A stretch of DNA of 36,377 nucleotides. Source: an uncultured Clostridia bacterium (GTDB lineage: Bacteria; Bacillota; Clostridia; Christensenellales; UBA1242). Where the stretch lies: assembly GCA_944384385.1 (NCBI GenBank), contig CALWTG010000003.1, forward strand, positions 1 through 36,377, written 5' to 3'. Under the pieces are notes generated by a model. That model made no database searches. It was not told the DNA's origin and saw nothing but the letters and a program-made list of their open reading frames with translations. Shown one piece after another: positions 1 through 36,377 of the stretch. Position numbers and translations under genes: made by a program. Numbering within the stretch: position 1 is the first letter of the stretch; every line of letters begins with the position of its first letter.

Positions 1-885
1 CTTGTAACGCTTTTTAAGTCTAGATAATGTTCTATGACTGGGCTTTGTTTTAATAAAACCTGTTTCTTTAAGTATCCAATGACGATTTAGAAACATAAAG
101 CCTTTGTCAATCCGCCATATTTTAGTTTTCTTTAGGTTTAGTTTCAATTTTAATTTTTCGCTAAACTCTTTTAAAACCTCAATACACTCTCTTAATTTTT
201 CTTTTGAGTTGCAAATAATGTATCCATCATCCATATACCGACCATAATATTTCATGTGCATTTTTTCTTTTAAAAAGTGGTCTAGTTCATTTGTGTAAAA
301 CAATGCACTGATTTGAGAGATTTGACTTCCCAGTCCAAGTCCAGCTTCACCCTCGAAAGAATTTACAAAGTATTCATATAAGTTGAATAACCTTTTGTCA
401 TGTATAAGTTTTCTAGCCTTTTGCAGTAAAATTTTATGATTGATGCTGTCAAAGAATTTTGAAAAATCAAAAGTTAAAATGTATCCAACATTGCCTTTAT
501 TCTTGCGAAAATACTTTTGTAGATGGGCTTTCAACCTGTTCGCTGTAAACATCAGTCCTTTATTTTTCATGCAAGCACCATTGTCATAAATTAAACTTTT
601 TGAAAGTAGTGGCACTAGAAAGTAATCACAAAAACATTTTTGAACAACTCTATCTTTGATGTGCAGTGCTTTTATTTCTCGTGTTTTTCCTCTCTCGTGT
701 ATTTTAAACTTTGCAAATGGTCGTTGCTTATATGTTCCACTATGTAGAGAATTATAGGTTTCTGCTATGTTCTGTATGGAACGGACTTGATAATTTTTGG
801 TAGATGTTTTCCAATTTACACCTTTGCAACATTCTTTATAACTATTGAATAAGTTTTCAAATGTGAATACTTCTTCAAATTTCAT
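1..885 (-). CDS. DGR reverse transcriptase (3' end truncated by window edge; absent from ORF track)
   Basis: Manual translation from ATG at 885 (AGGAG RBS upstream) is open for 295 codons to base 1: MKFEEVFTFENLFNSY...ERGKTREIKALHIKDRVVQ...TFDFSKFFDSINH...GLGLGSQISQ...YYGRYMDDG. It has the YxDD catalytic motif and a GxxxSQ motif in place of QGxxxSP. Confidence 0.96.
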   Translation of the reverse strand, partial: MKFEEVFTFENLFNSYKECCKGVNWKTSTKNYQVRSIQNIAETYNSLHSGTYKQRPFAKFKIHERGKTREIKALHIKDRVVQKCFCDYFLVPLLSKSLIYDNGACMKNKGLMFTANRLKAHLQKYFRKNKGNVGYILTFDFSKFFDSINHKILLQKARKLIHDKRLFNLYEYFVNSFEGEAGLGLGSQISQISALFYTNELDHFLKEKMHMKYYGRYMDDGYIICNSKEKLRECIEVLKEFSEKLKLKLNLKKTKIWRIDKGFMFLNRHWILKETGFIKTKPSHRTLSRLKKRYK

Positions 886-1053
886 CCTAAACTCCTTTGT
901 AAGATATTCTCGAATAGCCAATTACTTAATTAAAGTAAGGCTCATCAAAGGTCAAATTTTTAACTACTATGTAGTTAGGGAAATATAGTTCCTTTTGCAT
1001 TATGCCGCTTTCGCTTTAAAGAGCTACTTTGTTTGGCAAATATTTCGTAAAAT

Positions 1054-1178
1054 CAGAGAGCCACCGCACGAGTATTGTTGGCATTGTTGTTGTTGACATA
1101 CCCATTGTTATTCCAGTTAGCAAAATTGTTAGTGTTGTTAGGGTTAGGAGAACGAAGCCACTGGTTGTTGCCAAACCT
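1054..1178 (-). repeat. DGR template repeat (TR)
   Basis: 125 nt non-coding repeat between avd and RT. Minus strand reads RFGNNQWLRSPNPNNTNNFANWNNNGYVNNNNANNTRAVAL* with 17 AAC/AAT codons; aligns without gaps to 1783-1907 and 21228-21334. Confidence 0.97.
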
Positions 1179-1193
1179 CCGGGTGATTTACAA

Positions 1194-1586
1194 CTATATA
1201 CCCAAGCGTTGCTTGTCTTTATTTTTAACGCCTTTTATAAGTCTTTCAGTAATTCCTATCAAAGTCGCCCACTTATTCCAATACTTATCTTCAAGCTTGA
1301 TGTAAGATTTTATAAGCTCTAAATGATTGCTTAAGCAAGCCAAAGTTCCAAGCGCATCATCAAGCAATTCTGTTCGTTTTTGATAGTATGTTTTAAGGTC
1401 TAAATTGTTTGCTTTAATAAGATTATCCAAGACAGCTTGTGCATACTTATAAGTGTGTATAACGCCATAAAAAGTATATTTTTTAGGTATCTTACTACAC
1501 ATGTGCACTGTGAATTTTAATAAATCTCTCGCATAACTTATAAATTCCATAGTGCTTTCACTTCTTTTGTATGCTGGAACGCTCAT
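1194..1586 (-). CDS. avd: DGR accessory variability determinant (Avd-like four-helix bundle protein)
   Basis: 130 aa basic helical protein with IPKKYTF motif and C-terminal W...LIKG segment, immediately upstream of TR and RT. Confidence 0.88.
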   Translation of the reverse strand: MSVPAYKRSESTMEFISYARDLLKFTVHMCSKIPKKYTFYGVIHTYKYAQAVLDNLIKANNLDLKTYYQKRTELLDDALGTLACLSNHLELIKSYIKLEDKYWNKWATLIGITERLIKGVKNKDKQRLGI

Positions 1587-1704
1587 TTTGCTTTTTCTCC
1601 TTTTCTAAAAGCTTTTCATACTCTTCTTTTGTTAGATACATAATGCCAGTTTGATATACACCATTTACCACTTTTTCATATCTAACAGCAATTTTGTCTA
1701 TCAC
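1558..1704 (-). CDS. Small hypothetical protein (48 aa), not in ORF track
   Basis: GAGGTG RBS 5 nt before GTG at 1704; MIDKIAVRYEKVVNGVYQTGIMYLTKEEYEKLLEKEKKQNERSSIQKK*; overlaps the avd start. Confidence 0.55.
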   Translation of the reverse strand: MIDKIAVRYEKVVNGVYQTGIMYLTKEEYEKLLEKEKKQNERSSIQKK

Positions 1705-1722
1705 ATACCCACCTCTCTTTTA

Positions 1723-1740
1723 GCACGCTTTTCAGCGTGC
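1723..1740 (-). promoter_or_regulatory. DGR homing hairpin/cruciform downstream of VR1
   Basis: GCACGCT-GAAA-AGCGTGC: perfect 7-bp GC-rich stem with GAAA loop, 29 nt after the target stop codon. Confidence 0.85.
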
Positions 1741-1769
1741 AGATTACTTTAGATTGATTTAGCAGTAGG

Positions 1770-3008
1770 CTAAATGCAAAAGCAGAGAGCCACCGCACGA
1801 GTAGGGTTGGCACCGTTGATGAAGACATACCCATAGCTATACCAGTAAGCAAAACTGTGAGTGATGTTAGGGTAAGGAGAACGAAGCCACTGGCAGTTGC
1901 CAAACCTTAATTTCTTCTCCTCATATTCTTTGTAATACTCATACTGCTCACCCTCAAGCCCAACCTTACTATAACTTGTTGTATATCTTTTTGATGTATC
2001 GCTACCAAACACTTCGCCATCAGCCAATAAGAATAGCCAGTCTTTTGTTTTTATAATTGTGTTATCGCTAGAGCTTTTGTTTCCACCATATCCACCCCAT
2101 GTAAGCTTTGTTACTTGTTTTATTACAGCTGACAAGTCGGTAGGAAGTCCAGCAATAAATGCTCCATCGGCTTCCAAAGTTGTTTTTGAATAATATTTTG
2201 TGCCTTCAACATAATCAGTAGGCAATGTAACCTGTGTGAATGTTTCGTTGTCATCATTTAAAGTGTAATAAGTTCCTTCAGTAGTGCTTGTTACAGAAGT
2301 ATCAAAAACATATTGGTCTTCATTGCTCTTTAAACAATTGCTTCTTATAAGAGAACCTATCCATGAAATACCATTGATATTTGCTGGAGCTGTATCCCAG
2401 TGTTTATAAGTTGAGCTTGTGTATGGCAGTTTAAATGTGATGCCAGCTTTTCCACTTCCACTTGCCAAATCATCATGGTCAAAACCTATAATAGTTGCTC
2501 TTGTGTAAGTTGTTGATGTTTGTCCCATAAATGCTGATAAATCTTTAGTATCACCCAAACTCCACATATACTTTGCATATCCACCCTCTGATGCTGTTTT
2601 AATTTCATTCCAAGTATAGTCATCAAAAGCTTTGCCTGTTTTAACATTGTAAACACCCATTTCACTAATTGTAACCGTGTTAGTCCATACTTGAGCGTTT
2701 TCACTATTCTTTGCCTTAAGTGTGTATGTCCCAGCAGTATTAAGGTTAAATTCCACTGCACCACCACTTGTTCCTGTGCTCTTGCTTTCTATAAGTGCAT
2801 CATCTATCCCATATAATTCAATTGTTATATTAGGCAGTTCTGCTGTCTTGATTTTGTAACTATTCCCACCACTTGGAATAGAGTTTACGCCAGCTGTAAG
2901 CTCAGGCAGTGAAACATTAGTATTTGCGACAGTAACTGTGCCACCTTTTTGAGTAATTGCATTTTTAATATTTTGCAATTCCTGAAAAACATCTTGTTGT
3001 GTTGCCAT
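1770..3008 (-). CDS. DGR target protein 1; probable receptor-binding/tail-fibre tip protein with C-terminal CLec-like (DUF6273-like) domain
   Basis: 412 aa at the end of the tail cluster; motifs DWLFLLADGEVFG, GEQYEYY, WLRSP; VR1 encodes the C-terminus. Confidence 0.9.
   Translation of the reverse strand: MATQQDVFQELQNIKNAITQKGGTVTVANTNVSLPELTAGVNSIPSGGNSYKIKTAELPNITIELYGIDDALIESKSTGTSGGAVEFNLNTAGTYTLKAKNSENAQVWTNTVTISEMGVYNVKTGKAFDDYTWNEIKTASEGGYAKYMWSLGDTKDLSAFMGQTSTTYTRATIIGFDHDDLASGSGKAGITFKLPYTSSTYKHWDTAPANINGISWIGSLIRSNCLKSNEDQYVFDTSVTSTTEGTYYTLNDDNETFTQVTLPTDYVEGTKYYSKTTLEADGAFIAGLPTDLSAVIKQVTKLTWGGYGGNKSSSDNTIIKTKDWLFLLADGEVFGSDTSKRYTTSYSKVGLEGEQYEYYKEYEEKKLRFGNCQWLRSPYPNITHSFAYWYSYGYVFINGANPTRAVALCFCI
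1783..1907 (-). repeat. DGR variable repeat 1 (VR1)
   Basis: 125 nt ungapped match to TR with 17 mismatches, every one at a TR adenine (T on + strand). Confidence 0.97.
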
Positions 3009-3009
3009 T

Positions 3010-3255
3010 TTAATTTCCTCCTTCTAACACATAATTTCCAGTCATGAGCTTATTGCACATCTCTGGTGAAAAATAACCATATTTGCCATTGAGAAGAAGG
3101 TCAAAATAATCGTAGTGAATATAATCATCTTCATCAGCGGCTATCTCTAAAGCATTGATTTCACTAGCAAAATTTAGAGCTGGTATTTGCGCTGTTGTTC
3201 CTTTTTTTGCTCTTATTGCATCAGCAATATCTTCCAATAATTCAACTAAAGTCAT
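3010..3255 (-). CDS. Small tail-associated hypothetical protein
   Basis: 81 aa; LEDIADAIRAKKGT...FASEINAL resembles the N-terminus of target 1; translationally coupled to the upstream gene. Confidence 0.7.
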   Translation of the reverse strand: MTLVELLEDIADAIRAKKGTTAQIPALNFASEINALEIAADEDDYIHYDYFDLLLNGKYGYFSPEMCNKLMTGNYVLEGGN

Positions 3256-4721
3256 CAGTAAGACCCTCCTATAACTTCTCCTATTGCATCTTCAATTGCT
3301 TGCTGAACATAGCTCTGCATTGTCGATTGTGAAACAGTATCAATTACAAGATTTATTCCATTGTTTGTCTTTGTTTGCTCCACACCATTAAGTTTTATTG
3401 ATTGTATTGCTGTGTCAGCTTTTTCGCCCTGTTCGCTTGTCGCATAAGCAGAGCTTTCGGTGTATGCAGCACTTTTAAGCCCAGTAACTGAAATATTGTC
3501 TGTTGTGCTAGATGTTCCATTTACATTCTTTGTAACCTTTATTGTCCCATTATTTGTGCCACCAACAATAGCTATATCATTAAGTCTAGAGCTTTCAATT
3601 GATGTTACTTTACTTTTTAGCGTATCATAGCCTACAAGCGACATTGTTCCATCATTTTCAATTGAAACTTTACCTTCGGCATTTTCGCCTTTTACTATAC
3701 CTAAACTCGCATTTGTAGCTTTACTTACAGTATCAGAGCCATCATCTCTCCACCCTATATTGTCATTTTCATAGTAATGCCAAACATGATATGTTTCATC
3801 TATAACAACAGCAATACCAGTGAAAGGTGAAGTATATCCTAAATTTTTAACAAATGTATCTATTTCGGTTGCAGAAGGGTTAGTTTTTGTATCGTATAAA
3901 TATCTTGATGCCTTTCCCTCTACTGCTTGCATTCTCTCAGATAAATCATTCAATGTAGAAACTTGTTCTTTTGACATTAAGCCTCTGCTTGTAGTAGATG
4001 CAATCTTTAATGCTGTTGATTTGCTTAATAAAATTGAGCCATCATCAACACTTCTTTTTACAACCCTTATATTCATAGTATCCGCATTACTATCTTCAAA
4101 ACTTTCTCCAACAACCTCGGTTACAATAGCATTTGGCGTTTCTGCATTTGTGAAAGAACTTTTATTTATCTTTTTGTTGATTTCGTTACTAAGTGTTGTA
4201 TTTAATTCTGTCTTTGCAGTTTGAACATCACTTATAAATGCCATCTTTTCTTCTGATGTTGTGCCGTTTGTATCTTTAACTGAAACTTTAGGGTTTTTGG
4301 TAAGGCTTGAGTTGTTTATGTCTTTCATTGAGTGGTGCAACTTTAGTGGTATATTTGGGCTTCCCATCTCAACATTTTCAAAACCACCTTCGTTTTTTAT
4401 AACAACAAGCTGCTCTGTTGTTCCATTACCCCTTTCGCCATACAAAGTATTACCCTCGGCAATTTCTATATCACTGTCTATTGTTTGTATAGTTTCGCTT
4501 TCAAGCTTTACATCTTTGGCATTTTCATTATCTATGTATGTTTTTTGTGCTGTTGAAACAGGTTTATTAGCATCACTTGTGTTATCAACATTTCCAAGTC
4601 CTAAACTCTCTGCAGTAATATTTGGTATCTCTCCCGCAGTATTTTTATAATTTATAAGCTCATTAAGGGCATTTTTTAACTCCTCAGGCTTATTAACTTC
4701 AATTAGTGATAATGTTTTCAT
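3255..4721 (-). CDS. Tail fibre-like protein
   Basis: 488 aa; LGLGNVDNTSDANKPVSTAQ, ASTTSRGLMSKE and ATSEQGEKADTAIQS segments typical of phage fibre shafts. Confidence 0.75.
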   Translation of the reverse strand: MKTLSLIEVNKPEELKNALNELINYKNTAGEIPNITAESLGLGNVDNTSDANKPVSTAQKTYIDNENAKDVKLESETIQTIDSDIEIAEGNTLYGERGNGTTEQLVVIKNEGGFENVEMGSPNIPLKLHHSMKDINNSSLTKNPKVSVKDTNGTTSEEKMAFISDVQTAKTELNTTLSNEINKKINKSSFTNAETPNAIVTEVVGESFEDSNADTMNIRVVKRSVDDGSILLSKSTALKIASTTSRGLMSKEQVSTLNDLSERMQAVEGKASRYLYDTKTNPSATEIDTFVKNLGYTSPFTGIAVVIDETYHVWHYYENDNIGWRDDGSDTVSKATNASLGIVKGENAEGKVSIENDGTMSLVGYDTLKSKVTSIESSRLNDIAIVGGTNNGTIKVTKNVNGTSSTTDNISVTGLKSAAYTESSAYATSEQGEKADTAIQSIKLNGVEQTKTNNGINLVIDTVSQSTMQSYVQQAIEDAIGEVIGGSY

Positions 4722-4730
4722 TTACCCCTC

Positions 4731-5537
4731 CTATTTTTCATAACCCTTTATCATTGTTGTTCCATTTCTCGGTGCTAAAAACCACCCTTCTCTTCTATCT
4801 TCGTCATGTCTCCACCCTCCGACAAATGCAGTAAATTTCACCCTTAACGGTTCAAATTTAAAAACATCGCTTTCGCCAGAGGGAGTTGTGCTATCTTCGC
4901 CTAAAAACACTTCTATACACTGCTTTTGTTTGTTATATTCAAATCTAATCATTTTGCCCGGCTCTATCCATCCATTATTGCCACTATAGTGGTCATCAGC
5001 AACCTGACTTCCATTGATAATGACTTTATAGCCATAAAATGCATATTTGTTTAAATATCTACCTTTTAAACGAACTTCAACATCTGCTAATAATTTATTG
5101 TCTCGTATGCGATAAATTCTTAAGTGAGCCTCTTTTGTAGGTTTTTTACTTCTGCCTAATGTCGAGTCAAAATCTTTTTTATCTCTACCAATAAAACAAC
5201 AAAACTTTTTGCAATAATCTTTAAAATCAACATAAGCTTCATAGTTATACCAGCTATTTTCATCACCGCTAAAACTTGGAATTTCAAAACTTTCATCTTT
5301 TATTTGAACATGGTAAACAGGGTCAGAAGCTAAATACCCTTTTTCACTCAAAGCTGGATATCTTGATATTAAACTCGACATATTGTTCGTATTTAATATA
5401 AAATATTTATCAGATATTGTTTTGTGTCGAGTATTTCCTGTCTCATATACAATTTTTTTCTTCCCAAAACTTAATTGGGAAACAAAATTATCTCCTTTGT
5501 ATATTGCTTTGATTACTTTATTGCCTTTATAAATCAT
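4731..5537 (-). CDS. Hypothetical tail protein, possible non-diversified receptor-binding module
   Basis: 268 aa aromatic/beta-rich; N-terminal IYKGNKVIKAIYKG motif; TAATG overlap with the upstream fibre gene. Confidence 0.6.
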   Translation of the reverse strand: MIYKGNKVIKAIYKGDNFVSQLSFGKKKIVYETGNTRHKTISDKYFILNTNNMSSLISRYPALSEKGYLASDPVYHVQIKDESFEIPSFSGDENSWYNYEAYVDFKDYCKKFCCFIGRDKKDFDSTLGRSKKPTKEAHLRIYRIRDNKLLADVEVRLKGRYLNKYAFYGYKVIINGSQVADDHYSGNNGWIEPGKMIRFEYNKQKQCIEVFLGEDSTTPSGESDVFKFEPLRVKFTAFVGGWRHDEDRREGWFLAPRNGTTMIKGYEK

Positions 5538-6793
5538 TATGCCTCCTCCACAAAATACAATGTGTTATTGTCTGCAGAAGTTGGCAGACTGGTAACGACT
5601 GCTAGTTTTAAACATCCTGATGGTATATTCCCAGAAGGGTTATTTGCAACAAAATTCGACTGTGTTGCTTTTATTGAATTTGAAGAGTTATTAGCATTCG
5701 TTGCATTTCCTACAGTCATATTTGGGAAATTTCCAGTTTTTGTTGCATAAGTATCAGAAATTTTTGCGCCATTATTATCTTTTACTGCTTTATCTGCTAC
5801 ATTTGCATTCGTTGCATTGTCCGCGTTTGTTGCTTTGCCAACCGTCATACCTGTATATGTCCCATTTTGCTTTGCGTAATTTCCTTTAATGTTTACGCCA
5901 TCTTCATCTGCTTTTGCAGTATCAGCGAGTGTAGCTTTTCCAGCTTTTAGGTTTGCATAAGTTCCATTTTGTTTTGCATATCCATTAGATATGTTTACAC
6001 CATATTGGTCTGAAACAGCTTTGTCTGCATTGTCTGCGTTTGTTGCACTATTGGCGCTACCACTTGTGGATGCATAAGTCGCATTTTCTGCATTATCAGC
6101 ATTTTGAGCACTATTGACTTTTTGCCCACCCGAAATAATTTTCGAAATCATTTCCTCGTTATCATTCATTGTTGATAAGTCAGGGAGCCCATCTAAGTCT
6201 TGATATTTATTTGTAAGCCCAACTTTAGCTAAACCAATTACATGTTCTGCATCAACAACTGATGTGCCTATAATAAAACCCTCTCTCTTTACATAAATAC
6301 TTAGATAGCCTGCACCATTGTTTTCGTGAAAACATCTAACAGTTGCATCACTTTGTATTTCATATTGATTTACCGATATATAATTGCCATTACTATCAAG
6401 CAGGAACATATCCACGCCAACTTCTTTGTAGTTCGTTATTCCATGCGTTTCGGGCGAAACAATAACTTCATACATATCTGTTTGCTCATTGTATTCCCAT
6501 GTATCCTTATTTAAAGTTAGTTTATATGTTTCTTTAATTTTGCTCGTTTCTATAAAATCTTCTAAGTTCCCATCGACTTGTCCTAAAGCAGTATTTACTT
6601 CATCTACAACCCTATCAATTTCTGCTATTGCAGAATTTGCAGCATCAATAATTGGCTGATAAAATCTTCTTTTAATTTCTTCTGCCGAATATCCACGCTC
6701 GCTTGGGTTTATTGGTAGTGTTTGAGCCGATTTTCTCGTTATTGCACTTTTTGTTTCTGCGCTTACCTTTTTTACTAAAGTAACTTCATCCAT
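5537..6793 (-). CDS. Tail fibre-like protein with internal repeats
   Basis: 418 aa; NADNA-type repeats, three ~35-40 aa repeat units, C-terminal VVTSLPTSADNNTLYFV. Confidence 0.75.
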   Translation of the reverse strand: MDEVTLVKKVSAETKSAITRKSAQTLPINPSERGYSAEEIKRRFYQPIIDAANSAIAEIDRVVDEVNTALGQVDGNLEDFIETSKIKETYKLTLNKDTWEYNEQTDMYEVIVSPETHGITNYKEVGVDMFLLDSNGNYISVNQYEIQSDATVRCFHENNGAGYLSIYVKREGFIIGTSVVDAEHVIGLAKVGLTNKYQDLDGLPDLSTMNDNEEMISKIISGGQKVNSAQNADNAENATYASTSGSANSATNADNADKAVSDQYGVNISNGYAKQNGTYANLKAGKATLADTAKADEDGVNIKGNYAKQNGTYTGMTVGKATNADNATNANVADKAVKDNNGAKISDTYATKTGNFPNMTVGNATNANNSSNSIKATQSNFVANNPSGNIPSGCLKLAVVTSLPTSADNNTLYFVEEA

Positions 6794-9351
6794 TATCTTA
6801 CTCCTTTATTTAATCTGTTTATTTTGTATCTTATGGTTATCCCATTGACAGCACATGCACTTTGCGTATCACTGACATATCTAATAATTATAAAATTAAA
6901 ATTTCTTTCCTTTACCCTAATCGTATTGCTATTTGTGAATGAGCTTTCAAAAGAAAAGTCTTCAAAATCTATATCATTAAAATCAAACCCTTTTGTTCCA
7001 TAAGTGATAAAGTCTTTTTCTATATTTCTAGTTTGATATCCGATTGTTACTGCTCCTTTTACTAAAGGCTCAGTTGTTATTGACATTCCAAGAAGTGTCT
7101 TACTATACATATTTGTTCCTAAATCACAAATAGGAGTAAACCATTTAGATACTACATTTTGTTTAAAGCATATTGTCGCTAGCAATTCTGTTGGCATTGT
7201 ATAGTTGTATATAACTAAATCTAAGACATCGCCACCTGAAAACTCTTTAATTTGAAATTCGGCATTTTCTGTATCTACATTTGTTACATATAGTGTTTTG
7301 TTAGAAAGTTCTTTGCATAACCTAAACCCTAAATTTGTAGGAATAACTTGCGAGCCATTTGCATCTATGAGCTTAAATCTTATGTTGTCTAAGTCGACCT
7401 CTCCAATTTCATATTGAGTATCAACCAAAAGCCCTGTCCCATCAACTCTATCAGCATAACATTTTATACCCTGATAAAGCTTTGTTAAAGTTTCTTCGCC
7501 AACTGAAATATAGCCATCTTCATCTATTTCGAGTAATTCATTGTCATCTAAAAAGAGTGAATATAATTTACCTTGCGTTATAGTGATGCTACTGCTCTCG
7601 TTTAAATCATTGTTAAGACTTAAATTAAATAAAATTTTATCATCAGTAAATGAAACGGATAAATCTCCAGCTTCAGTATCCTGAAATGTTGTGTCTGCAT
7701 AGTTATTTTCTTCAAATATACAAATATGCCCATCAGTTGTTCCAAACAGTAATTTATTATCAATTTCACACCAAACTCTTGCATTTACATTCGTAAGATA
7801 CCACCACTCATAGTTAAAGCTATCGCTTATATCTTCATCGGCTTGAAAAGTAAATCTACTATCGCAAACATAAACTACATTTCCTACCGAAAGATAATAT
7901 TTATCTTGGTAGACAAAGCCACAGGCATCCTGTAAATTTTCTTCTTTTAATAGCTTGACATTGATGTTTCTGCTTCTTTCTCGAAGTCTATAAGCACTTG
8001 TTGCTAAATTGTCATACAATTCTAGCCCACGAACACCATTTCTTGTCAAAATTAAATTATCCCCATTTAAACTTGCTGTTGCATATCTTGCATAAATAGT
8101 GTCAGTTATGTTCCCGGCATACTTAGTAAATCTAGTTACAAAGCTTATATTCCCTGCATAATCTTCCTCTTCGGTATCTGCTCCACTTATATAATAAATT
8201 GTTGCATCTGCACCATTTTTCTCTTTAAAAACTATCAATACTCCATCTGTAGCCCTAACATATCCTAAAATAGCACTGTTGTCACTACCTATTTCATCGT
8301 AATTTGTGTCAGCGAAATATGTAAAATCATACATTTCACTCCAAACATGAACATTTTTTCTAGTTTTAGAGCTAGTTAAAAACAACCTATTTGAATTTCC
8401 TCCACCACCAAAAAGCGTGCTGAGTGATGCATTTATAATAAAATCATCTTGACCTTCTTCGCTACACTTAAATGTTATAATAATATTTGATGTATCAGCT
8501 TCTTGTGGTTTTGTGTTTATATTTAACTTTATTTTGCCATTACCATAATCAATTTCTCCCACTGCATTGATATCATCATTTTCTTTATATAGTTGTGTTT
8601 TATCGCTAGTTATCCTATTGTTAATTTTGATGAGTTCTTGGTTGTTTTCTGCATCAAGAGTATATATCTCTATGCTAACATCGCTATTGCTATTTATTTT
8701 CATGGTATCAACAGTCCATGTAGCACTGCTGTTATCCACCCCAAGCATTTCATTTTTCCTGTAGGATGACAAAAGATTTACAGCATCAAAGCTTGCCCTG
8801 TTTTCATCTGCAACACTATCATTATCTATGTTGATTGTTGTTGTCGGAATATAGGTGTCCTCATTGTCGAACACTCTTCTTAACTCAAAATTTTCACCCC
8901 ATTTTCCATAAACTAGATAATCACCGCATCCAACTATATATGCTTTGTTTTTGTTTATATAAAGCTGTATTCTTTGACTTATAAGTCTATTTGTATCAAT
9001 GTTTGCTGGTGTGTAGGTGCAAGTGTTGGTAATATTGCTGGCTATATATCTATTTTTAGAGCTATCCCAAGTTAAACGATAAAATTTAGTTCCAGCATAC
9101 ACTAAAACAATATTTTCATTTTCTATTTCAAAAGAAAAGATGCCATTTATCTCATCAGGCAATTTACACAAACTTCTCCAGCCATTTCGCTTTCTAACAG
9201 TTCCATTTTCATATAGCAAGTTTTCTGCAGAGATTGCTCTGTTTTGGGCTACTTTATAAGGAGATGTTGAGAAATCTACACCCCTAAAATTATCAAAGGT
9301 GTAAACTTTCCTTTCTTTTAATGATAAGCTCTGACTAACCCTTATACTCAT
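6793..9351 (-). CDS. Tail nozzle / DNA stabilization protein (P22 gp10 / T7 gp12-like)
   Basis: 852 aa beta-rich; N-terminal FRGVDFS...AENL...VRKRNG pattern; position after capsid and adaptor. Confidence 0.7.
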   Translation of the reverse strand: MSIRVSQSLSLKERKVYTFDNFRGVDFSTSPYKVAQNRAISAENLLYENGTVRKRNGWRSLCKLPDEINGIFSFEIENENIVLVYAGTKFYRLTWDSSKNRYIASNITNTCTYTPANIDTNRLISQRIQLYINKNKAYIVGCGDYLVYGKWGENFELRRVFDNEDTYIPTTTINIDNDSVADENRASFDAVNLLSSYRKNEMLGVDNSSATWTVDTMKINSNSDVSIEIYTLDAENNQELIKINNRITSDKTQLYKENDDINAVGEIDYGNGKIKLNINTKPQEADTSNIIITFKCSEEGQDDFIINASLSTLFGGGGNSNRLFLTSSKTRKNVHVWSEMYDFTYFADTNYDEIGSDNSAILGYVRATDGVLIVFKEKNGADATIYYISGADTEEEDYAGNISFVTRFTKYAGNITDTIYARYATASLNGDNLILTRNGVRGLELYDNLATSAYRLRERSRNINVKLLKEENLQDACGFVYQDKYYLSVGNVVYVCDSRFTFQADEDISDSFNYEWWYLTNVNARVWCEIDNKLLFGTTDGHICIFEENNYADTTFQDTEAGDLSVSFTDDKILFNLSLNNDLNESSSITITQGKLYSLFLDDNELLEIDEDGYISVGEETLTKLYQGIKCYADRVDGTGLLVDTQYEIGEVDLDNIRFKLIDANGSQVIPTNLGFRLCKELSNKTLYVTNVDTENAEFQIKEFSGGDVLDLVIYNYTMPTELLATICFKQNVVSKWFTPICDLGTNMYSKTLLGMSITTEPLVKGAVTIGYQTRNIEKDFITYGTKGFDFNDIDFEDFSFESSFTNSNTIRVKERNFNFIIIRYVSDTQSACAVNGITIRYKINRLNKGVR

Positions 9352-9352
9352 A

Positions 9353-9973
9353 CTATTCCATCCTATAAACTTGATATATATAATTTTGCTTGCTTTGTGT
9401 TTGTGCTTTTAAGTCATCAAGACAAGCCTCAAAAATGTTCCTAGCATCAGCAGCAAGATTTGGCTCTTCTTCTTGATATAAATCGCCCTTAATAAAATAA
9501 GGTATAAGCCTAGCGATATTGTCAGGAAGCCACATTTCATCAGTATCTTGCACTGTATCATCCATAGTTTTGAGTTTTGGATAATAAATAATGCGATAGT
9601 CTGCATTGGCTTTTTCAAGCAATAACTCATTCCCCTCTAACTCATAGGATGCACTGCCATCATACTCTCCATTTGCATATTCAGCACTTACCCTATCAAT
9701 AACAAACAAATCTTCTATCTTACTTAAATCAAAACGAGAAAAGTGTGTGCCAACTGTAAGCTCATCATCTGTAATAAGTCTTGATTTTGTAGGAACAACA
9801 CAAGCATTTTCAATTCTATCTAAAGCCCTAGAGATTGCTCCATTCATATTGACAATGTAACTACCATAGTTTTCATCGCTTATCATCCTTTGCAAGTCTT
9901 CTATTGCCATATCAAAACTATAGTTAGTAAACATTAGTTTTATAGCTTCAATTTTTATATCTCCAACTTTCAT
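9353..9973 (-). CDS. Head-tail adaptor (tail tubular protein A-like)
   Basis: 206 aa between capsid region and nozzle; size and synteny match podovirus adaptors. Confidence 0.6.
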   Translation of the reverse strand: MKVGDIKIEAIKLMFTNYSFDMAIEDLQRMISDENYGSYIVNMNGAISRALDRIENACVVPTKSRLITDDELTVGTHFSRFDLSKIEDLFVIDRVSAEYANGEYDGSASYELEGNELLLEKANADYRIIYYPKLKTMDDTVQDTDEMWLPDNIARLIPYFIKGDLYQEEEPNLAADARNIFEACLDDLKAQTQSKQNYIYQVYRME

Positions 9974-9990
9974 AACTTTCCTCCAAATTG

Positions 9991-10052
9991 TCTAGGAATA
10001 AGGAATTGCACCTTAATCTGCATAAAGCCATTTTCTTTAAACTATTCCCACA
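9991..10052 (-). other. Degenerate tRNA-like structure
   Basis: TGGGAA-TAGTTTAAAGAAAA...TAAGG-TGCAATT-CCTTA-TTCCTA: acceptor-like stem and 5-bp/7-nt T-arm present, anticodon arm reduced. Confidence 0.35.
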
Positions 10053-10056
10053 TGTT

Positions 10057-10090
10057 AGGCACTGCATCTCATAACTACAGTGCCTTTTTT
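10057..10090. terminator. Stem-loop after head genes (T-tract on + strand only)
   Basis: AGGCACTG...CAGTGCCT inverted repeat at 10057-10085 followed by TTTTT on +. Confidence 0.5.
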
Positions 10091-10091
10091 A

Positions 10092-10313
10092 TTAAATAAG
10101 GTCAGCATTTTCAAGCATCTTTTTAATGACATTAGGAACACTTACCTCTTTTCCTCTCTCAATAAAATATGGATACCCGTTAAGTTGAACAGCCACTACC
10201 AAGTCCTTTGGGTTTTGTTTATCAATAGGAATTTTGATAGTAACTTTTGGTAGCTTGTCTAGTTTTGCTTTCATTCCACCAGCTACAACATTTGAATTTG
10301 TTTTTTTAGCCAT
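10092..10313 (-). CDS. Hypothetical phage protein downstream of capsid
   Basis: 73 aa with AGGAGG RBS; VQLNGYPYFIERGKEVSVP. Confidence 0.75.
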   Translation of the reverse strand: MAKKTNSNVVAGGMKAKLDKLPKVTIKIPIDKQNPKDLVVAVQLNGYPYFIERGKEVSVPNVIKKMLENADLI

Positions 10314-10330
10314 AGTTTTATCCTCCTATA

Positions 10331-11329
10331 TTAGCCTTGACTTCCAGCGTCAGAGCTATCACTTGAAGTTGTATCAGCATCAGCTACCACTTCAGTTGCA
10401 GCAGAATTTACTCTCATGCATCCAAGAGCATCAAGAATAACTGCTGTAAACAACGCTTTCCAGCCGATTGTGCTGATTTGGTTTAATGGGTCGCTTCTGT
10501 CGCTATCATCATCTCTTGCGATTTTGATAATAGATTTTGGCTTGCTACCATTTTCGATATCAACGATACCATAAGCATTTTTACCTACTGCAAGTCCACT
10601 ATAAATATTTACAGGAGTGCTTGCTTCGTTCTCTGTAGGCTCAACAAGTGAAGTATCAATAAATTTAAAGCCGTGAATACGACCAACTTCACCATCTTCA
10701 ATGTTTTTGCCATTGTGGTTGTAACTGTTTACACTTTGCCACAACTCATCACGCATAACATCTGCAATTTGCTCAGGTGAGCAGAACATAAGGTAATAGC
10801 CATCTTGGAACGGTTTAATGTTGTTACGCTTCATAATTGTTCTTATTTTAAGAACTTCATCAGCTGTAAGCTTGTCTGTAGATGCGATATCATCAACATC
10901 AACACCTCCACCAACATTGTAAACATTGGTTGTCTTGAGTAGAACATCACGAGCCACCCTGTCAAGTGTTTCGCCTGCTTGTTCGCCTTCAAGCTCAACT
11001 GTTTCAGTGATGATTGGGTCATAAGCTGTTGTTTCAAGAACATCAGTAACTGATACAACATCACCATATTGAGCTACGGTTGCTTTGATAGAACTTACAC
11101 TCAAGTCCTTTGCTGTAGGAGGTGTTCCTTCAGTAAGTGGTGTAGTTGCTGGTTTAAGTGAGTTAAATTTTCTAAACTCAATAGTTTTGCCATTTCCCTT
11201 TGGAATTGGTCTTTTTTGTCCGTATTTTACGAACACAAGATTTGGTAGTGCTCTTTCAAGCAATGTTCTATCATAAAATTCTTTGATTTCTGCTGAAAGA
11301 CCTGCACTGGTTGTAGTATTTACTGCCAT
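10331..11329 (-). CDS. Major capsid protein (N4-gp56-like family)
   Basis: 332 aa; FYDRTLLERALPNLV...PIPKGNGKTIEFRK, GEVGRIHGFKF, DPLNQISTIGWK. Confidence 0.9.
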   Translation of the reverse strand: MAVNTTTSAGLSAEIKEFYDRTLLERALPNLVFVKYGQKRPIPKGNGKTIEFRKFNSLKPATTPLTEGTPPTAKDLSVSSIKATVAQYGDVVSVTDVLETTAYDPIITETVELEGEQAGETLDRVARDVLLKTTNVYNVGGGVDVDDIASTDKLTADEVLKIRTIMKRNNIKPFQDGYYLMFCSPEQIADVMRDELWQSVNSYNHNGKNIEDGEVGRIHGFKFIDTSLVEPTENEASTPVNIYSGLAVGKNAYGIVDIENGSKPKSIIKIARDDDSDRSDPLNQISTIGWKALFTAVILDALGCMRVNSAATEVVADADTTSSDSSDAGSQG

Positions 11330-11350
11330 AATTTTATCCTCTCTTTATGA

Positions 11351-12160
11351 TTAAATTTTTTCGCCTCTTTTAACCTTTTCCACCATTTGCTCGAACTCTG
11401 CTTTTGACATATCTTTTACGCTTTTAGCAGGTTGTGGAGCTTGGCTTGAAAGTTTGCCCGGCGTTGCTGCATTGTTTGCGAGTAATTGAGCAGCTCTATC
11501 TCTTGCTCTTTCTTCGCTTTTTTCTATGAAAGACTGATAATCTGCATAAATTTTAGTCATAGGCATTTTCCCAGCCTTTCCTAAGGCAAAGGTGCGAAAT
11601 AGGTCATCTTGCAAAAGTTCATCAAGTTTAACATCAGGGTGTTTGGATATAAAATCATCTCTATCTTTTGATATCCACTCCTCTTGACTGCTTGCTTCTC
11701 TTTGTGCTTTTTCCTTTTCTTTTGCTTTGTCTTTGAGAAATTTATGATAGTCAGTTATAGGGTCTTTACCCTGCTTTTCAATCTCTTTCATAGTAAGGTA
11801 TTCTTCTACATCTGCACCATCTTCCATTTTCTCGTGTGTGTATGGGTTTTCCCCGTCTAAAGCTTCTATGATTGCATCATATCTGGCTTTTTCAAGTGCT
11901 TTCTTTTGCTCTGCTCTTCTTCGCTCACGAGCATAGTCAGCATTGGTTTTTTGAGATTTTGTCTTTTCTTCACTGCTTTCTTTTGGTTTAGCATCGGCAT
12001 TCTTTGTGTCTTGTGTCTTATCTTCGCCATTTTCATTATCAGTGCTTGTAAACTCTATCTCATTTTCTTTGCTAGTGTCAGCGATTTCACTAGCTCCTAC
12101 TTCTGCAGTGTTATCTACAGGCTCGGTTGTTTGCGCTGATTGTTCTTTGATATCTTCCAT
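11351..12160 (-). CDS. Capsid scaffolding protein
   Basis: 269 aa charged, helical, acidic N-terminus, C-terminal MSKAEFEQMVEKV; located between portal and capsid. Confidence 0.75.
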   Translation of the reverse strand: MEDIKEQSAQTTEPVDNTAEVGASEIADTSKENEIEFTSTDNENGEDKTQDTKNADAKPKESSEEKTKSQKTNADYARERRRAEQKKALEKARYDAIIEALDGENPYTHEKMEDGADVEEYLTMKEIEKQGKDPITDYHKFLKDKAKEKEKAQREASSQEEWISKDRDDFISKHPDVKLDELLQDDLFRTFALGKAGKMPMTKIYADYQSFIEKSEERARDRAAQLLANNAATPGKLSSQAPQPAKSVKDMSKAEFEQMVEKVKRGEKI

Positions 12161-12216
12161 ATCTTACTCCTTATGATTTTCACGCTGTTCATCTGCGAAA
12201 TTTATAATCAAAGCAT

Positions 12217-14190
12217 TTAGCTTGGACTACCAGTATTAGTTGCTTGCCCGTTTTGTGTTTGCTGTGCCTGTTGTGTCTGTGTTGGCTGTGTATTTATTCC
12301 ACGATTTCGAGCAACTTCACTTGCCATTTGTTTAGCATCGTTATAAAACTCATTAGTTCTACTTGCAAGCCCTACCAAAATTTGATTTGCTTGTTGCATC
12401 TTTGCCGTATATTCTGCTTGCAGAGCCATCAATTTCTCTTTCAAAGTCCTATTCTCATTGACTATTGTCTGAGCATTATTGATTGTCTGTTCTTGCTGTT
12501 TAAGTATCTCGGATGCTTGCTGTAATTGCATTTGTAGTTGTTGCAATTGAGCCGTTACTTGAGCGATTTGGCTTTCTTCTTCGTTATCTATGTATTCAAG
12601 CAACTTTTCTCTATTGGCTATTGCGTTGTCAGGATAGCATTTTATATATGTCTTAAGGCTAATTGAGCCTTTAGCGAAAAGCCCATCAAGTATATTGATA
12701 TCAGCAACATCACTCATAACTGTTCCAGCCACTGCCTCCGCCACCACATCAAAGTGGACATTGTGATAATCATCACTGCTAAATTCATCTGCCTTTAGCT
12801 CGCCGTCCTTATCTTCATCTTTATATTGAAACTTTTTGTCTTTATAGAAGAAACGCATAAACTGCTCTAGTATCTCGCCAACTTCTTCCATTCCACGCCA
12901 AAAGTTCTTTTGTAGGTCTTCAATAGGTTTAAGTGCTTGTGCTTGCAATTGCGCTATAGCAGCACCACTCATGCCAGCTGATATAATCTCGCCATTCATA
13001 ACCTCACTGCTACCTATAGCAACTCTTGTCAAGTCAGCAATTTTGTCAACCAAGTTTACACTTGCCTGTGTCATTCCTTGCTTGCTTGCAAATCTTATAC
13101 CATTCCCAGTCTTGCTATAATCTGTAATAACTTGTCCGGGCTTATTGGTTATCTTTTGTCCACGCAGTGCATCAGGAGCAACTATTATAGGGCTCATCCC
13201 TTCATTTTGCGCCATAAGTATTTGTAAACCCAAAGTCCAGTTAATTGCTTTTTGATTAGGTATTATTGTTTCTACCTCTCCTCTGCCATATATTGATTTA
13301 TCTCTATTCTTCCAAGACTTGAAAACAATAGGATAAACACTTGCCTTTTGCTTGCGTATGTATTTGCTTGAAGGCTCTTCTTTTTCTTCTTCATCTTTTT
13401 TGCCCTCAATTGCGTTTTTGTATTTCTTAACATTAGGTGTAAATGGTCTAGCTTCATTAAATATGATTGCTTTTGTTGCTCTTTCAAAATACACTTCGCC
13501 TTCATGCCTAAAGAAACGAGTTAGCACTGTTGCATATTTAGTGGTATCACTCTCCACTTCGTGATAGATGCTATCGCTATCATCATCGGTTATCTTAGTT
13601 TTATCAACACCTTCATCGGCTATTTCTCTCAGCTTCTCAACATTCTCACGAGATACTATCATAACCCACTCTTGTTTTTGCACATCCTTTTCACTAGGGT
13701 CAGCAAACAACACATTTGTTGGGTCAATCAATTGTGATGCGATATCGCCTTCAATCAGCCCGTCAAGCCCTACTACATCCTTGTCCCAGTAAAAATATTG
13801 ACACCAAGAACCTTTGATTATTCCATCGAGAACTGCCTTATTGTTCATTTCATCTTGTTTAAGCCTTGCTTGCTGATATTCTGCAAAGCGATTAAACTTT
13901 TCTACATCAACATTTGGGTCATCACATTTATAAACAATCTTGATAGGACTAGATAAAACTTGTGATTTTTTGTTATTGCAGTTCATCTCTACAATATTTA
14001 CAACTGGTCTAGGAAAGAATTTTGTGTCTTTAGTTGGTTTAGCCCACTGGTCGCCCTCATAAAAGCGAACACACTCTGGTATAGTTGTAGGCAAGCCTAT
14101 TGCGTTTTGATAAGCAATGGCATCTCTATACCAAGTGTTTAATTGCTCTATAGTAGCACCTATCTTTTTTTCGTTTTTTGTTTTACTCAT
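12217..14190 (-). CDS. Portal protein (P22-like, with C-terminal coiled-coil barrel)
   Basis: FYEGDQW, SIYGRGEVE..IPNQKAIN, SGAAIAQLQ motifs, Q-rich C-terminus. Start reassigned to MSKTK at 14190 (track start 14223). Confidence 0.88.
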   Translation of the reverse strand: MSKTKNEKKIGATIEQLNTWYRDAIAYQNAIGLPTTIPECVRFYEGDQWAKPTKDTKFFPRPVVNIVEMNCNNKKSQVLSSPIKIVYKCDDPNVDVEKFNRFAEYQQARLKQDEMNNKAVLDGIIKGSWCQYFYWDKDVVGLDGLIEGDIASQLIDPTNVLFADPSEKDVQKQEWVMIVSRENVEKLREIADEGVDKTKITDDDSDSIYHEVESDTTKYATVLTRFFRHEGEVYFERATKAIIFNEARPFTPNVKKYKNAIEGKKDEEEKEEPSSKYIRKQKASVYPIVFKSWKNRDKSIYGRGEVETIIPNQKAINWTLGLQILMAQNEGMSPIIVAPDALRGQKITNKPGQVITDYSKTGNGIRFASKQGMTQASVNLVDKIADLTRVAIGSSEVMNGEIISAGMSGAAIAQLQAQALKPIEDLQKNFWRGMEEVGEILEQFMRFFYKDKKFQYKDEDKDGELKADEFSSDDYHNVHFDVVAEAVAGTVMSDVADINILDGLFAKGSISLKTYIKCYPDNAIANREKLLEYIDNEEESQIAQVTAQLQQLQMQLQQASEILKQQEQTINNAQTIVNENRTLKEKLMALQAEYTAKMQQANQILVGLASRTNEFYNDAKQMASEVARNRGINTQPTQTQQAQQTQNGQATNTGSPS

Positions 14191-14437
14191 CTTTCTTTCC
14201 CTCGCCAAAGAAATATTCCTCATAAATCTGCTCTGCAGTCTTTCTGTTTGTTATATCTTCAATATTGTTTTCGAGTGTTGTTGATACTTCGTTTAATTTA
14301 TCTTTAATGGACTTTATCTTTTCATCGGTATTGGCTTTACTATCAGCTATACTTTGCTGCAAACTACCAATACGATTGTTGAGCTTTGTTATTGTTTCAA
14401 GTAGTTGTTTATACTTTTTCCTTCCTAAAATTACCAT
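14183..14437 (-). CDS. Hypothetical coiled-coil protein
   Basis: 84 aa overlapping the terL stop and portal start. Confidence 0.7.
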   Translation of the reverse strand: MVILGRKKYKQLLETITKLNNRIGSLQQSIADSKANTDEKIKSIKDKLNEVSTTLENNIEDITNRKTAEQIYEEYFFGEGKKDE

Positions 14438-16146
14438 TCTACATACACCTCATCATCTTCATCTTCTTCGTTTTCAAAGAACTTCTCCAGTCTGCTCTTT
14501 GGTTTATGGACTGGCTCGACCTTTATCCAGTTGACATCTCCCTCTTCTATGGAGATATAGTTTGCAATCGCTTTAGCCATTACCAAGTCATCATGGTAGC
14601 CTTCTTGAGCCTCTTGCTTGCCATTCTCTTTGCGAACAAATGTAAGCATTTCTCTAAGTGTTGCGATATCACACTCTGCAGCCACATTTTCTCTCATTGT
14701 TGTTACTAGAGATTGCAAGATTATTGGTTTGGTTAGTCTGTTTGTTTCAAAGCCAAAGACTTTTTGTATTTCTCTTGTAGTCGTTTCGTATCTTTTCCTT
14801 TGATAAAGATTTGGATAGTCTAACTCAACAAGCTCTTTTGTTGGAGCGTAAGAGTAGTTAGTTTCAAGTCCTATTAGTGCATCATGATAATACTTGCCTA
14901 GACAATAAACTTGGTCTGCATACTTGTCCTCATCTATTCTTTGCTTTCGCAGTGTGGCTACAGTTTCTTGCGTGTCATCAGCCACAACCTTTGCTGTGTA
15001 GTAGTCAAGCCCTAACCCTGCAGTATCGCCACCTATGGTGTATCTTCGCTTTGCAATAATCTCATTATCAGCATTGCGTTTTACACTAGGCTCCTCATGT
15101 ATGGTTATTAAGCCATTTTCTTTTTCAATAAACTTGATGTCGCTTATTCTCTTGTCAATGGCTACCACTTCACCTTTTTCGTTCTTTACTGGATGCATTG
15201 TTTTCTTATACTCAAACTCTCCACGCTTCCAGCCACTTATAAGTGGTCTATTATGCTCGATTTGACTTACGATGATATCTTTATCAAAGATACATTCACC
15301 ACTTGCTAGGAAAGCTTCTTCAGGGCAAGATGGATACTCTTGTTTAAATGTGTTTACATCATTACCACAGCTGTTCCTTATGCACCATCTACGCCAAGCT
15401 ATTTGCTCATTATCAAGATTGTAGAGTTTCTTGAGTTCTTGCTCTTCTTCTGTCAGCTCCAGCTCGCCACATGGTAGCCTATACTCATCCAGCTCCCACC
15501 AAGCACAGAATAGTGGCTCAAAGTCATTCTCACCATCGCAAGCTTTGTCCCATAATTCTTTGAAATAGTCATAACCCTTTGCAGTGCTCTCAATAATAAT
15601 TAGAGTATTTGGTTTGTTTGGAACAGCTTGTAATAGTCCATCAAGTATCTCTTTCGCATGTGTCCAAGAAGAAACTTCACTTAGATGCAAGTTTTGAAAG
15701 GTATCACTTCTTCCTATACCATCGCCACCAGCAGTCATACATTTGACTTTGGAACGCAGTCCATTGCCTTCTCTATCATCAAAGATAATCTCTTTAGCAT
15801 TGGATGCTTTGGTTTTAGGTTTAAGTTGCTCAGGCAATTCTTCCAAGAAAAGCTTTGACATATTAAACAAGTTTGTTGTCGCATCATCTTTGTGAGCGAT
15901 TATGCCACTATTTACATTCGCTTTAGTGGCAGTGCGCTTGAATAATATCGCCTCTGTGAGTGTAGAAAAGCCCATTTGTCTTGCTTTGAGAATAATAACT
16001 CGCTGTGGTTTCCCAGCTTCACTCTGTCGCTTTAATAAGTCGTAGAGTTTTAATTGAGGTTTATTAAGCTTAAAAGGAATAATCTCGCTATCCTTTGTCT
16101 TAATCTTTAAAAACTCCTCAATATACTTTTTTGTGTTAATATTCAC
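14431..16146 (-). CDS. terL: Terminase large subunit
   Basis: ILKARQMGFST (Walker A region), LHLSEV (Walker B), IESTAKG, QEYPSCPEEAF, IGGDTA and HDDLVMA nuclease motifs. Confidence 0.95.
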   Translation of the reverse strand: MNINTKKYIEEFLKIKTKDSEIIPFKLNKPQLKLYDLLKRQSEAGKPQRVIILKARQMGFSTLTEAILFKRTATKANVNSGIIAHKDDATTNLFNMSKLFLEELPEQLKPKTKASNAKEIIFDDREGNGLRSKVKCMTAGGDGIGRSDTFQNLHLSEVSSWTHAKEILDGLLQAVPNKPNTLIIIESTAKGYDYFKELWDKACDGENDFEPLFCAWWELDEYRLPCGELELTEEEQELKKLYNLDNEQIAWRRWCIRNSCGNDVNTFKQEYPSCPEEAFLASGECIFDKDIIVSQIEHNRPLISGWKRGEFEYKKTMHPVKNEKGEVVAIDKRISDIKFIEKENGLITIHEEPSVKRNADNEIIAKRRYTIGGDTAGLGLDYYTAKVVADDTQETVATLRKQRIDEDKYADQVYCLGKYYHDALIGLETNYSYAPTKELVELDYPNLYQRKRYETTTREIQKVFGFETNRLTKPIILQSLVTTMRENVAAECDIATLREMLTFVRKENGKQEAQEGYHDDLVMAKAIANYISIEEGDVNWIKVEPVHKPKSRLEKFFENEEDEDDEVYVEW

Positions 16147-16687
16147 TCTTATCCTCTACTTTCTTTATTAAGTCCTCAAGCCTTAGGTTGCCCTCAACTC
16201 TGCTTGTAGGCTCATTGCTTGCCAGTGCTTGTTTGTCATAGATAGTCCCCAGCACTGTAGCAATCTTGCCCACATCTTCAACTTTAATGGTGCTTATCTT
16301 TCTATAAAGCGCTTTCCTTTGCTCTTGCGAAAGGTCTTTATTGTCTAGTAAAAGTATCTCTTCTAATAGTTGGTCTATTTTATCTTCGCTGTATAATGCA
16401 CGCTCAATTCTTTTCATAAGTAGGTTTTGTGTCTTTTCTATAATCTCCCATGCATTATCAACAAACTCAGCTTTCTTTTTCTTACGAAGTGCTACGAGGT
16501 CTTTATCTTGTGGCACATCCCCAGTATTTGCTTGCTCTAAAAACTTTTTTTCCCAAGTCTTTACTGTGGTGTATTTCAAGCCAAGGTTGTCAGCTACGAA
16601 CTTTGCATTGTTGTTTGTTGCCAAAAGTGCAAGAGCCTTTTCTTTTATGTCATCATTAAATTTCTTGCCCCTTTGCGACTTTTCCAT
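16136..16687 (-). CDS. terS: Terminase small subunit (N-terminal HTH)
   Basis: Directly upstream of and overlapping terL; HTH-like NAKFVADNLGLKYTTVKTW. Start reassigned to ATG 16687 with AGGAGG RBS. Confidence 0.7.
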   Translation of the reverse strand: MEKSQRGKKFNDDIKEKALALLATNNNAKFVADNLGLKYTTVKTWEKKFLEQANTGDVPQDKDLVALRKKKKAEFVDNAWEIIEKTQNLLMKRIERALYSEDKIDQLLEEILLLDNKDLSQEQRKALYRKISTIKVEDVGKIATVLGTIYDKQALASNEPTSRVEGNLRLEDLIKKVEDKSEY

Positions 16688-16732
16688 TAAAATTCCTCCT
16701 ACTTTTACTAATAATAAGTATAAAAGCAAAAA

Positions 16733-16750
16733 AGGGACATTTAGGGACAT
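16733..16750 (-). promoter_or_regulatory. Tandem direct repeat ATGTCCCT x2, candidate late-activator binding site
   Basis: AGGGACAT at 16733-16740 and 16743-16750 (10-bp period) between the activator gene and terS. Confidence 0.5.
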
Positions 16751-16775
16751 CTTTTGAAAAACAAAAAAGAGAGCT

Positions 16776-17045
16776 TTACAACTCTCTTCCATTTGTGATA
16801 TCTGACAGCCTTTCGATACTCCGATGCACTATCCGTTTTATCTGTCTTTCGCAGTATGCAATCTTACGACCACATGTGCTATATGATTTCCCATTTATGT
16901 AGCACTCTGTCATTACTTCAGCTTCAAGTGCTGGTAAAAGGCTAAACAACTGCTTATATTTTTGAGATTTCTCATTGATTATGCCACGCTTGTTTAAGTT
17001 CCGTATCTCTCGCAGTTCGTTTTTAATTTCTTTGATATTGCCCAT
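16776..17045 (-). CDS. RinA/ArpU-like late transcriptional activator (sigma region-4-like HTH)
   Basis: LPALEAEVMTECYINGKSYSTCGRKIAYCERQIKRIVHRSIERL; last gene before terS. Confidence 0.75.
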   Translation of the reverse strand: MGNIKEIKNELREIRNLNKRGIINEKSQKYKQLFSLLPALEAEVMTECYINGKSYSTCGRKIAYCERQIKRIVHRSIERLSDITNGREL

Positions 17046-17057
17046 GCTACCCTCCTA

Positions 17058-17246
17058 TTATTTAGAGTTTTTGTTTTGCAGTGCGTTTTTTATCTCCTCA
17101 AGTTGTTTATTCAAATTGCTCATAGCACTTGTAATTGATTGGCTTACAATATTGATTGCATCTATTACGCCTTTGTTATAAGCCTTATTTAATTGTTCAT
17201 TAAATTGCTCTTGGCTTATAATAGATTTCTTATCATTCTCTGACAT
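17058..17246 (-). CDS. Hypothetical protein
   Basis: 62 aa, in operon, with RBS. Confidence 0.7.
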   Translation of the reverse strand: MSENDKKSIISQEQFNEQLNKAYNKGVIDAINIVSQSITSAMSNLNKQLEEIKNALQNKNSK

Positions 17247-17261
17247 CTACTTTCCCTCCTT

Positions 17262-17651
17262 TTAATTTGCTGGTAACTTGCCAGTAACTTGCTGATAAAA
17301 TATATTTTCAAAATCTATCCTATCTTCATTATAAATTTTGTAGTTTATATCTCTCAGAACATCACACGCTTCTTTACAAGCCTTTTTCCAAGTATCTCGG
17401 TCTTTCTTTAAGTCATCCATTTCCTCGCAAATAGCAAAATCTCTACCTTGATTTTTAGAATAATCATCAAGAAAACACTCAATTTCTTCCACACTCTCAA
17501 TACCATATTTTTCGAGTATATCTTCGAGTTTGCCCAACTTTTCACAAACTTCAGTTATATAGCAAATTTCCTTTTTACAAGAATAACAACTTGAAAATTC
17601 ACCACACTTATTTATTGCCTCGTGATTTTTATCCGTCAATCTCTCTGCCAT
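17262..17651 (-). CDS. Hypothetical phage protein
   Basis: Start reassigned to MAERLTDK (17651, GGAGG RBS); Cys-rich segment then KLGKLED. Confidence 0.7.
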   Translation of the reverse strand: MAERLTDKNHEAINKCGEFSSCYSCKKEICYITEVCEKLGKLEDILEKYGIESVEEIECFLDDYSKNQGRDFAICEEMDDLKKDRDTWKKACKEACDVLRDINYKIYNEDRIDFENIFYQQVTGKLPAN

Positions 17652-17652
17652 A

Positions 17653-18324
17653 TTATACCTCCCAAATAAGTTTATCTTGTCTAAAATCTTCACCCATAAT
17701 ATCACGCAAACTTTCTTTCATGAATATTCTAACTTTTGCTTTGTCGCATTGTTTAACTATATCATCTATCCATTCTTTCTTAGGTATAACTTTACCTTTT
17801 CTATTGCCTGTTTCTGCACCGATAATAACTTGTTTTACATATAGATTATATTTTAATGAAGATAAATTTATATGTTCTAGTATAGGTTCTATGCTTAAGA
17901 AATCGTATTGTTCCAGTCCATTAAAATCATCATCTCTCGTTAACGACATGCCAATAAAAATATTTCTGCATTTATCAATACTTCTCAAAGTCCAAATCGT
18001 GCCTATACCATTATTTAAACCACTTTTACATTTTGTTAAGAATATATAATTATGTTGAGGGTTTTTGCTCATTGCCTTAAATACTTCATAACCCCATTTT
18101 GCTTCCCACCAACCAACATCACTCATACTATCCATAAATATCGATTTAGGCTTTTTAGATTTTAGTTGCTCAAGTCTTTCAGGAAAGAATTGTGGTTCGT
18201 TCCAGTCTTTGATAAAATGAAAGCGGTTATTTATTTTTCTTGCATAGCAGTAAGGACAGCCATTCTTACAACCAACAACAGGGTTTATTGTGCAATCGCA
18301 CCAATCTATCTTTGTTTGTTTCAT
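17653..18324 (-). CDS. Gp37/Gp68 (DUF5131) family radical-SAM-like protein
   Basis: TKIDWCDCTINPVVGCKNGCPYCYA (CxxxCxxC), IFMDSMSD, FLTK, FLSIEP, VIIGAETG, IFMK. Confidence 0.88.
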   Translation of the reverse strand: MKQTKIDWCDCTINPVVGCKNGCPYCYARKINNRFHFIKDWNEPQFFPERLEQLKSKKPKSIFMDSMSDVGWWEAKWGYEVFKAMSKNPQHNYIFLTKCKSGLNNGIGTIWTLRSIDKCRNIFIGMSLTRDDDFNGLEQYDFLSIEPILEHINLSSLKYNLYVKQVIIGAETGNRKGKVIPKKEWIDDIVKQCDKAKVRIFMKESLRDIMGEDFRQDKLIWEV

Positions 18325-18410
18325 TCCCCACCTCGCAGTTCTTGTAGTTTTTTCTCGGCTTCGGTTTCTGTAGCGAAAACATATTTATCTTCCCATAGTT
18401 GCTCACTCAT
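18321..18410 (-). CDS. Small hypothetical protein (29 aa), not in ORF track
   Basis: MSEQLWEDKYVFATETEAEKKLQELRGGE*; overlaps both neighbours and fills the gap exactly. Confidence 0.55.
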   Translation of the reverse strand: MSEQLWEDKYVFATETEAEKKLQELRGGE

Positions 18411-18720
18411 ACTCTTTCTCCAGTTCTTGCATATAAGTCAGCACTTTTCTATAAGCGATGGCAACCTTACAATTTTCTTCATCGCTAAACTTTTTACTAA
18501 CTCTTTCTTTTAACTCAGCCCAGCGCATTTTTTGGCTAGTTACTTTAGTTTGCAAATCAGCTTCTTCCATTAAACATTTATGATAAAGTGAAGAATATTC
18601 TTCGAGTTCCTGCTTTTCTTTCTTGAGCCTTCTTATTTTCTTTTTACAAGCAAAATAGTGTTGCCATTTCTCTTCTGCGCTATATCTTCCAAACTTTGCC
18701 TTTAACTCTGATTTTTTCAT
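18403..18720 (-). CDS. Hypothetical coiled-coil protein
   Basis: 105 aa; ATGA overlap with the upstream gene. Confidence 0.7.
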   Translation of the reverse strand: MKKSELKAKFGRYSAEEKWQHYFACKKKIRRLKKEKQELEEYSSLYHKCLMEEADLQTKVTSQKMRWAELKERVSKKFSDEENCKVAIAYRKVLTYMQELEKEYE

Positions 18721-19541
18721 TTTCCCTCCTTTTTATCTTCATAGATATAAACTTTTCTAAATCTATATCTAAAAAACAAACCTTTTTTACCCATAACAAT
18801 AGGCTTTGTTTTGCCATCTTCAAAAATGACTTGTTCTTTGTCGATATCAACTCTGTAGCTAGGCACTTCAGCCAATATGTATTTTTCTAGTTTTGACTGA
18901 TATTTAAAGATTAAGTATAAATCAAAGGCACACACATTTATAAGCACAAACCAGTCAACCAATGTCAATGATGCCCAGTCAATAAAGCCGCTACCCAAGA
19001 AACAAATTGTAGCTATGCCAATAGTTCTAAATATGATAACTATAATTGCAAAATACCAATACTTCATTTTTGTCATTCCAGCGACTGCACAGAGCGCATC
19101 ATCCGGGAATATAGGAAACAACAACATAAGTGGCAGTAGCATTTTTGATTTCATATCTAAAAGATTTTGAGCTTTCTCTAAACTGCTTTTACCCACCAGT
19201 TTCTCAATTGTTTTTTCGCCCAATGTATTGCCAAGAAAAAACATAAGAGAAGATGCAAGAAAAACTGATATTGTGCTTATAATAAAACCATATAAAGCAC
19301 CAAACAACACAATTGATATTGCTATAAATGTTGCTGATGTTCCCGGCATAAAGCATAATAGTGTAGCACTAATTACAAATAGTAAAATAAACACTACCCA
19401 GCCCCATGCTCCACATCTTTCAACAAGTTCTCTTAAGCCTTCTAGGTCGGTTACCCCTAGCGCTTTAAGTGCGAAATATACCCCCACACTCAAAGCAACT
19501 ATAACCAACACTGTTATTAAAATTTTAACCCAGTTTTTCAT
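18717..19541 (-). CDS. DedA-superfamily (TVP38/TMEM64, VTT domain) membrane protein
   Basis: Multiple TM segments; FMPGTS...GALYGFIIS...GNTLG and LLFPIFPDDALCAVAGMTKM motifs. Confidence 0.88.
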   Translation of the reverse strand: MKNWVKILITVLVIVALSVGVYFALKALGVTDLEGLRELVERCGAWGWVVFILLFVISATLLCFMPGTSATFIAISIVLFGALYGFIISTISVFLASSLMFFLGNTLGEKTIEKLVGKSSLEKAQNLLDMKSKMLLPLMLLFPIFPDDALCAVAGMTKMKYWYFAIIVIIFRTIGIATICFLGSGFIDWASLTLVDWFVLINVCAFDLYLIFKYQSKLEKYILAEVPSYRVDIDKEQVIFEDGKTKPIVMGKKGLFFRYRFRKVYIYEDKKEGK

Positions 19542-21169
19542 AAATCTTCTCCTATCATTTGTCTAAAAATTGCCATTAAAACATTGACAACTATACTATC
19601 TCCAGCGAGATGATAAAGACTTGCATTGCTTTGATTTTGTGCAACCTTATCAAAATCTTCATCTTTTACACCCATAAGTCTAAAACATTCTTTAGGTGTA
19701 AGTTTTCTTATCCTTAAATTACTTATGTATGCAAATGAGCCACATCCGCAATCATTACCACAACTTGTTGATAATGTTCCAGCAATTCCATCTTTTAATG
19801 GCCTCGCATTATATAAGTCAACAAACTCGGGTATTTCGCCATTATTGTTCTTTATTGTTTCAGCAAGTTTCTTATCAACGTATTTCTCTTGTTGCTTTAC
19901 AACCACACCCAAACAATCGCATCTTGTATCTAGTGTTGGACTGCAATCGTGGAATTGATTATTTTGAATATACATATTATCCATTCTGCTTTTTGAATAG
20001 CTATGTCGGATAACATCATTCTCTACCACTCGATTATTTACTATAAGCGAGTTACATAGTTGTCTTTTTAAATTATCTTCAACTGCATACAACCCAGTTT
20101 TTGCACCCATTCCACCACCATTTGCAACAAGACTAACAGAGATGCCTTCAGTGTCATAAACTCTGTAGCCTTGTGGTTGATTTTGTGTAAGTTCCATAAG
20201 TTGTGGCTCAACTACACATTTAGGGTCTTTATAATCTCTTGCCATTATTGTTGGGCATATCCCATCTTTAGGTATTTTGTTCTCAAGCTTGCTTGATGTA
20301 AAATTAGTTTTTAAGCTACCTTCTATCGCTTTACTGCTCAAATAATATTTTTCATCAACTTCTTTTTCGAGAATATCTTTGAGCCTTATTTCCAATTTTT
20401 GTTTTTTAGGAAACTCATACAAATAATCACCAAGCAAACTAACCATAAAGCATCTTTCTCTATTTTGTGGCACGCCAAAATCTTTCGCATTTAACACTTG
20501 CCAATAGCAGTGGTAGCCTAACTTTTCCAGCTTTTCTAGCCATTTTGCAAAATGTATTATATTTTTACTACCAATAACATCAGGAACATTCTCCATAAGC
20601 AGTATTTGTGGTAAGTTCTCACACTCATCAAGTATCCTTTCAACTTCCCAAAGCATCCCGGACCTCGTGCCACTACCTTTCTCCATTCCTTTGCCCAGTC
20701 CAGCTTTTGACAGGTCTTGACACGGAAATGAATAAGTCATTAGATAGCAATATTTATCTACATCCACAATTTCTAAATCACTTGCCTTTACTTGTTGAAT
20801 ATTAACTAAATTGTGTGAAGCTTTAATATTATTATAAATTTGTCTTTGTTTTTGCTCGCCCAGTCTTTTGATTTGCTCTCTTGTCATAGGCTCATTATAA
20901 TTTGCACTTATGCCTTTACTTGTAAGATAATCTATCATTTCGTCTTGCGTTAAATTTTTAGAGTAGTCTGTTATATCATCTTTGAAATGCAAATCTTTTA
21001 ATGCTTGTATGCTCTTTACAGCCCATTCGCAAGTTTTGTAATGCTCAAAATTTATGTTTAAATATTTAAGTGCAAGTGCTTGACTGTCATAGCCACTAAA
21101 CAATGATATAAGGCGGACTGGCTTGTTGAGTTTAAAAGGCATTGTTCCATCGAATATACTTCTCTGCAT
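19538..21169 (-). CDS. DNA (cytosine-5) methyltransferase, long variable region
   Basis: LFSGYD (motif I), FPCQDLS (IV), MENV (VI), QNRER (VIII), RKLTPKECFRLMG (IX), AGDSI (X). Confidence 0.93.
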   Translation of the reverse strand: MQRSIFDGTMPFKLNKPVRLISLFSGYDSQALALKYLNINFEHYKTCEWAVKSIQALKDLHFKDDITDYSKNLTQDEMIDYLTSKGISANYNEPMTREQIKRLGEQKQRQIYNNIKASHNLVNIQQVKASDLEIVDVDKYCYLMTYSFPCQDLSKAGLGKGMEKGSGTRSGMLWEVERILDECENLPQILLMENVPDVIGSKNIIHFAKWLEKLEKLGYHCYWQVLNAKDFGVPQNRERCFMVSLLGDYLYEFPKKQKLEIRLKDILEKEVDEKYYLSSKAIEGSLKTNFTSSKLENKIPKDGICPTIMARDYKDPKCVVEPQLMELTQNQPQGYRVYDTEGISVSLVANGGGMGAKTGLYAVEDNLKRQLCNSLIVNNRVVENDVIRHSYSKSRMDNMYIQNNQFHDCSPTLDTRCDCLGVVVKQQEKYVDKKLAETIKNNNGEIPEFVDLYNARPLKDGIAGTLSTSCGNDCGCGSFAYISNLRIRKLTPKECFRLMGVKDEDFDKVAQNQSNASLYHLAGDSIVVNVLMAIFRQMIGEDL

Positions 21170-21184
21170 TTTATCCTCCTTTGC

Positions 21185-21200
21185 GTGCCCTTTCGTGCAC
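21185..21200 (-). promoter_or_regulatory. Imperfect DGR homing hairpin downstream of VR2
   Basis: GTGCAC-GAAA-GGGCAC: 6-bp stem with one A:G mismatch, GAAA loop, 14 nt after the stop codon. Confidence 0.7.
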
Positions 21201-21214
21201 TTTGATTGTTTTGA

Positions 21215-21964
21215 TTAAAGACAAAAGCAGAGAGCCACCGCACGAGTATTGTTGGCATAGTTGTTGTTGACATACCCAGTGTTATTCCAGGGAGCAAAAG
21301 TGTTAGTGGTGTAAGGGTTAGGAGAACGAAGCCATGTCCATGTATAAGGCAGATTTGAGTTTTTAAAATATTCATAAATTTCACCCTCACCCTCACAAGA
21401 ACAATCAGTAGTTCCTGCTATCTCAATTTCGCTAGGTAAGAAAAGTTTGTCCGTTGTTTCCACTATTTCTTCACTTTCGCCACCAGCAGAAGTCTTTTTC
21501 TTTACTGGTAAAATTAGTGCTTGTAAGTCGCTTGGTAACAGCTTATAAAATCTAGGCATGTAAGTATTTCGCATCTTGCTATCTTTCCAGCCACCCACAT
21601 TTGTGCATTCTTCATTCATCTCATACTCGCCATCAACATAAAACATAAATGTGGCTTTTGCTTTTGTTGCTGGAGAATAATCAGCACGAACATCATGTGG
21701 GTTTAAGCTAATCAATTTTGCTTTCACTTTCTCGCCAGTGTATAACTCAAACTCTTTTTCATCCCCAACTCTTAATACTCGTTCAGCATCGCCTGAGTAT
21801 AAAATTGTTTTTATTTCGCTCCATGATAAGTCTTTTAGCTTTTTAAGTTCGCCTTTTAATTCGGCAACATAATTGTCGATTGTTTCCAACATAGCATCTT
21901 CGCCATGCACATTGTTTAATCTATTTTGCAATTCTTTGATTGCATTGATAACTTCGTTATTCAT
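21215..21964 (-). CDS. DGR target protein 2 (remote); short N-terminal coiled coil plus CLec-like (DUF6273-like) domain
   Basis: 249 aa; GGWKDSKMR, DKLFLPSEIEI, EGEIYEYF, WLRSP...RAVALCFCL; carries VR2. Confidence 0.92.
   Translation of the reverse strand: MNNEVINAIKELQNRLNNVHGEDAMLETIDNYVAELKGELKKLKDLSWSEIKTILYSGDAERVLRVGDEKEFELYTGEKVKAKLISLNPHDVRADYSPATKAKATFMFYVDGEYEMNEECTNVGGWKDSKMRNTYMPRFYKLLPSDLQALILPVKKKTSAGGESEEIVETTDKLFLPSEIEIAGTTDCSCEGEGEIYEYFKNSNLPYTWTWLRSPNPYTTNTFAPWNNTGYVNNNYANNTRAVALCFCL
21228..21334 (-). repeat. DGR variable repeat 2 (VR2)
   Basis: 107 nt ungapped match to TR 1054-1160 with 7 mismatches, all at TR adenines. Confidence 0.95.
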
Positions 21965-21972
21965 AATTCCTC

Positions 21973-22863
21973 CTAAAAAATTGAAGTTTCTTGCTGTTCA
22001 GTTAGCCTATAGCTTGTTCCCTGTAGTTTTATTTTTGCTGTGGACATTGCAGCAATTCTATCCACAGTCTTTTTCATAAGCCCACAATTTTCAACCAAGT
22101 CAACTAAACTTTCATTACTGGAGAATATTGTTGGCTTTTTGTTTACATATCTAGCATTTACTACATCGTAAATTTTGTCTTGCAACCATGTCTTTTCTCC
22201 GTTCTTAACCATTTGTTCTGTGCCTATATCATCAATTATCAAAAGGTCTATTGTTGCAAGCTTTTCAATAAAATCGCTTTCAGTGATAGAATTATCGCTA
22301 AACGATTTTTTAATTTGTTTTGAAATTTCAAAGAAATTTGTAAATAAAACTGGTATCATTTTTGCTAAAAGATAATTTCCGATGCAAGCGGTGAGCAAAC
22401 TTTTGCCAGTTCCGACATCGCCATAAAGGTAAATTCCTAACCCTTCTTTTTTAACATCTTCCCACCTTTCGCAAAAATTTTTGCATCTTGCAACAGCATC
22501 AATAAAATCTTGAGGTCGGTTTAGGTCTAAGCTATCAAAACTAGCATTTTTGTATCTTTCGCCAAGCAAACTCGCTTGCTTTAGTTTTTCAAAACGCATA
22601 AGTCTTTGCTTTTTCTGTTCTAACTCTCTCTGCTCTTCAAGAGCTTGCGATTGACATTTGCAAAGACAACCAGCTACAAATTTTCCATCTTGCCAATATC
22701 TTTTGCCTTTACAGTGCTCGCAAACCAGCTCATAATTTTCCGTTAGACAATCACCCTCTCGCATTTTGTATCTAGCAAAATAATTTTTTCTTGCAGTTAA
22801 GAGCTCTTCTTCGCTTAAAGGCTCATTGCTTGTTTCAAAAAACATTTTTGCTAACTCCCCCAT
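21973..22863 (-). CDS. DnaC/IstB-like AAA+ helicase loader
   Basis: CEHC...CLC zinc motif, GDVGTGKS Walker A, LLIIDDIG Walker B, PTIFSSN. Confidence 0.92.
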   Translation of the reverse strand: MGELAKMFFETSNEPLSEEELLTARKNYFARYKMREGDCLTENYELVCEHCKGKRYWQDGKFVAGCLCKCQSQALEEQRELEQKKQRLMRFEKLKQASLLGERYKNASFDSLDLNRPQDFIDAVARCKNFCERWEDVKKEGLGIYLYGDVGTGKSLLTACIGNYLLAKMIPVLFTNFFEISKQIKKSFSDNSITESDFIEKLATIDLLIIDDIGTEQMVKNGEKTWLQDKIYDVVNARYVNKKPTIFSSNESLVDLVENCGLMKKTVDRIAAMSTAKIKLQGTSYRLTEQQETSIF

Positions 22864-23666
22864 GCTTTCGCCTCCTCATCTGACACTTTTTCTTTTGCTG
22901 TTTGATTTGCTGGAGAGATGTTTTGGAGCTTTGCTTTCCGTTGTCTTTCTTCTTTCAAAGCATCAAACACCCATTTTTGTATTGCAAGATTATCACTCTT
23001 GCACTTATAGCCTTTCATCTCCCTATGGTAACTCAAATACTCTATTGCCTCTTTACCATCAGGTCTTGCAATTAAGCGATTGTATTCATCTTCAGTCAAA
23101 AGAACATTTTTGAATTGCCCATACTTGTGTTTAACTTTTTTATCAGGGAGTGAAAGTGAGCTCTGCTCGCTTTCTTTTACTCTCGTTAGAGAGTTTTCTT
23201 TATTTACTTTAATTTCTTCTTCTATTTCTATTTCTTTTTTAGGAACACACTCATCACTTACCACTACCGTAGTGCTACCGTAGTTGTCATTTACTCCTAC
23301 TTTACTTGTCAAATCTTGCTCTTCTTTACCCATATTTTCAGCAGGAATTTGGCTTGGTGTAGGCTTATTTATGGTTTGAAATTTGTCCCATTTTGTAAGC
23401 TGATAAAAGCGTTTCCCATCAACTTCATAGAAACGAATAGACATTTTGCCCTCTATCTCTTTGAGTGCTTTTTCAACATCGTTTACAGAGAGTTCTTCAT
23501 CGTATGCAAAAAGGTGAGATTTTAAATAGGCAACATTTGCTTTTCCACGACCTTCATCATCAGCATTTGAAAATAGTCCTATCCAAAGCAATCTTCCAAG
23601 ATATGAAAGCTTTGAGAAATCTTCACTTTCCCAAATTGATGGGTCAATCATTCTTTTTCTTGCCAT
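22851..23666 (-). CDS. Phage replication initiator / replisome organizer
   Basis: MARKRMIDPSIW...ADDEGRG N-terminal domain, KHKYGQFKNVLLTEDEY C-terminal part; upstream of the loader. Confidence 0.85.
   Translation of the reverse strand: MARKRMIDPSIWESEDFSKLSYLGRLLWIGLFSNADDEGRGKANVAYLKSHLFAYDEELSVNDVEKALKEIEGKMSIRFYEVDGKRFYQLTKWDKFQTINKPTPSQIPAENMGKEEQDLTSKVGVNDNYGSTTVVVSDECVPKKEIEIEEEIKVNKENSLTRVKESEQSSLSLPDKKVKHKYGQFKNVLLTEDEYNRLIARPDGKEAIEYLSYHREMKGYKCKSDNLAIQKWVFDALKEERQRKAKLQNISPANQTAKEKVSDEEAKAWGS
23263..23284. repeat. Iteron-like tandem repeat CTACCGTAGT x2 inside initiator gene (candidate ori)
   Basis: Copies at 23264-23273 and 23275-23284, near-palindromic, adjacent to an AT-rich TTTCTA-repeat tract. 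Confidence 0.45.
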
Positions 23667-24137
23667 TTAAACCTCCTTTAAGATGTCTAAAATAATTCTT
23701 CCAGCATCTTCTTTTTTGCATTGTATAAACTCGATATTATGTTTTTTCTTCCAAGCTTCAATAATCTTCGCCATAATATCGGCAGTAATTTTCATTCGCT
23801 TGTTTTGCCAAGTTTGCAGTGGCTGTTTTGTTTCAACTAAAATAAACATCTTTCCGCCACATTCATCCAATCTTTCAAGTTCTCTCTTAAATCGTTGGTG
23901 ATTTTTGCCACAATTACCAGCAAACTCATTCCAGTCAGCCTTTCGTTCAATAAAAACATTTGGCTTGTCCAAGTTGCAATAATCACCTATAGAACAAAGG
24001 TCATTTACTATGTAAGCAAAATCTAATTCCTTAACATTCTTAACCGACTTTTTATCAACTTTTGCAAGCCCTACTTGATTGAAATATTGCAAGATGTGGT
24101 CGTTTTTCTTTTCTCTGTTATCAACCTTTATTCTCAT
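23667..24137 (-). CDS. ERCC4-domain nuclease
   Basis: IKVDNREK, GDY, FIERK, RFKRELER, ILVE. Confidence 0.85.
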   Translation of the reverse strand: MRIKVDNREKKNDHILQYFNQVGLAKVDKKSVKNVKELDFAYIVNDLCSIGDYCNLDKPNVFIERKADWNEFAGNCGKNHQRFKRELERLDECGGKMFILVETKQPLQTWQNKRMKITADIMAKIIEAWKKKHNIEFIQCKKEDAGRIILDILKEV

Positions 24138-24328
24138 GCTGACACCTCATAGATATCAACATGAAAGAATTGAGCGCCATTGATGGCAAATTTACTAACA
24201 TTATCAATAAACATGTATTGACCTTCAACTGCTGATGCAATGCTTTCTGCCCACTCTCGTTTTATTTCTTGCGTAACCTTTTCGCCATTCCACTTGATAA
24301 ACTCGGCTATACATTTCTTTTCTTTCAT
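24134..24328 (-). CDS. Hypothetical protein
   Basis: 64 aa, AGGAG RBS, ATGA overlap downstream. Confidence 0.7.
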   Translation of the reverse strand: MKEKKCIAEFIKWNGEKVTQEIKREWAESIASAVEGQYMFIDNVSKFAINGAQFFHVDIYEVSA

Positions 24329-24367
24329 TTTTTGCTCCTTTTATCACTTATAAGGGTGTTTTTTAGG

Positions 24368-24724
24368 CTAAAAAGGCAAGCTGTCATCATCTATAGGTTC
24401 AAGCTCTGGCTGTGTCTTTTCTTGCACTTTAACGCAGTTTTCTTTAACAATAAAATCTGCATTTAGAGTATAATAAGTTTTTGTTTCACCATCCTTATCA
24501 ACCTTTTGGACTTTCAACTGACCACAAGCAAACACATGGTCGAATTTTTTAATTTCTTCAGGCTTTCTATTCCACACAGTTACATTGATAACCTCTGCAT
24601 CTTTGCCCATACTTACTGGTATTTCATAAAAAGTTTTGTCTTCAAACTCTTTTGTTCTCATATCATTGATAACCATACCAGCAACTACACAATCGTTTTT
24701 CTCGCCATTTCTTTTTATAAACAT
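24368..24724 (-). CDS. ssb: Single-stranded DNA-binding protein
   Basis: OB-fold-like INVTVW...VFACGQL pattern and acidic tail DDDSLPF. Confidence 0.8.
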   Translation of the reverse strand: MFIKRNGEKNDCVVAGMVINDMRTKEFEDKTFYEIPVSMGKDAEVINVTVWNRKPEEIKKFDHVFACGQLKVQKVDKDGETKTYYTLNADFIVKENCVKVQEKTQPELEPIDDDSLPF

Positions 24725-24728
24725 CGTT

Positions 24729-25034
24729 TTATTCCTCCCCTAAAATATCTTTTAGACTTTTTGGTAGTTCTCCAAGCATACCTTCTATACCTGTCATCAA
24801 AAGTTCTTTCTTTATACTATCTAAAGCCTCAACAAAGCCTATTATAGTTTTAGGAGTAAAAGCGCCAGAGCAGTTTACACCCGTTCTATCGCCCTCATCC
24901 CAAATAACAACACACGCTTCGGTGTTCTTGTTTAAAACAAAATCGTTTTTATCACCCTTCATTGAAACTTTGATTTCTATCTCAGTTTTTTTATTTGTTT
25001 TTCCAACATATTTAACAAAATCTTCTTTTTTCAT
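24729..25034 (-). CDS. Hypothetical protein
   Basis: 101 aa in operon with RBS. Confidence 0.7.
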   Translation of the reverse strand: MKKEDFVKYVGKTNKKTEIEIKVSMKGDKNDFVLNKNTEACVVIWDEGDRTGVNCSGAFTPKTIIGFVEALDSIKKELLMTGIEGMLGELPKSLKDILGEE

Positions 25035-25036
25035 AA

Positions 25037-25540
25037 TTACTCTCCTTTTATACCCTTTAAGTTTTCAATTTCAGCTGGCGTAAGGGTTTCAATTCCCAGC
25101 TGTTTTGCTTCATCAATAGTGCCCTCAATAAGCCTTGCCATTTCAGCACTATCAAGAGTGTGTGTTTCTTTGTAAATCAAATATTTTACAAAAGTTTTAT
25201 TGTTTTCAATGCACTGACCTATTGGCTTTGCATATTTAAAAAATCTAGTTATAGGAACTTCTTTTAAAGCTTTAAAGCCAGCCTTTAAGCCCTGTTCATC
25301 GCTTGCAATTGTTCCATAGTCAAAAACAAGTTGTGTTTTTATTTCATCAGCTGATTTGCCTAATGCTTTCGCAATCTTATCAACAAGCACATGAAAGTAT
25401 GCATTTGCATCTAAGCTTCTTCTTTTTCTATAGGGCTTTATTTCGCAAATATATGGCTTTTCTTTTATTAAAGGCAAAATATTCATCAGCTCATTTTGCA
25501 CTGCCAGTATATCGGCTTGTTCCTTTAAAATGATTTCCAT
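25037..25540 (-). CDS. NinB-like recombination protein
   Basis: KRRSLDANAYFHVLVDKIA and EMARLIEGTIDEAKQLGIETL. Confidence 0.7.
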   Translation of the reverse strand: MEIILKEQADILAVQNELMNILPLIKEKPYICEIKPYRKRRSLDANAYFHVLVDKIAKALGKSADEIKTQLVFDYGTIASDEQGLKAGFKALKEVPITRFFKYAKPIGQCIENNKTFVKYLIYKETHTLDSAEMARLIEGTIDEAKQLGIETLTPAEIENLKGIKGE

Positions 25541-25544
25541 ACAA

Positions 25545-26438
25545 CTATCCTTTTAGTGTTATCCTTACGGACGCTTTTGTTAGACTGCTTTTTAAGTATT
25601 CAGCAGCAATTTCAGGTTTTTCTTTCTTCAATCTTGCTGTATCAATTGTTTCTTTTGGCACTGGAGCAACATAGGTAATTCTAAACATGTCATTGTCTAT
25701 CATTTTTGTTCCAGTTTCCTCCATCTTTTCAATAAGATAATTTCTTAATTCGCTTTCGGCTTTTTCTAGTTCTTTCTTCCTATCGTCAAGTTTTTTCAGC
25801 TCAGTTTGCACTGCTAAAATCTTTTCTTCTTCGGCAATAGTAAGCTCAAATTTTTCTTCCTGATAAAGCTCACAATTTCTTTCACATTCAAGCAGTTTCT
25901 CTATTTTTGCAACTGGCACTGGAGTTATTTCAATTACCCTACAAGTATCAGCATCGGGAAAGTGGAAACATATAAATCGTTCATAAATTGTGTCGTTTGT
26001 TAGATAAGCATACACACTCAATTGCCACGCAACAGCATCTTTATGGAGTGTTGCAGTAGTTTTGAAATCGCCTATAAATGGCAATTCATTTTCGCCTATT
26101 ATCCCGGCTACATCCACAGTCCCGGCTATTTCATCATTCCAAACCATAAACTCACTATTTTGTGGAATAATCTTCTTAATTTTGCACTCAGCAATAAAAG
26201 CCTCTAATTCTCCAGTAAAGCCCACTTCACCATGCTTGATATATTTTTCAAGCTCTTCATGAACAACTTTTCCTCTTTCAGCTTTAGCTTTTAAAATATC
26301 ATCACTAACTGTAGAATAATCAGGAGCTAAGTTATGCTTTTTAAGTAATTGAGTAACCGATACCAAATCAATTTTTTCGCCATTATCTTTAACTAAAGTG
26401 TATTGGTGTTTTTCTTCATTAAAAATAACTTTATCCAT
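25545..26438 (-). CDS. PD-(D/E)XK exonuclease (Cas4/RecB-like)
   Basis: SVTQLL, RGKVVH, AGTVD, GDFKT, WQLSVY; adjacent to ERF. Confidence 0.85.
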   Translation of the reverse strand: MDKVIFNEEKHQYTLVKDNGEKIDLVSVTQLLKKHNLAPDYSTVSDDILKAKAERGKVVHEELEKYIKHGEVGFTGELEAFIAECKIKKIIPQNSEFMVWNDEIAGTVDVAGIIGENELPFIGDFKTTATLHKDAVAWQLSVYAYLTNDTIYERFICFHFPDADTCRVIEITPVPVAKIEKLLECERNCELYQEEKFELTIAEEEKILAVQTELKKLDDRKKELEKAESELRNYLIEKMEETGTKMIDNDMFRITYVAPVPKETIDTARLKKEKPEIAAEYLKSSLTKASVRITLKG

Positions 26439-27034
26439 TATTTCGCCCCCTTCCCACTGTTGTTTTGCTTTGTTTGTTTTTTGATAGCTTCGTCTGCTTG
26501 CTTATATGTTATTTTTTCAACTGCATCAACCTTGTAGTAAGCAGCCATTTTATTTAGCCTTTCTTCATCAAAGCCCAGCTTTTTAAGCTCTTGTATTTGT
26601 GTTTTTGTGATAAGTTTTTCGGTTTTTTCTGCTTTATCGCCTTTATTGGTAGTATCACTATCTACATTGTCATCTAGAGCAAGCAAGCCATTTAATGCAT
26701 ATTTCCTAGCATAAGAGCTTGTAGAGCCTGAGGTCTGGCTTTCATCCATCTTTGGCTTTGCTTTTGGTGGTTCTTGGGCATACGCAACTGCTGATACATT
26801 TTCCTTGTTTTCAATATCAACCAGTGTTGCAGTTGCTTTAATATAATTTTTATCTCCAGCATTTGCCAGCTCATCGTTGAGCAAAATCACACAATTTAGT
26901 TCCTTTAAAAAAGGCTTTAACGCTTGCAAAATATCTTCGCATGAGCGGTATTTAAACTCTCCAAAACTGTTGAATTTATCTTTTGTTACAGTAAGTTCGG
27001 TTTGTATTTTTAATAATTTTTCATAAATACTCAT
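26438..27034 (-). CDS. erf: ERF-family ssDNA annealing protein
   Basis: FNSFGEFKYRSCEDIL and GSTSSYARKYALNGL motifs. Confidence 0.9.
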   Translation of the reverse strand: MSIYEKLLKIQTELTVTKDKFNSFGEFKYRSCEDILQALKPFLKELNCVILLNDELANAGDKNYIKATATLVDIENKENVSAVAYAQEPPKAKPKMDESQTSGSTSSYARKYALNGLLALDDNVDSDTTNKGDKAEKTEKLITKTQIQELKKLGFDEERLNKMAAYYKVDAVEKITYKQADEAIKKQTKQNNSGKGAK

Positions 27035-27327
27035 TATTCAGTCCCTCCTTGTGCAAAAAAGTAAATAAGCTCGCTATTAGAAGGTTTTTTATTGATACCT
27101 ACTGAAGCATATTGTTTTATCGTTATTCTATTTGCCACTATATGCCTAATAGCTCTTTCAACTCTAGATGCAGATGTTTTAAATTCTTTTGCAAGCATAG
27201 GATATAAATCGCTTGTAACTTTCATTTTTCCTTTTTGCTTTACAATTTCTACCGCTCTAACAAGCATGTTAAAGCCACTTAAGTTGGGGAAATTCCCTGT
27301 TTCGATTAAAAATTCTTTTATTGTCAT
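27034..27327 (-). CDS. Stand-alone Spo0A C-terminal DNA-binding domain protein
   Basis: VTSDLYPMLAKEFKTSASRVERAIRH and KPSNSELI match the Spo0A effector-domain signatures (LYPxIAKxxxTTASRVERAIRH, KPTNSEFI); no receiver domain. Confidence 0.9.
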   Translation of the reverse strand: MTIKEFLIETGNFPNLSGFNMLVRAVEIVKQKGKMKVTSDLYPMLAKEFKTSASRVERAIRHIVANRITIKQYASVGINKKPSNSELIYFFAQGGTE

Positions 27328-27347
27328 TTTTTCTCTCCTATTAAAAA

Positions 27348-27376
27348 TTGATTTTCTTGAGAGAATGGTATATAAT
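27348..27376 (+). promoter_or_regulatory. SigA-type promoter, antisense to early operon
   Basis: TTGATT (27348-27353) - 17 bp - TATAAT (27371-27376). Confidence 0.7.
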
Positions 27377-27382
27377 AATGGT

Positions 27383-27459
27383 GCGATGTGGTTTGGCTAT
27401 TTACCATTCTCATCTAAAGCTGACATGCAGTTAGAGTGCGTGTTAGCTTTTTCTTTTTT
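27383..27459 (+). ncRNA. Putative ~75-nt antisense sRNA to the 3' end of the XRE gene
   Basis: Bracketed by the promoter above and an intrinsic terminator; start inferred from -10 spacing. Confidence 0.55.
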
Positions 27460-27858
27460 ACTGACTATTGCAAGCTGTTTTTCAAATCGCCTCCAACAAT
27501 GCCAAGCAAAATCTTTTAAGCTGTGATAGCCACATTTTTCTAAATTTTCTTGTGTAAATGTTTTTCTTGCCTCATCGGGTAACCTTACCGAAAATTTATA
27601 CACTGCTGGTTCTCTTCTTGCTGTTACACATAGGCTTTTATCTTTCTTATCTTCTCGAATAGATAGATATATTTCGCCACGCTCATAAATGTCTTCAATT
27701 TCACAATTCAACTCTTTGCATATTGCTTCAAGCATTTTTGGAATAGGAATACACTTATATCTTTCAAAATTGCTCATCATTGGTGCATTTGTTCCAACTC
27801 TACTAGCTAAGTCTGCCTGTTCTATGCCACACTCCCGCCTTCTATCTTGCAATTTCAT
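27397..27858 (-). CDS. XRE/Cro-family HTH regulator
   Basis: LQDRRRECGIEQADLASRVG...MMSNFER...P...LEAICKEL pattern; GGAGG RBS. Confidence 0.85.
   Translation of the reverse strand: MKLQDRRRECGIEQADLASRVGTNAPMMSNFERYKCIPIPKMLEAICKELNCEIEDIYERGEIYLSIREDKKDKSLCVTARREPAVYKFSVRLPDEARKTFTQENLEKCGYHSLKDFAWHCWRRFEKQLAIVSKKEKANTHSNCMSALDENGK
27416..27459 (+). terminator. Intrinsic terminator of putative sRNA
   Basis: AGCTGACATGCA-GTTAGAG-TGCGTGTTAGCT (12 bp including two G:U pairs that form only on +) followed by TTTTCTTTTTT. Confidence 0.75.
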
Positions 27859-27885
27859 GCCATCACCTCCTTCTAGGCATATTCA

Positions 27886-28059
27886 CTATGCTACTTTTGC
27901 AAGATAATCTTTAATTGCAACACGAACAATATCGCTTAAAGATAAGCTTTCTTGTTTTGCGACTTCAATGAGCTTGCTGTGCATCTCACTTGTGATGTAA
28001 ACACCCAAACACTTTTTATCGCTTTTAAGTTGCTTGCCACCATGAATGTTCCCTCTCAT
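27886..28059 (-). CDS. Ribbon-helix-helix (CopG/Arc-like) regulator, 57 aa, not in ORF track
   Basis: GGAGG RBS; MRGNIHGGKQLKSDKKCLGVYITSEMHSKLIEVAKQESLSLSDIVRVAIKDYLAKVA*. Confidence 0.8.
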   Translation of the reverse strand: MRGNIHGGKQLKSDKKCLGVYITSEMHSKLIEVAKQESLSLSDIVRVAIKDYLAKVA

Positions 28060-28075
28060 GTTTTTACCTCCTTTT

Positions 28076-28111
28076 AAATAAAAAATAAGGTTCGTCAGTT
28101 AAGACGAACCC
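28076..28111 (-). terminator. Intrinsic terminator-like hairpin 1
   Basis: GGTTCGTC-N6-GACGAACC (28089-28110) followed on minus strand by TTATTTTTTATTT. Confidence 0.65.
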
Positions 28112-28117
28112 TATAAT

Positions 28118-28150
28118 AAAAAAGTCCCATTGTCTTATCTGACAATGAGA
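28118..28150 (-). terminator. Intrinsic terminator-like hairpin 2
   Basis: Minus strand TCTCATTGTC-AGATAA-GACAATGGGA followed by CTTTTTT. Confidence 0.65.
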
Positions 28151-28195
28151 TTATCGCATATCATTTTTGCTTTTTATGAAAAAAAATACAAACTC

Positions 28196-28224
28196 TTGCA
28201 AATTCACAGCATTGATGGTATACT
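28196..28224 (+). promoter_or_regulatory. SigA-type promoter of first host gene
   Basis: TTGCAA - 17 bp - TATACT with TGn extension, then AAGGAG RBS before ATG 28244. Confidence 0.7.
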
Positions 28225-28243
28225 TAGCAGTAAGGAGTAATAT

Positions 28244-29668
28244 ATGAAAAATACCGTTTCAAAAGGAATTCTTTTTTATATCTTTATGCTCATCGCCGTT
28301 GTCCTTGGCGTTCTTTGTATACTGGGCGCAATTCTTATATTCTCACCTGGCACGGAAATATTTGGCATGAGCTATTATGTAAATCACACAAATCTACCAA
28401 TCAAAACCACACTAGATGGCAATGAAAATGCAATAAATATTGATGATCTTTTTGACCGTGGTCAAATTGAAACAATTTCCGTCACAACGAACTATGCAAA
28501 CATGAGCATTGAAACACGAGAAGAAGGCTTCGTTAGATTTGTGATTGAGCCAACTCTCACTGGCCTTGTAACAAGTGAAAACAAAGACACATTTTCATAT
28601 TCATGCTCTTATGACAGTACCACAAAGACACTTAGTTTAAATGTTTTGGCTCCAAAAATGTTATTAGCTTTCAACAATTCAATAGATGTTGTTTTGAGCA
28701 TACCTCAAAGCATAGTAAACACAAACCTAAATATTAACTTTAACACACAGAGCGGAAAATTTTTTGTTGGCAACAGTGAACTTGATAATTACACACTCAA
28801 AAGCCTTAGCGTTGTATCAGAAAAATCATCAACAGTAACACTAGGATTGCACACCGTAATATCTGATGAAATTTCAATAAATGTCCCTTCGGGAAACATT
28901 CGCTTAAAAAACAACATAACAACAAACATATTAAATATAGATTCTGACTCGGCAAAAATCGAGACGAAGAACATCAATGCTCACGAAATAAATATCGACA
29001 CGGTAAGCTCTTCAATAAATATGGAAGACATAACAGTTGAAACAAAATTCAACTATAATGCAAATCGAGGAGTATTGATGATTACCAAATTAAATGGTAA
29101 TCTTAACAATTCAGAAGATGTTATCATATCCAACATCTCAATAGGAACTGTTAATGGTGAAGTTCTATTGCCTAGGGCTAAATCATCAGACATAAAAATT
29201 GACGAACTAAACGGGAAAGGTACAATAAGCACAGAGTCTGGCAATGTGACAATAAAAGAAGCAAAAGGAATTTTGTGGGTCACAACAGAGTCTGGAAAAA
29301 TTGATGTAAACATTAACACAATGACAGACCTTGACACAACTTCATATAACGAAGAACAAGGAATAGTAAATTTAAAAACACAAAGTGGAACAATAAACAT
29401 AAATGTTGGAAATTTGCTTTTGAAAAATTATATCAAAACAACAAGTGGTAAAATAAATTGCAATATAAGTGCAGAACTCAACCTCATTATTGATTACAAC
29501 TGTGCAAAGAATGCACCAACATTATCAACGGGACTTTCAAGTGGTGAAAGTGCAAATCAAGGTTCGATCAGTATGGGCAGTTCAAGTACCAATAACAATA
29601 TAATCATAAATAACGAAAAAGGCAAAACTTCAATTCAAGACACATATGTTGTAAAAACAACAAAATAG
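28244..29668 (+). CDS. Membrane-anchored beta-repeat protein (DUF4097-like)
   Basis: N-terminal TM helix; repeated TESGNVTI / TESGKIDV / TQSGTINI / TTSGKINC units. Confidence 0.75.
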   Translation: MKNTVSKGILFYIFMLIAVVLGVLCILGAILIFSPGTEIFGMSYYVNHTNLPIKTTLDGNENAINIDDLFDRGQIETISVTTNYANMSIETREEGFVRFVIEPTLTGLVTSENKDTFSYSCSYDSTTKTLSLNVLAPKMLLAFNNSIDVVLSIPQSIVNTNLNINFNTQSGKFFVGNSELDNYTLKSLSVVSEKSSTVTLGLHTVISDEISINVPSGNIRLKNNITTNILNIDSDSAKIETKNINAHEINIDTVSSSINMEDITVETKFNYNANRGVLMITKLNGNLNNSEDVIISNISIGTVNGEVLLPRAKSSDIKIDELNGKGTISTESGNVTIKEAKGILWVTTESGKIDVNINTMTDLDTTSYNEEQGIVNLKTQSGTININVGNLLLKNYIKTTSGKINCNISAELNLIIDYNCAKNAPTLSTGLSSGESANQGSISMGSSSTNNNIIINNEKGKTSIQDTYVVKTTK

Positions 29669-29673
29669 AAAAG

Positions 29674-29719
29674 AAAATAAGATAAATTTCAGTAATTTTT
29701 GAGATTTATCTTATTTTTT
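29674..29719. terminator. Bidirectional terminator between convergent genes
   Basis: AAAATAAGATAAATTTCA...TGAGATTTATCTTATTTT inverted repeat. Confidence 0.65.
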
Positions 29720-31907
29720 GTTTACTTTTCACCTTAAAATAGTTTTTCCAAACATCTTTATCTAGTCTTTCATCAATGTTTTTAATAGTGATTTGATTTG
29801 GTGCAATCTTGTCTAATTCGCTCCAAAGTATCGGTGCAGAAATTGACGCCCCATCACGTGCCCTAAGTGAGTATGGAGCAACACTTGTCTGCCCTTTTTT
29901 ATTGCGTAAGTAATCTATAAAAATTTTGCCATGCCTGTCTTCTTTTCTTATGCTAGTCGTGTAGTCGTCTGGCCATTTGCTTTCCATAAGCATGGCTACA
30001 TCTTTGCAAAACTTTTCAAATTTTGTCCAAGTTACACCACTTTCAAGGGGCACGACAATGTGATAGCCCTTCCCTCCACTTGTCTTTAAAAAACTTGCAA
30101 GTTCAAGTTGTTCTAATATTTTTTTAAGCCTTTTGGCACACTGGCGAACTTTACTTAAATTTACATTGTCGCCAGGGTCAAGATCAAACACGATAGTATC
30201 TGGGTGCTGTATATCGCCACAATCATAGCAACAAATGTGAAACTCCAAAGTGCCAAGTGAAACTAAATTGCCTATTCCACATGCATTTTTTAGATAAAAA
30301 TATTGTTTTTTTGTATCAATACCTTCATAGACATCGTCAATATGTTTTTGAAAAAAGCATTGCCCTTTTATGCCGTCAGGACATCTAATAACACTCAAAA
30401 ACCTGTTTTTTGAATACAAAAGTAGTTTTTCCCCTACTTTTTTGTAATAATCATAAACATCTTGCTTTGTGATTTTCTCTTTTGGATAATAAACCTTATC
30501 TCCATTTTTAACACTATCCTCCACTTTCACATCTTCAATCTCTTTGTCCGCTCTTAGCCCTTTGAAAGAAGGATGACGCAAAAGGTCGTCGTCAGTATAT
30601 TCAGAGTATTCAACCATAATAATGACTTTTGGAGATAAAAATACAGTATTTTTAGGCGAATAATTCAAAAACGGTGATGTTTTTCGCTCTATATTCTTAA
30701 ATAGGTTTTCAAATATTTTCTTATCCTTACTATCAAATCCACTTCCAACTTTTCCGAAATATTCAAGTCTACCATTTTTAAATTTCCCAACCAATAGCGC
30801 ACCAATCTCTTTATGGCTTTTTTGTGATAATGTATAACCACCAACAACAAATTCGTCCAATTTTTTGCACTTTATCTTTATCCAGTCACCATTTCGCTCA
30901 CCTTCATATGTTGAATTTAGGTGTTTTCCAATTAATCCCTCCAAATTATTTTTTTGAGCGTACTCAAAACACATTTTACCATTTCCTACGACATAGTTGA
31001 CATACATAATGTTTTCAGGAGAATTTTTTAAGATCTTTTCCAGAATGTTTTTTCTTTCTGTGTATTTTTCTCCACGCAAATCTTCACCATCTTTTGCTAG
31101 AATGTCAAAAACAGCATAAAAAGGAGTGAAGTCTTCACCTTTTAAATACCTATGCAACAGTTCAAAATCTGACCTGCCTTTTTCATCAAAAACAACAATT
31201 TCACCATCAAGCACAACATTTGTATTTTTAAAAAACGACTGCAAACTATTTGCAATGCTATTAAACTTTGAAGTAAAGTCCAGATTATTTCGCGTTTTTA
31301 GCACAACTTTACCATTTTCAATAAAAGCTACTATTCGATAGCCATCAAACTTGACTTCATAGGCATAGTCTTCATCATTTTTTGGTATTTCTTGCAAAAG
31401 CTTTGCAAGTTCAACATTTACGCTATTAAATGGATTTTTTTGATTTTTTTCTTTAATTAAAAGCCAGTTATCTTGTTTTTCATCTAGTTTTGTGCGAACA
31501 AGTGCATAATCTCCACTAAACTTTTCTCCTTTAAGAGTAAATTTCAGTACACCATTTTTAAGCCCACTTTTAAAACTTTGTTTTTGCTCATATATCCCAC
31601 TATCAAAAATCTCAACCACACCAGCACCATATTCGCCTTTGGGGATTGTCCCCTTAAACTTTGCATAGCTTATTGGGTGGTCTTCTACTTTAACTGCAAG
31701 CCGTTTGTCTTTTGTGCTTTTTGGCATACCTTTTGGCACAGCCCAAGATAATAAAACGCCACCATATTCAAGACGAAAATCATAGTGCTCTCGCCTTGAA
31801 TGGTGATGCTGGATAACAAATATTGGTTTTTTGTGACTATCCCCACTTTTTTGTGGTTCGCTTGTCTTATCAAAATTTCTTTTTTCAATATACTTTTTTA
31901 GTGTCAT
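29706..31907 (-). CDS. ligD: NHEJ DNA ligase D (phosphoesterase-ligase-polymerase)
   Basis: PE: FVIQHH...HYDFRLE...SWAVPKG; ligase: EVKFDGYR, EGLIGK, LLRHPSF; polymerase: RCPDG, FFQKH, FDLDPG, KTSGGKGYH, IDYLRN. Start reassigned to MTLKKY at 31907 (track start 31943). Confidence 0.95.
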   Translation of the reverse strand: MTLKKYIEKRNFDKTSEPQKSGDSHKKPIFVIQHHHSRREHYDFRLEYGGVLLSWAVPKGMPKSTKDKRLAVKVEDHPISYAKFKGTIPKGEYGAGVVEIFDSGIYEQKQSFKSGLKNGVLKFTLKGEKFSGDYALVRTKLDEKQDNWLLIKEKNQKNPFNSVNVELAKLLQEIPKNDEDYAYEVKFDGYRIVAFIENGKVVLKTRNNLDFTSKFNSIANSLQSFFKNTNVVLDGEIVVFDEKGRSDFELLHRYLKGEDFTPFYAVFDILAKDGEDLRGEKYTERKNILEKILKNSPENIMYVNYVVGNGKMCFEYAQKNNLEGLIGKHLNSTYEGERNGDWIKIKCKKLDEFVVGGYTLSQKSHKEIGALLVGKFKNGRLEYFGKVGSGFDSKDKKIFENLFKNIERKTSPFLNYSPKNTVFLSPKVIIMVEYSEYTDDDLLRHPSFKGLRADKEIEDVKVEDSVKNGDKVYYPKEKITKQDVYDYYKKVGEKLLLYSKNRFLSVIRCPDGIKGQCFFQKHIDDVYEGIDTKKQYFYLKNACGIGNLVSLGTLEFHICCYDCGDIQHPDTIVFDLDPGDNVNLSKVRQCAKRLKKILEQLELASFLKTSGGKGYHIVVPLESGVTWTKFEKFCKDVAMLMESKWPDDYTTSIRKEDRHGKIFIDYLRNKKGQTSVAPYSLRARDGASISAPILWSELDKIAPNQITIKNIDERLDKDVWKNYFKVKSKQKIR

Positions 31908-31912
31908 AAAAA

Positions 31913-31941
31913 TAATATGTGATTTTAAAAATATTGTATTC
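31913..31941 (-). promoter_or_regulatory. SigG-like promoter upstream of ligD
   Basis: GAATA - 17 bp - CATATTA, ending 5 nt before the ATG; AT-rich context lowers specificity. Confidence 0.4.
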
Positions 31942-32044
31942 AACTAAAAATTTATAAAAACAACAAAAAAATATAAAAAAACATATTTTTTTCATAATAT
32001 TTGTTTATATTTTTCACAAATTATATTTGCAATTAGGAGGAATT

Positions 32045-32839
32045 ATGAAAAAAACATTTATATCACTGATTTTGGTGTTAGCATTGTGTTTAACGCTCGC
32101 AACAACATTGTCAGATCAAAACCAGCCAACATTCGCCTACAACGAGAATAATCAATATGTTATGACAATTGGCTGTGGAGAAGTTTTTACAAAAGCGGAT
32201 ACAATAGAGCTAAATTTTGGTTTAACACAAGTTTCAAACTCTCTTAGTGACGGCAACAAAAGCCTAAACGAAGCAATTGACCAAATTAAAAATGCAGTGC
32301 TTTCCGTTGACCCCGAAGCAAAAGTTAATGTCGGTTATATTTCAAGTTATCCAATAGCACACGCAGGAATTGGCCAATATCAATTTAATTGTAACTTTTT
32401 TGTAACATCATTAAATCCAGATAAAAAAGATGAGATAATTGAACAGGTCACACAAAATGGCGCAACAAGCTTCCAAGGTTCAAGACTCGAACTCAGCGAA
32501 AAGCAAGATGTATACAACCAAGCACTAACTAGTGCCAAAGAAGATGCTGAGCAAAAAGCAAAGGCACTTTACGGCGATGTTAAACTTAAAGAAATGTATG
32601 AAGTAAGTATTTATAGCTTTGAACAAAATGGCGAGATAAAAATTGAAGCTTGCGTAAAAGCAAAATTTATTATCAATGAAACTGAAAATAATGTCGCTGA
32701 CCAAACAACACCAGATGAAAGTGTTGAAACTAACCAGTCTCAATCTACTCCCGACAATATATCTGATGTTTTGCCACAAGTTCCAACCCCAAGACAAGAA
32801 AAGGACTCTTATTCTCCAAATAACATAGCGCAAGCATAA
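32045..32839 (+). CDS. Secreted SIMPL (DUF541)-like protein
   Basis: AGGAGG RBS before ATG 32045, signal peptide, GCGEVFTKADTI and ALTSAKEDAEQKAKAL motifs. Confidence 0.75.
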   Translation: MKKTFISLILVLALCLTLATTLSDQNQPTFAYNENNQYVMTIGCGEVFTKADTIELNFGLTQVSNSLSDGNKSLNEAIDQIKNAVLSVDPEAKVNVGYISSYPIAHAGIGQYQFNCNFFVTSLNPDKKDEIIEQVTQNGATSFQGSRLELSEKQDVYNQALTSAKEDAEQKAKALYGDVKLKEMYEVSIYSFEQNGEIKIEACVKAKFIINETENNVADQTTPDESVETNQSQSTPDNISDVLPQVPTPRQEKDSYSPNNIAQA

Positions 32840-32863
32840 GATGACGAAAAGTCATCTTTTTTT
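32838..32863 (+). terminator. Intrinsic terminator
   Basis: AAGATGAC-GAAAA-GTCATCTT followed by TTTTT. Confidence 0.75.
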
Positions 32864-32901
32864 AATCATAATTAAATATATTTAATAATGAGGGTTGCAA
32901 C

Positions 32902-33432
32902 TTAAAAATCACAACCGAATTTTTTTAATATATCTTCAAGATATTCATCTTTCCCAAATTGATAATGTAATACTGATTTATTTTCTTGTTTGTTTTCTTT
33001 TTGAAAAATTTCAAAATTTTTCATATTTTCTTGCAAAATTTCTTTACTATTTCCACGATTTTTTAATCTTAATAGTATATCGTCTTTCATATCGTCTTTT
33101 GGAAATACAAAACAAAATCTAATTTTTCTATCAATCAAATAGTTCGTTGCTTCGTCATGTGGGGCACAAATTAACACCTTTCCTTTTTCAACCAATTCAT
33201 CAAGTCTAATATACATTTCTTCAATAAAGTTATTTTCTCGTCTTTTAAAAGGTCTATTCCACTTTGTTTTTTCAAGTTCTTTGCGCGTAATGCCATCTGG
33301 CACATAGTATTTGCACCTTAAACGCAATTCGTCAACATCTACAAATATATCTGGATATTTATCACAAAGGTGTGACTTGCCCGCCCCTGGAGTTGCAACT
33401 ATTGCATCAAATTCAATACCGTTATATCTCAT
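32902..33432 (-). CDS. P-loop NTPase / nucleotide kinase-like protein
   Basis: ATPGAGKS near the N-terminus, VDVD, RLKNRGN lid-like motif. Confidence 0.7.
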   Translation of the reverse strand: MRYNGIEFDAIVATPGAGKSHLCDKYPDIFVDVDELRLRCKYYVPDGITRKELEKTKWNRPFKRRENNFIEEMYIRLDELVEKGKVLICAPHDEATNYLIDRKIRFCFVFPKDDMKDDILLRLKNRGNSKEILQENMKNFEIFQKENKQENKSVLHYQFGKDEYLEDILKKFGCDF

Positions 33433-33557
33433 ATGATTATACTACTAAAATATTTACATTATTGTCAAAATTATTTTACATAATAATATTTTAGAGACCA
33501 ATAAAAATTTACTTAAAATAATATTTTACTTACTTTGGATGCATAAAACAATTTAAT

Positions 33558-33590
33558 AAAAAAGTCAATTTAAAGCAAATTGACTTTTTT
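33558..33590. terminator. Intrinsic terminator (bidirectional type)
   Basis: AAAAAAGTCAATTT-AAAGC-AAATTGACTTTTTT perfect inverted repeat downstream of the large ORF. Confidence 0.8.
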
Positions 33591-33608
33591 GGTTTTACAT
33601 ATGTGGTT

Positions 33609-36377
33609 TTAATTAACTAATATAAATGTAACTGGAACAATGAATTCCATTAGGGTTTCTAATGTTGCGCCCTCAGAGCAAACATATATTGTTGCAAGAT
33701 ATTTACCACTACCATCATCTTCAAAATTAAGCATAAGAGTTGAAGTCATATTATCTTCGCTTGGTCCTATTAATTCAGGTATATCTTGCCCCTCTGGTAA
33801 ACTTGTAAAATACTGATAACTATAATCTTCAAATGTTGATAACCAATTTACAGTTGCACTAACAGTTGTTTCGGTTTCAGCCATTCCAAGTTCTTCTCTT
33901 GTTACTTCAACACTTGGTCCACTTTCTCCAATAATGAAGTCCCCTAAATCAACAACACCTGTTCCAATTTCTTCTAAATCAACTTTCAAACTGATGTGTT
34001 TGTCATTTTCATTTATTACATCGTTGTTGTCTGTATCAAAACTGAATGTCATAGGATATGGTGGACGATCTTCAAATACAAAATATATTGCATAATAAGC
34101 ATTTTCAATTTTTGCGTAAACAACGACATATTTACCACCAATTATTTCAGTTATTGAGCCATCTAGATCCGTCATTATGTCCAACACAAGATTATCAAGA
34201 TTTGTTATAGGTGTTTCTTTATCCGAATAATATAGCATATCTTCATAAGCCGTATTTCCTGAAATCGCAACTTGCGTCAAATTACTCAAATCTTGTTCGC
34301 CAAAATAACCTATAAAGTAAGGGCCAATCAATGGATCATATTTCATCTTCATATTGCCTAGTGTCCCATTGTTTGAATATTCAAGATAAAGCCTTTCATT
34401 CTCATAGAAAACTTCAAACATTAAGTTCTCATAGTCTTTAACTATAATATTTATAGACCTTGTTGCAGTGTTGTCTGATGAAATTATTTTTATTGTATAT
34501 GTTCCAATTGAATTTAACTCAAAATCGTTTCTATCAACAATTTCGCCATTGAAATAATACTCAATTCTTGCATTTTCATCTTCTAAAATTATATCTAAAT
34601 CACCAAAGACATTAACTTTTTCTATTGTATAAGTATTATCAACAAACAAATCAGTTATATCTTCTTCGGTTTTTGCATCTGAGAATATTATTTGTGCATT
34701 AGTATTATTTGAAATTGTTCCATATGTTTTTATATAAGCTCTAAATGTTTTATCTTGTCCGTCAATAGAAATTACATATTCAAGCCAGCATAATGTTTTA
34801 TCCTCAGAAAATTTTATTTCTTTTGAAACAATTGGATATGTAGTATCAATTATAATATCATTTTCTTCAACAAAGGCTATATCTGAGAAATTATATTCTC
34901 CATATGAAAATTGCAAATTGTTATCAAAACTAACTATATAAGAATTTCCCCATTGATCCTCGTAATTTATCGCAATACTATTAACATATTGTGTTGGCAT
35001 TTGTTCTTCTGGGACATATTCTACTATCAAATCAAAAGTATAATTATAAGTTTTTTGATTTGCAATAAAACTATAAACAACTTTAACAGTTTGTTGTCCT
35101 TCTGTCAATGCTACTTTATTAGAACCGTTAAATGTTATACTTTGATTAGTAAAATATTCTGTATCAGTTAAATTTGGAATTGATAATTGACTATCATTTG
35201 TAACAATTGAAGCAACATTTGAATTTCCTAAATATTGCATACCATCAATTAAATTATTGAATTGATATTTAACTTTAATTAAAAATGAATATATTTCACT
35301 CTCACCCGAATAAACTTTTACAGTATAAATTTTGTCTTGAATTGTTGTGAAATCTTGAACTTCCTTTCCACTTTCATCAAAAATTTTATATGTGCAATCA
35401 GTATAACCATCTTTATATGTTAGATTTAAACTATTAATAACCCCATAAATTGTTATACTTATTTCGTCATTGTAAATGTTACATTGTGGATTATCTATAA
35501 AATTTTGTTGATAAACTTGCATTGATACCATTTCAACAGGGCAAAAGCTCATAAAACTAATTGTTAGAACTTGCAAATAATCGTTATTTTTATATAGGTA
35601 TATATAAATATAGTAATTTTCTTCATTTTCATCTATTGAAACTTCAAATGTTGGTTGTGTAATTTCAATCATTGAAGAATCGTTTTCATAATATAAATCA
35701 TATTCATTTAATAAATCTGCATTAATTGTAATAGCAAAATTGTTTTCACCTAAATCTCTACTATATTCTACATAGGTTGATGATGATGTATTAACGATTT
35801 TGTTATTGATTTCAATATTATCAAAAAATATTACATTTAAAGATATTGAATTTATATAACTTTGTGTATATTTATCTCTAATGTTCAAATAAAAATTATT
35901 AATTTCCTCAAATACAAATGTTTGTTGACCTGTTAATACATTGTCTTGACCATTATTATTAATGACAACTTCGATTACATTTACAAATTCTTCATTTACA
36001 GTGAAAGTCAATGTGCTACCTAGATGTATTGTTTGCATTTGTTGAAGTTCTTCATATGTTATACCTACCCCATCAATTGCAATGTTTGTTAATACATTAA
36101 TTCTACACTCAACATCAATAGTATCAAAAGTTTCGCCTGTTGGCATATAAATCATAATTTGAATATCATATTTTACAGTACAAGGAAAAGAGTAATCAGC
36201 GTAAAATCCGTTATAATCAGATTTGAAATTTATTGATAATGTATCACCATATTTTACGACAGGATTAGCAATAAATTCTTCATACGAAAGTGTTTGAGAG
36301 CCAACTGTTACATTTTCTACCGGTTCTATTACACACAACACTTCAATAGTTTTGTAAGCTCTTGTATCTAATGATTG
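33609..36377 (-). CDS. Large acidic beta-rich hypothetical protein, probably extracellular; 5' end outside window
   Basis: Frame stays open to the window edge beyond the track start 36341; N/D/E/I/Y/T-rich; GTYTIKIISSD-type Ig-like strands. Confidence 0.75.
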   Translation of the reverse strand, partial: QSLDTRAYKTIEVLCVIEPVENVTVGSQTLSYEEFIANPVVKYGDTLSINFKSDYNGFYADYSFPCTVKYDIQIMIYMPTGETFDTIDVECRINVLTNIAIDGVGITYEELQQMQTIHLGSTLTFTVNEEFVNVIEVVINNNGQDNVLTGQQTFVFEEINNFYLNIRDKYTQSYINSISLNVIFFDNIEINNKIVNTSSSTYVEYSRDLGENNFAITINADLLNEYDLYYENDSSMIEITQPTFEVSIDENEENYYIYIYLYKNNDYLQVLTISFMSFCPVEMVSMQVYQQNFIDNPQCNIYNDEISITIYGVINSLNLTYKDGYTDCTYKIFDESGKEVQDFTTIQDKIYTVKVYSGESEIYSFLIKVKYQFNNLIDGMQYLGNSNVASIVTNDSQLSIPNLTDTEYFTNQSITFNGSNKVALTEGQQTVKVVYSFIANQKTYNYTFDLIVEYVPEEQMPTQYVNSIAINYEDQWGNSYIVSFDNNLQFSYGEYNFSDIAFVEENDIIIDTTYPIVSKEIKFSEDKTLCWLEYVISIDGQDKTFRAYIKTYGTISNNTNAQIIFSDAKTEEDITDLFVDNTYTIEKVNVFGDLDIILEDENARIEYYFNGEIVDRNDFELNSIGTYTIKIISSDNTATRSINIIVKDYENLMFEVFYENERLYLEYSNNGTLGNMKMKYDPLIGPYFIGYFGEQDLSNLTQVAISGNTAYEDMLYYSDKETPITNLDNLVLDIMTDLDGSITEIIGGKYVVVYAKIENAYYAIYFVFEDRPPYPMTFSFDTDNNDVINENDKHISLKVDLEEIGTGVVDLGDFIIGESGPSVEVTREELGMAETETTVSATVNWLSTFEDYSYQYFTSLPEGQDIPELIGPSEDNMTSTLMLNFEDDGSGKYLATIYVCSEGATLETLMEFIVPVTFILVN

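Follow-up and report, generated by a model that had tools for sequence, protein, structure and literature searches.

The left end of this contig raises the question of whether a reverse transcriptase (RT) gene that runs off the assembly belongs to a working DGR, and which proteins such an element would diversify. The window analysed here, the whole stretch of 36,377 nt, is an entire contig (G000:C3:1-36377) from a bacterium with a genome of ~1 Mb, and it very probably carries a prophage-borne DGR in which a single template serves two targets. All DGR parts are on the minus strand, in the order target 1 (3008..1770), avd (1586..1194), template repeat (TR, 1178..1054), spacer and RT (885..1). 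A repeat search returned one three-copy family, at 1049-1178, 1778-1907 (86%) and 21223-21352 (82%), and the 106-contig assembly holds no TR-like copy beyond TR and the two variable repeats, VR1 and VR2, which lie ~19 kb apart, VR1 in the tail gene block and VR2 among replication genes. The preliminary description had called a DGR from the RT with its motifs, an avd gene, a 125-nt TR and a VR1 differing only at adenines, all of which are borne out: the element combines an RT of the DGR clade, an adenine-only TR/VR pair, VRs with in-frame AAY codons, an Avd and target-site signals. The coordinates given there left out the third repeat copy, VR2 (21228-21334). No tRNA was found in the window, promoter and terminator scans gave signal no higher than in shuffled sequence, and megablast of positions 1-12000 against a phage collection returned no near-identical record.

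The TR (1054..1178) contains 39 adenines, of which 34 belong to the 17 AAY codons of the VR1 frame, figures that were exact on recount, and its homology with VR1 (1783..1907, minus strand, 3'-terminal in target 1) extends to ~1047. The two repeats differ at 17 of 125 positions, every one a TR adenine (hypergeometric P = 1.3e-10), as had been reported. VR2 (21228..21334, minus strand, 3'-terminal in target 2), in which homology to TR begins 18 nt later than in VR1, differs at seven positions, again all adenines (P = 1.6e-4), with 21% of TR adenines changed. Not one non-adenine difference separates TR from VR1 or VR2; just beyond the repeat, at TR 1053, there is an extra A>C, TGA in TR being TGC in both VRs. 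The number of AAY codons in frame is 17 in VR1 and 15 in VR2, and both VRs terminate their ORFs. A-to-N mutagenesis of an AAY codon yields 15 amino acids and no stop, and the capacity of ~10^20 variants earlier ascribed to the 17 codons is arithmetically right (15^17 = 9.85e19). The invariant 19-mer of TR and VRs occurs at 0 loci in viral_contigs; four loci in metagenome_contigs, on contigs of 71-74% GC, were set aside as chance matches.

The RT reading frame starts at 885 (ATG) or 921 (TTG) and is still open at base 1, giving the 5' 295 codons of the gene (1..885, minus strand). The product matches Pfam RVT_1 (1.6e-23) and phrog_1423 (3e-81), and its best PDB match is the Bordetella DGR RT 8ub7_A (3.7e-27, 99 bits), followed by the group II RT 6ar1 at 53 bits. 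YMDD is encoded at 237..226 and LGSQISQ, which aligns with IGSLTSQ of bRT, at 333..313. In a maximum-likelihood (ML) tree of 18 RTs, which included five group II intron RTs and left out retron RTs, the window RT is nested among DGR RTs as sister to that of Shimadzu (100/99), apart from the group II set, which a 100/100 branch splits off. As the window is the entire contig, the RT runs off the assembly and not just the window; its C-terminus was sought on the other contigs of the assembly without success, and these share no k-mer overlaps with this one. A weak match on contig C37 (E 0.03) was discarded, as it is part of a longer, unrelated frame. One relative (P0223) encodes a complete RT of 331 aa that is 98% identical, with five of 295 residues different. 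Since ~36 C-terminal codons lie beyond the contig end, intactness is accessible only through this relative, from which we infer that the DGR is probably intact in the source genome. The motifs, the open frame at the window edge and the position in the tree apart from group II RTs all agree with the preliminary description or with the checks it proposed; disruption beyond the edge, which it had raised, is countered by the complete gene of the relative, while the window's own last 36 aa are absent from the assembly.

Between TR and RT, and overlapping the RT start, lies a structured spacer RNA (873..1041, minus strand) that cmscan aligned to the full model (1-222) of Rfam RT-2 RNA (RF03077) with 50.1 bits (gathering score 40, E 7.3e-10), two internal regions being much shortened. 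Of 13 sources scanned, namely the window and 12 loci, six have this RNA in the interval from TR to RT: the window, Shimadzu (145 bits) and four further loci; among the closest species-level relatives, L009 reaches 24.8 bits, below the gathering score, and L007 and L008 gave no match (E up to 0.1). The placement fits a speculation, in the available part of PMC5737381, that further RT motifs serve DGRs, and our literature search on RF03077 and RT-2 RNA found no paper stating such a link. On the other side of TR, avd (1194..1586, minus strand) encodes 130 residues matching phrog_3206 ‘Avd protein of DGR’ (4e-5), and its AF2 model (pLDDT 85.5) is a bundle of four helices with Foldseek TM of 0.70-0.72 to the bAvd chains of 8ub7 and to 4dwl, which upholds the earlier naming of this gene. 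By sequence the window's Avd alone has no Pfam or PDB match and an eight-sequence profile found nothing relevant in the PDB; Pfam bAvd is matched by three of the eight aligned homologues.

Downstream of VR1 is a hairpin (1723..1740, minus strand) with a 7-bp stem, five pairs of which are GC, and a sense-strand GAAA loop. It fits the target-site hairpin/cruciform type that the available text of PMC3240598 describes for phage DGRs, although at 42 nt past the last invariant VR1 base it lies outside the 4-34 bp range listed there. An imperfect hairpin after VR2 (21185..21200, minus strand; 5/6 stem pairs, GAAA loop) lies 27 nt past the last invariant VR2 base and was read from the sequence, the automatic perfect-stem scan having found no hairpin after VR2. 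Stems of 7-8 bp follow the VRs of relatives, the loop being GAAA in four of six and different in two, and no such hairpin follows TR in the three TRs scanned (window, G064 and G019). The target-site signals present are accordingly a GC-rich VR 3' end and a downstream GRNA-loop hairpin that has no TR counterpart, the VR2 stem being imperfect.

The virion block finishes with target 1 (412 aa; 1770..3008, minus strand), in which VR1 occupies the 3' terminus. The protein comprises a flexible helical N-terminus, an Ig-like sandwich (~48-122) and DUF6273 (~125-412; Pfam 25.5 bits, cut-off 23.5), the last assigned to the C-lectin-like proteins in the available part of PMC10743442. The AF2 model (pLDDT 91.6) gave a VIA Z of 13.7 (191 residues) against 9qa6_A, whose N-terminal domain is the closest solved DUF6273 structure, and a Z of 7.3 to 4eps_A that is within the range of common arrangements. 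Foldseek of the whole protein against the PDB found Ig-like domain matches only, and the BFVD matches are phage DUF6273 proteins and tail-collar fibre proteins. Target 1 is probably a receptor-binding tail protein, and gene position and fold make it a plausible determinant of tropism.

The same TR serves a second, non-adjacent gene. Target 2 (249 aa; 21215..21964, minus strand, VR2 at its 3' end) has a helical N-terminal stretch followed by DUF6273 (4.8e-14, 53 bits), and resembles the small single-domain targets (234-294 aa, N-terminus helical) that the accessible portion of PMC10743442 describes as C-lectin-like, their VR forming a surface beta-hairpin. It is flanked by the genes for a DnaC-like loader (22863..21973) and, on the other side, for a C5 DNA methylase (21169..19538), and in all four lineages examined (window, G064, G019 and Shimadzu) the small target lies among replication and recombination genes. 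These are not virion genes. Target 2 might be an early-expressed, DGR-diversified binding protein of the infected cell or lysogen rather than part of the virion, a speculative reading that we consider improbable, in which its partner could be, for example, a variable host factor. Against it, homologues of ~39% identity carry the Mtd_N virion-attachment domain.

Variation among relatives is concentrated where a DGR would place it. In ten target 1 sequences, the window's and nine relatives 83-95% identical to it, pairwise identity is 16.1% at the 17 AAY columns, 85.6% at VR columns with no adenine and 91.8% over residues 1-367. In a count of 204 residues at AAY columns, 202 are among the 15 amino acids that NNY can encode, a share that falls to 81% over the remainder of the protein. 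The five target 2 sequences behave alike, with 18% identity at AAY columns vs 93% elsewhere. Among the rows listed in a comparison of contigs from four runs, all four inside VR1 fall on TR-adenine positions and three differ between runs; this comparison omitted TR, so the relatives' TR aligned on VR2 and confounded the VR2 rows, and contigs do not display minor alleles. The two-target layout with adenine-only differences is also found in G064, G156, G019 and Shimadzu. The preliminary description had named an invariant VR1 among relatives as grounds against its reading; VR1 is hypervariable among near-identical ones, and this pattern supports DGR activity at the level of the lineage, as judged from sequence comparison.

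How far do these observations constrain other accounts of the locus? The cassette could be a dead relic, with a truncated or inactive RT and TR/VR differences that merely record ancestral activity: the RT ORF does stop at the contig edge with its C-terminus on no other contig, and VR2 is changed at just a fifth of TR adenines (21%). Yet the frame is unbroken through all 295 codons, YMDD and LGSQISQ are preserved, only five of these 295 residues differ from the complete 331-aa RT, the relatives' contigs extend ~13-19 kb beyond the window's first base (from record coordinates) and no non-adenine difference has built up between TR and either VR, so that we regard a relic as very unlikely. Still further from the data is the proposal that ordinary positive selection or recombination made the variable C-termini and that the RT has no link to them, being an enzyme of a group II intron or retron. 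Relatives are indeed mosaic elsewhere in the genome, and the RT shares its RVT_1 domain and YxDD motif with group II RT/maturases and finds its best NCBIfam match there (TIGR04416). That match, however, scores 108 bits, far under the cut-off of 300, which none of the 61 genomes of the family reaches; RT-2 is the sole Rfam match in 1-3300, where no intron RNA family was found (E up to 1); tblastn with the window RT gave 55-64 bits for plasmid ltrA genes vs 100-212 bits for phage DGR RTs; and the retron model NF038233 scored 37 bits against a cut-off of 235, msr/msd RNA being covered by the Rfam scan only. With the tree parting the RT from group II RTs (100/100), every TR/VR difference at an adenine and all but two of the variable-column residues within the NNY set, we give this proposal practically no credence.

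A more serious doubt attaches to the role of target 1, which may be not the host-range determinant but a diversified adhesin whose ligand is not the host receptor (e.g., gut mucus or glycans, as has been proposed for Hoc-like DGR targets), with tropism set elsewhere, by target 2 or the upstream fibre genes. The Ig-like sandwich and lectin-like domain are generic adhesion modules, the closest solved DUF6273 domain (9qa6) comes from a bacterial IgA peptidase, a separate fibre-like protein is encoded just upstream (3255..4721), and PMC11792537, in the part available, states that it is unclear what such target pairs do. Set against this, target 1 ends the virion block and adjoins avd-TR-RT, as do mtd in BPP-1 and the tail-fibre target in Shimadzu, and a tail-collar fibre protein ranks second among its BFVD matches (E 1.5e-19). 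We therefore judge this alternative unlikely, if distinctly less so than the two above, and retain target 1 as the candidate receptor-binding protein.

Given the anatomy, the adenine-only differences, the RT affinity and the hypervariability among relatives, all observed directly, the working of a two-target DGR can be outlined in steps taken from established DGR biology. The avd-TR-spacer-RT region would be transcribed, and the RT-2 structured spacer, Avd and RT would together set up priming. The RT would then copy TR to cDNA, with misincorporation opposite template adenines, and the cDNA would replace the homologous 3' ends of both target genes, presumably guided by the GC-rich 3' end common to TR and VRs and by the GAAA-loop hairpin downstream of each VR. 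Because 34 of the 39 TR adenines are in AAY codons, each round could change as many as 17 residues of target 1 and 15 of target 2, with 15 amino acids available at each and no stop codon arising; the residues concerned are predicted to sit in the C-terminal strands of the DUF6273 (lectin-like) domain.

The prophage recurs in bird-gut metagenomes, where all or part of the stretch is present in 20 of the 24 runs listed (10 studies), and a well-formed, apparently active DGR is thereby added to a little-known setting; possible by-products are RT-2 RNA as a DGR spacer family and the recurrence of paired DUF6273 targets. The DGR is genuine but ordinary, as the two-target layout is already described for other gut phages. 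Its gene order parallels the mtd-avd-TR-brt of Bordetella phage BPP-1, the prototype DGR, with which it also shares the Avd fold, adenine-specific differences, a VR that terminates a tail-associated gene and, according to the available part of PMC3240598, a GAAA-loop hairpin after the VR, and the RTs are 29% identical (E 9e-22; 99 bits to PDB 8ub7). The stretch of the BPP-1 record examined has one VR, in Mtd, whereas the window has two DUF6273 targets, and the BPP-1 spacer bears an RT-10 motif, as reported in the portion of PMC5737381 available, in place of RT-2. Large and small DUF6273 targets on one TR, as in the window, are described in the accessible text of PMC11792537 for Faecalibacterium phages Lelie and CP11 and phages nd4 and nd12, such pairs carrying the VR at the C-terminal end of DUF6273; unlike the window, nd4 and nd12 have the VR near the N-terminus of the large target, and the RTs of these gut phages are merely 32-35% identical to the window RT.

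The closest parallel is Shimadzu (Roseburia phage, LR596903.1), whose RT ranks first (41% identity) in the phage collection searched with the window RT and which has the same order of target, avd, TR, spacer and RT. It too has two VRs (~129 and ~111 nt), one in the tail-fibre gene adjoining the cassette and the other ~14 kb off in a small DUF6273 protein, orf43, which is flanked by a methyltransferase and Erf and is 24% identical to target 2 (E 6e-10). The phages otherwise diverge: their hosts differ, the Shimadzu annotation includes sheath, tube, tape measure and baseplate, families that none of the window's scanned ORFs match, and the window portal resembles the T7 type. Their large targets give no BLASTP alignment (E 0.2), the N-terminus being Phage_tail_fib in Shimadzu and an Ig-like sandwich in the window. 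The pairing of a large tail-side with a small replication-side DUF6273 target thus recurs across distant phages.

All parts of the DGR lie on the minus strand of the window, which is the whole of contig G000:C3 (36,377 b) in an assembly of 1.06 Mb, 106 contigs and 34% GC. In order of transcription they are target 1 (3008..1770, 412 aa), a hairpin with a 7-bp stem and GAAA loop (1740..1723), avd (1586..1194, 130 aa), TR (1178..1054), a spacer and the RT gene, whose ATG at 885 is preceded by an AAGGAG ribosome-binding site and opens a frame running to base 1. Repeat search of the window revealed a single three-copy family (1049-1178, 1778-1907 and 21223-21352), and no further TR-like copies were found in the bacterium's own genome. 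The repeats are as the preliminary description had them: TR is 125 nt long with 39 adenines, 34 of them in 17 AAY codons of the VR1 frame, and VR1 differs from it at 17 positions, 17/17 at TR adenines (9 to T, 5 to G and 3 to C; hypergeometric P = 1.3e-10). The claimed potential of about 10^20 protein variants likewise holds on recomputation, 15^17 being 9.85e19. An extra A>C at TR 1053 gives TGA in TR (1047-1053) and TGC (Cys) in both VRs (1776-1782 in VR1, 21221-21227 in VR2), and two codons further on TR has TAC, VR1 TGC and VR2 TGT. As both boundary positions are Cys in all 12 target-1 and 5 target-2 sequences compared, we infer that they mark where VR and TR ends meet, as a fixed boundary, and are not mutagenised sites. 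Among other genomes with a two-target DGR, G019 repeats the TGA (TR) and TGC (VR) pattern, and in G064 and G156 the A matching TR 1053 differs between the VRs; the TGA/TGC site may mark the boundary, or it may be mutagenised and kept by selection. The stretch from target 1 to avd also holds a 48-aa ORF (1558-1704, minus strand) that begins with GTG after GAGAGG and overlaps the start of avd; in L007, a locus of a close species-level relative, the corresponding gap is only ~60 nt.

The RT ORF, noted previously to run off the window, ends where the contig ends, and the rest of it is absent from every other contig of the assembly. The cluster representative P0223 differs from it at 5 of 295 residues (98% identity) and has 331 aa, which puts the part missing here at 36 residues. 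Two other sequencing runs have long contigs that cover 1401-4721 at ~95.6% identity (145 of 3321 letters differ) and extend, in their own coordinates, roughly 13 and 19 kb beyond window base 1, so the break in the RT is where the assembly ends. The alternative that the enzyme belongs with group II intron RTs fares poorly. It matches Pfam RVT_1 (1.6e-23) and phrog_1423 (3e-81), and the closest solved structure, 8ub7_A (99 bits), is the RT chain of the entry 'Diversity-generating retroelement (DGR) ribonucleoprotein reverse transcriptase', group II RTs following at 53 bits or less; in this alignment LGSQISQ stands opposite bRT IGSLTSQ, and YMDD opposite YMDD. Against the NCBIfam group II model it scores 108 bits, below a cut-off of 300 that no genome among 61 of the host family attains. 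By tblastn, phage RTs with annotated DGRs (BPP-1, VHML, Bacteroides phage p00, crAss-like phages and Roseburia phage Shimadzu) give 100-212 bits, plasmid ltrA genes 55-64 bits. In a maximum-likelihood tree of 18 RTs (six phage DGR, five group II, seven from the window and its relatives; no retron RT) the window RT falls among the DGR RTs, paired with that of Shimadzu (100/99), and the group II set is separated at 100/100.

The 130-aa Avd matches phrog_3206, 'Avd protein of DGR' (4e-5), and has no Pfam or PDB match by sequence. An alignment of eight homologues encoded at the equivalent place in relatives includes three that match Pfam bAvd (best 6.5e-10) and two that match 23S_rRNA_IVP. AF2 models the window's Avd as a four-helix bundle (pLDDT 85.5), for which Foldseek ranks 2gsc, the bAvd chains of 8ub7, and 4dwl highest (TM 0.70-0.78, E 0.009-0.06). 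The spacer (1041..873, minus strand) matches Rfam RT-2 RNA at 50.1 bits (gathering score 40). This family also occupies the TR-RT interval of Shimadzu (145 bits), MT837512 (170 bits) and three host-family loci (44-93 bits); among the closest relatives' loci L009 scores just 24.8 bits, and L007 and L008 have no match. BPP-1 carries an RT-10 motif at the equivalent spot, according to PMC5737381, where a DGR role for other RT motifs is put as speculation.

In the target 1 model (pLDDT 91.6) an ill-defined helical N-terminus precedes an Ig-like sandwich (~48-122), and residues 125-412 form a large domain; VR1 spans the last four strands. Among solved structures the large domain is closest to the N-terminal domain of an IgA peptidase (9qa6_A; Z 13.7, rmsd 3.9, 191 residues aligned), a domain that PMC12402451 names DUF6273; the Bacteroides fimbrial tip 4eps_A comes next (Z 7.3). 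In BFVD an uncharacterised gut-phage protein (47% identity), a tail-collar fibre protein (E 1.5e-19) and many phage DUF6273 proteins lead the list; DUF6273 is described as C-lectin-like, with the VR as a surface hairpin (PMC10743442). Target 1 closes a virion block of TerL, T7-like portal, major head protein, an 852-aa structural protein and a fibre-like 488-aa protein; the scanned ORFs of the window matched no sheath, tube or tape-measure families. Near-identical relatives have a second variable patch at target 1 residues ~201-220 (2349-2408), e.g. KHWDTAPANING and KHHNSGSGTVNG, outside VR1 and without a tie to TR. Two other sequencing runs (X6, X8) have long contigs in which 4721-5731 is replaced by 875 other letters between matching flanks; this stretch, holding a 268-aa ORF (5537..4731) without family match, looks like a cassette swapped within the tail gene block. 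In the same block a 418-aa protein (5537-6793, minus strand), also without family match, has degenerate tandem repeats (families D2, D3) of the 'NADNA...GTY...VGKAT' type.

Target 2 (21964..21215, minus strand), a 249-aa ORF with a DUF6273 match (4.8e-14), is flanked by genes for a DnaC-like loader and a C5 methylase and belongs to the prophage's early half. VR2 (21334..21228, minus strand) forms its 3' end; TR homology starts 18 nt later here than in VR1, and 7/7 differences are at adenines (P = 1.6e-4). Hairpins with 7-8-bp stems, varying in stem sequence from locus to locus, lie 20-42 nt downstream of VRs, with a GAAA loop at window VR1 and both VRs of G064 and G156, and other loops at both G019 VRs; at window VR2 only 5 of 6 stem positions pair, the loop again being GAAA, and no such hairpin follows any TR scanned. 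Phage VRs are reported to require for homing GC-rich stems of 7-10 bp with GRNA loops, 4-34 bp downstream (PMC3240598).

Among the window and nine relatives (target 1 83-95% identical), pairwise identity is 16.1% at columns encoded by TR AAY codons, 85.6% at VR columns without A and 91.8% in the rest of the protein; for target 2, with four relatives (86-93% identical), the values are 18%, 92.4% and 93%. In a 12-sequence set 202/204 residues at AAY columns are within the 15 NNY-encoded amino acids (elsewhere in the protein 81% are), both exceptions coming from one sequence, P0005. At least part of the window stretch is contained in 20 of 24 listed sequencing runs, from 10 studies, most of those runs labelled chicken-gut, bird or gut metagenome. 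In contigs of four of these runs the four VR1 rows among those listed (1805, 1814, 1816 and 1819) are all at TR-adenine positions, and three of these four differ between runs; the VR2 rows of the same table are confounded. Together these sequence comparisons support VR diversification in the lineage, as distinct from activity in the source sample.

DNA of 1-3300 has no match in any of the six other species of the genus and strong matches in five genomes from other genera of the host family, a distribution that fits a mobile, patchy element. No integrase or tRNA was found within the window. Beyond the cI/Cro-like gene GC falls from 35.1% to 30.7% (28244-36377), and the genes there, encoding a LiaG-like protein, a SIMPL protein and a 745-aa LigD (phosphoesterase, ligase and primase-polymerase domains), look cellular; we infer a prophage end near 28 kb. 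Beside Erf and the cI/Cro-like regulator the prophage encodes a 97-aa protein (27034-27327, minus strand) that is the Spo0A C-terminal DNA-binding domain alone (Pfam 3e-17).

The overall plan of the element is shared. Shimadzu (LR596903.1) repeats it: there VR1 is in a tail-fibre gene adjoining avd-TR-RT and VR2 ~14 kb off in orf43, which encodes a small DUF6273 protein, has a methyltransferase and Erf as neighbours and shares 24% identity with target 2. G064 and G019 have the large target adjacent, with the small one on the same contig at a distance of 20-28 kb; G156 has its small target on a different contig. VR differences from TR fall at adenines in 15/16 and 14/15 cases in G156, 19/19 and 20/20 in G019 and, by eye, all cases in G064, and the small targets adjoin YqaJ exonuclease, primase and methylases. 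Non-adjacent targets within 50 kb are described as common in phage-associated DGRs (PMC5758913), and large and small DUF6273 pairs are on record, with two targets in Shimadzu cited (PMC11792537). The two-target plan is therefore already known from other phages, and the window element adds another example.

What the first reader, a model, noticed from the sequence alone, without database searches (positions are those of the whole stretch)
21185..21964. Second, remote DGR target sitting inside the phage DNA-replication operon
Seen: 21228-21334 matches the TR 20 kb away over 107 nt with 7 mismatches, all at TR adenines. It shares the 3' CTCTGCTTTTG end with VR1 and has its own GAAA-loop hairpin. 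At the four TR positions where both VRs vary (1085, 1118, 1126, 1135) they carry different bases, and no substitution within the aligned span is shared, which argues for independent retrohoming rather than a VR1 copy. The gene lies between the DnaC-like loader and the C5 methyltransferase, upstream of the late activator, and lacks the N-terminal region of target 1 and any signal peptide. Established: the BPP-1 DGR diversifies a virion receptor-binding protein, and multi-target DGRs exist. Inference: one template diversifies both a virion adhesin and an early cytoplasmic ligand-binding protein, for example a hypervariable binder of host defence or regulatory proteins. That would be a poorly described use of a phage DGR.
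Basis: partly seen in the sequence, partly recalled or inferred. Interest (0 to 1): 0.93.

Follow-up and report, generated by a model that had tools for sequence, protein, structure and literature searches.

The report
Second DGR target in early operon
A chicken-gut prophage uses one mutagenic retroelement to diversify both a tail-module protein and a small lectin-fold protein encoded among its DNA-replication genes; the arrangement is real and conserved, has a few published precedents, and hints at a hypervariable binding protein that works inside the infected cell.

Summary
Window 21223-21334 (- strand) is a 112-nt copy of the template repeat (TR 1049-1160). It has 7 internal differences, all at TR adenines, and the VR-type 3' end that it shares with VR1. 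It forms the in-frame 3' end of a 249-aa DUF6273/C-type-lectin gene (21215-21964), which lies 8 nt after a DnaC-like loader gene and 45 nt before a C5 methyltransferase gene.

Close relatives differ almost only at the TR's AAY codons. The same TR + VR1 + distant VR2 layout recurs in three other genomes. Small homologues sit among recombination, replication, methylase or RNA-repair genes in 21 of 21 loci with annotated neighbours, across four phage lineages, and also in FP_Toutatis. In one lineage, 9 of 9 are fused to an intact HAD-type phosphatase.

So VR2 is a genuine, active, non-adjacent DGR target. An early, non-virion role is favoured by context but not shown.

Non-adjacent prophage targets, small DUF6273 second targets and a "non-structural" second target among methylases are already in print: PMC5758913, PMC10743442, 10.1101/2024.10.15.618418 and PMC8008677. 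I therefore rate it a new member of a known, poorly understood kind.

The parts
21223..21334 (-). VR2, the variable repeat. It forms the last 37 codons of target 2 and includes 18 positions that are AAY (Asn) codons in the TR.
   Evidence: 112-nt ungapped match to TR 1049-1160; 7 of 7 internal differences at TR adenines
21222..21248 (-). 3' end of VR2, IMH-like: 27 nt identical to the end of VR1. It carries C and G where the TR has A (TR 1053 and 1048).
   Evidence: The role as initiation site of mutagenic homing is inferred from the BPP-1 description quoted in PMC5758913.
21185..21200 (-). Imperfect GC hairpin with a GAAA loop, 21 nt downstream of VR2, in the 45-nt spacer before the methylase gene.
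   Evidence: DNA fold and pattern scan. Equivalent hairpins follow all 8 VRs of four genomes and none of the 4 TRs.
21215..21964 (-). Target 2 gene, 249 aa: two N-terminal helices (residues 2-16 and 22-36) followed by a DUF6273 / C-type-lectin-fold domain (about residues 46-249).
   Evidence: Pfam PF19789 E 4.8e-14. AF2 model pLDDT 92.8, pTM 0.86. Fold matches.
21973..22863 (-). DnaC-like helicase loader gene. Its TAG stop overlaps the AGGAGG ribosome-binding site of target 2.
   Evidence: phrog_50 E 1e-57 and IstB_IS21; sequence
22851..23666 (-). Replication initiation protein gene
   Evidence: phrog_1408 E 1.9e-29
19538..21169 (-). C5 cytosine DNA methyltransferase gene, directly downstream of target 2
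   Evidence: PF00145 E 2e-54
1049..1178 (-). Template repeat (TR). 1049-1160 is the part shared with VR2. It holds 40 adenines in 130 nt.
1194..1586 (-). avd (accessory variability determinant) gene
   Evidence: phrog_3206 E 4e-5
1..894 (-). DGR reverse transcriptase gene, cut by the contig end; about 55 C-terminal residues are missing.
   Evidence: RVT_1 E 1.5e-23 and phrog_1423 E 5.4e-81. No other RT piece is present in the assembly.
1778..1907 (-). VR1, at the 3' end of target 1
   Evidence: 17 of 17 internal differences at TR adenines
1770..3008 (-). Target 1 gene, 412 aa, the last gene of the tail module; it has a DUF6273 domain.
   Evidence: PF19789 E 1.4e-5. Close homologues vary mainly in the VR: 4 of 368 residues outside against 15 of 44 inside for P0124.
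1723..1740 (-). Perfect 7-bp hairpin with a GAAA loop downstream of VR1

Best explanation
VR2 is a genuine, currently active, non-adjacent target of the prophage's single DGR.

Mechanism (inferred from the DGR model). TR RNA is reverse-transcribed with errors at adenines. The cDNA replaces the last 112 nt of gene 21215-21964. Entry at the 3' side uses the VR-type end and the downstream GAAA hairpin. Resolution at the 5' side uses a 15-nt adenine-free stretch (codons W-L-R-S-P) that is identical in TR, VR1 and VR2. This randomises up to 18 Asn-templated codons on one face of a compact C-type-lectin (DUF6273) domain.

Gene context. The gene belongs to the early replication/recombination operon and is translationally packed behind the DnaC-like loader gene. 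It encodes a small soluble protein with no signal peptide, no membrane segment and no recognisable virion-attachment domain.

Most likely function (inferred). The protein is made early and acts inside the infected cell as a hypervariable binding module directed at a variable host or competitor molecule, in phage-host conflict. Target 1 would be the virion-side adhesin.

Status of the steps. Shown: the TR/VR relation, the fold, the conservation, the natural variation and the gene context. Inferred: timing of expression, location and ligand.

Confidence. That it is a real, active second target: about 0.95. That it acts off the virion, inside the cell: about 0.45. The figure below refers to the whole statement.
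For: TR/VR relation:
- A-only differences, and no substitution shared with VR1.
- VR-type end and hairpin are present at VR2 and absent at the TR. The same holds for 8 of 8 VRs and 0 of 4 TRs in four genomes.
- VR2 is in frame and 18 of its codons are AAY in the TR.

Natural variation:
- Homologues P0004-P0007 (86-93% identical) differ at 6-19 of 210 residues outside the VR and 11-16 of 39 inside (Fisher p 6e-5 to 1e-8).
- 144 of 148 of their VR residues are reachable by adenine changes alone.
- In another sample's contig the VR2 core 21240-21313 is replaced by 73 unalignable letters while the flanks align (X7).

Conserved layout:
- G001, G002 and G003 each have TR, VR1 and a distant VR2 in the homologous gene. 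Differences at TR adenines: VR2 15 of 16, 15 of 15 and 19 of 27; VR1 12 of 12, 20 of 20 and 21 of 22.
- G001 and G002 keep the order RepInit - DnaC - target 2 - ... - VTT.

Operon:
- 8-nt gap, with the loader's stop codon inside target 2's ribosome-binding site.
- No terminator-like site on the - strand between 28085 and 16790 (this is a weak pattern scan).

Context across lineages:
- 21 of 21 loci with annotated neighbours place the small homologue next to recombination, replication, methylase or RNA-repair genes.
- FP_Toutatis gp24 lies between methylases and the replication initiator / antiterminator Q, with 13 of 14 TR differences at A.

Fusion:
- 9 of 9 lineage-B genes, plus P0037, join the module to a BT0820-type HAD phosphatase with the DxDGT and DD motifs intact (NF046079 E 4e-28; PDB 2obb E 5.7e-21).
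- The fused gene in L022 is itself a DGR target: 14 of 16 differences at A, about 9 kb from the TR.

No export or anchor signals:
- No hydrophobic segment.
- No Mtd_N domain, which related 283-294-aa proteins do carry.

Fold: C-type lectin, like the DGR target TvpA.
Against: - No expression, localisation or virion data exist for this protein. No listed sequencing run is RNA.
- Every experimentally studied phage DGR target is a receptor-binding virion protein.
- DUF6273 domains are common in tail-fibre and Hoc-like phage proteins. Close paralogues carry Mtd_N, a virion-attachment domain. The best solved match is the N-terminal domain of a secreted, cell-wall-anchored IgA peptidase.
- Published authors read small DUF6273 second targets as receptor-binding proteins (PMC10743442; 10.1101/2024.10.15.618418).
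- Gene position does not fix the time of expression or exclude incorporation into particles.
- The neighbour survey labelled only part of the ORFs. Labels were transferred by BLASTP from three PHROG/Pfam-annotated loci, so unlabelled structural genes nearby cannot be excluded.
- VR2 here carries few changes (7 of 34 adenines, against 17 of 40 in VR1), so strong selection on it in this genome is not evident.
- The RT gene is incomplete in the assembly.
Confidence: 0.45

Rival explanations
1. Target 2 is a second virion-associated receptor-binding or adhesion protein. It would dock through its two N-terminal helices to a tail or head protein, and its gene merely happens to lie in the early region. 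The DGR would then diversify two host- or environment-recognition proteins.
For: - All characterised phage DGR targets are virion proteins.
- BFVD fold matches include proteins named tail-collar fibre and receptor-binding protein.
- Homologues at 38-40% identity carry Mtd_N.
- Target 1 and target 2 share the same variable scaffold (44% identity over the last 107 residues).
- The authors of PMC10743442 and 10.1101/2024.10.15.618418 propose this role for small DUF6273 targets.
Against: - No attachment domain was found: no Mtd_N in Pfam at E <= 0.01, and only two short helices before the lectin domain.
- The gene lies within replication, recombination or methylase neighbourhoods in 21 of 21 annotated loci and never next to a labelled structural gene.
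- HAD-phosphatase fusions are hard to reconcile with a fibre tip.
Confidence: 0.3
2. Target 2 is soluble and works outside the cell without being part of the particle. It would be released at lysis, or expressed from the prophage, and would bind bacterial, dietary or host-animal glycans or proteins, for example as a decoy or an aggregation factor.
For: - Lectin folds mostly bind extracellular ligands.
- A 2026 preprint reports a DGR-targeted DUF6273/tentaclin protein of Mushu-like prophages in the bacterial secretome without particles (10.64898/2026.05.08.723808, passages read).
- The DUF6273 domain of a secreted IgA peptidase is the best solved match (Z 14.4).
Against: - No signal peptide or membrane segment.
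- The gene is embedded in the lytic early operon rather than beside the lysogeny or moron genes.
- The phosphatase fusions point to cytoplasmic chemistry.
Confidence: 0.15
3. VR2 is a passive remnant: a former target, or a recombination-derived copy of a VR1 allele that the DGR no longer rewrites.
For: - Only 7 of 34 adenine positions differ from the TR.
- VR2's hairpin is imperfect.
- A contig of run X11 carries, at the place of VR1, a copy identical to this VR2 over 113 nt. This would fit exchange between the two VRs.
Against: - Close relatives show heavy variation in VR2 confined to adenine-templated codons.
- Three further genomes keep an A-mutated VR2.
- A near-TR sequence is what a recent homing event leaves, not what decay leaves.
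Confidence: 0.05

Closest known systems
Quimbyvirus ('Quimbyviridae', Bacteroides phages) second DGR target (Benler et al. 2021, PMC8008677; passages read)
   Same: One DGR has two C-type-lectin targets. One lies after the tail genes. [quoted passage not shown]
   Different: The host phylum differs (Bacteroidetes, against Clostridia MAGs here). The Quimbyvirus target lies on the opposite strand, whereas this one is inside the replication operon on the same strand. Sequence relatedness to the Quimbyvirus ORF was not tested here. No enzyme fusions are reported in the passages I read.
FP_Toutatis gp24 / phage Lelie 'small DGR target' (10.1101/2024.10.15.618418; PMC11792537)
   Same: A small DUF6273-only protein acts as a second target, 17,480 nt from the TR, and belongs to the core genome. 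I find it in the early region between methylases and the replication initiator / antiterminator Q, with 13 of 14 TR differences at A.
   Different: tblastn with target 2 did not reach it at E 1e-5. Its VR ends about 117 nt before the stop codon. The host phage is a myovirus of Faecalibacterium. The authors favour a receptor-binding role.
nd4_tgt2 / nd12_tgt2 of gut myoviruses (Baykov et al. 2023, PMC10743442; sections 2.1 and 2.5 read)
   Same: 234-294-aa proteins with a DUF6273 domain only: a single lectin-fold globule flanked by short helices, with the VR at the 3' end. They are the second target of one TR, and VR2 is shorter than VR1.
   Different: They are described as part of the DGR cassette, not as remote. 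Their partner target is a tentaclin (N-terminal lectin domain plus Ig domains), unlike target 1 here.
Bordetella phage BPP-1 Mtd
   Same: DGR target with a C-type-lectin fold, a C-terminal VR, AAY-templated codons, an IMH and a downstream inverted repeat (described in PMC5758913).
   Different: Mtd has an N-terminal beta-prism (Mtd_N) and a beta-sandwich, and it sits on the tail fibres. Target 2 has neither domain and is not encoded next to the cassette.
Non-adjacent targets of prophage DGRs (Wu et al. 2018, PMC5758913; passages read)
   Same: [quoted passage not shown] 45 of 372 DGRs had non-adjacent targets.
   Different: That survey did not analyse the functional module or the protein family of these targets in the passages I read. 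Its supplementary table was not available to me.

Membership tests
DGR variable repeat / target gene | Differences between TR and VR confined to TR adenines | tested here: met
   7 of 7 internal differences at A, p 2.4e-4
DGR variable repeat / target gene | VR lies in frame at the 3' end of an ORF, with the variable sites in AAY-type codons | tested here: met
   VR2 starts at codon 211 in frame 0. 18 codons are AAY in the TR.
DGR variable repeat / target gene | The VR's 3' end (IMH) differs from the TR's, and a GC-rich inverted repeat follows the VR but not the TR | tested here: met
   VR1 and VR2 share C and G where the TR has A at 1053 and 1048. There is a hairpin at 21185-21200 and none after the TR. 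VR2's stem is imperfect.
DGR variable repeat / target gene | Cognate RT, Avd and TR in the same element | tested here: met
   RT 1-894 (cut by the contig end), avd 1194-1586, TR 1049-1178
DGR variable repeat / target gene | Ongoing adenine-directed diversification in populations | tested here: met
   In close homologues, 144 of 148 VR residues are reachable by A changes and the VR is enriched in differences. Within-sample read polymorphism could not be tested, because only contigs were available.
DGR variable repeat / target gene | VR displayed on a C-type-lectin fold | tested here: met
   AF2 pLDDT 92.8. TvpA 2y3c Z 6.9 and many CTLDs at Z about 5; DUF6273 domain of 9qa6 Z 14.4.
Pfam DUF6273 (PF19789) | Score above the gathering threshold | tested here: met
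   53 bits against 23.5, residues 113-249
Mtd-like virion receptor-binding protein | Mtd_N (PF18454) / beta-prism attachment domain | tested here: not met
   No PF18454 match at E <= 0.01 in P0001, although P0085 and P0123 have it. The model shows two helices before the lectin domain.
Mtd-like virion receptor-binding protein | Presence in virions and a role in adsorption | not testable with these tools
   Needs virion proteomics and genetics
Tentaclin (PMC10743442) | N-terminal lectin domain with the VR near the 5' end, followed by Ig-like domains | tested here: not met
   The VR is C-terminal and no Ig domain is present
Non-structural second DGR target in a counter-defence neighbourhood (Quimbyvirus type, PMC8008677) | Distal to the structural module, beside methyltransferase, nuclease or RNA-repair genes | tested here: met
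   Lies between the DnaC-like loader and the C5 methylase, with an ERCC4 nuclease 1.7 kb upstream. Homologues sit beside methylases, RecE/RecT and RNase H/PNK-like genes.
Non-structural second DGR target in a counter-defence neighbourhood (Quimbyvirus type, PMC8008677) | Sequence homology to the Quimbyvirus target | not tested
   The Quimbyvirus ORF was not fetched

The most novel reading that the evidence does not exclude
Temperate phages of gut Clostridia carry a widespread class of small DUF6273 lectin-fold proteins that the phage's own DGR rewrites at a distance. These proteins are made from the early replication/recombination/methylase operon and act inside the infected cell as an antibody-like, hypervariable recognition module. 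The module occurs alone, as in this window, or coupled to an effector such as a HAD phosphatase. It would bind fast-evolving host defence proteins or competitor-phage molecules. One template would then serve two arms races at once: adsorption (target 1) and intracellular counter-defence (target 2).
Probability: 0.35. Interest if true: 0.85.

Novelty: new member of a known kind. Interest (0 to 1): 0.6.

Why it matters
DGRs are the only known natural system of targeted protein hypermutation in prokaryotes. In phages their purpose is almost always equated with switching receptors.

A second target that is consistently encoded among early replication, recombination, methylase and RNA-repair genes, and is sometimes fused to a phosphatase, would mean phages also diversify an intracellular recognition protein. 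Such a protein would be a candidate 'adaptive' counter-defence factor.

This window, its relatives, and the cultivable FP_Toutatis/Lelie system make the question testable. The fusion gives a first handle on an effector function.

If the protein instead turns out to be a virion adhesin, the result still shows that receptor-binding genes can sit in early operons and be rewritten tens of kilobases from the cassette. Surveys limited to RT-adjacent windows miss such targets, as stated in PMC8144416.

Tried and rejected
Searches and tools that gave nothing or were closed:
- Megablast of 17000-25000 against 50,697 phage records: no match.
- First viral-contig scan with the single protein: 0 relatives. 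With alignment A2: 1 locus.

Sequencing runs:
- 20 rows in 12 studies, chicken or bird gut. No RNA holder is listed, so nothing can be said on expression.
- Read laying returned only contigs, so within-sample polymorphism could not be measured.
- Its table of other letters is truncated (679 rows not shown). At VR2 it is partly confounded by TR-bearing contigs of X2 and X11 that lie on VR2.
- Of the 7 VR2 rows shown, 6 fall on TR-adenine positions and 1 (21278) does not. For X3, where a single contig covers the site, 4 of 4 do. I treat this as illustrative only.

Other attempts:
- Homotrimer prediction of target 2 (three copies, alignment A3): no verdict (scores 0.33, 0.00, 0.01). It counts neither for nor against oligomerisation.
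- The promoter/terminator scan was not enriched over shuffles: 54 promoter-like sites against 48.1 +/- 7.2, and 11 terminator-like sites against 6.9 +/- 2.6. I use only the absence of - strand terminator-like sites between 28085 and 16790, and that weakly.
- BLASTP of target 2's N-terminus against all window proteins found nothing significant (best E 1.4). No anchor motif shared with tail proteins was detected.
- No target-1 homologue (P0124-P0134) has the window's VR2 peptide, so the X11 oddity stays unexplained.

Explanations rejected:
- VR2 as a plain duplicate of VR1: the flanks and all internal substitutions differ.
- Misassembly: independent contigs from other samples span the locus.

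Literature:
- Searches: 'DUF6273' (7 papers); DGR + 'remote target' (9); DGR + Shimadzu + Roseburia intestinalis (2); DGR + anti-defense + phage + cytoplasmic (1 review); DGR + 'replication module' (9); DGR + HAD + phosphatase + 'target protein' (1 unrelated paper).
- I found no paper in this library that describes HAD-phosphatase-DUF6273 DGR targets, or the consistent early-module placement of small DUF6273 targets.
Table S1 of PMC5758913 and the additional files of PMC8008677 may hold relevant cases.

Rows left out of the 21-locus neighbour count: L021 (the same contig as L006), L039 (1 kb), L040 and L041 (no labelled neighbours), and L042-L045 (partial matches or proteins of 362-2713 aa).
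Full report
**What is in the sequence**

The window is a whole 36,377-base contig of a 1.06-Mb, 106-contig, about 90%-complete assembly. Public runs that hold it are chicken or bird gut metagenomes: 20 rows in 12 studies.

Nearly all phage genes lie on the - strand. In the direction of transcription they are:
- regulators (27397-28059);
- Erf-like annealing protein, exonuclease, NinB, ERCC4 nuclease, replication initiator and DnaC-like loader;
- the gene in question (21215-21964);
- a C5 methylase, a VTT/DedA membrane protein and a DUF5131 protein;
- a small Sigma70_r4-like regulator;
- terminase, portal, major capsid protein, large structural proteins and a tail-fibre-like protein;
- target 1 (1770-3008), avd (1194-1586), the TR (1049-1178) and a reverse transcriptase gene cut by the contig end (1-894).

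To the right of about 28.1 kb lie LigD and other apparently cellular genes. The element is therefore a prophage.

**Check of the observation**

Three copies of one repeat exist in the window and in the whole assembly.

On the - strand, 21223-21334 matches TR 1049-1160 without gaps.
- Seven internal differences all fall on TR adenines.
- The eighth (TR 1053, A>C) and the next position (TR 1048, A>G) are shared by VR1 and VR2. They mark the VR-type end as against the TR-type end.
- With 34 adenines in 112 positions, 7 of 7 at A has p = 2.4e-4. VR1 has 17 of 17.
- At the four positions changed in both VRs the bases differ.

VR2's homology begins 18 nt later than VR1's. It starts with a 15-nt adenine-free stretch common to all three copies.

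A GAAA-loop hairpin follows VR2 after 21 nt. It is weaker than the perfect 7-bp hairpin after VR1. The TR has none. This matches the elements described for BPP-1: an IMH, and a GC-rich inverted repeat after the VR but not after the TR (PMC5758913, passage read).

**The protein**

The 249-aa product scores 53 bits on Pfam DUF6273, against a cut-off of 23.5.

An AlphaFold2 model from 46 homologues is confident (pLDDT 92.8, pTM 0.86). It shows two N-terminal helices (2-16 and 22-36) and a compact domain from about residue 46.

Structural matches:
- best match: the DUF6273 N-terminal domain of the Thomasclavelia ramosa IgA peptidase (9qa6; Z 14.4, rmsd 2.4 Å over 165 residues);
- a Bacteroides ovatus fimbrial protein (Z 8.1);
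- Legionella Lcl (Z 7.6);
- the Treponema DGR target TvpA (Z 6.9);
- dozens of C-type lectin domains (Z about 5).

Predicted viral structures of DUF6273 proteins match at E down to 2.7e-13.

The protein has no hydrophobic segment and no Mtd_N domain.

VR2 is in frame. 18 of its codons are AAY in the TR, and the TR reads TGA where the VRs read TGC.

**Is VR2 being rewritten?**

Four database homologues at 86-93% identity are almost identical to target 2 outside the VR (6-19 differences in 210 residues). Inside it they differ at 11-16 of 39 positions. 144 of their 148 VR residues can be reached from this TR by changing adenines only. The four exceptions sit at two adjacent codons, where related TRs read differently.

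Target 1 behaves the same way: P0124 has 4 of 368 differences outside the VR and 15 of 44 inside.

In contigs of other samples the locus is intact, but the VR2 core can be unalignable (X7).

**Is the layout conserved?**

Two MAGs of uncultured Clostridia/Clostridiales (G001, G002) carry related prophages with the order HTH - Erf - Exo - NinB - ... - ERCC4 - RepInit - DnaC - target 2 - ... - VTT, at 50-83% protein identity. In each, the homologue's 3' end has two further copies 26-27 kb away and about 710 nt apart.

Taking the A-rich copy as the template, the differences at A are:
- G001: VR1 12 of 12, VR2 15 of 16;
- G002: VR1 20 of 20, VR2 15 of 15;
- G003 (a Christensenella MAG whose TR and VR1 lie on another contig): VR1 21 of 22, VR2 19 of 27. 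The last alignment ran into the flanks.

All eight VRs are followed by a short GC hairpin, mostly with a GAAA loop. None of the four TRs is.

**Wider family and neighbourhoods**

277 proteins match target 2 at E <= 0.001. Genome, virus and metagenome scans gave 29 loci.

I labelled ORFs by PHROG/Pfam scans of representative loci and transferred the labels by BLASTP. In every one of the 21 loci with labelled neighbours, the small homologue lies among nucleic-acid-metabolism genes:
- Lineage A (2 loci plus the window): after the DnaC-like loader.
- Lineage B (9 loci): after two methylases and DUF1599, before a repressor-like gene and a replication initiator.
- Lineage C (3 loci): between a RecE-like exonuclease and RecT.
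- Lineage D (7 loci): after an RT-like gene and RNase H, before PNK-like, nucleotidyltransferase and phosphoesterase genes.

Eight loci were left out as duplicate, too short, unlabelled, or encoding much larger proteins.

L022 (lineage B) and L032 (lineage C) contain the cassette itself. The distant VR differs from the TR at A in 14 of 16 and 20 of 26 positions.

In FP_Toutatis, gp24 is the DUF6273 second target. It lies between methylases and the replication initiator / antiterminator Q, with 13 of 14 differences at A.

In lineage B all 9 genes, and also cluster P0037 (52 member sequences), are fusions with an N-terminal BT0820-type HAD phosphatase. Support: NF046079 E 4e-28 (below its equivalog cut-off because the match is partial), PDB 2obb E 5.7e-21, and intact DxDGT and DD motifs.

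Other homologues (283-294 aa) instead carry Mtd_N. The same variable module is thus combined with different N-terminal parts.

**Interpretation**

That VR2 is a real, active, non-adjacent DGR target is very well supported.

That it is co-transcribed with the replication genes follows from three points:
- the 8-nt spacing;
- the loader's stop codon lying inside target 2's ribosome-binding site;
- the absence of terminator-like sites on that strand up to 16790 (weak evidence).

That the protein works inside the cell is an inference. It rests on the recurring neighbourhoods, the phosphatase fusions, and the lack of export and virion-attachment signals. Against it stand the extracellular or virion habit of most DUF6273 and lectin-fold proteins, the Mtd_N-bearing paralogues, and the complete lack of expression or proteome data. 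I put this reading at about 0.45, a virion accessory adhesin at 0.3, a released soluble binder at 0.15 and a passive remnant at 0.05.

In the excised circular genome the cassette and target 2 are probably closer than 20 kb. L022 and L032 show RT - lysogeny/early genes - target 2 within 7.5-9 kb. This is also an inference.

**Comparison with what is known**

- Non-adjacent targets within prophages were catalogued in 2018 (PMC5758913).
- Small DUF6273-only second targets were modelled in 2023 and read as receptor-binding proteins (PMC10743442).
- The FP_Toutatis/Lelie pair was described in 2024.
- Most relevant, Benler et al. 2021 described a second Quimbyvirus target away from the structural module, among a nuclease, four methylases and a tRNA ligase. 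They suggested a non-structural role in phage-host conflict (PMC8008677).

The present case is therefore a new member of a known but barely studied kind. I did not find in the searched library either the consistent early-module placement of the small DUF6273 targets across several Clostridia phage lineages or their fusion to a HAD phosphatase.

**Verdict**

Novelty is moderate. Interest is 0.6. It rises to about 0.85 if the intracellular, antibody-like reading (probability about 0.35) is shown.

Noticed in passing
Run X11 laid on window 21222-21334 (record 4): A 2087-nt contig from another study holds a TR-type copy. 728 nt further on, where VR1 sits in the window, it holds a VR-type copy with 0 differences to this window's VR2 over 113 nt. 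The next 77 letters do not lie on target 2. This could be VR1/VR2 gene conversion, one cDNA homing to both targets, or an assembly chimera.
   Followed up: partly
L022-L030 (for example L028:9554-10729) and protein P0037: 391-aa genes fuse a BT0820-family HAD phosphatase (DxDGT and DD motifs intact) to the helical + DUF6273 module of target 2. In L022 this fusion is a DGR target about 9 kb from the TR. Neighbours are an N6/N4 methylase, a Dam methylase, DUF1599 ('nucleotide modification associated domain 1') and a replication initiator.
   Followed up: yes
L004, L007, L035-L038 (for example L007:7653-8843 and 9399-9848): In a fourth lineage the target-2 homologue directly follows an RNase H gene and a second, non-DGR-type reverse-transcriptase-like gene (phrog_2825 E 1.9e-41). 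PNK-like, nucleotidyltransferase and phosphoesterase/RNA-ligase-like genes follow it. No TR copy was found in the two such loci I scanned (L035, L038). In G003 the TR and VR1 lie on another contig.
   Followed up: partly
window 21978-22933: In runs X7 (one contig) and probably X3 (no cover), the DnaC-like loader gene is replaced by 595 unrelated letters, while target 2 and the replication initiator stay in place. The replication module is mosaic around a retained target 2.
   Followed up: no
window 18717-19541: A VTT/DedA-family membrane protein gene (PF09335 E 1.3e-16) lies in the early operon. It is conserved near target 2 in L005, L006 and L032. This is an unusual phage cargo gene.
   Followed up: no
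window 17653-18324: DUF5131 / 'radical SAM mobile pair protein A'-like gene (TIGR04471 E 6e-42, below the cut-off) between the methylase region and the putative late regulator.
   Followed up: no
window 1049-1057: The TR reads TGA where both VRs read TGC (Cys246 of target 2). The TR copy is therefore closed as a reading frame exactly at the IMH-type difference.
   Followed up: yes
window 28085-36377: The prophage's early end seems to lie near 28.1 kb, where there are two terminator-like hairpins. Beyond it are a LiaG-like membrane protein gene, a complete three-domain LigD, a SIMPL protein gene and a 26%-GC ORF of more than 922 aa with no family match. No integrase lies on this side, so it is probably beyond the truncated RT at the other contig end.
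   Followed up: no
window 19538-21169: The C5 methylase is 543 aa long. Its Pfam match is spread over residues 105-539 for a 324-position profile, so it carries large insertions, probably a long target-recognition region.
   Followed up: no
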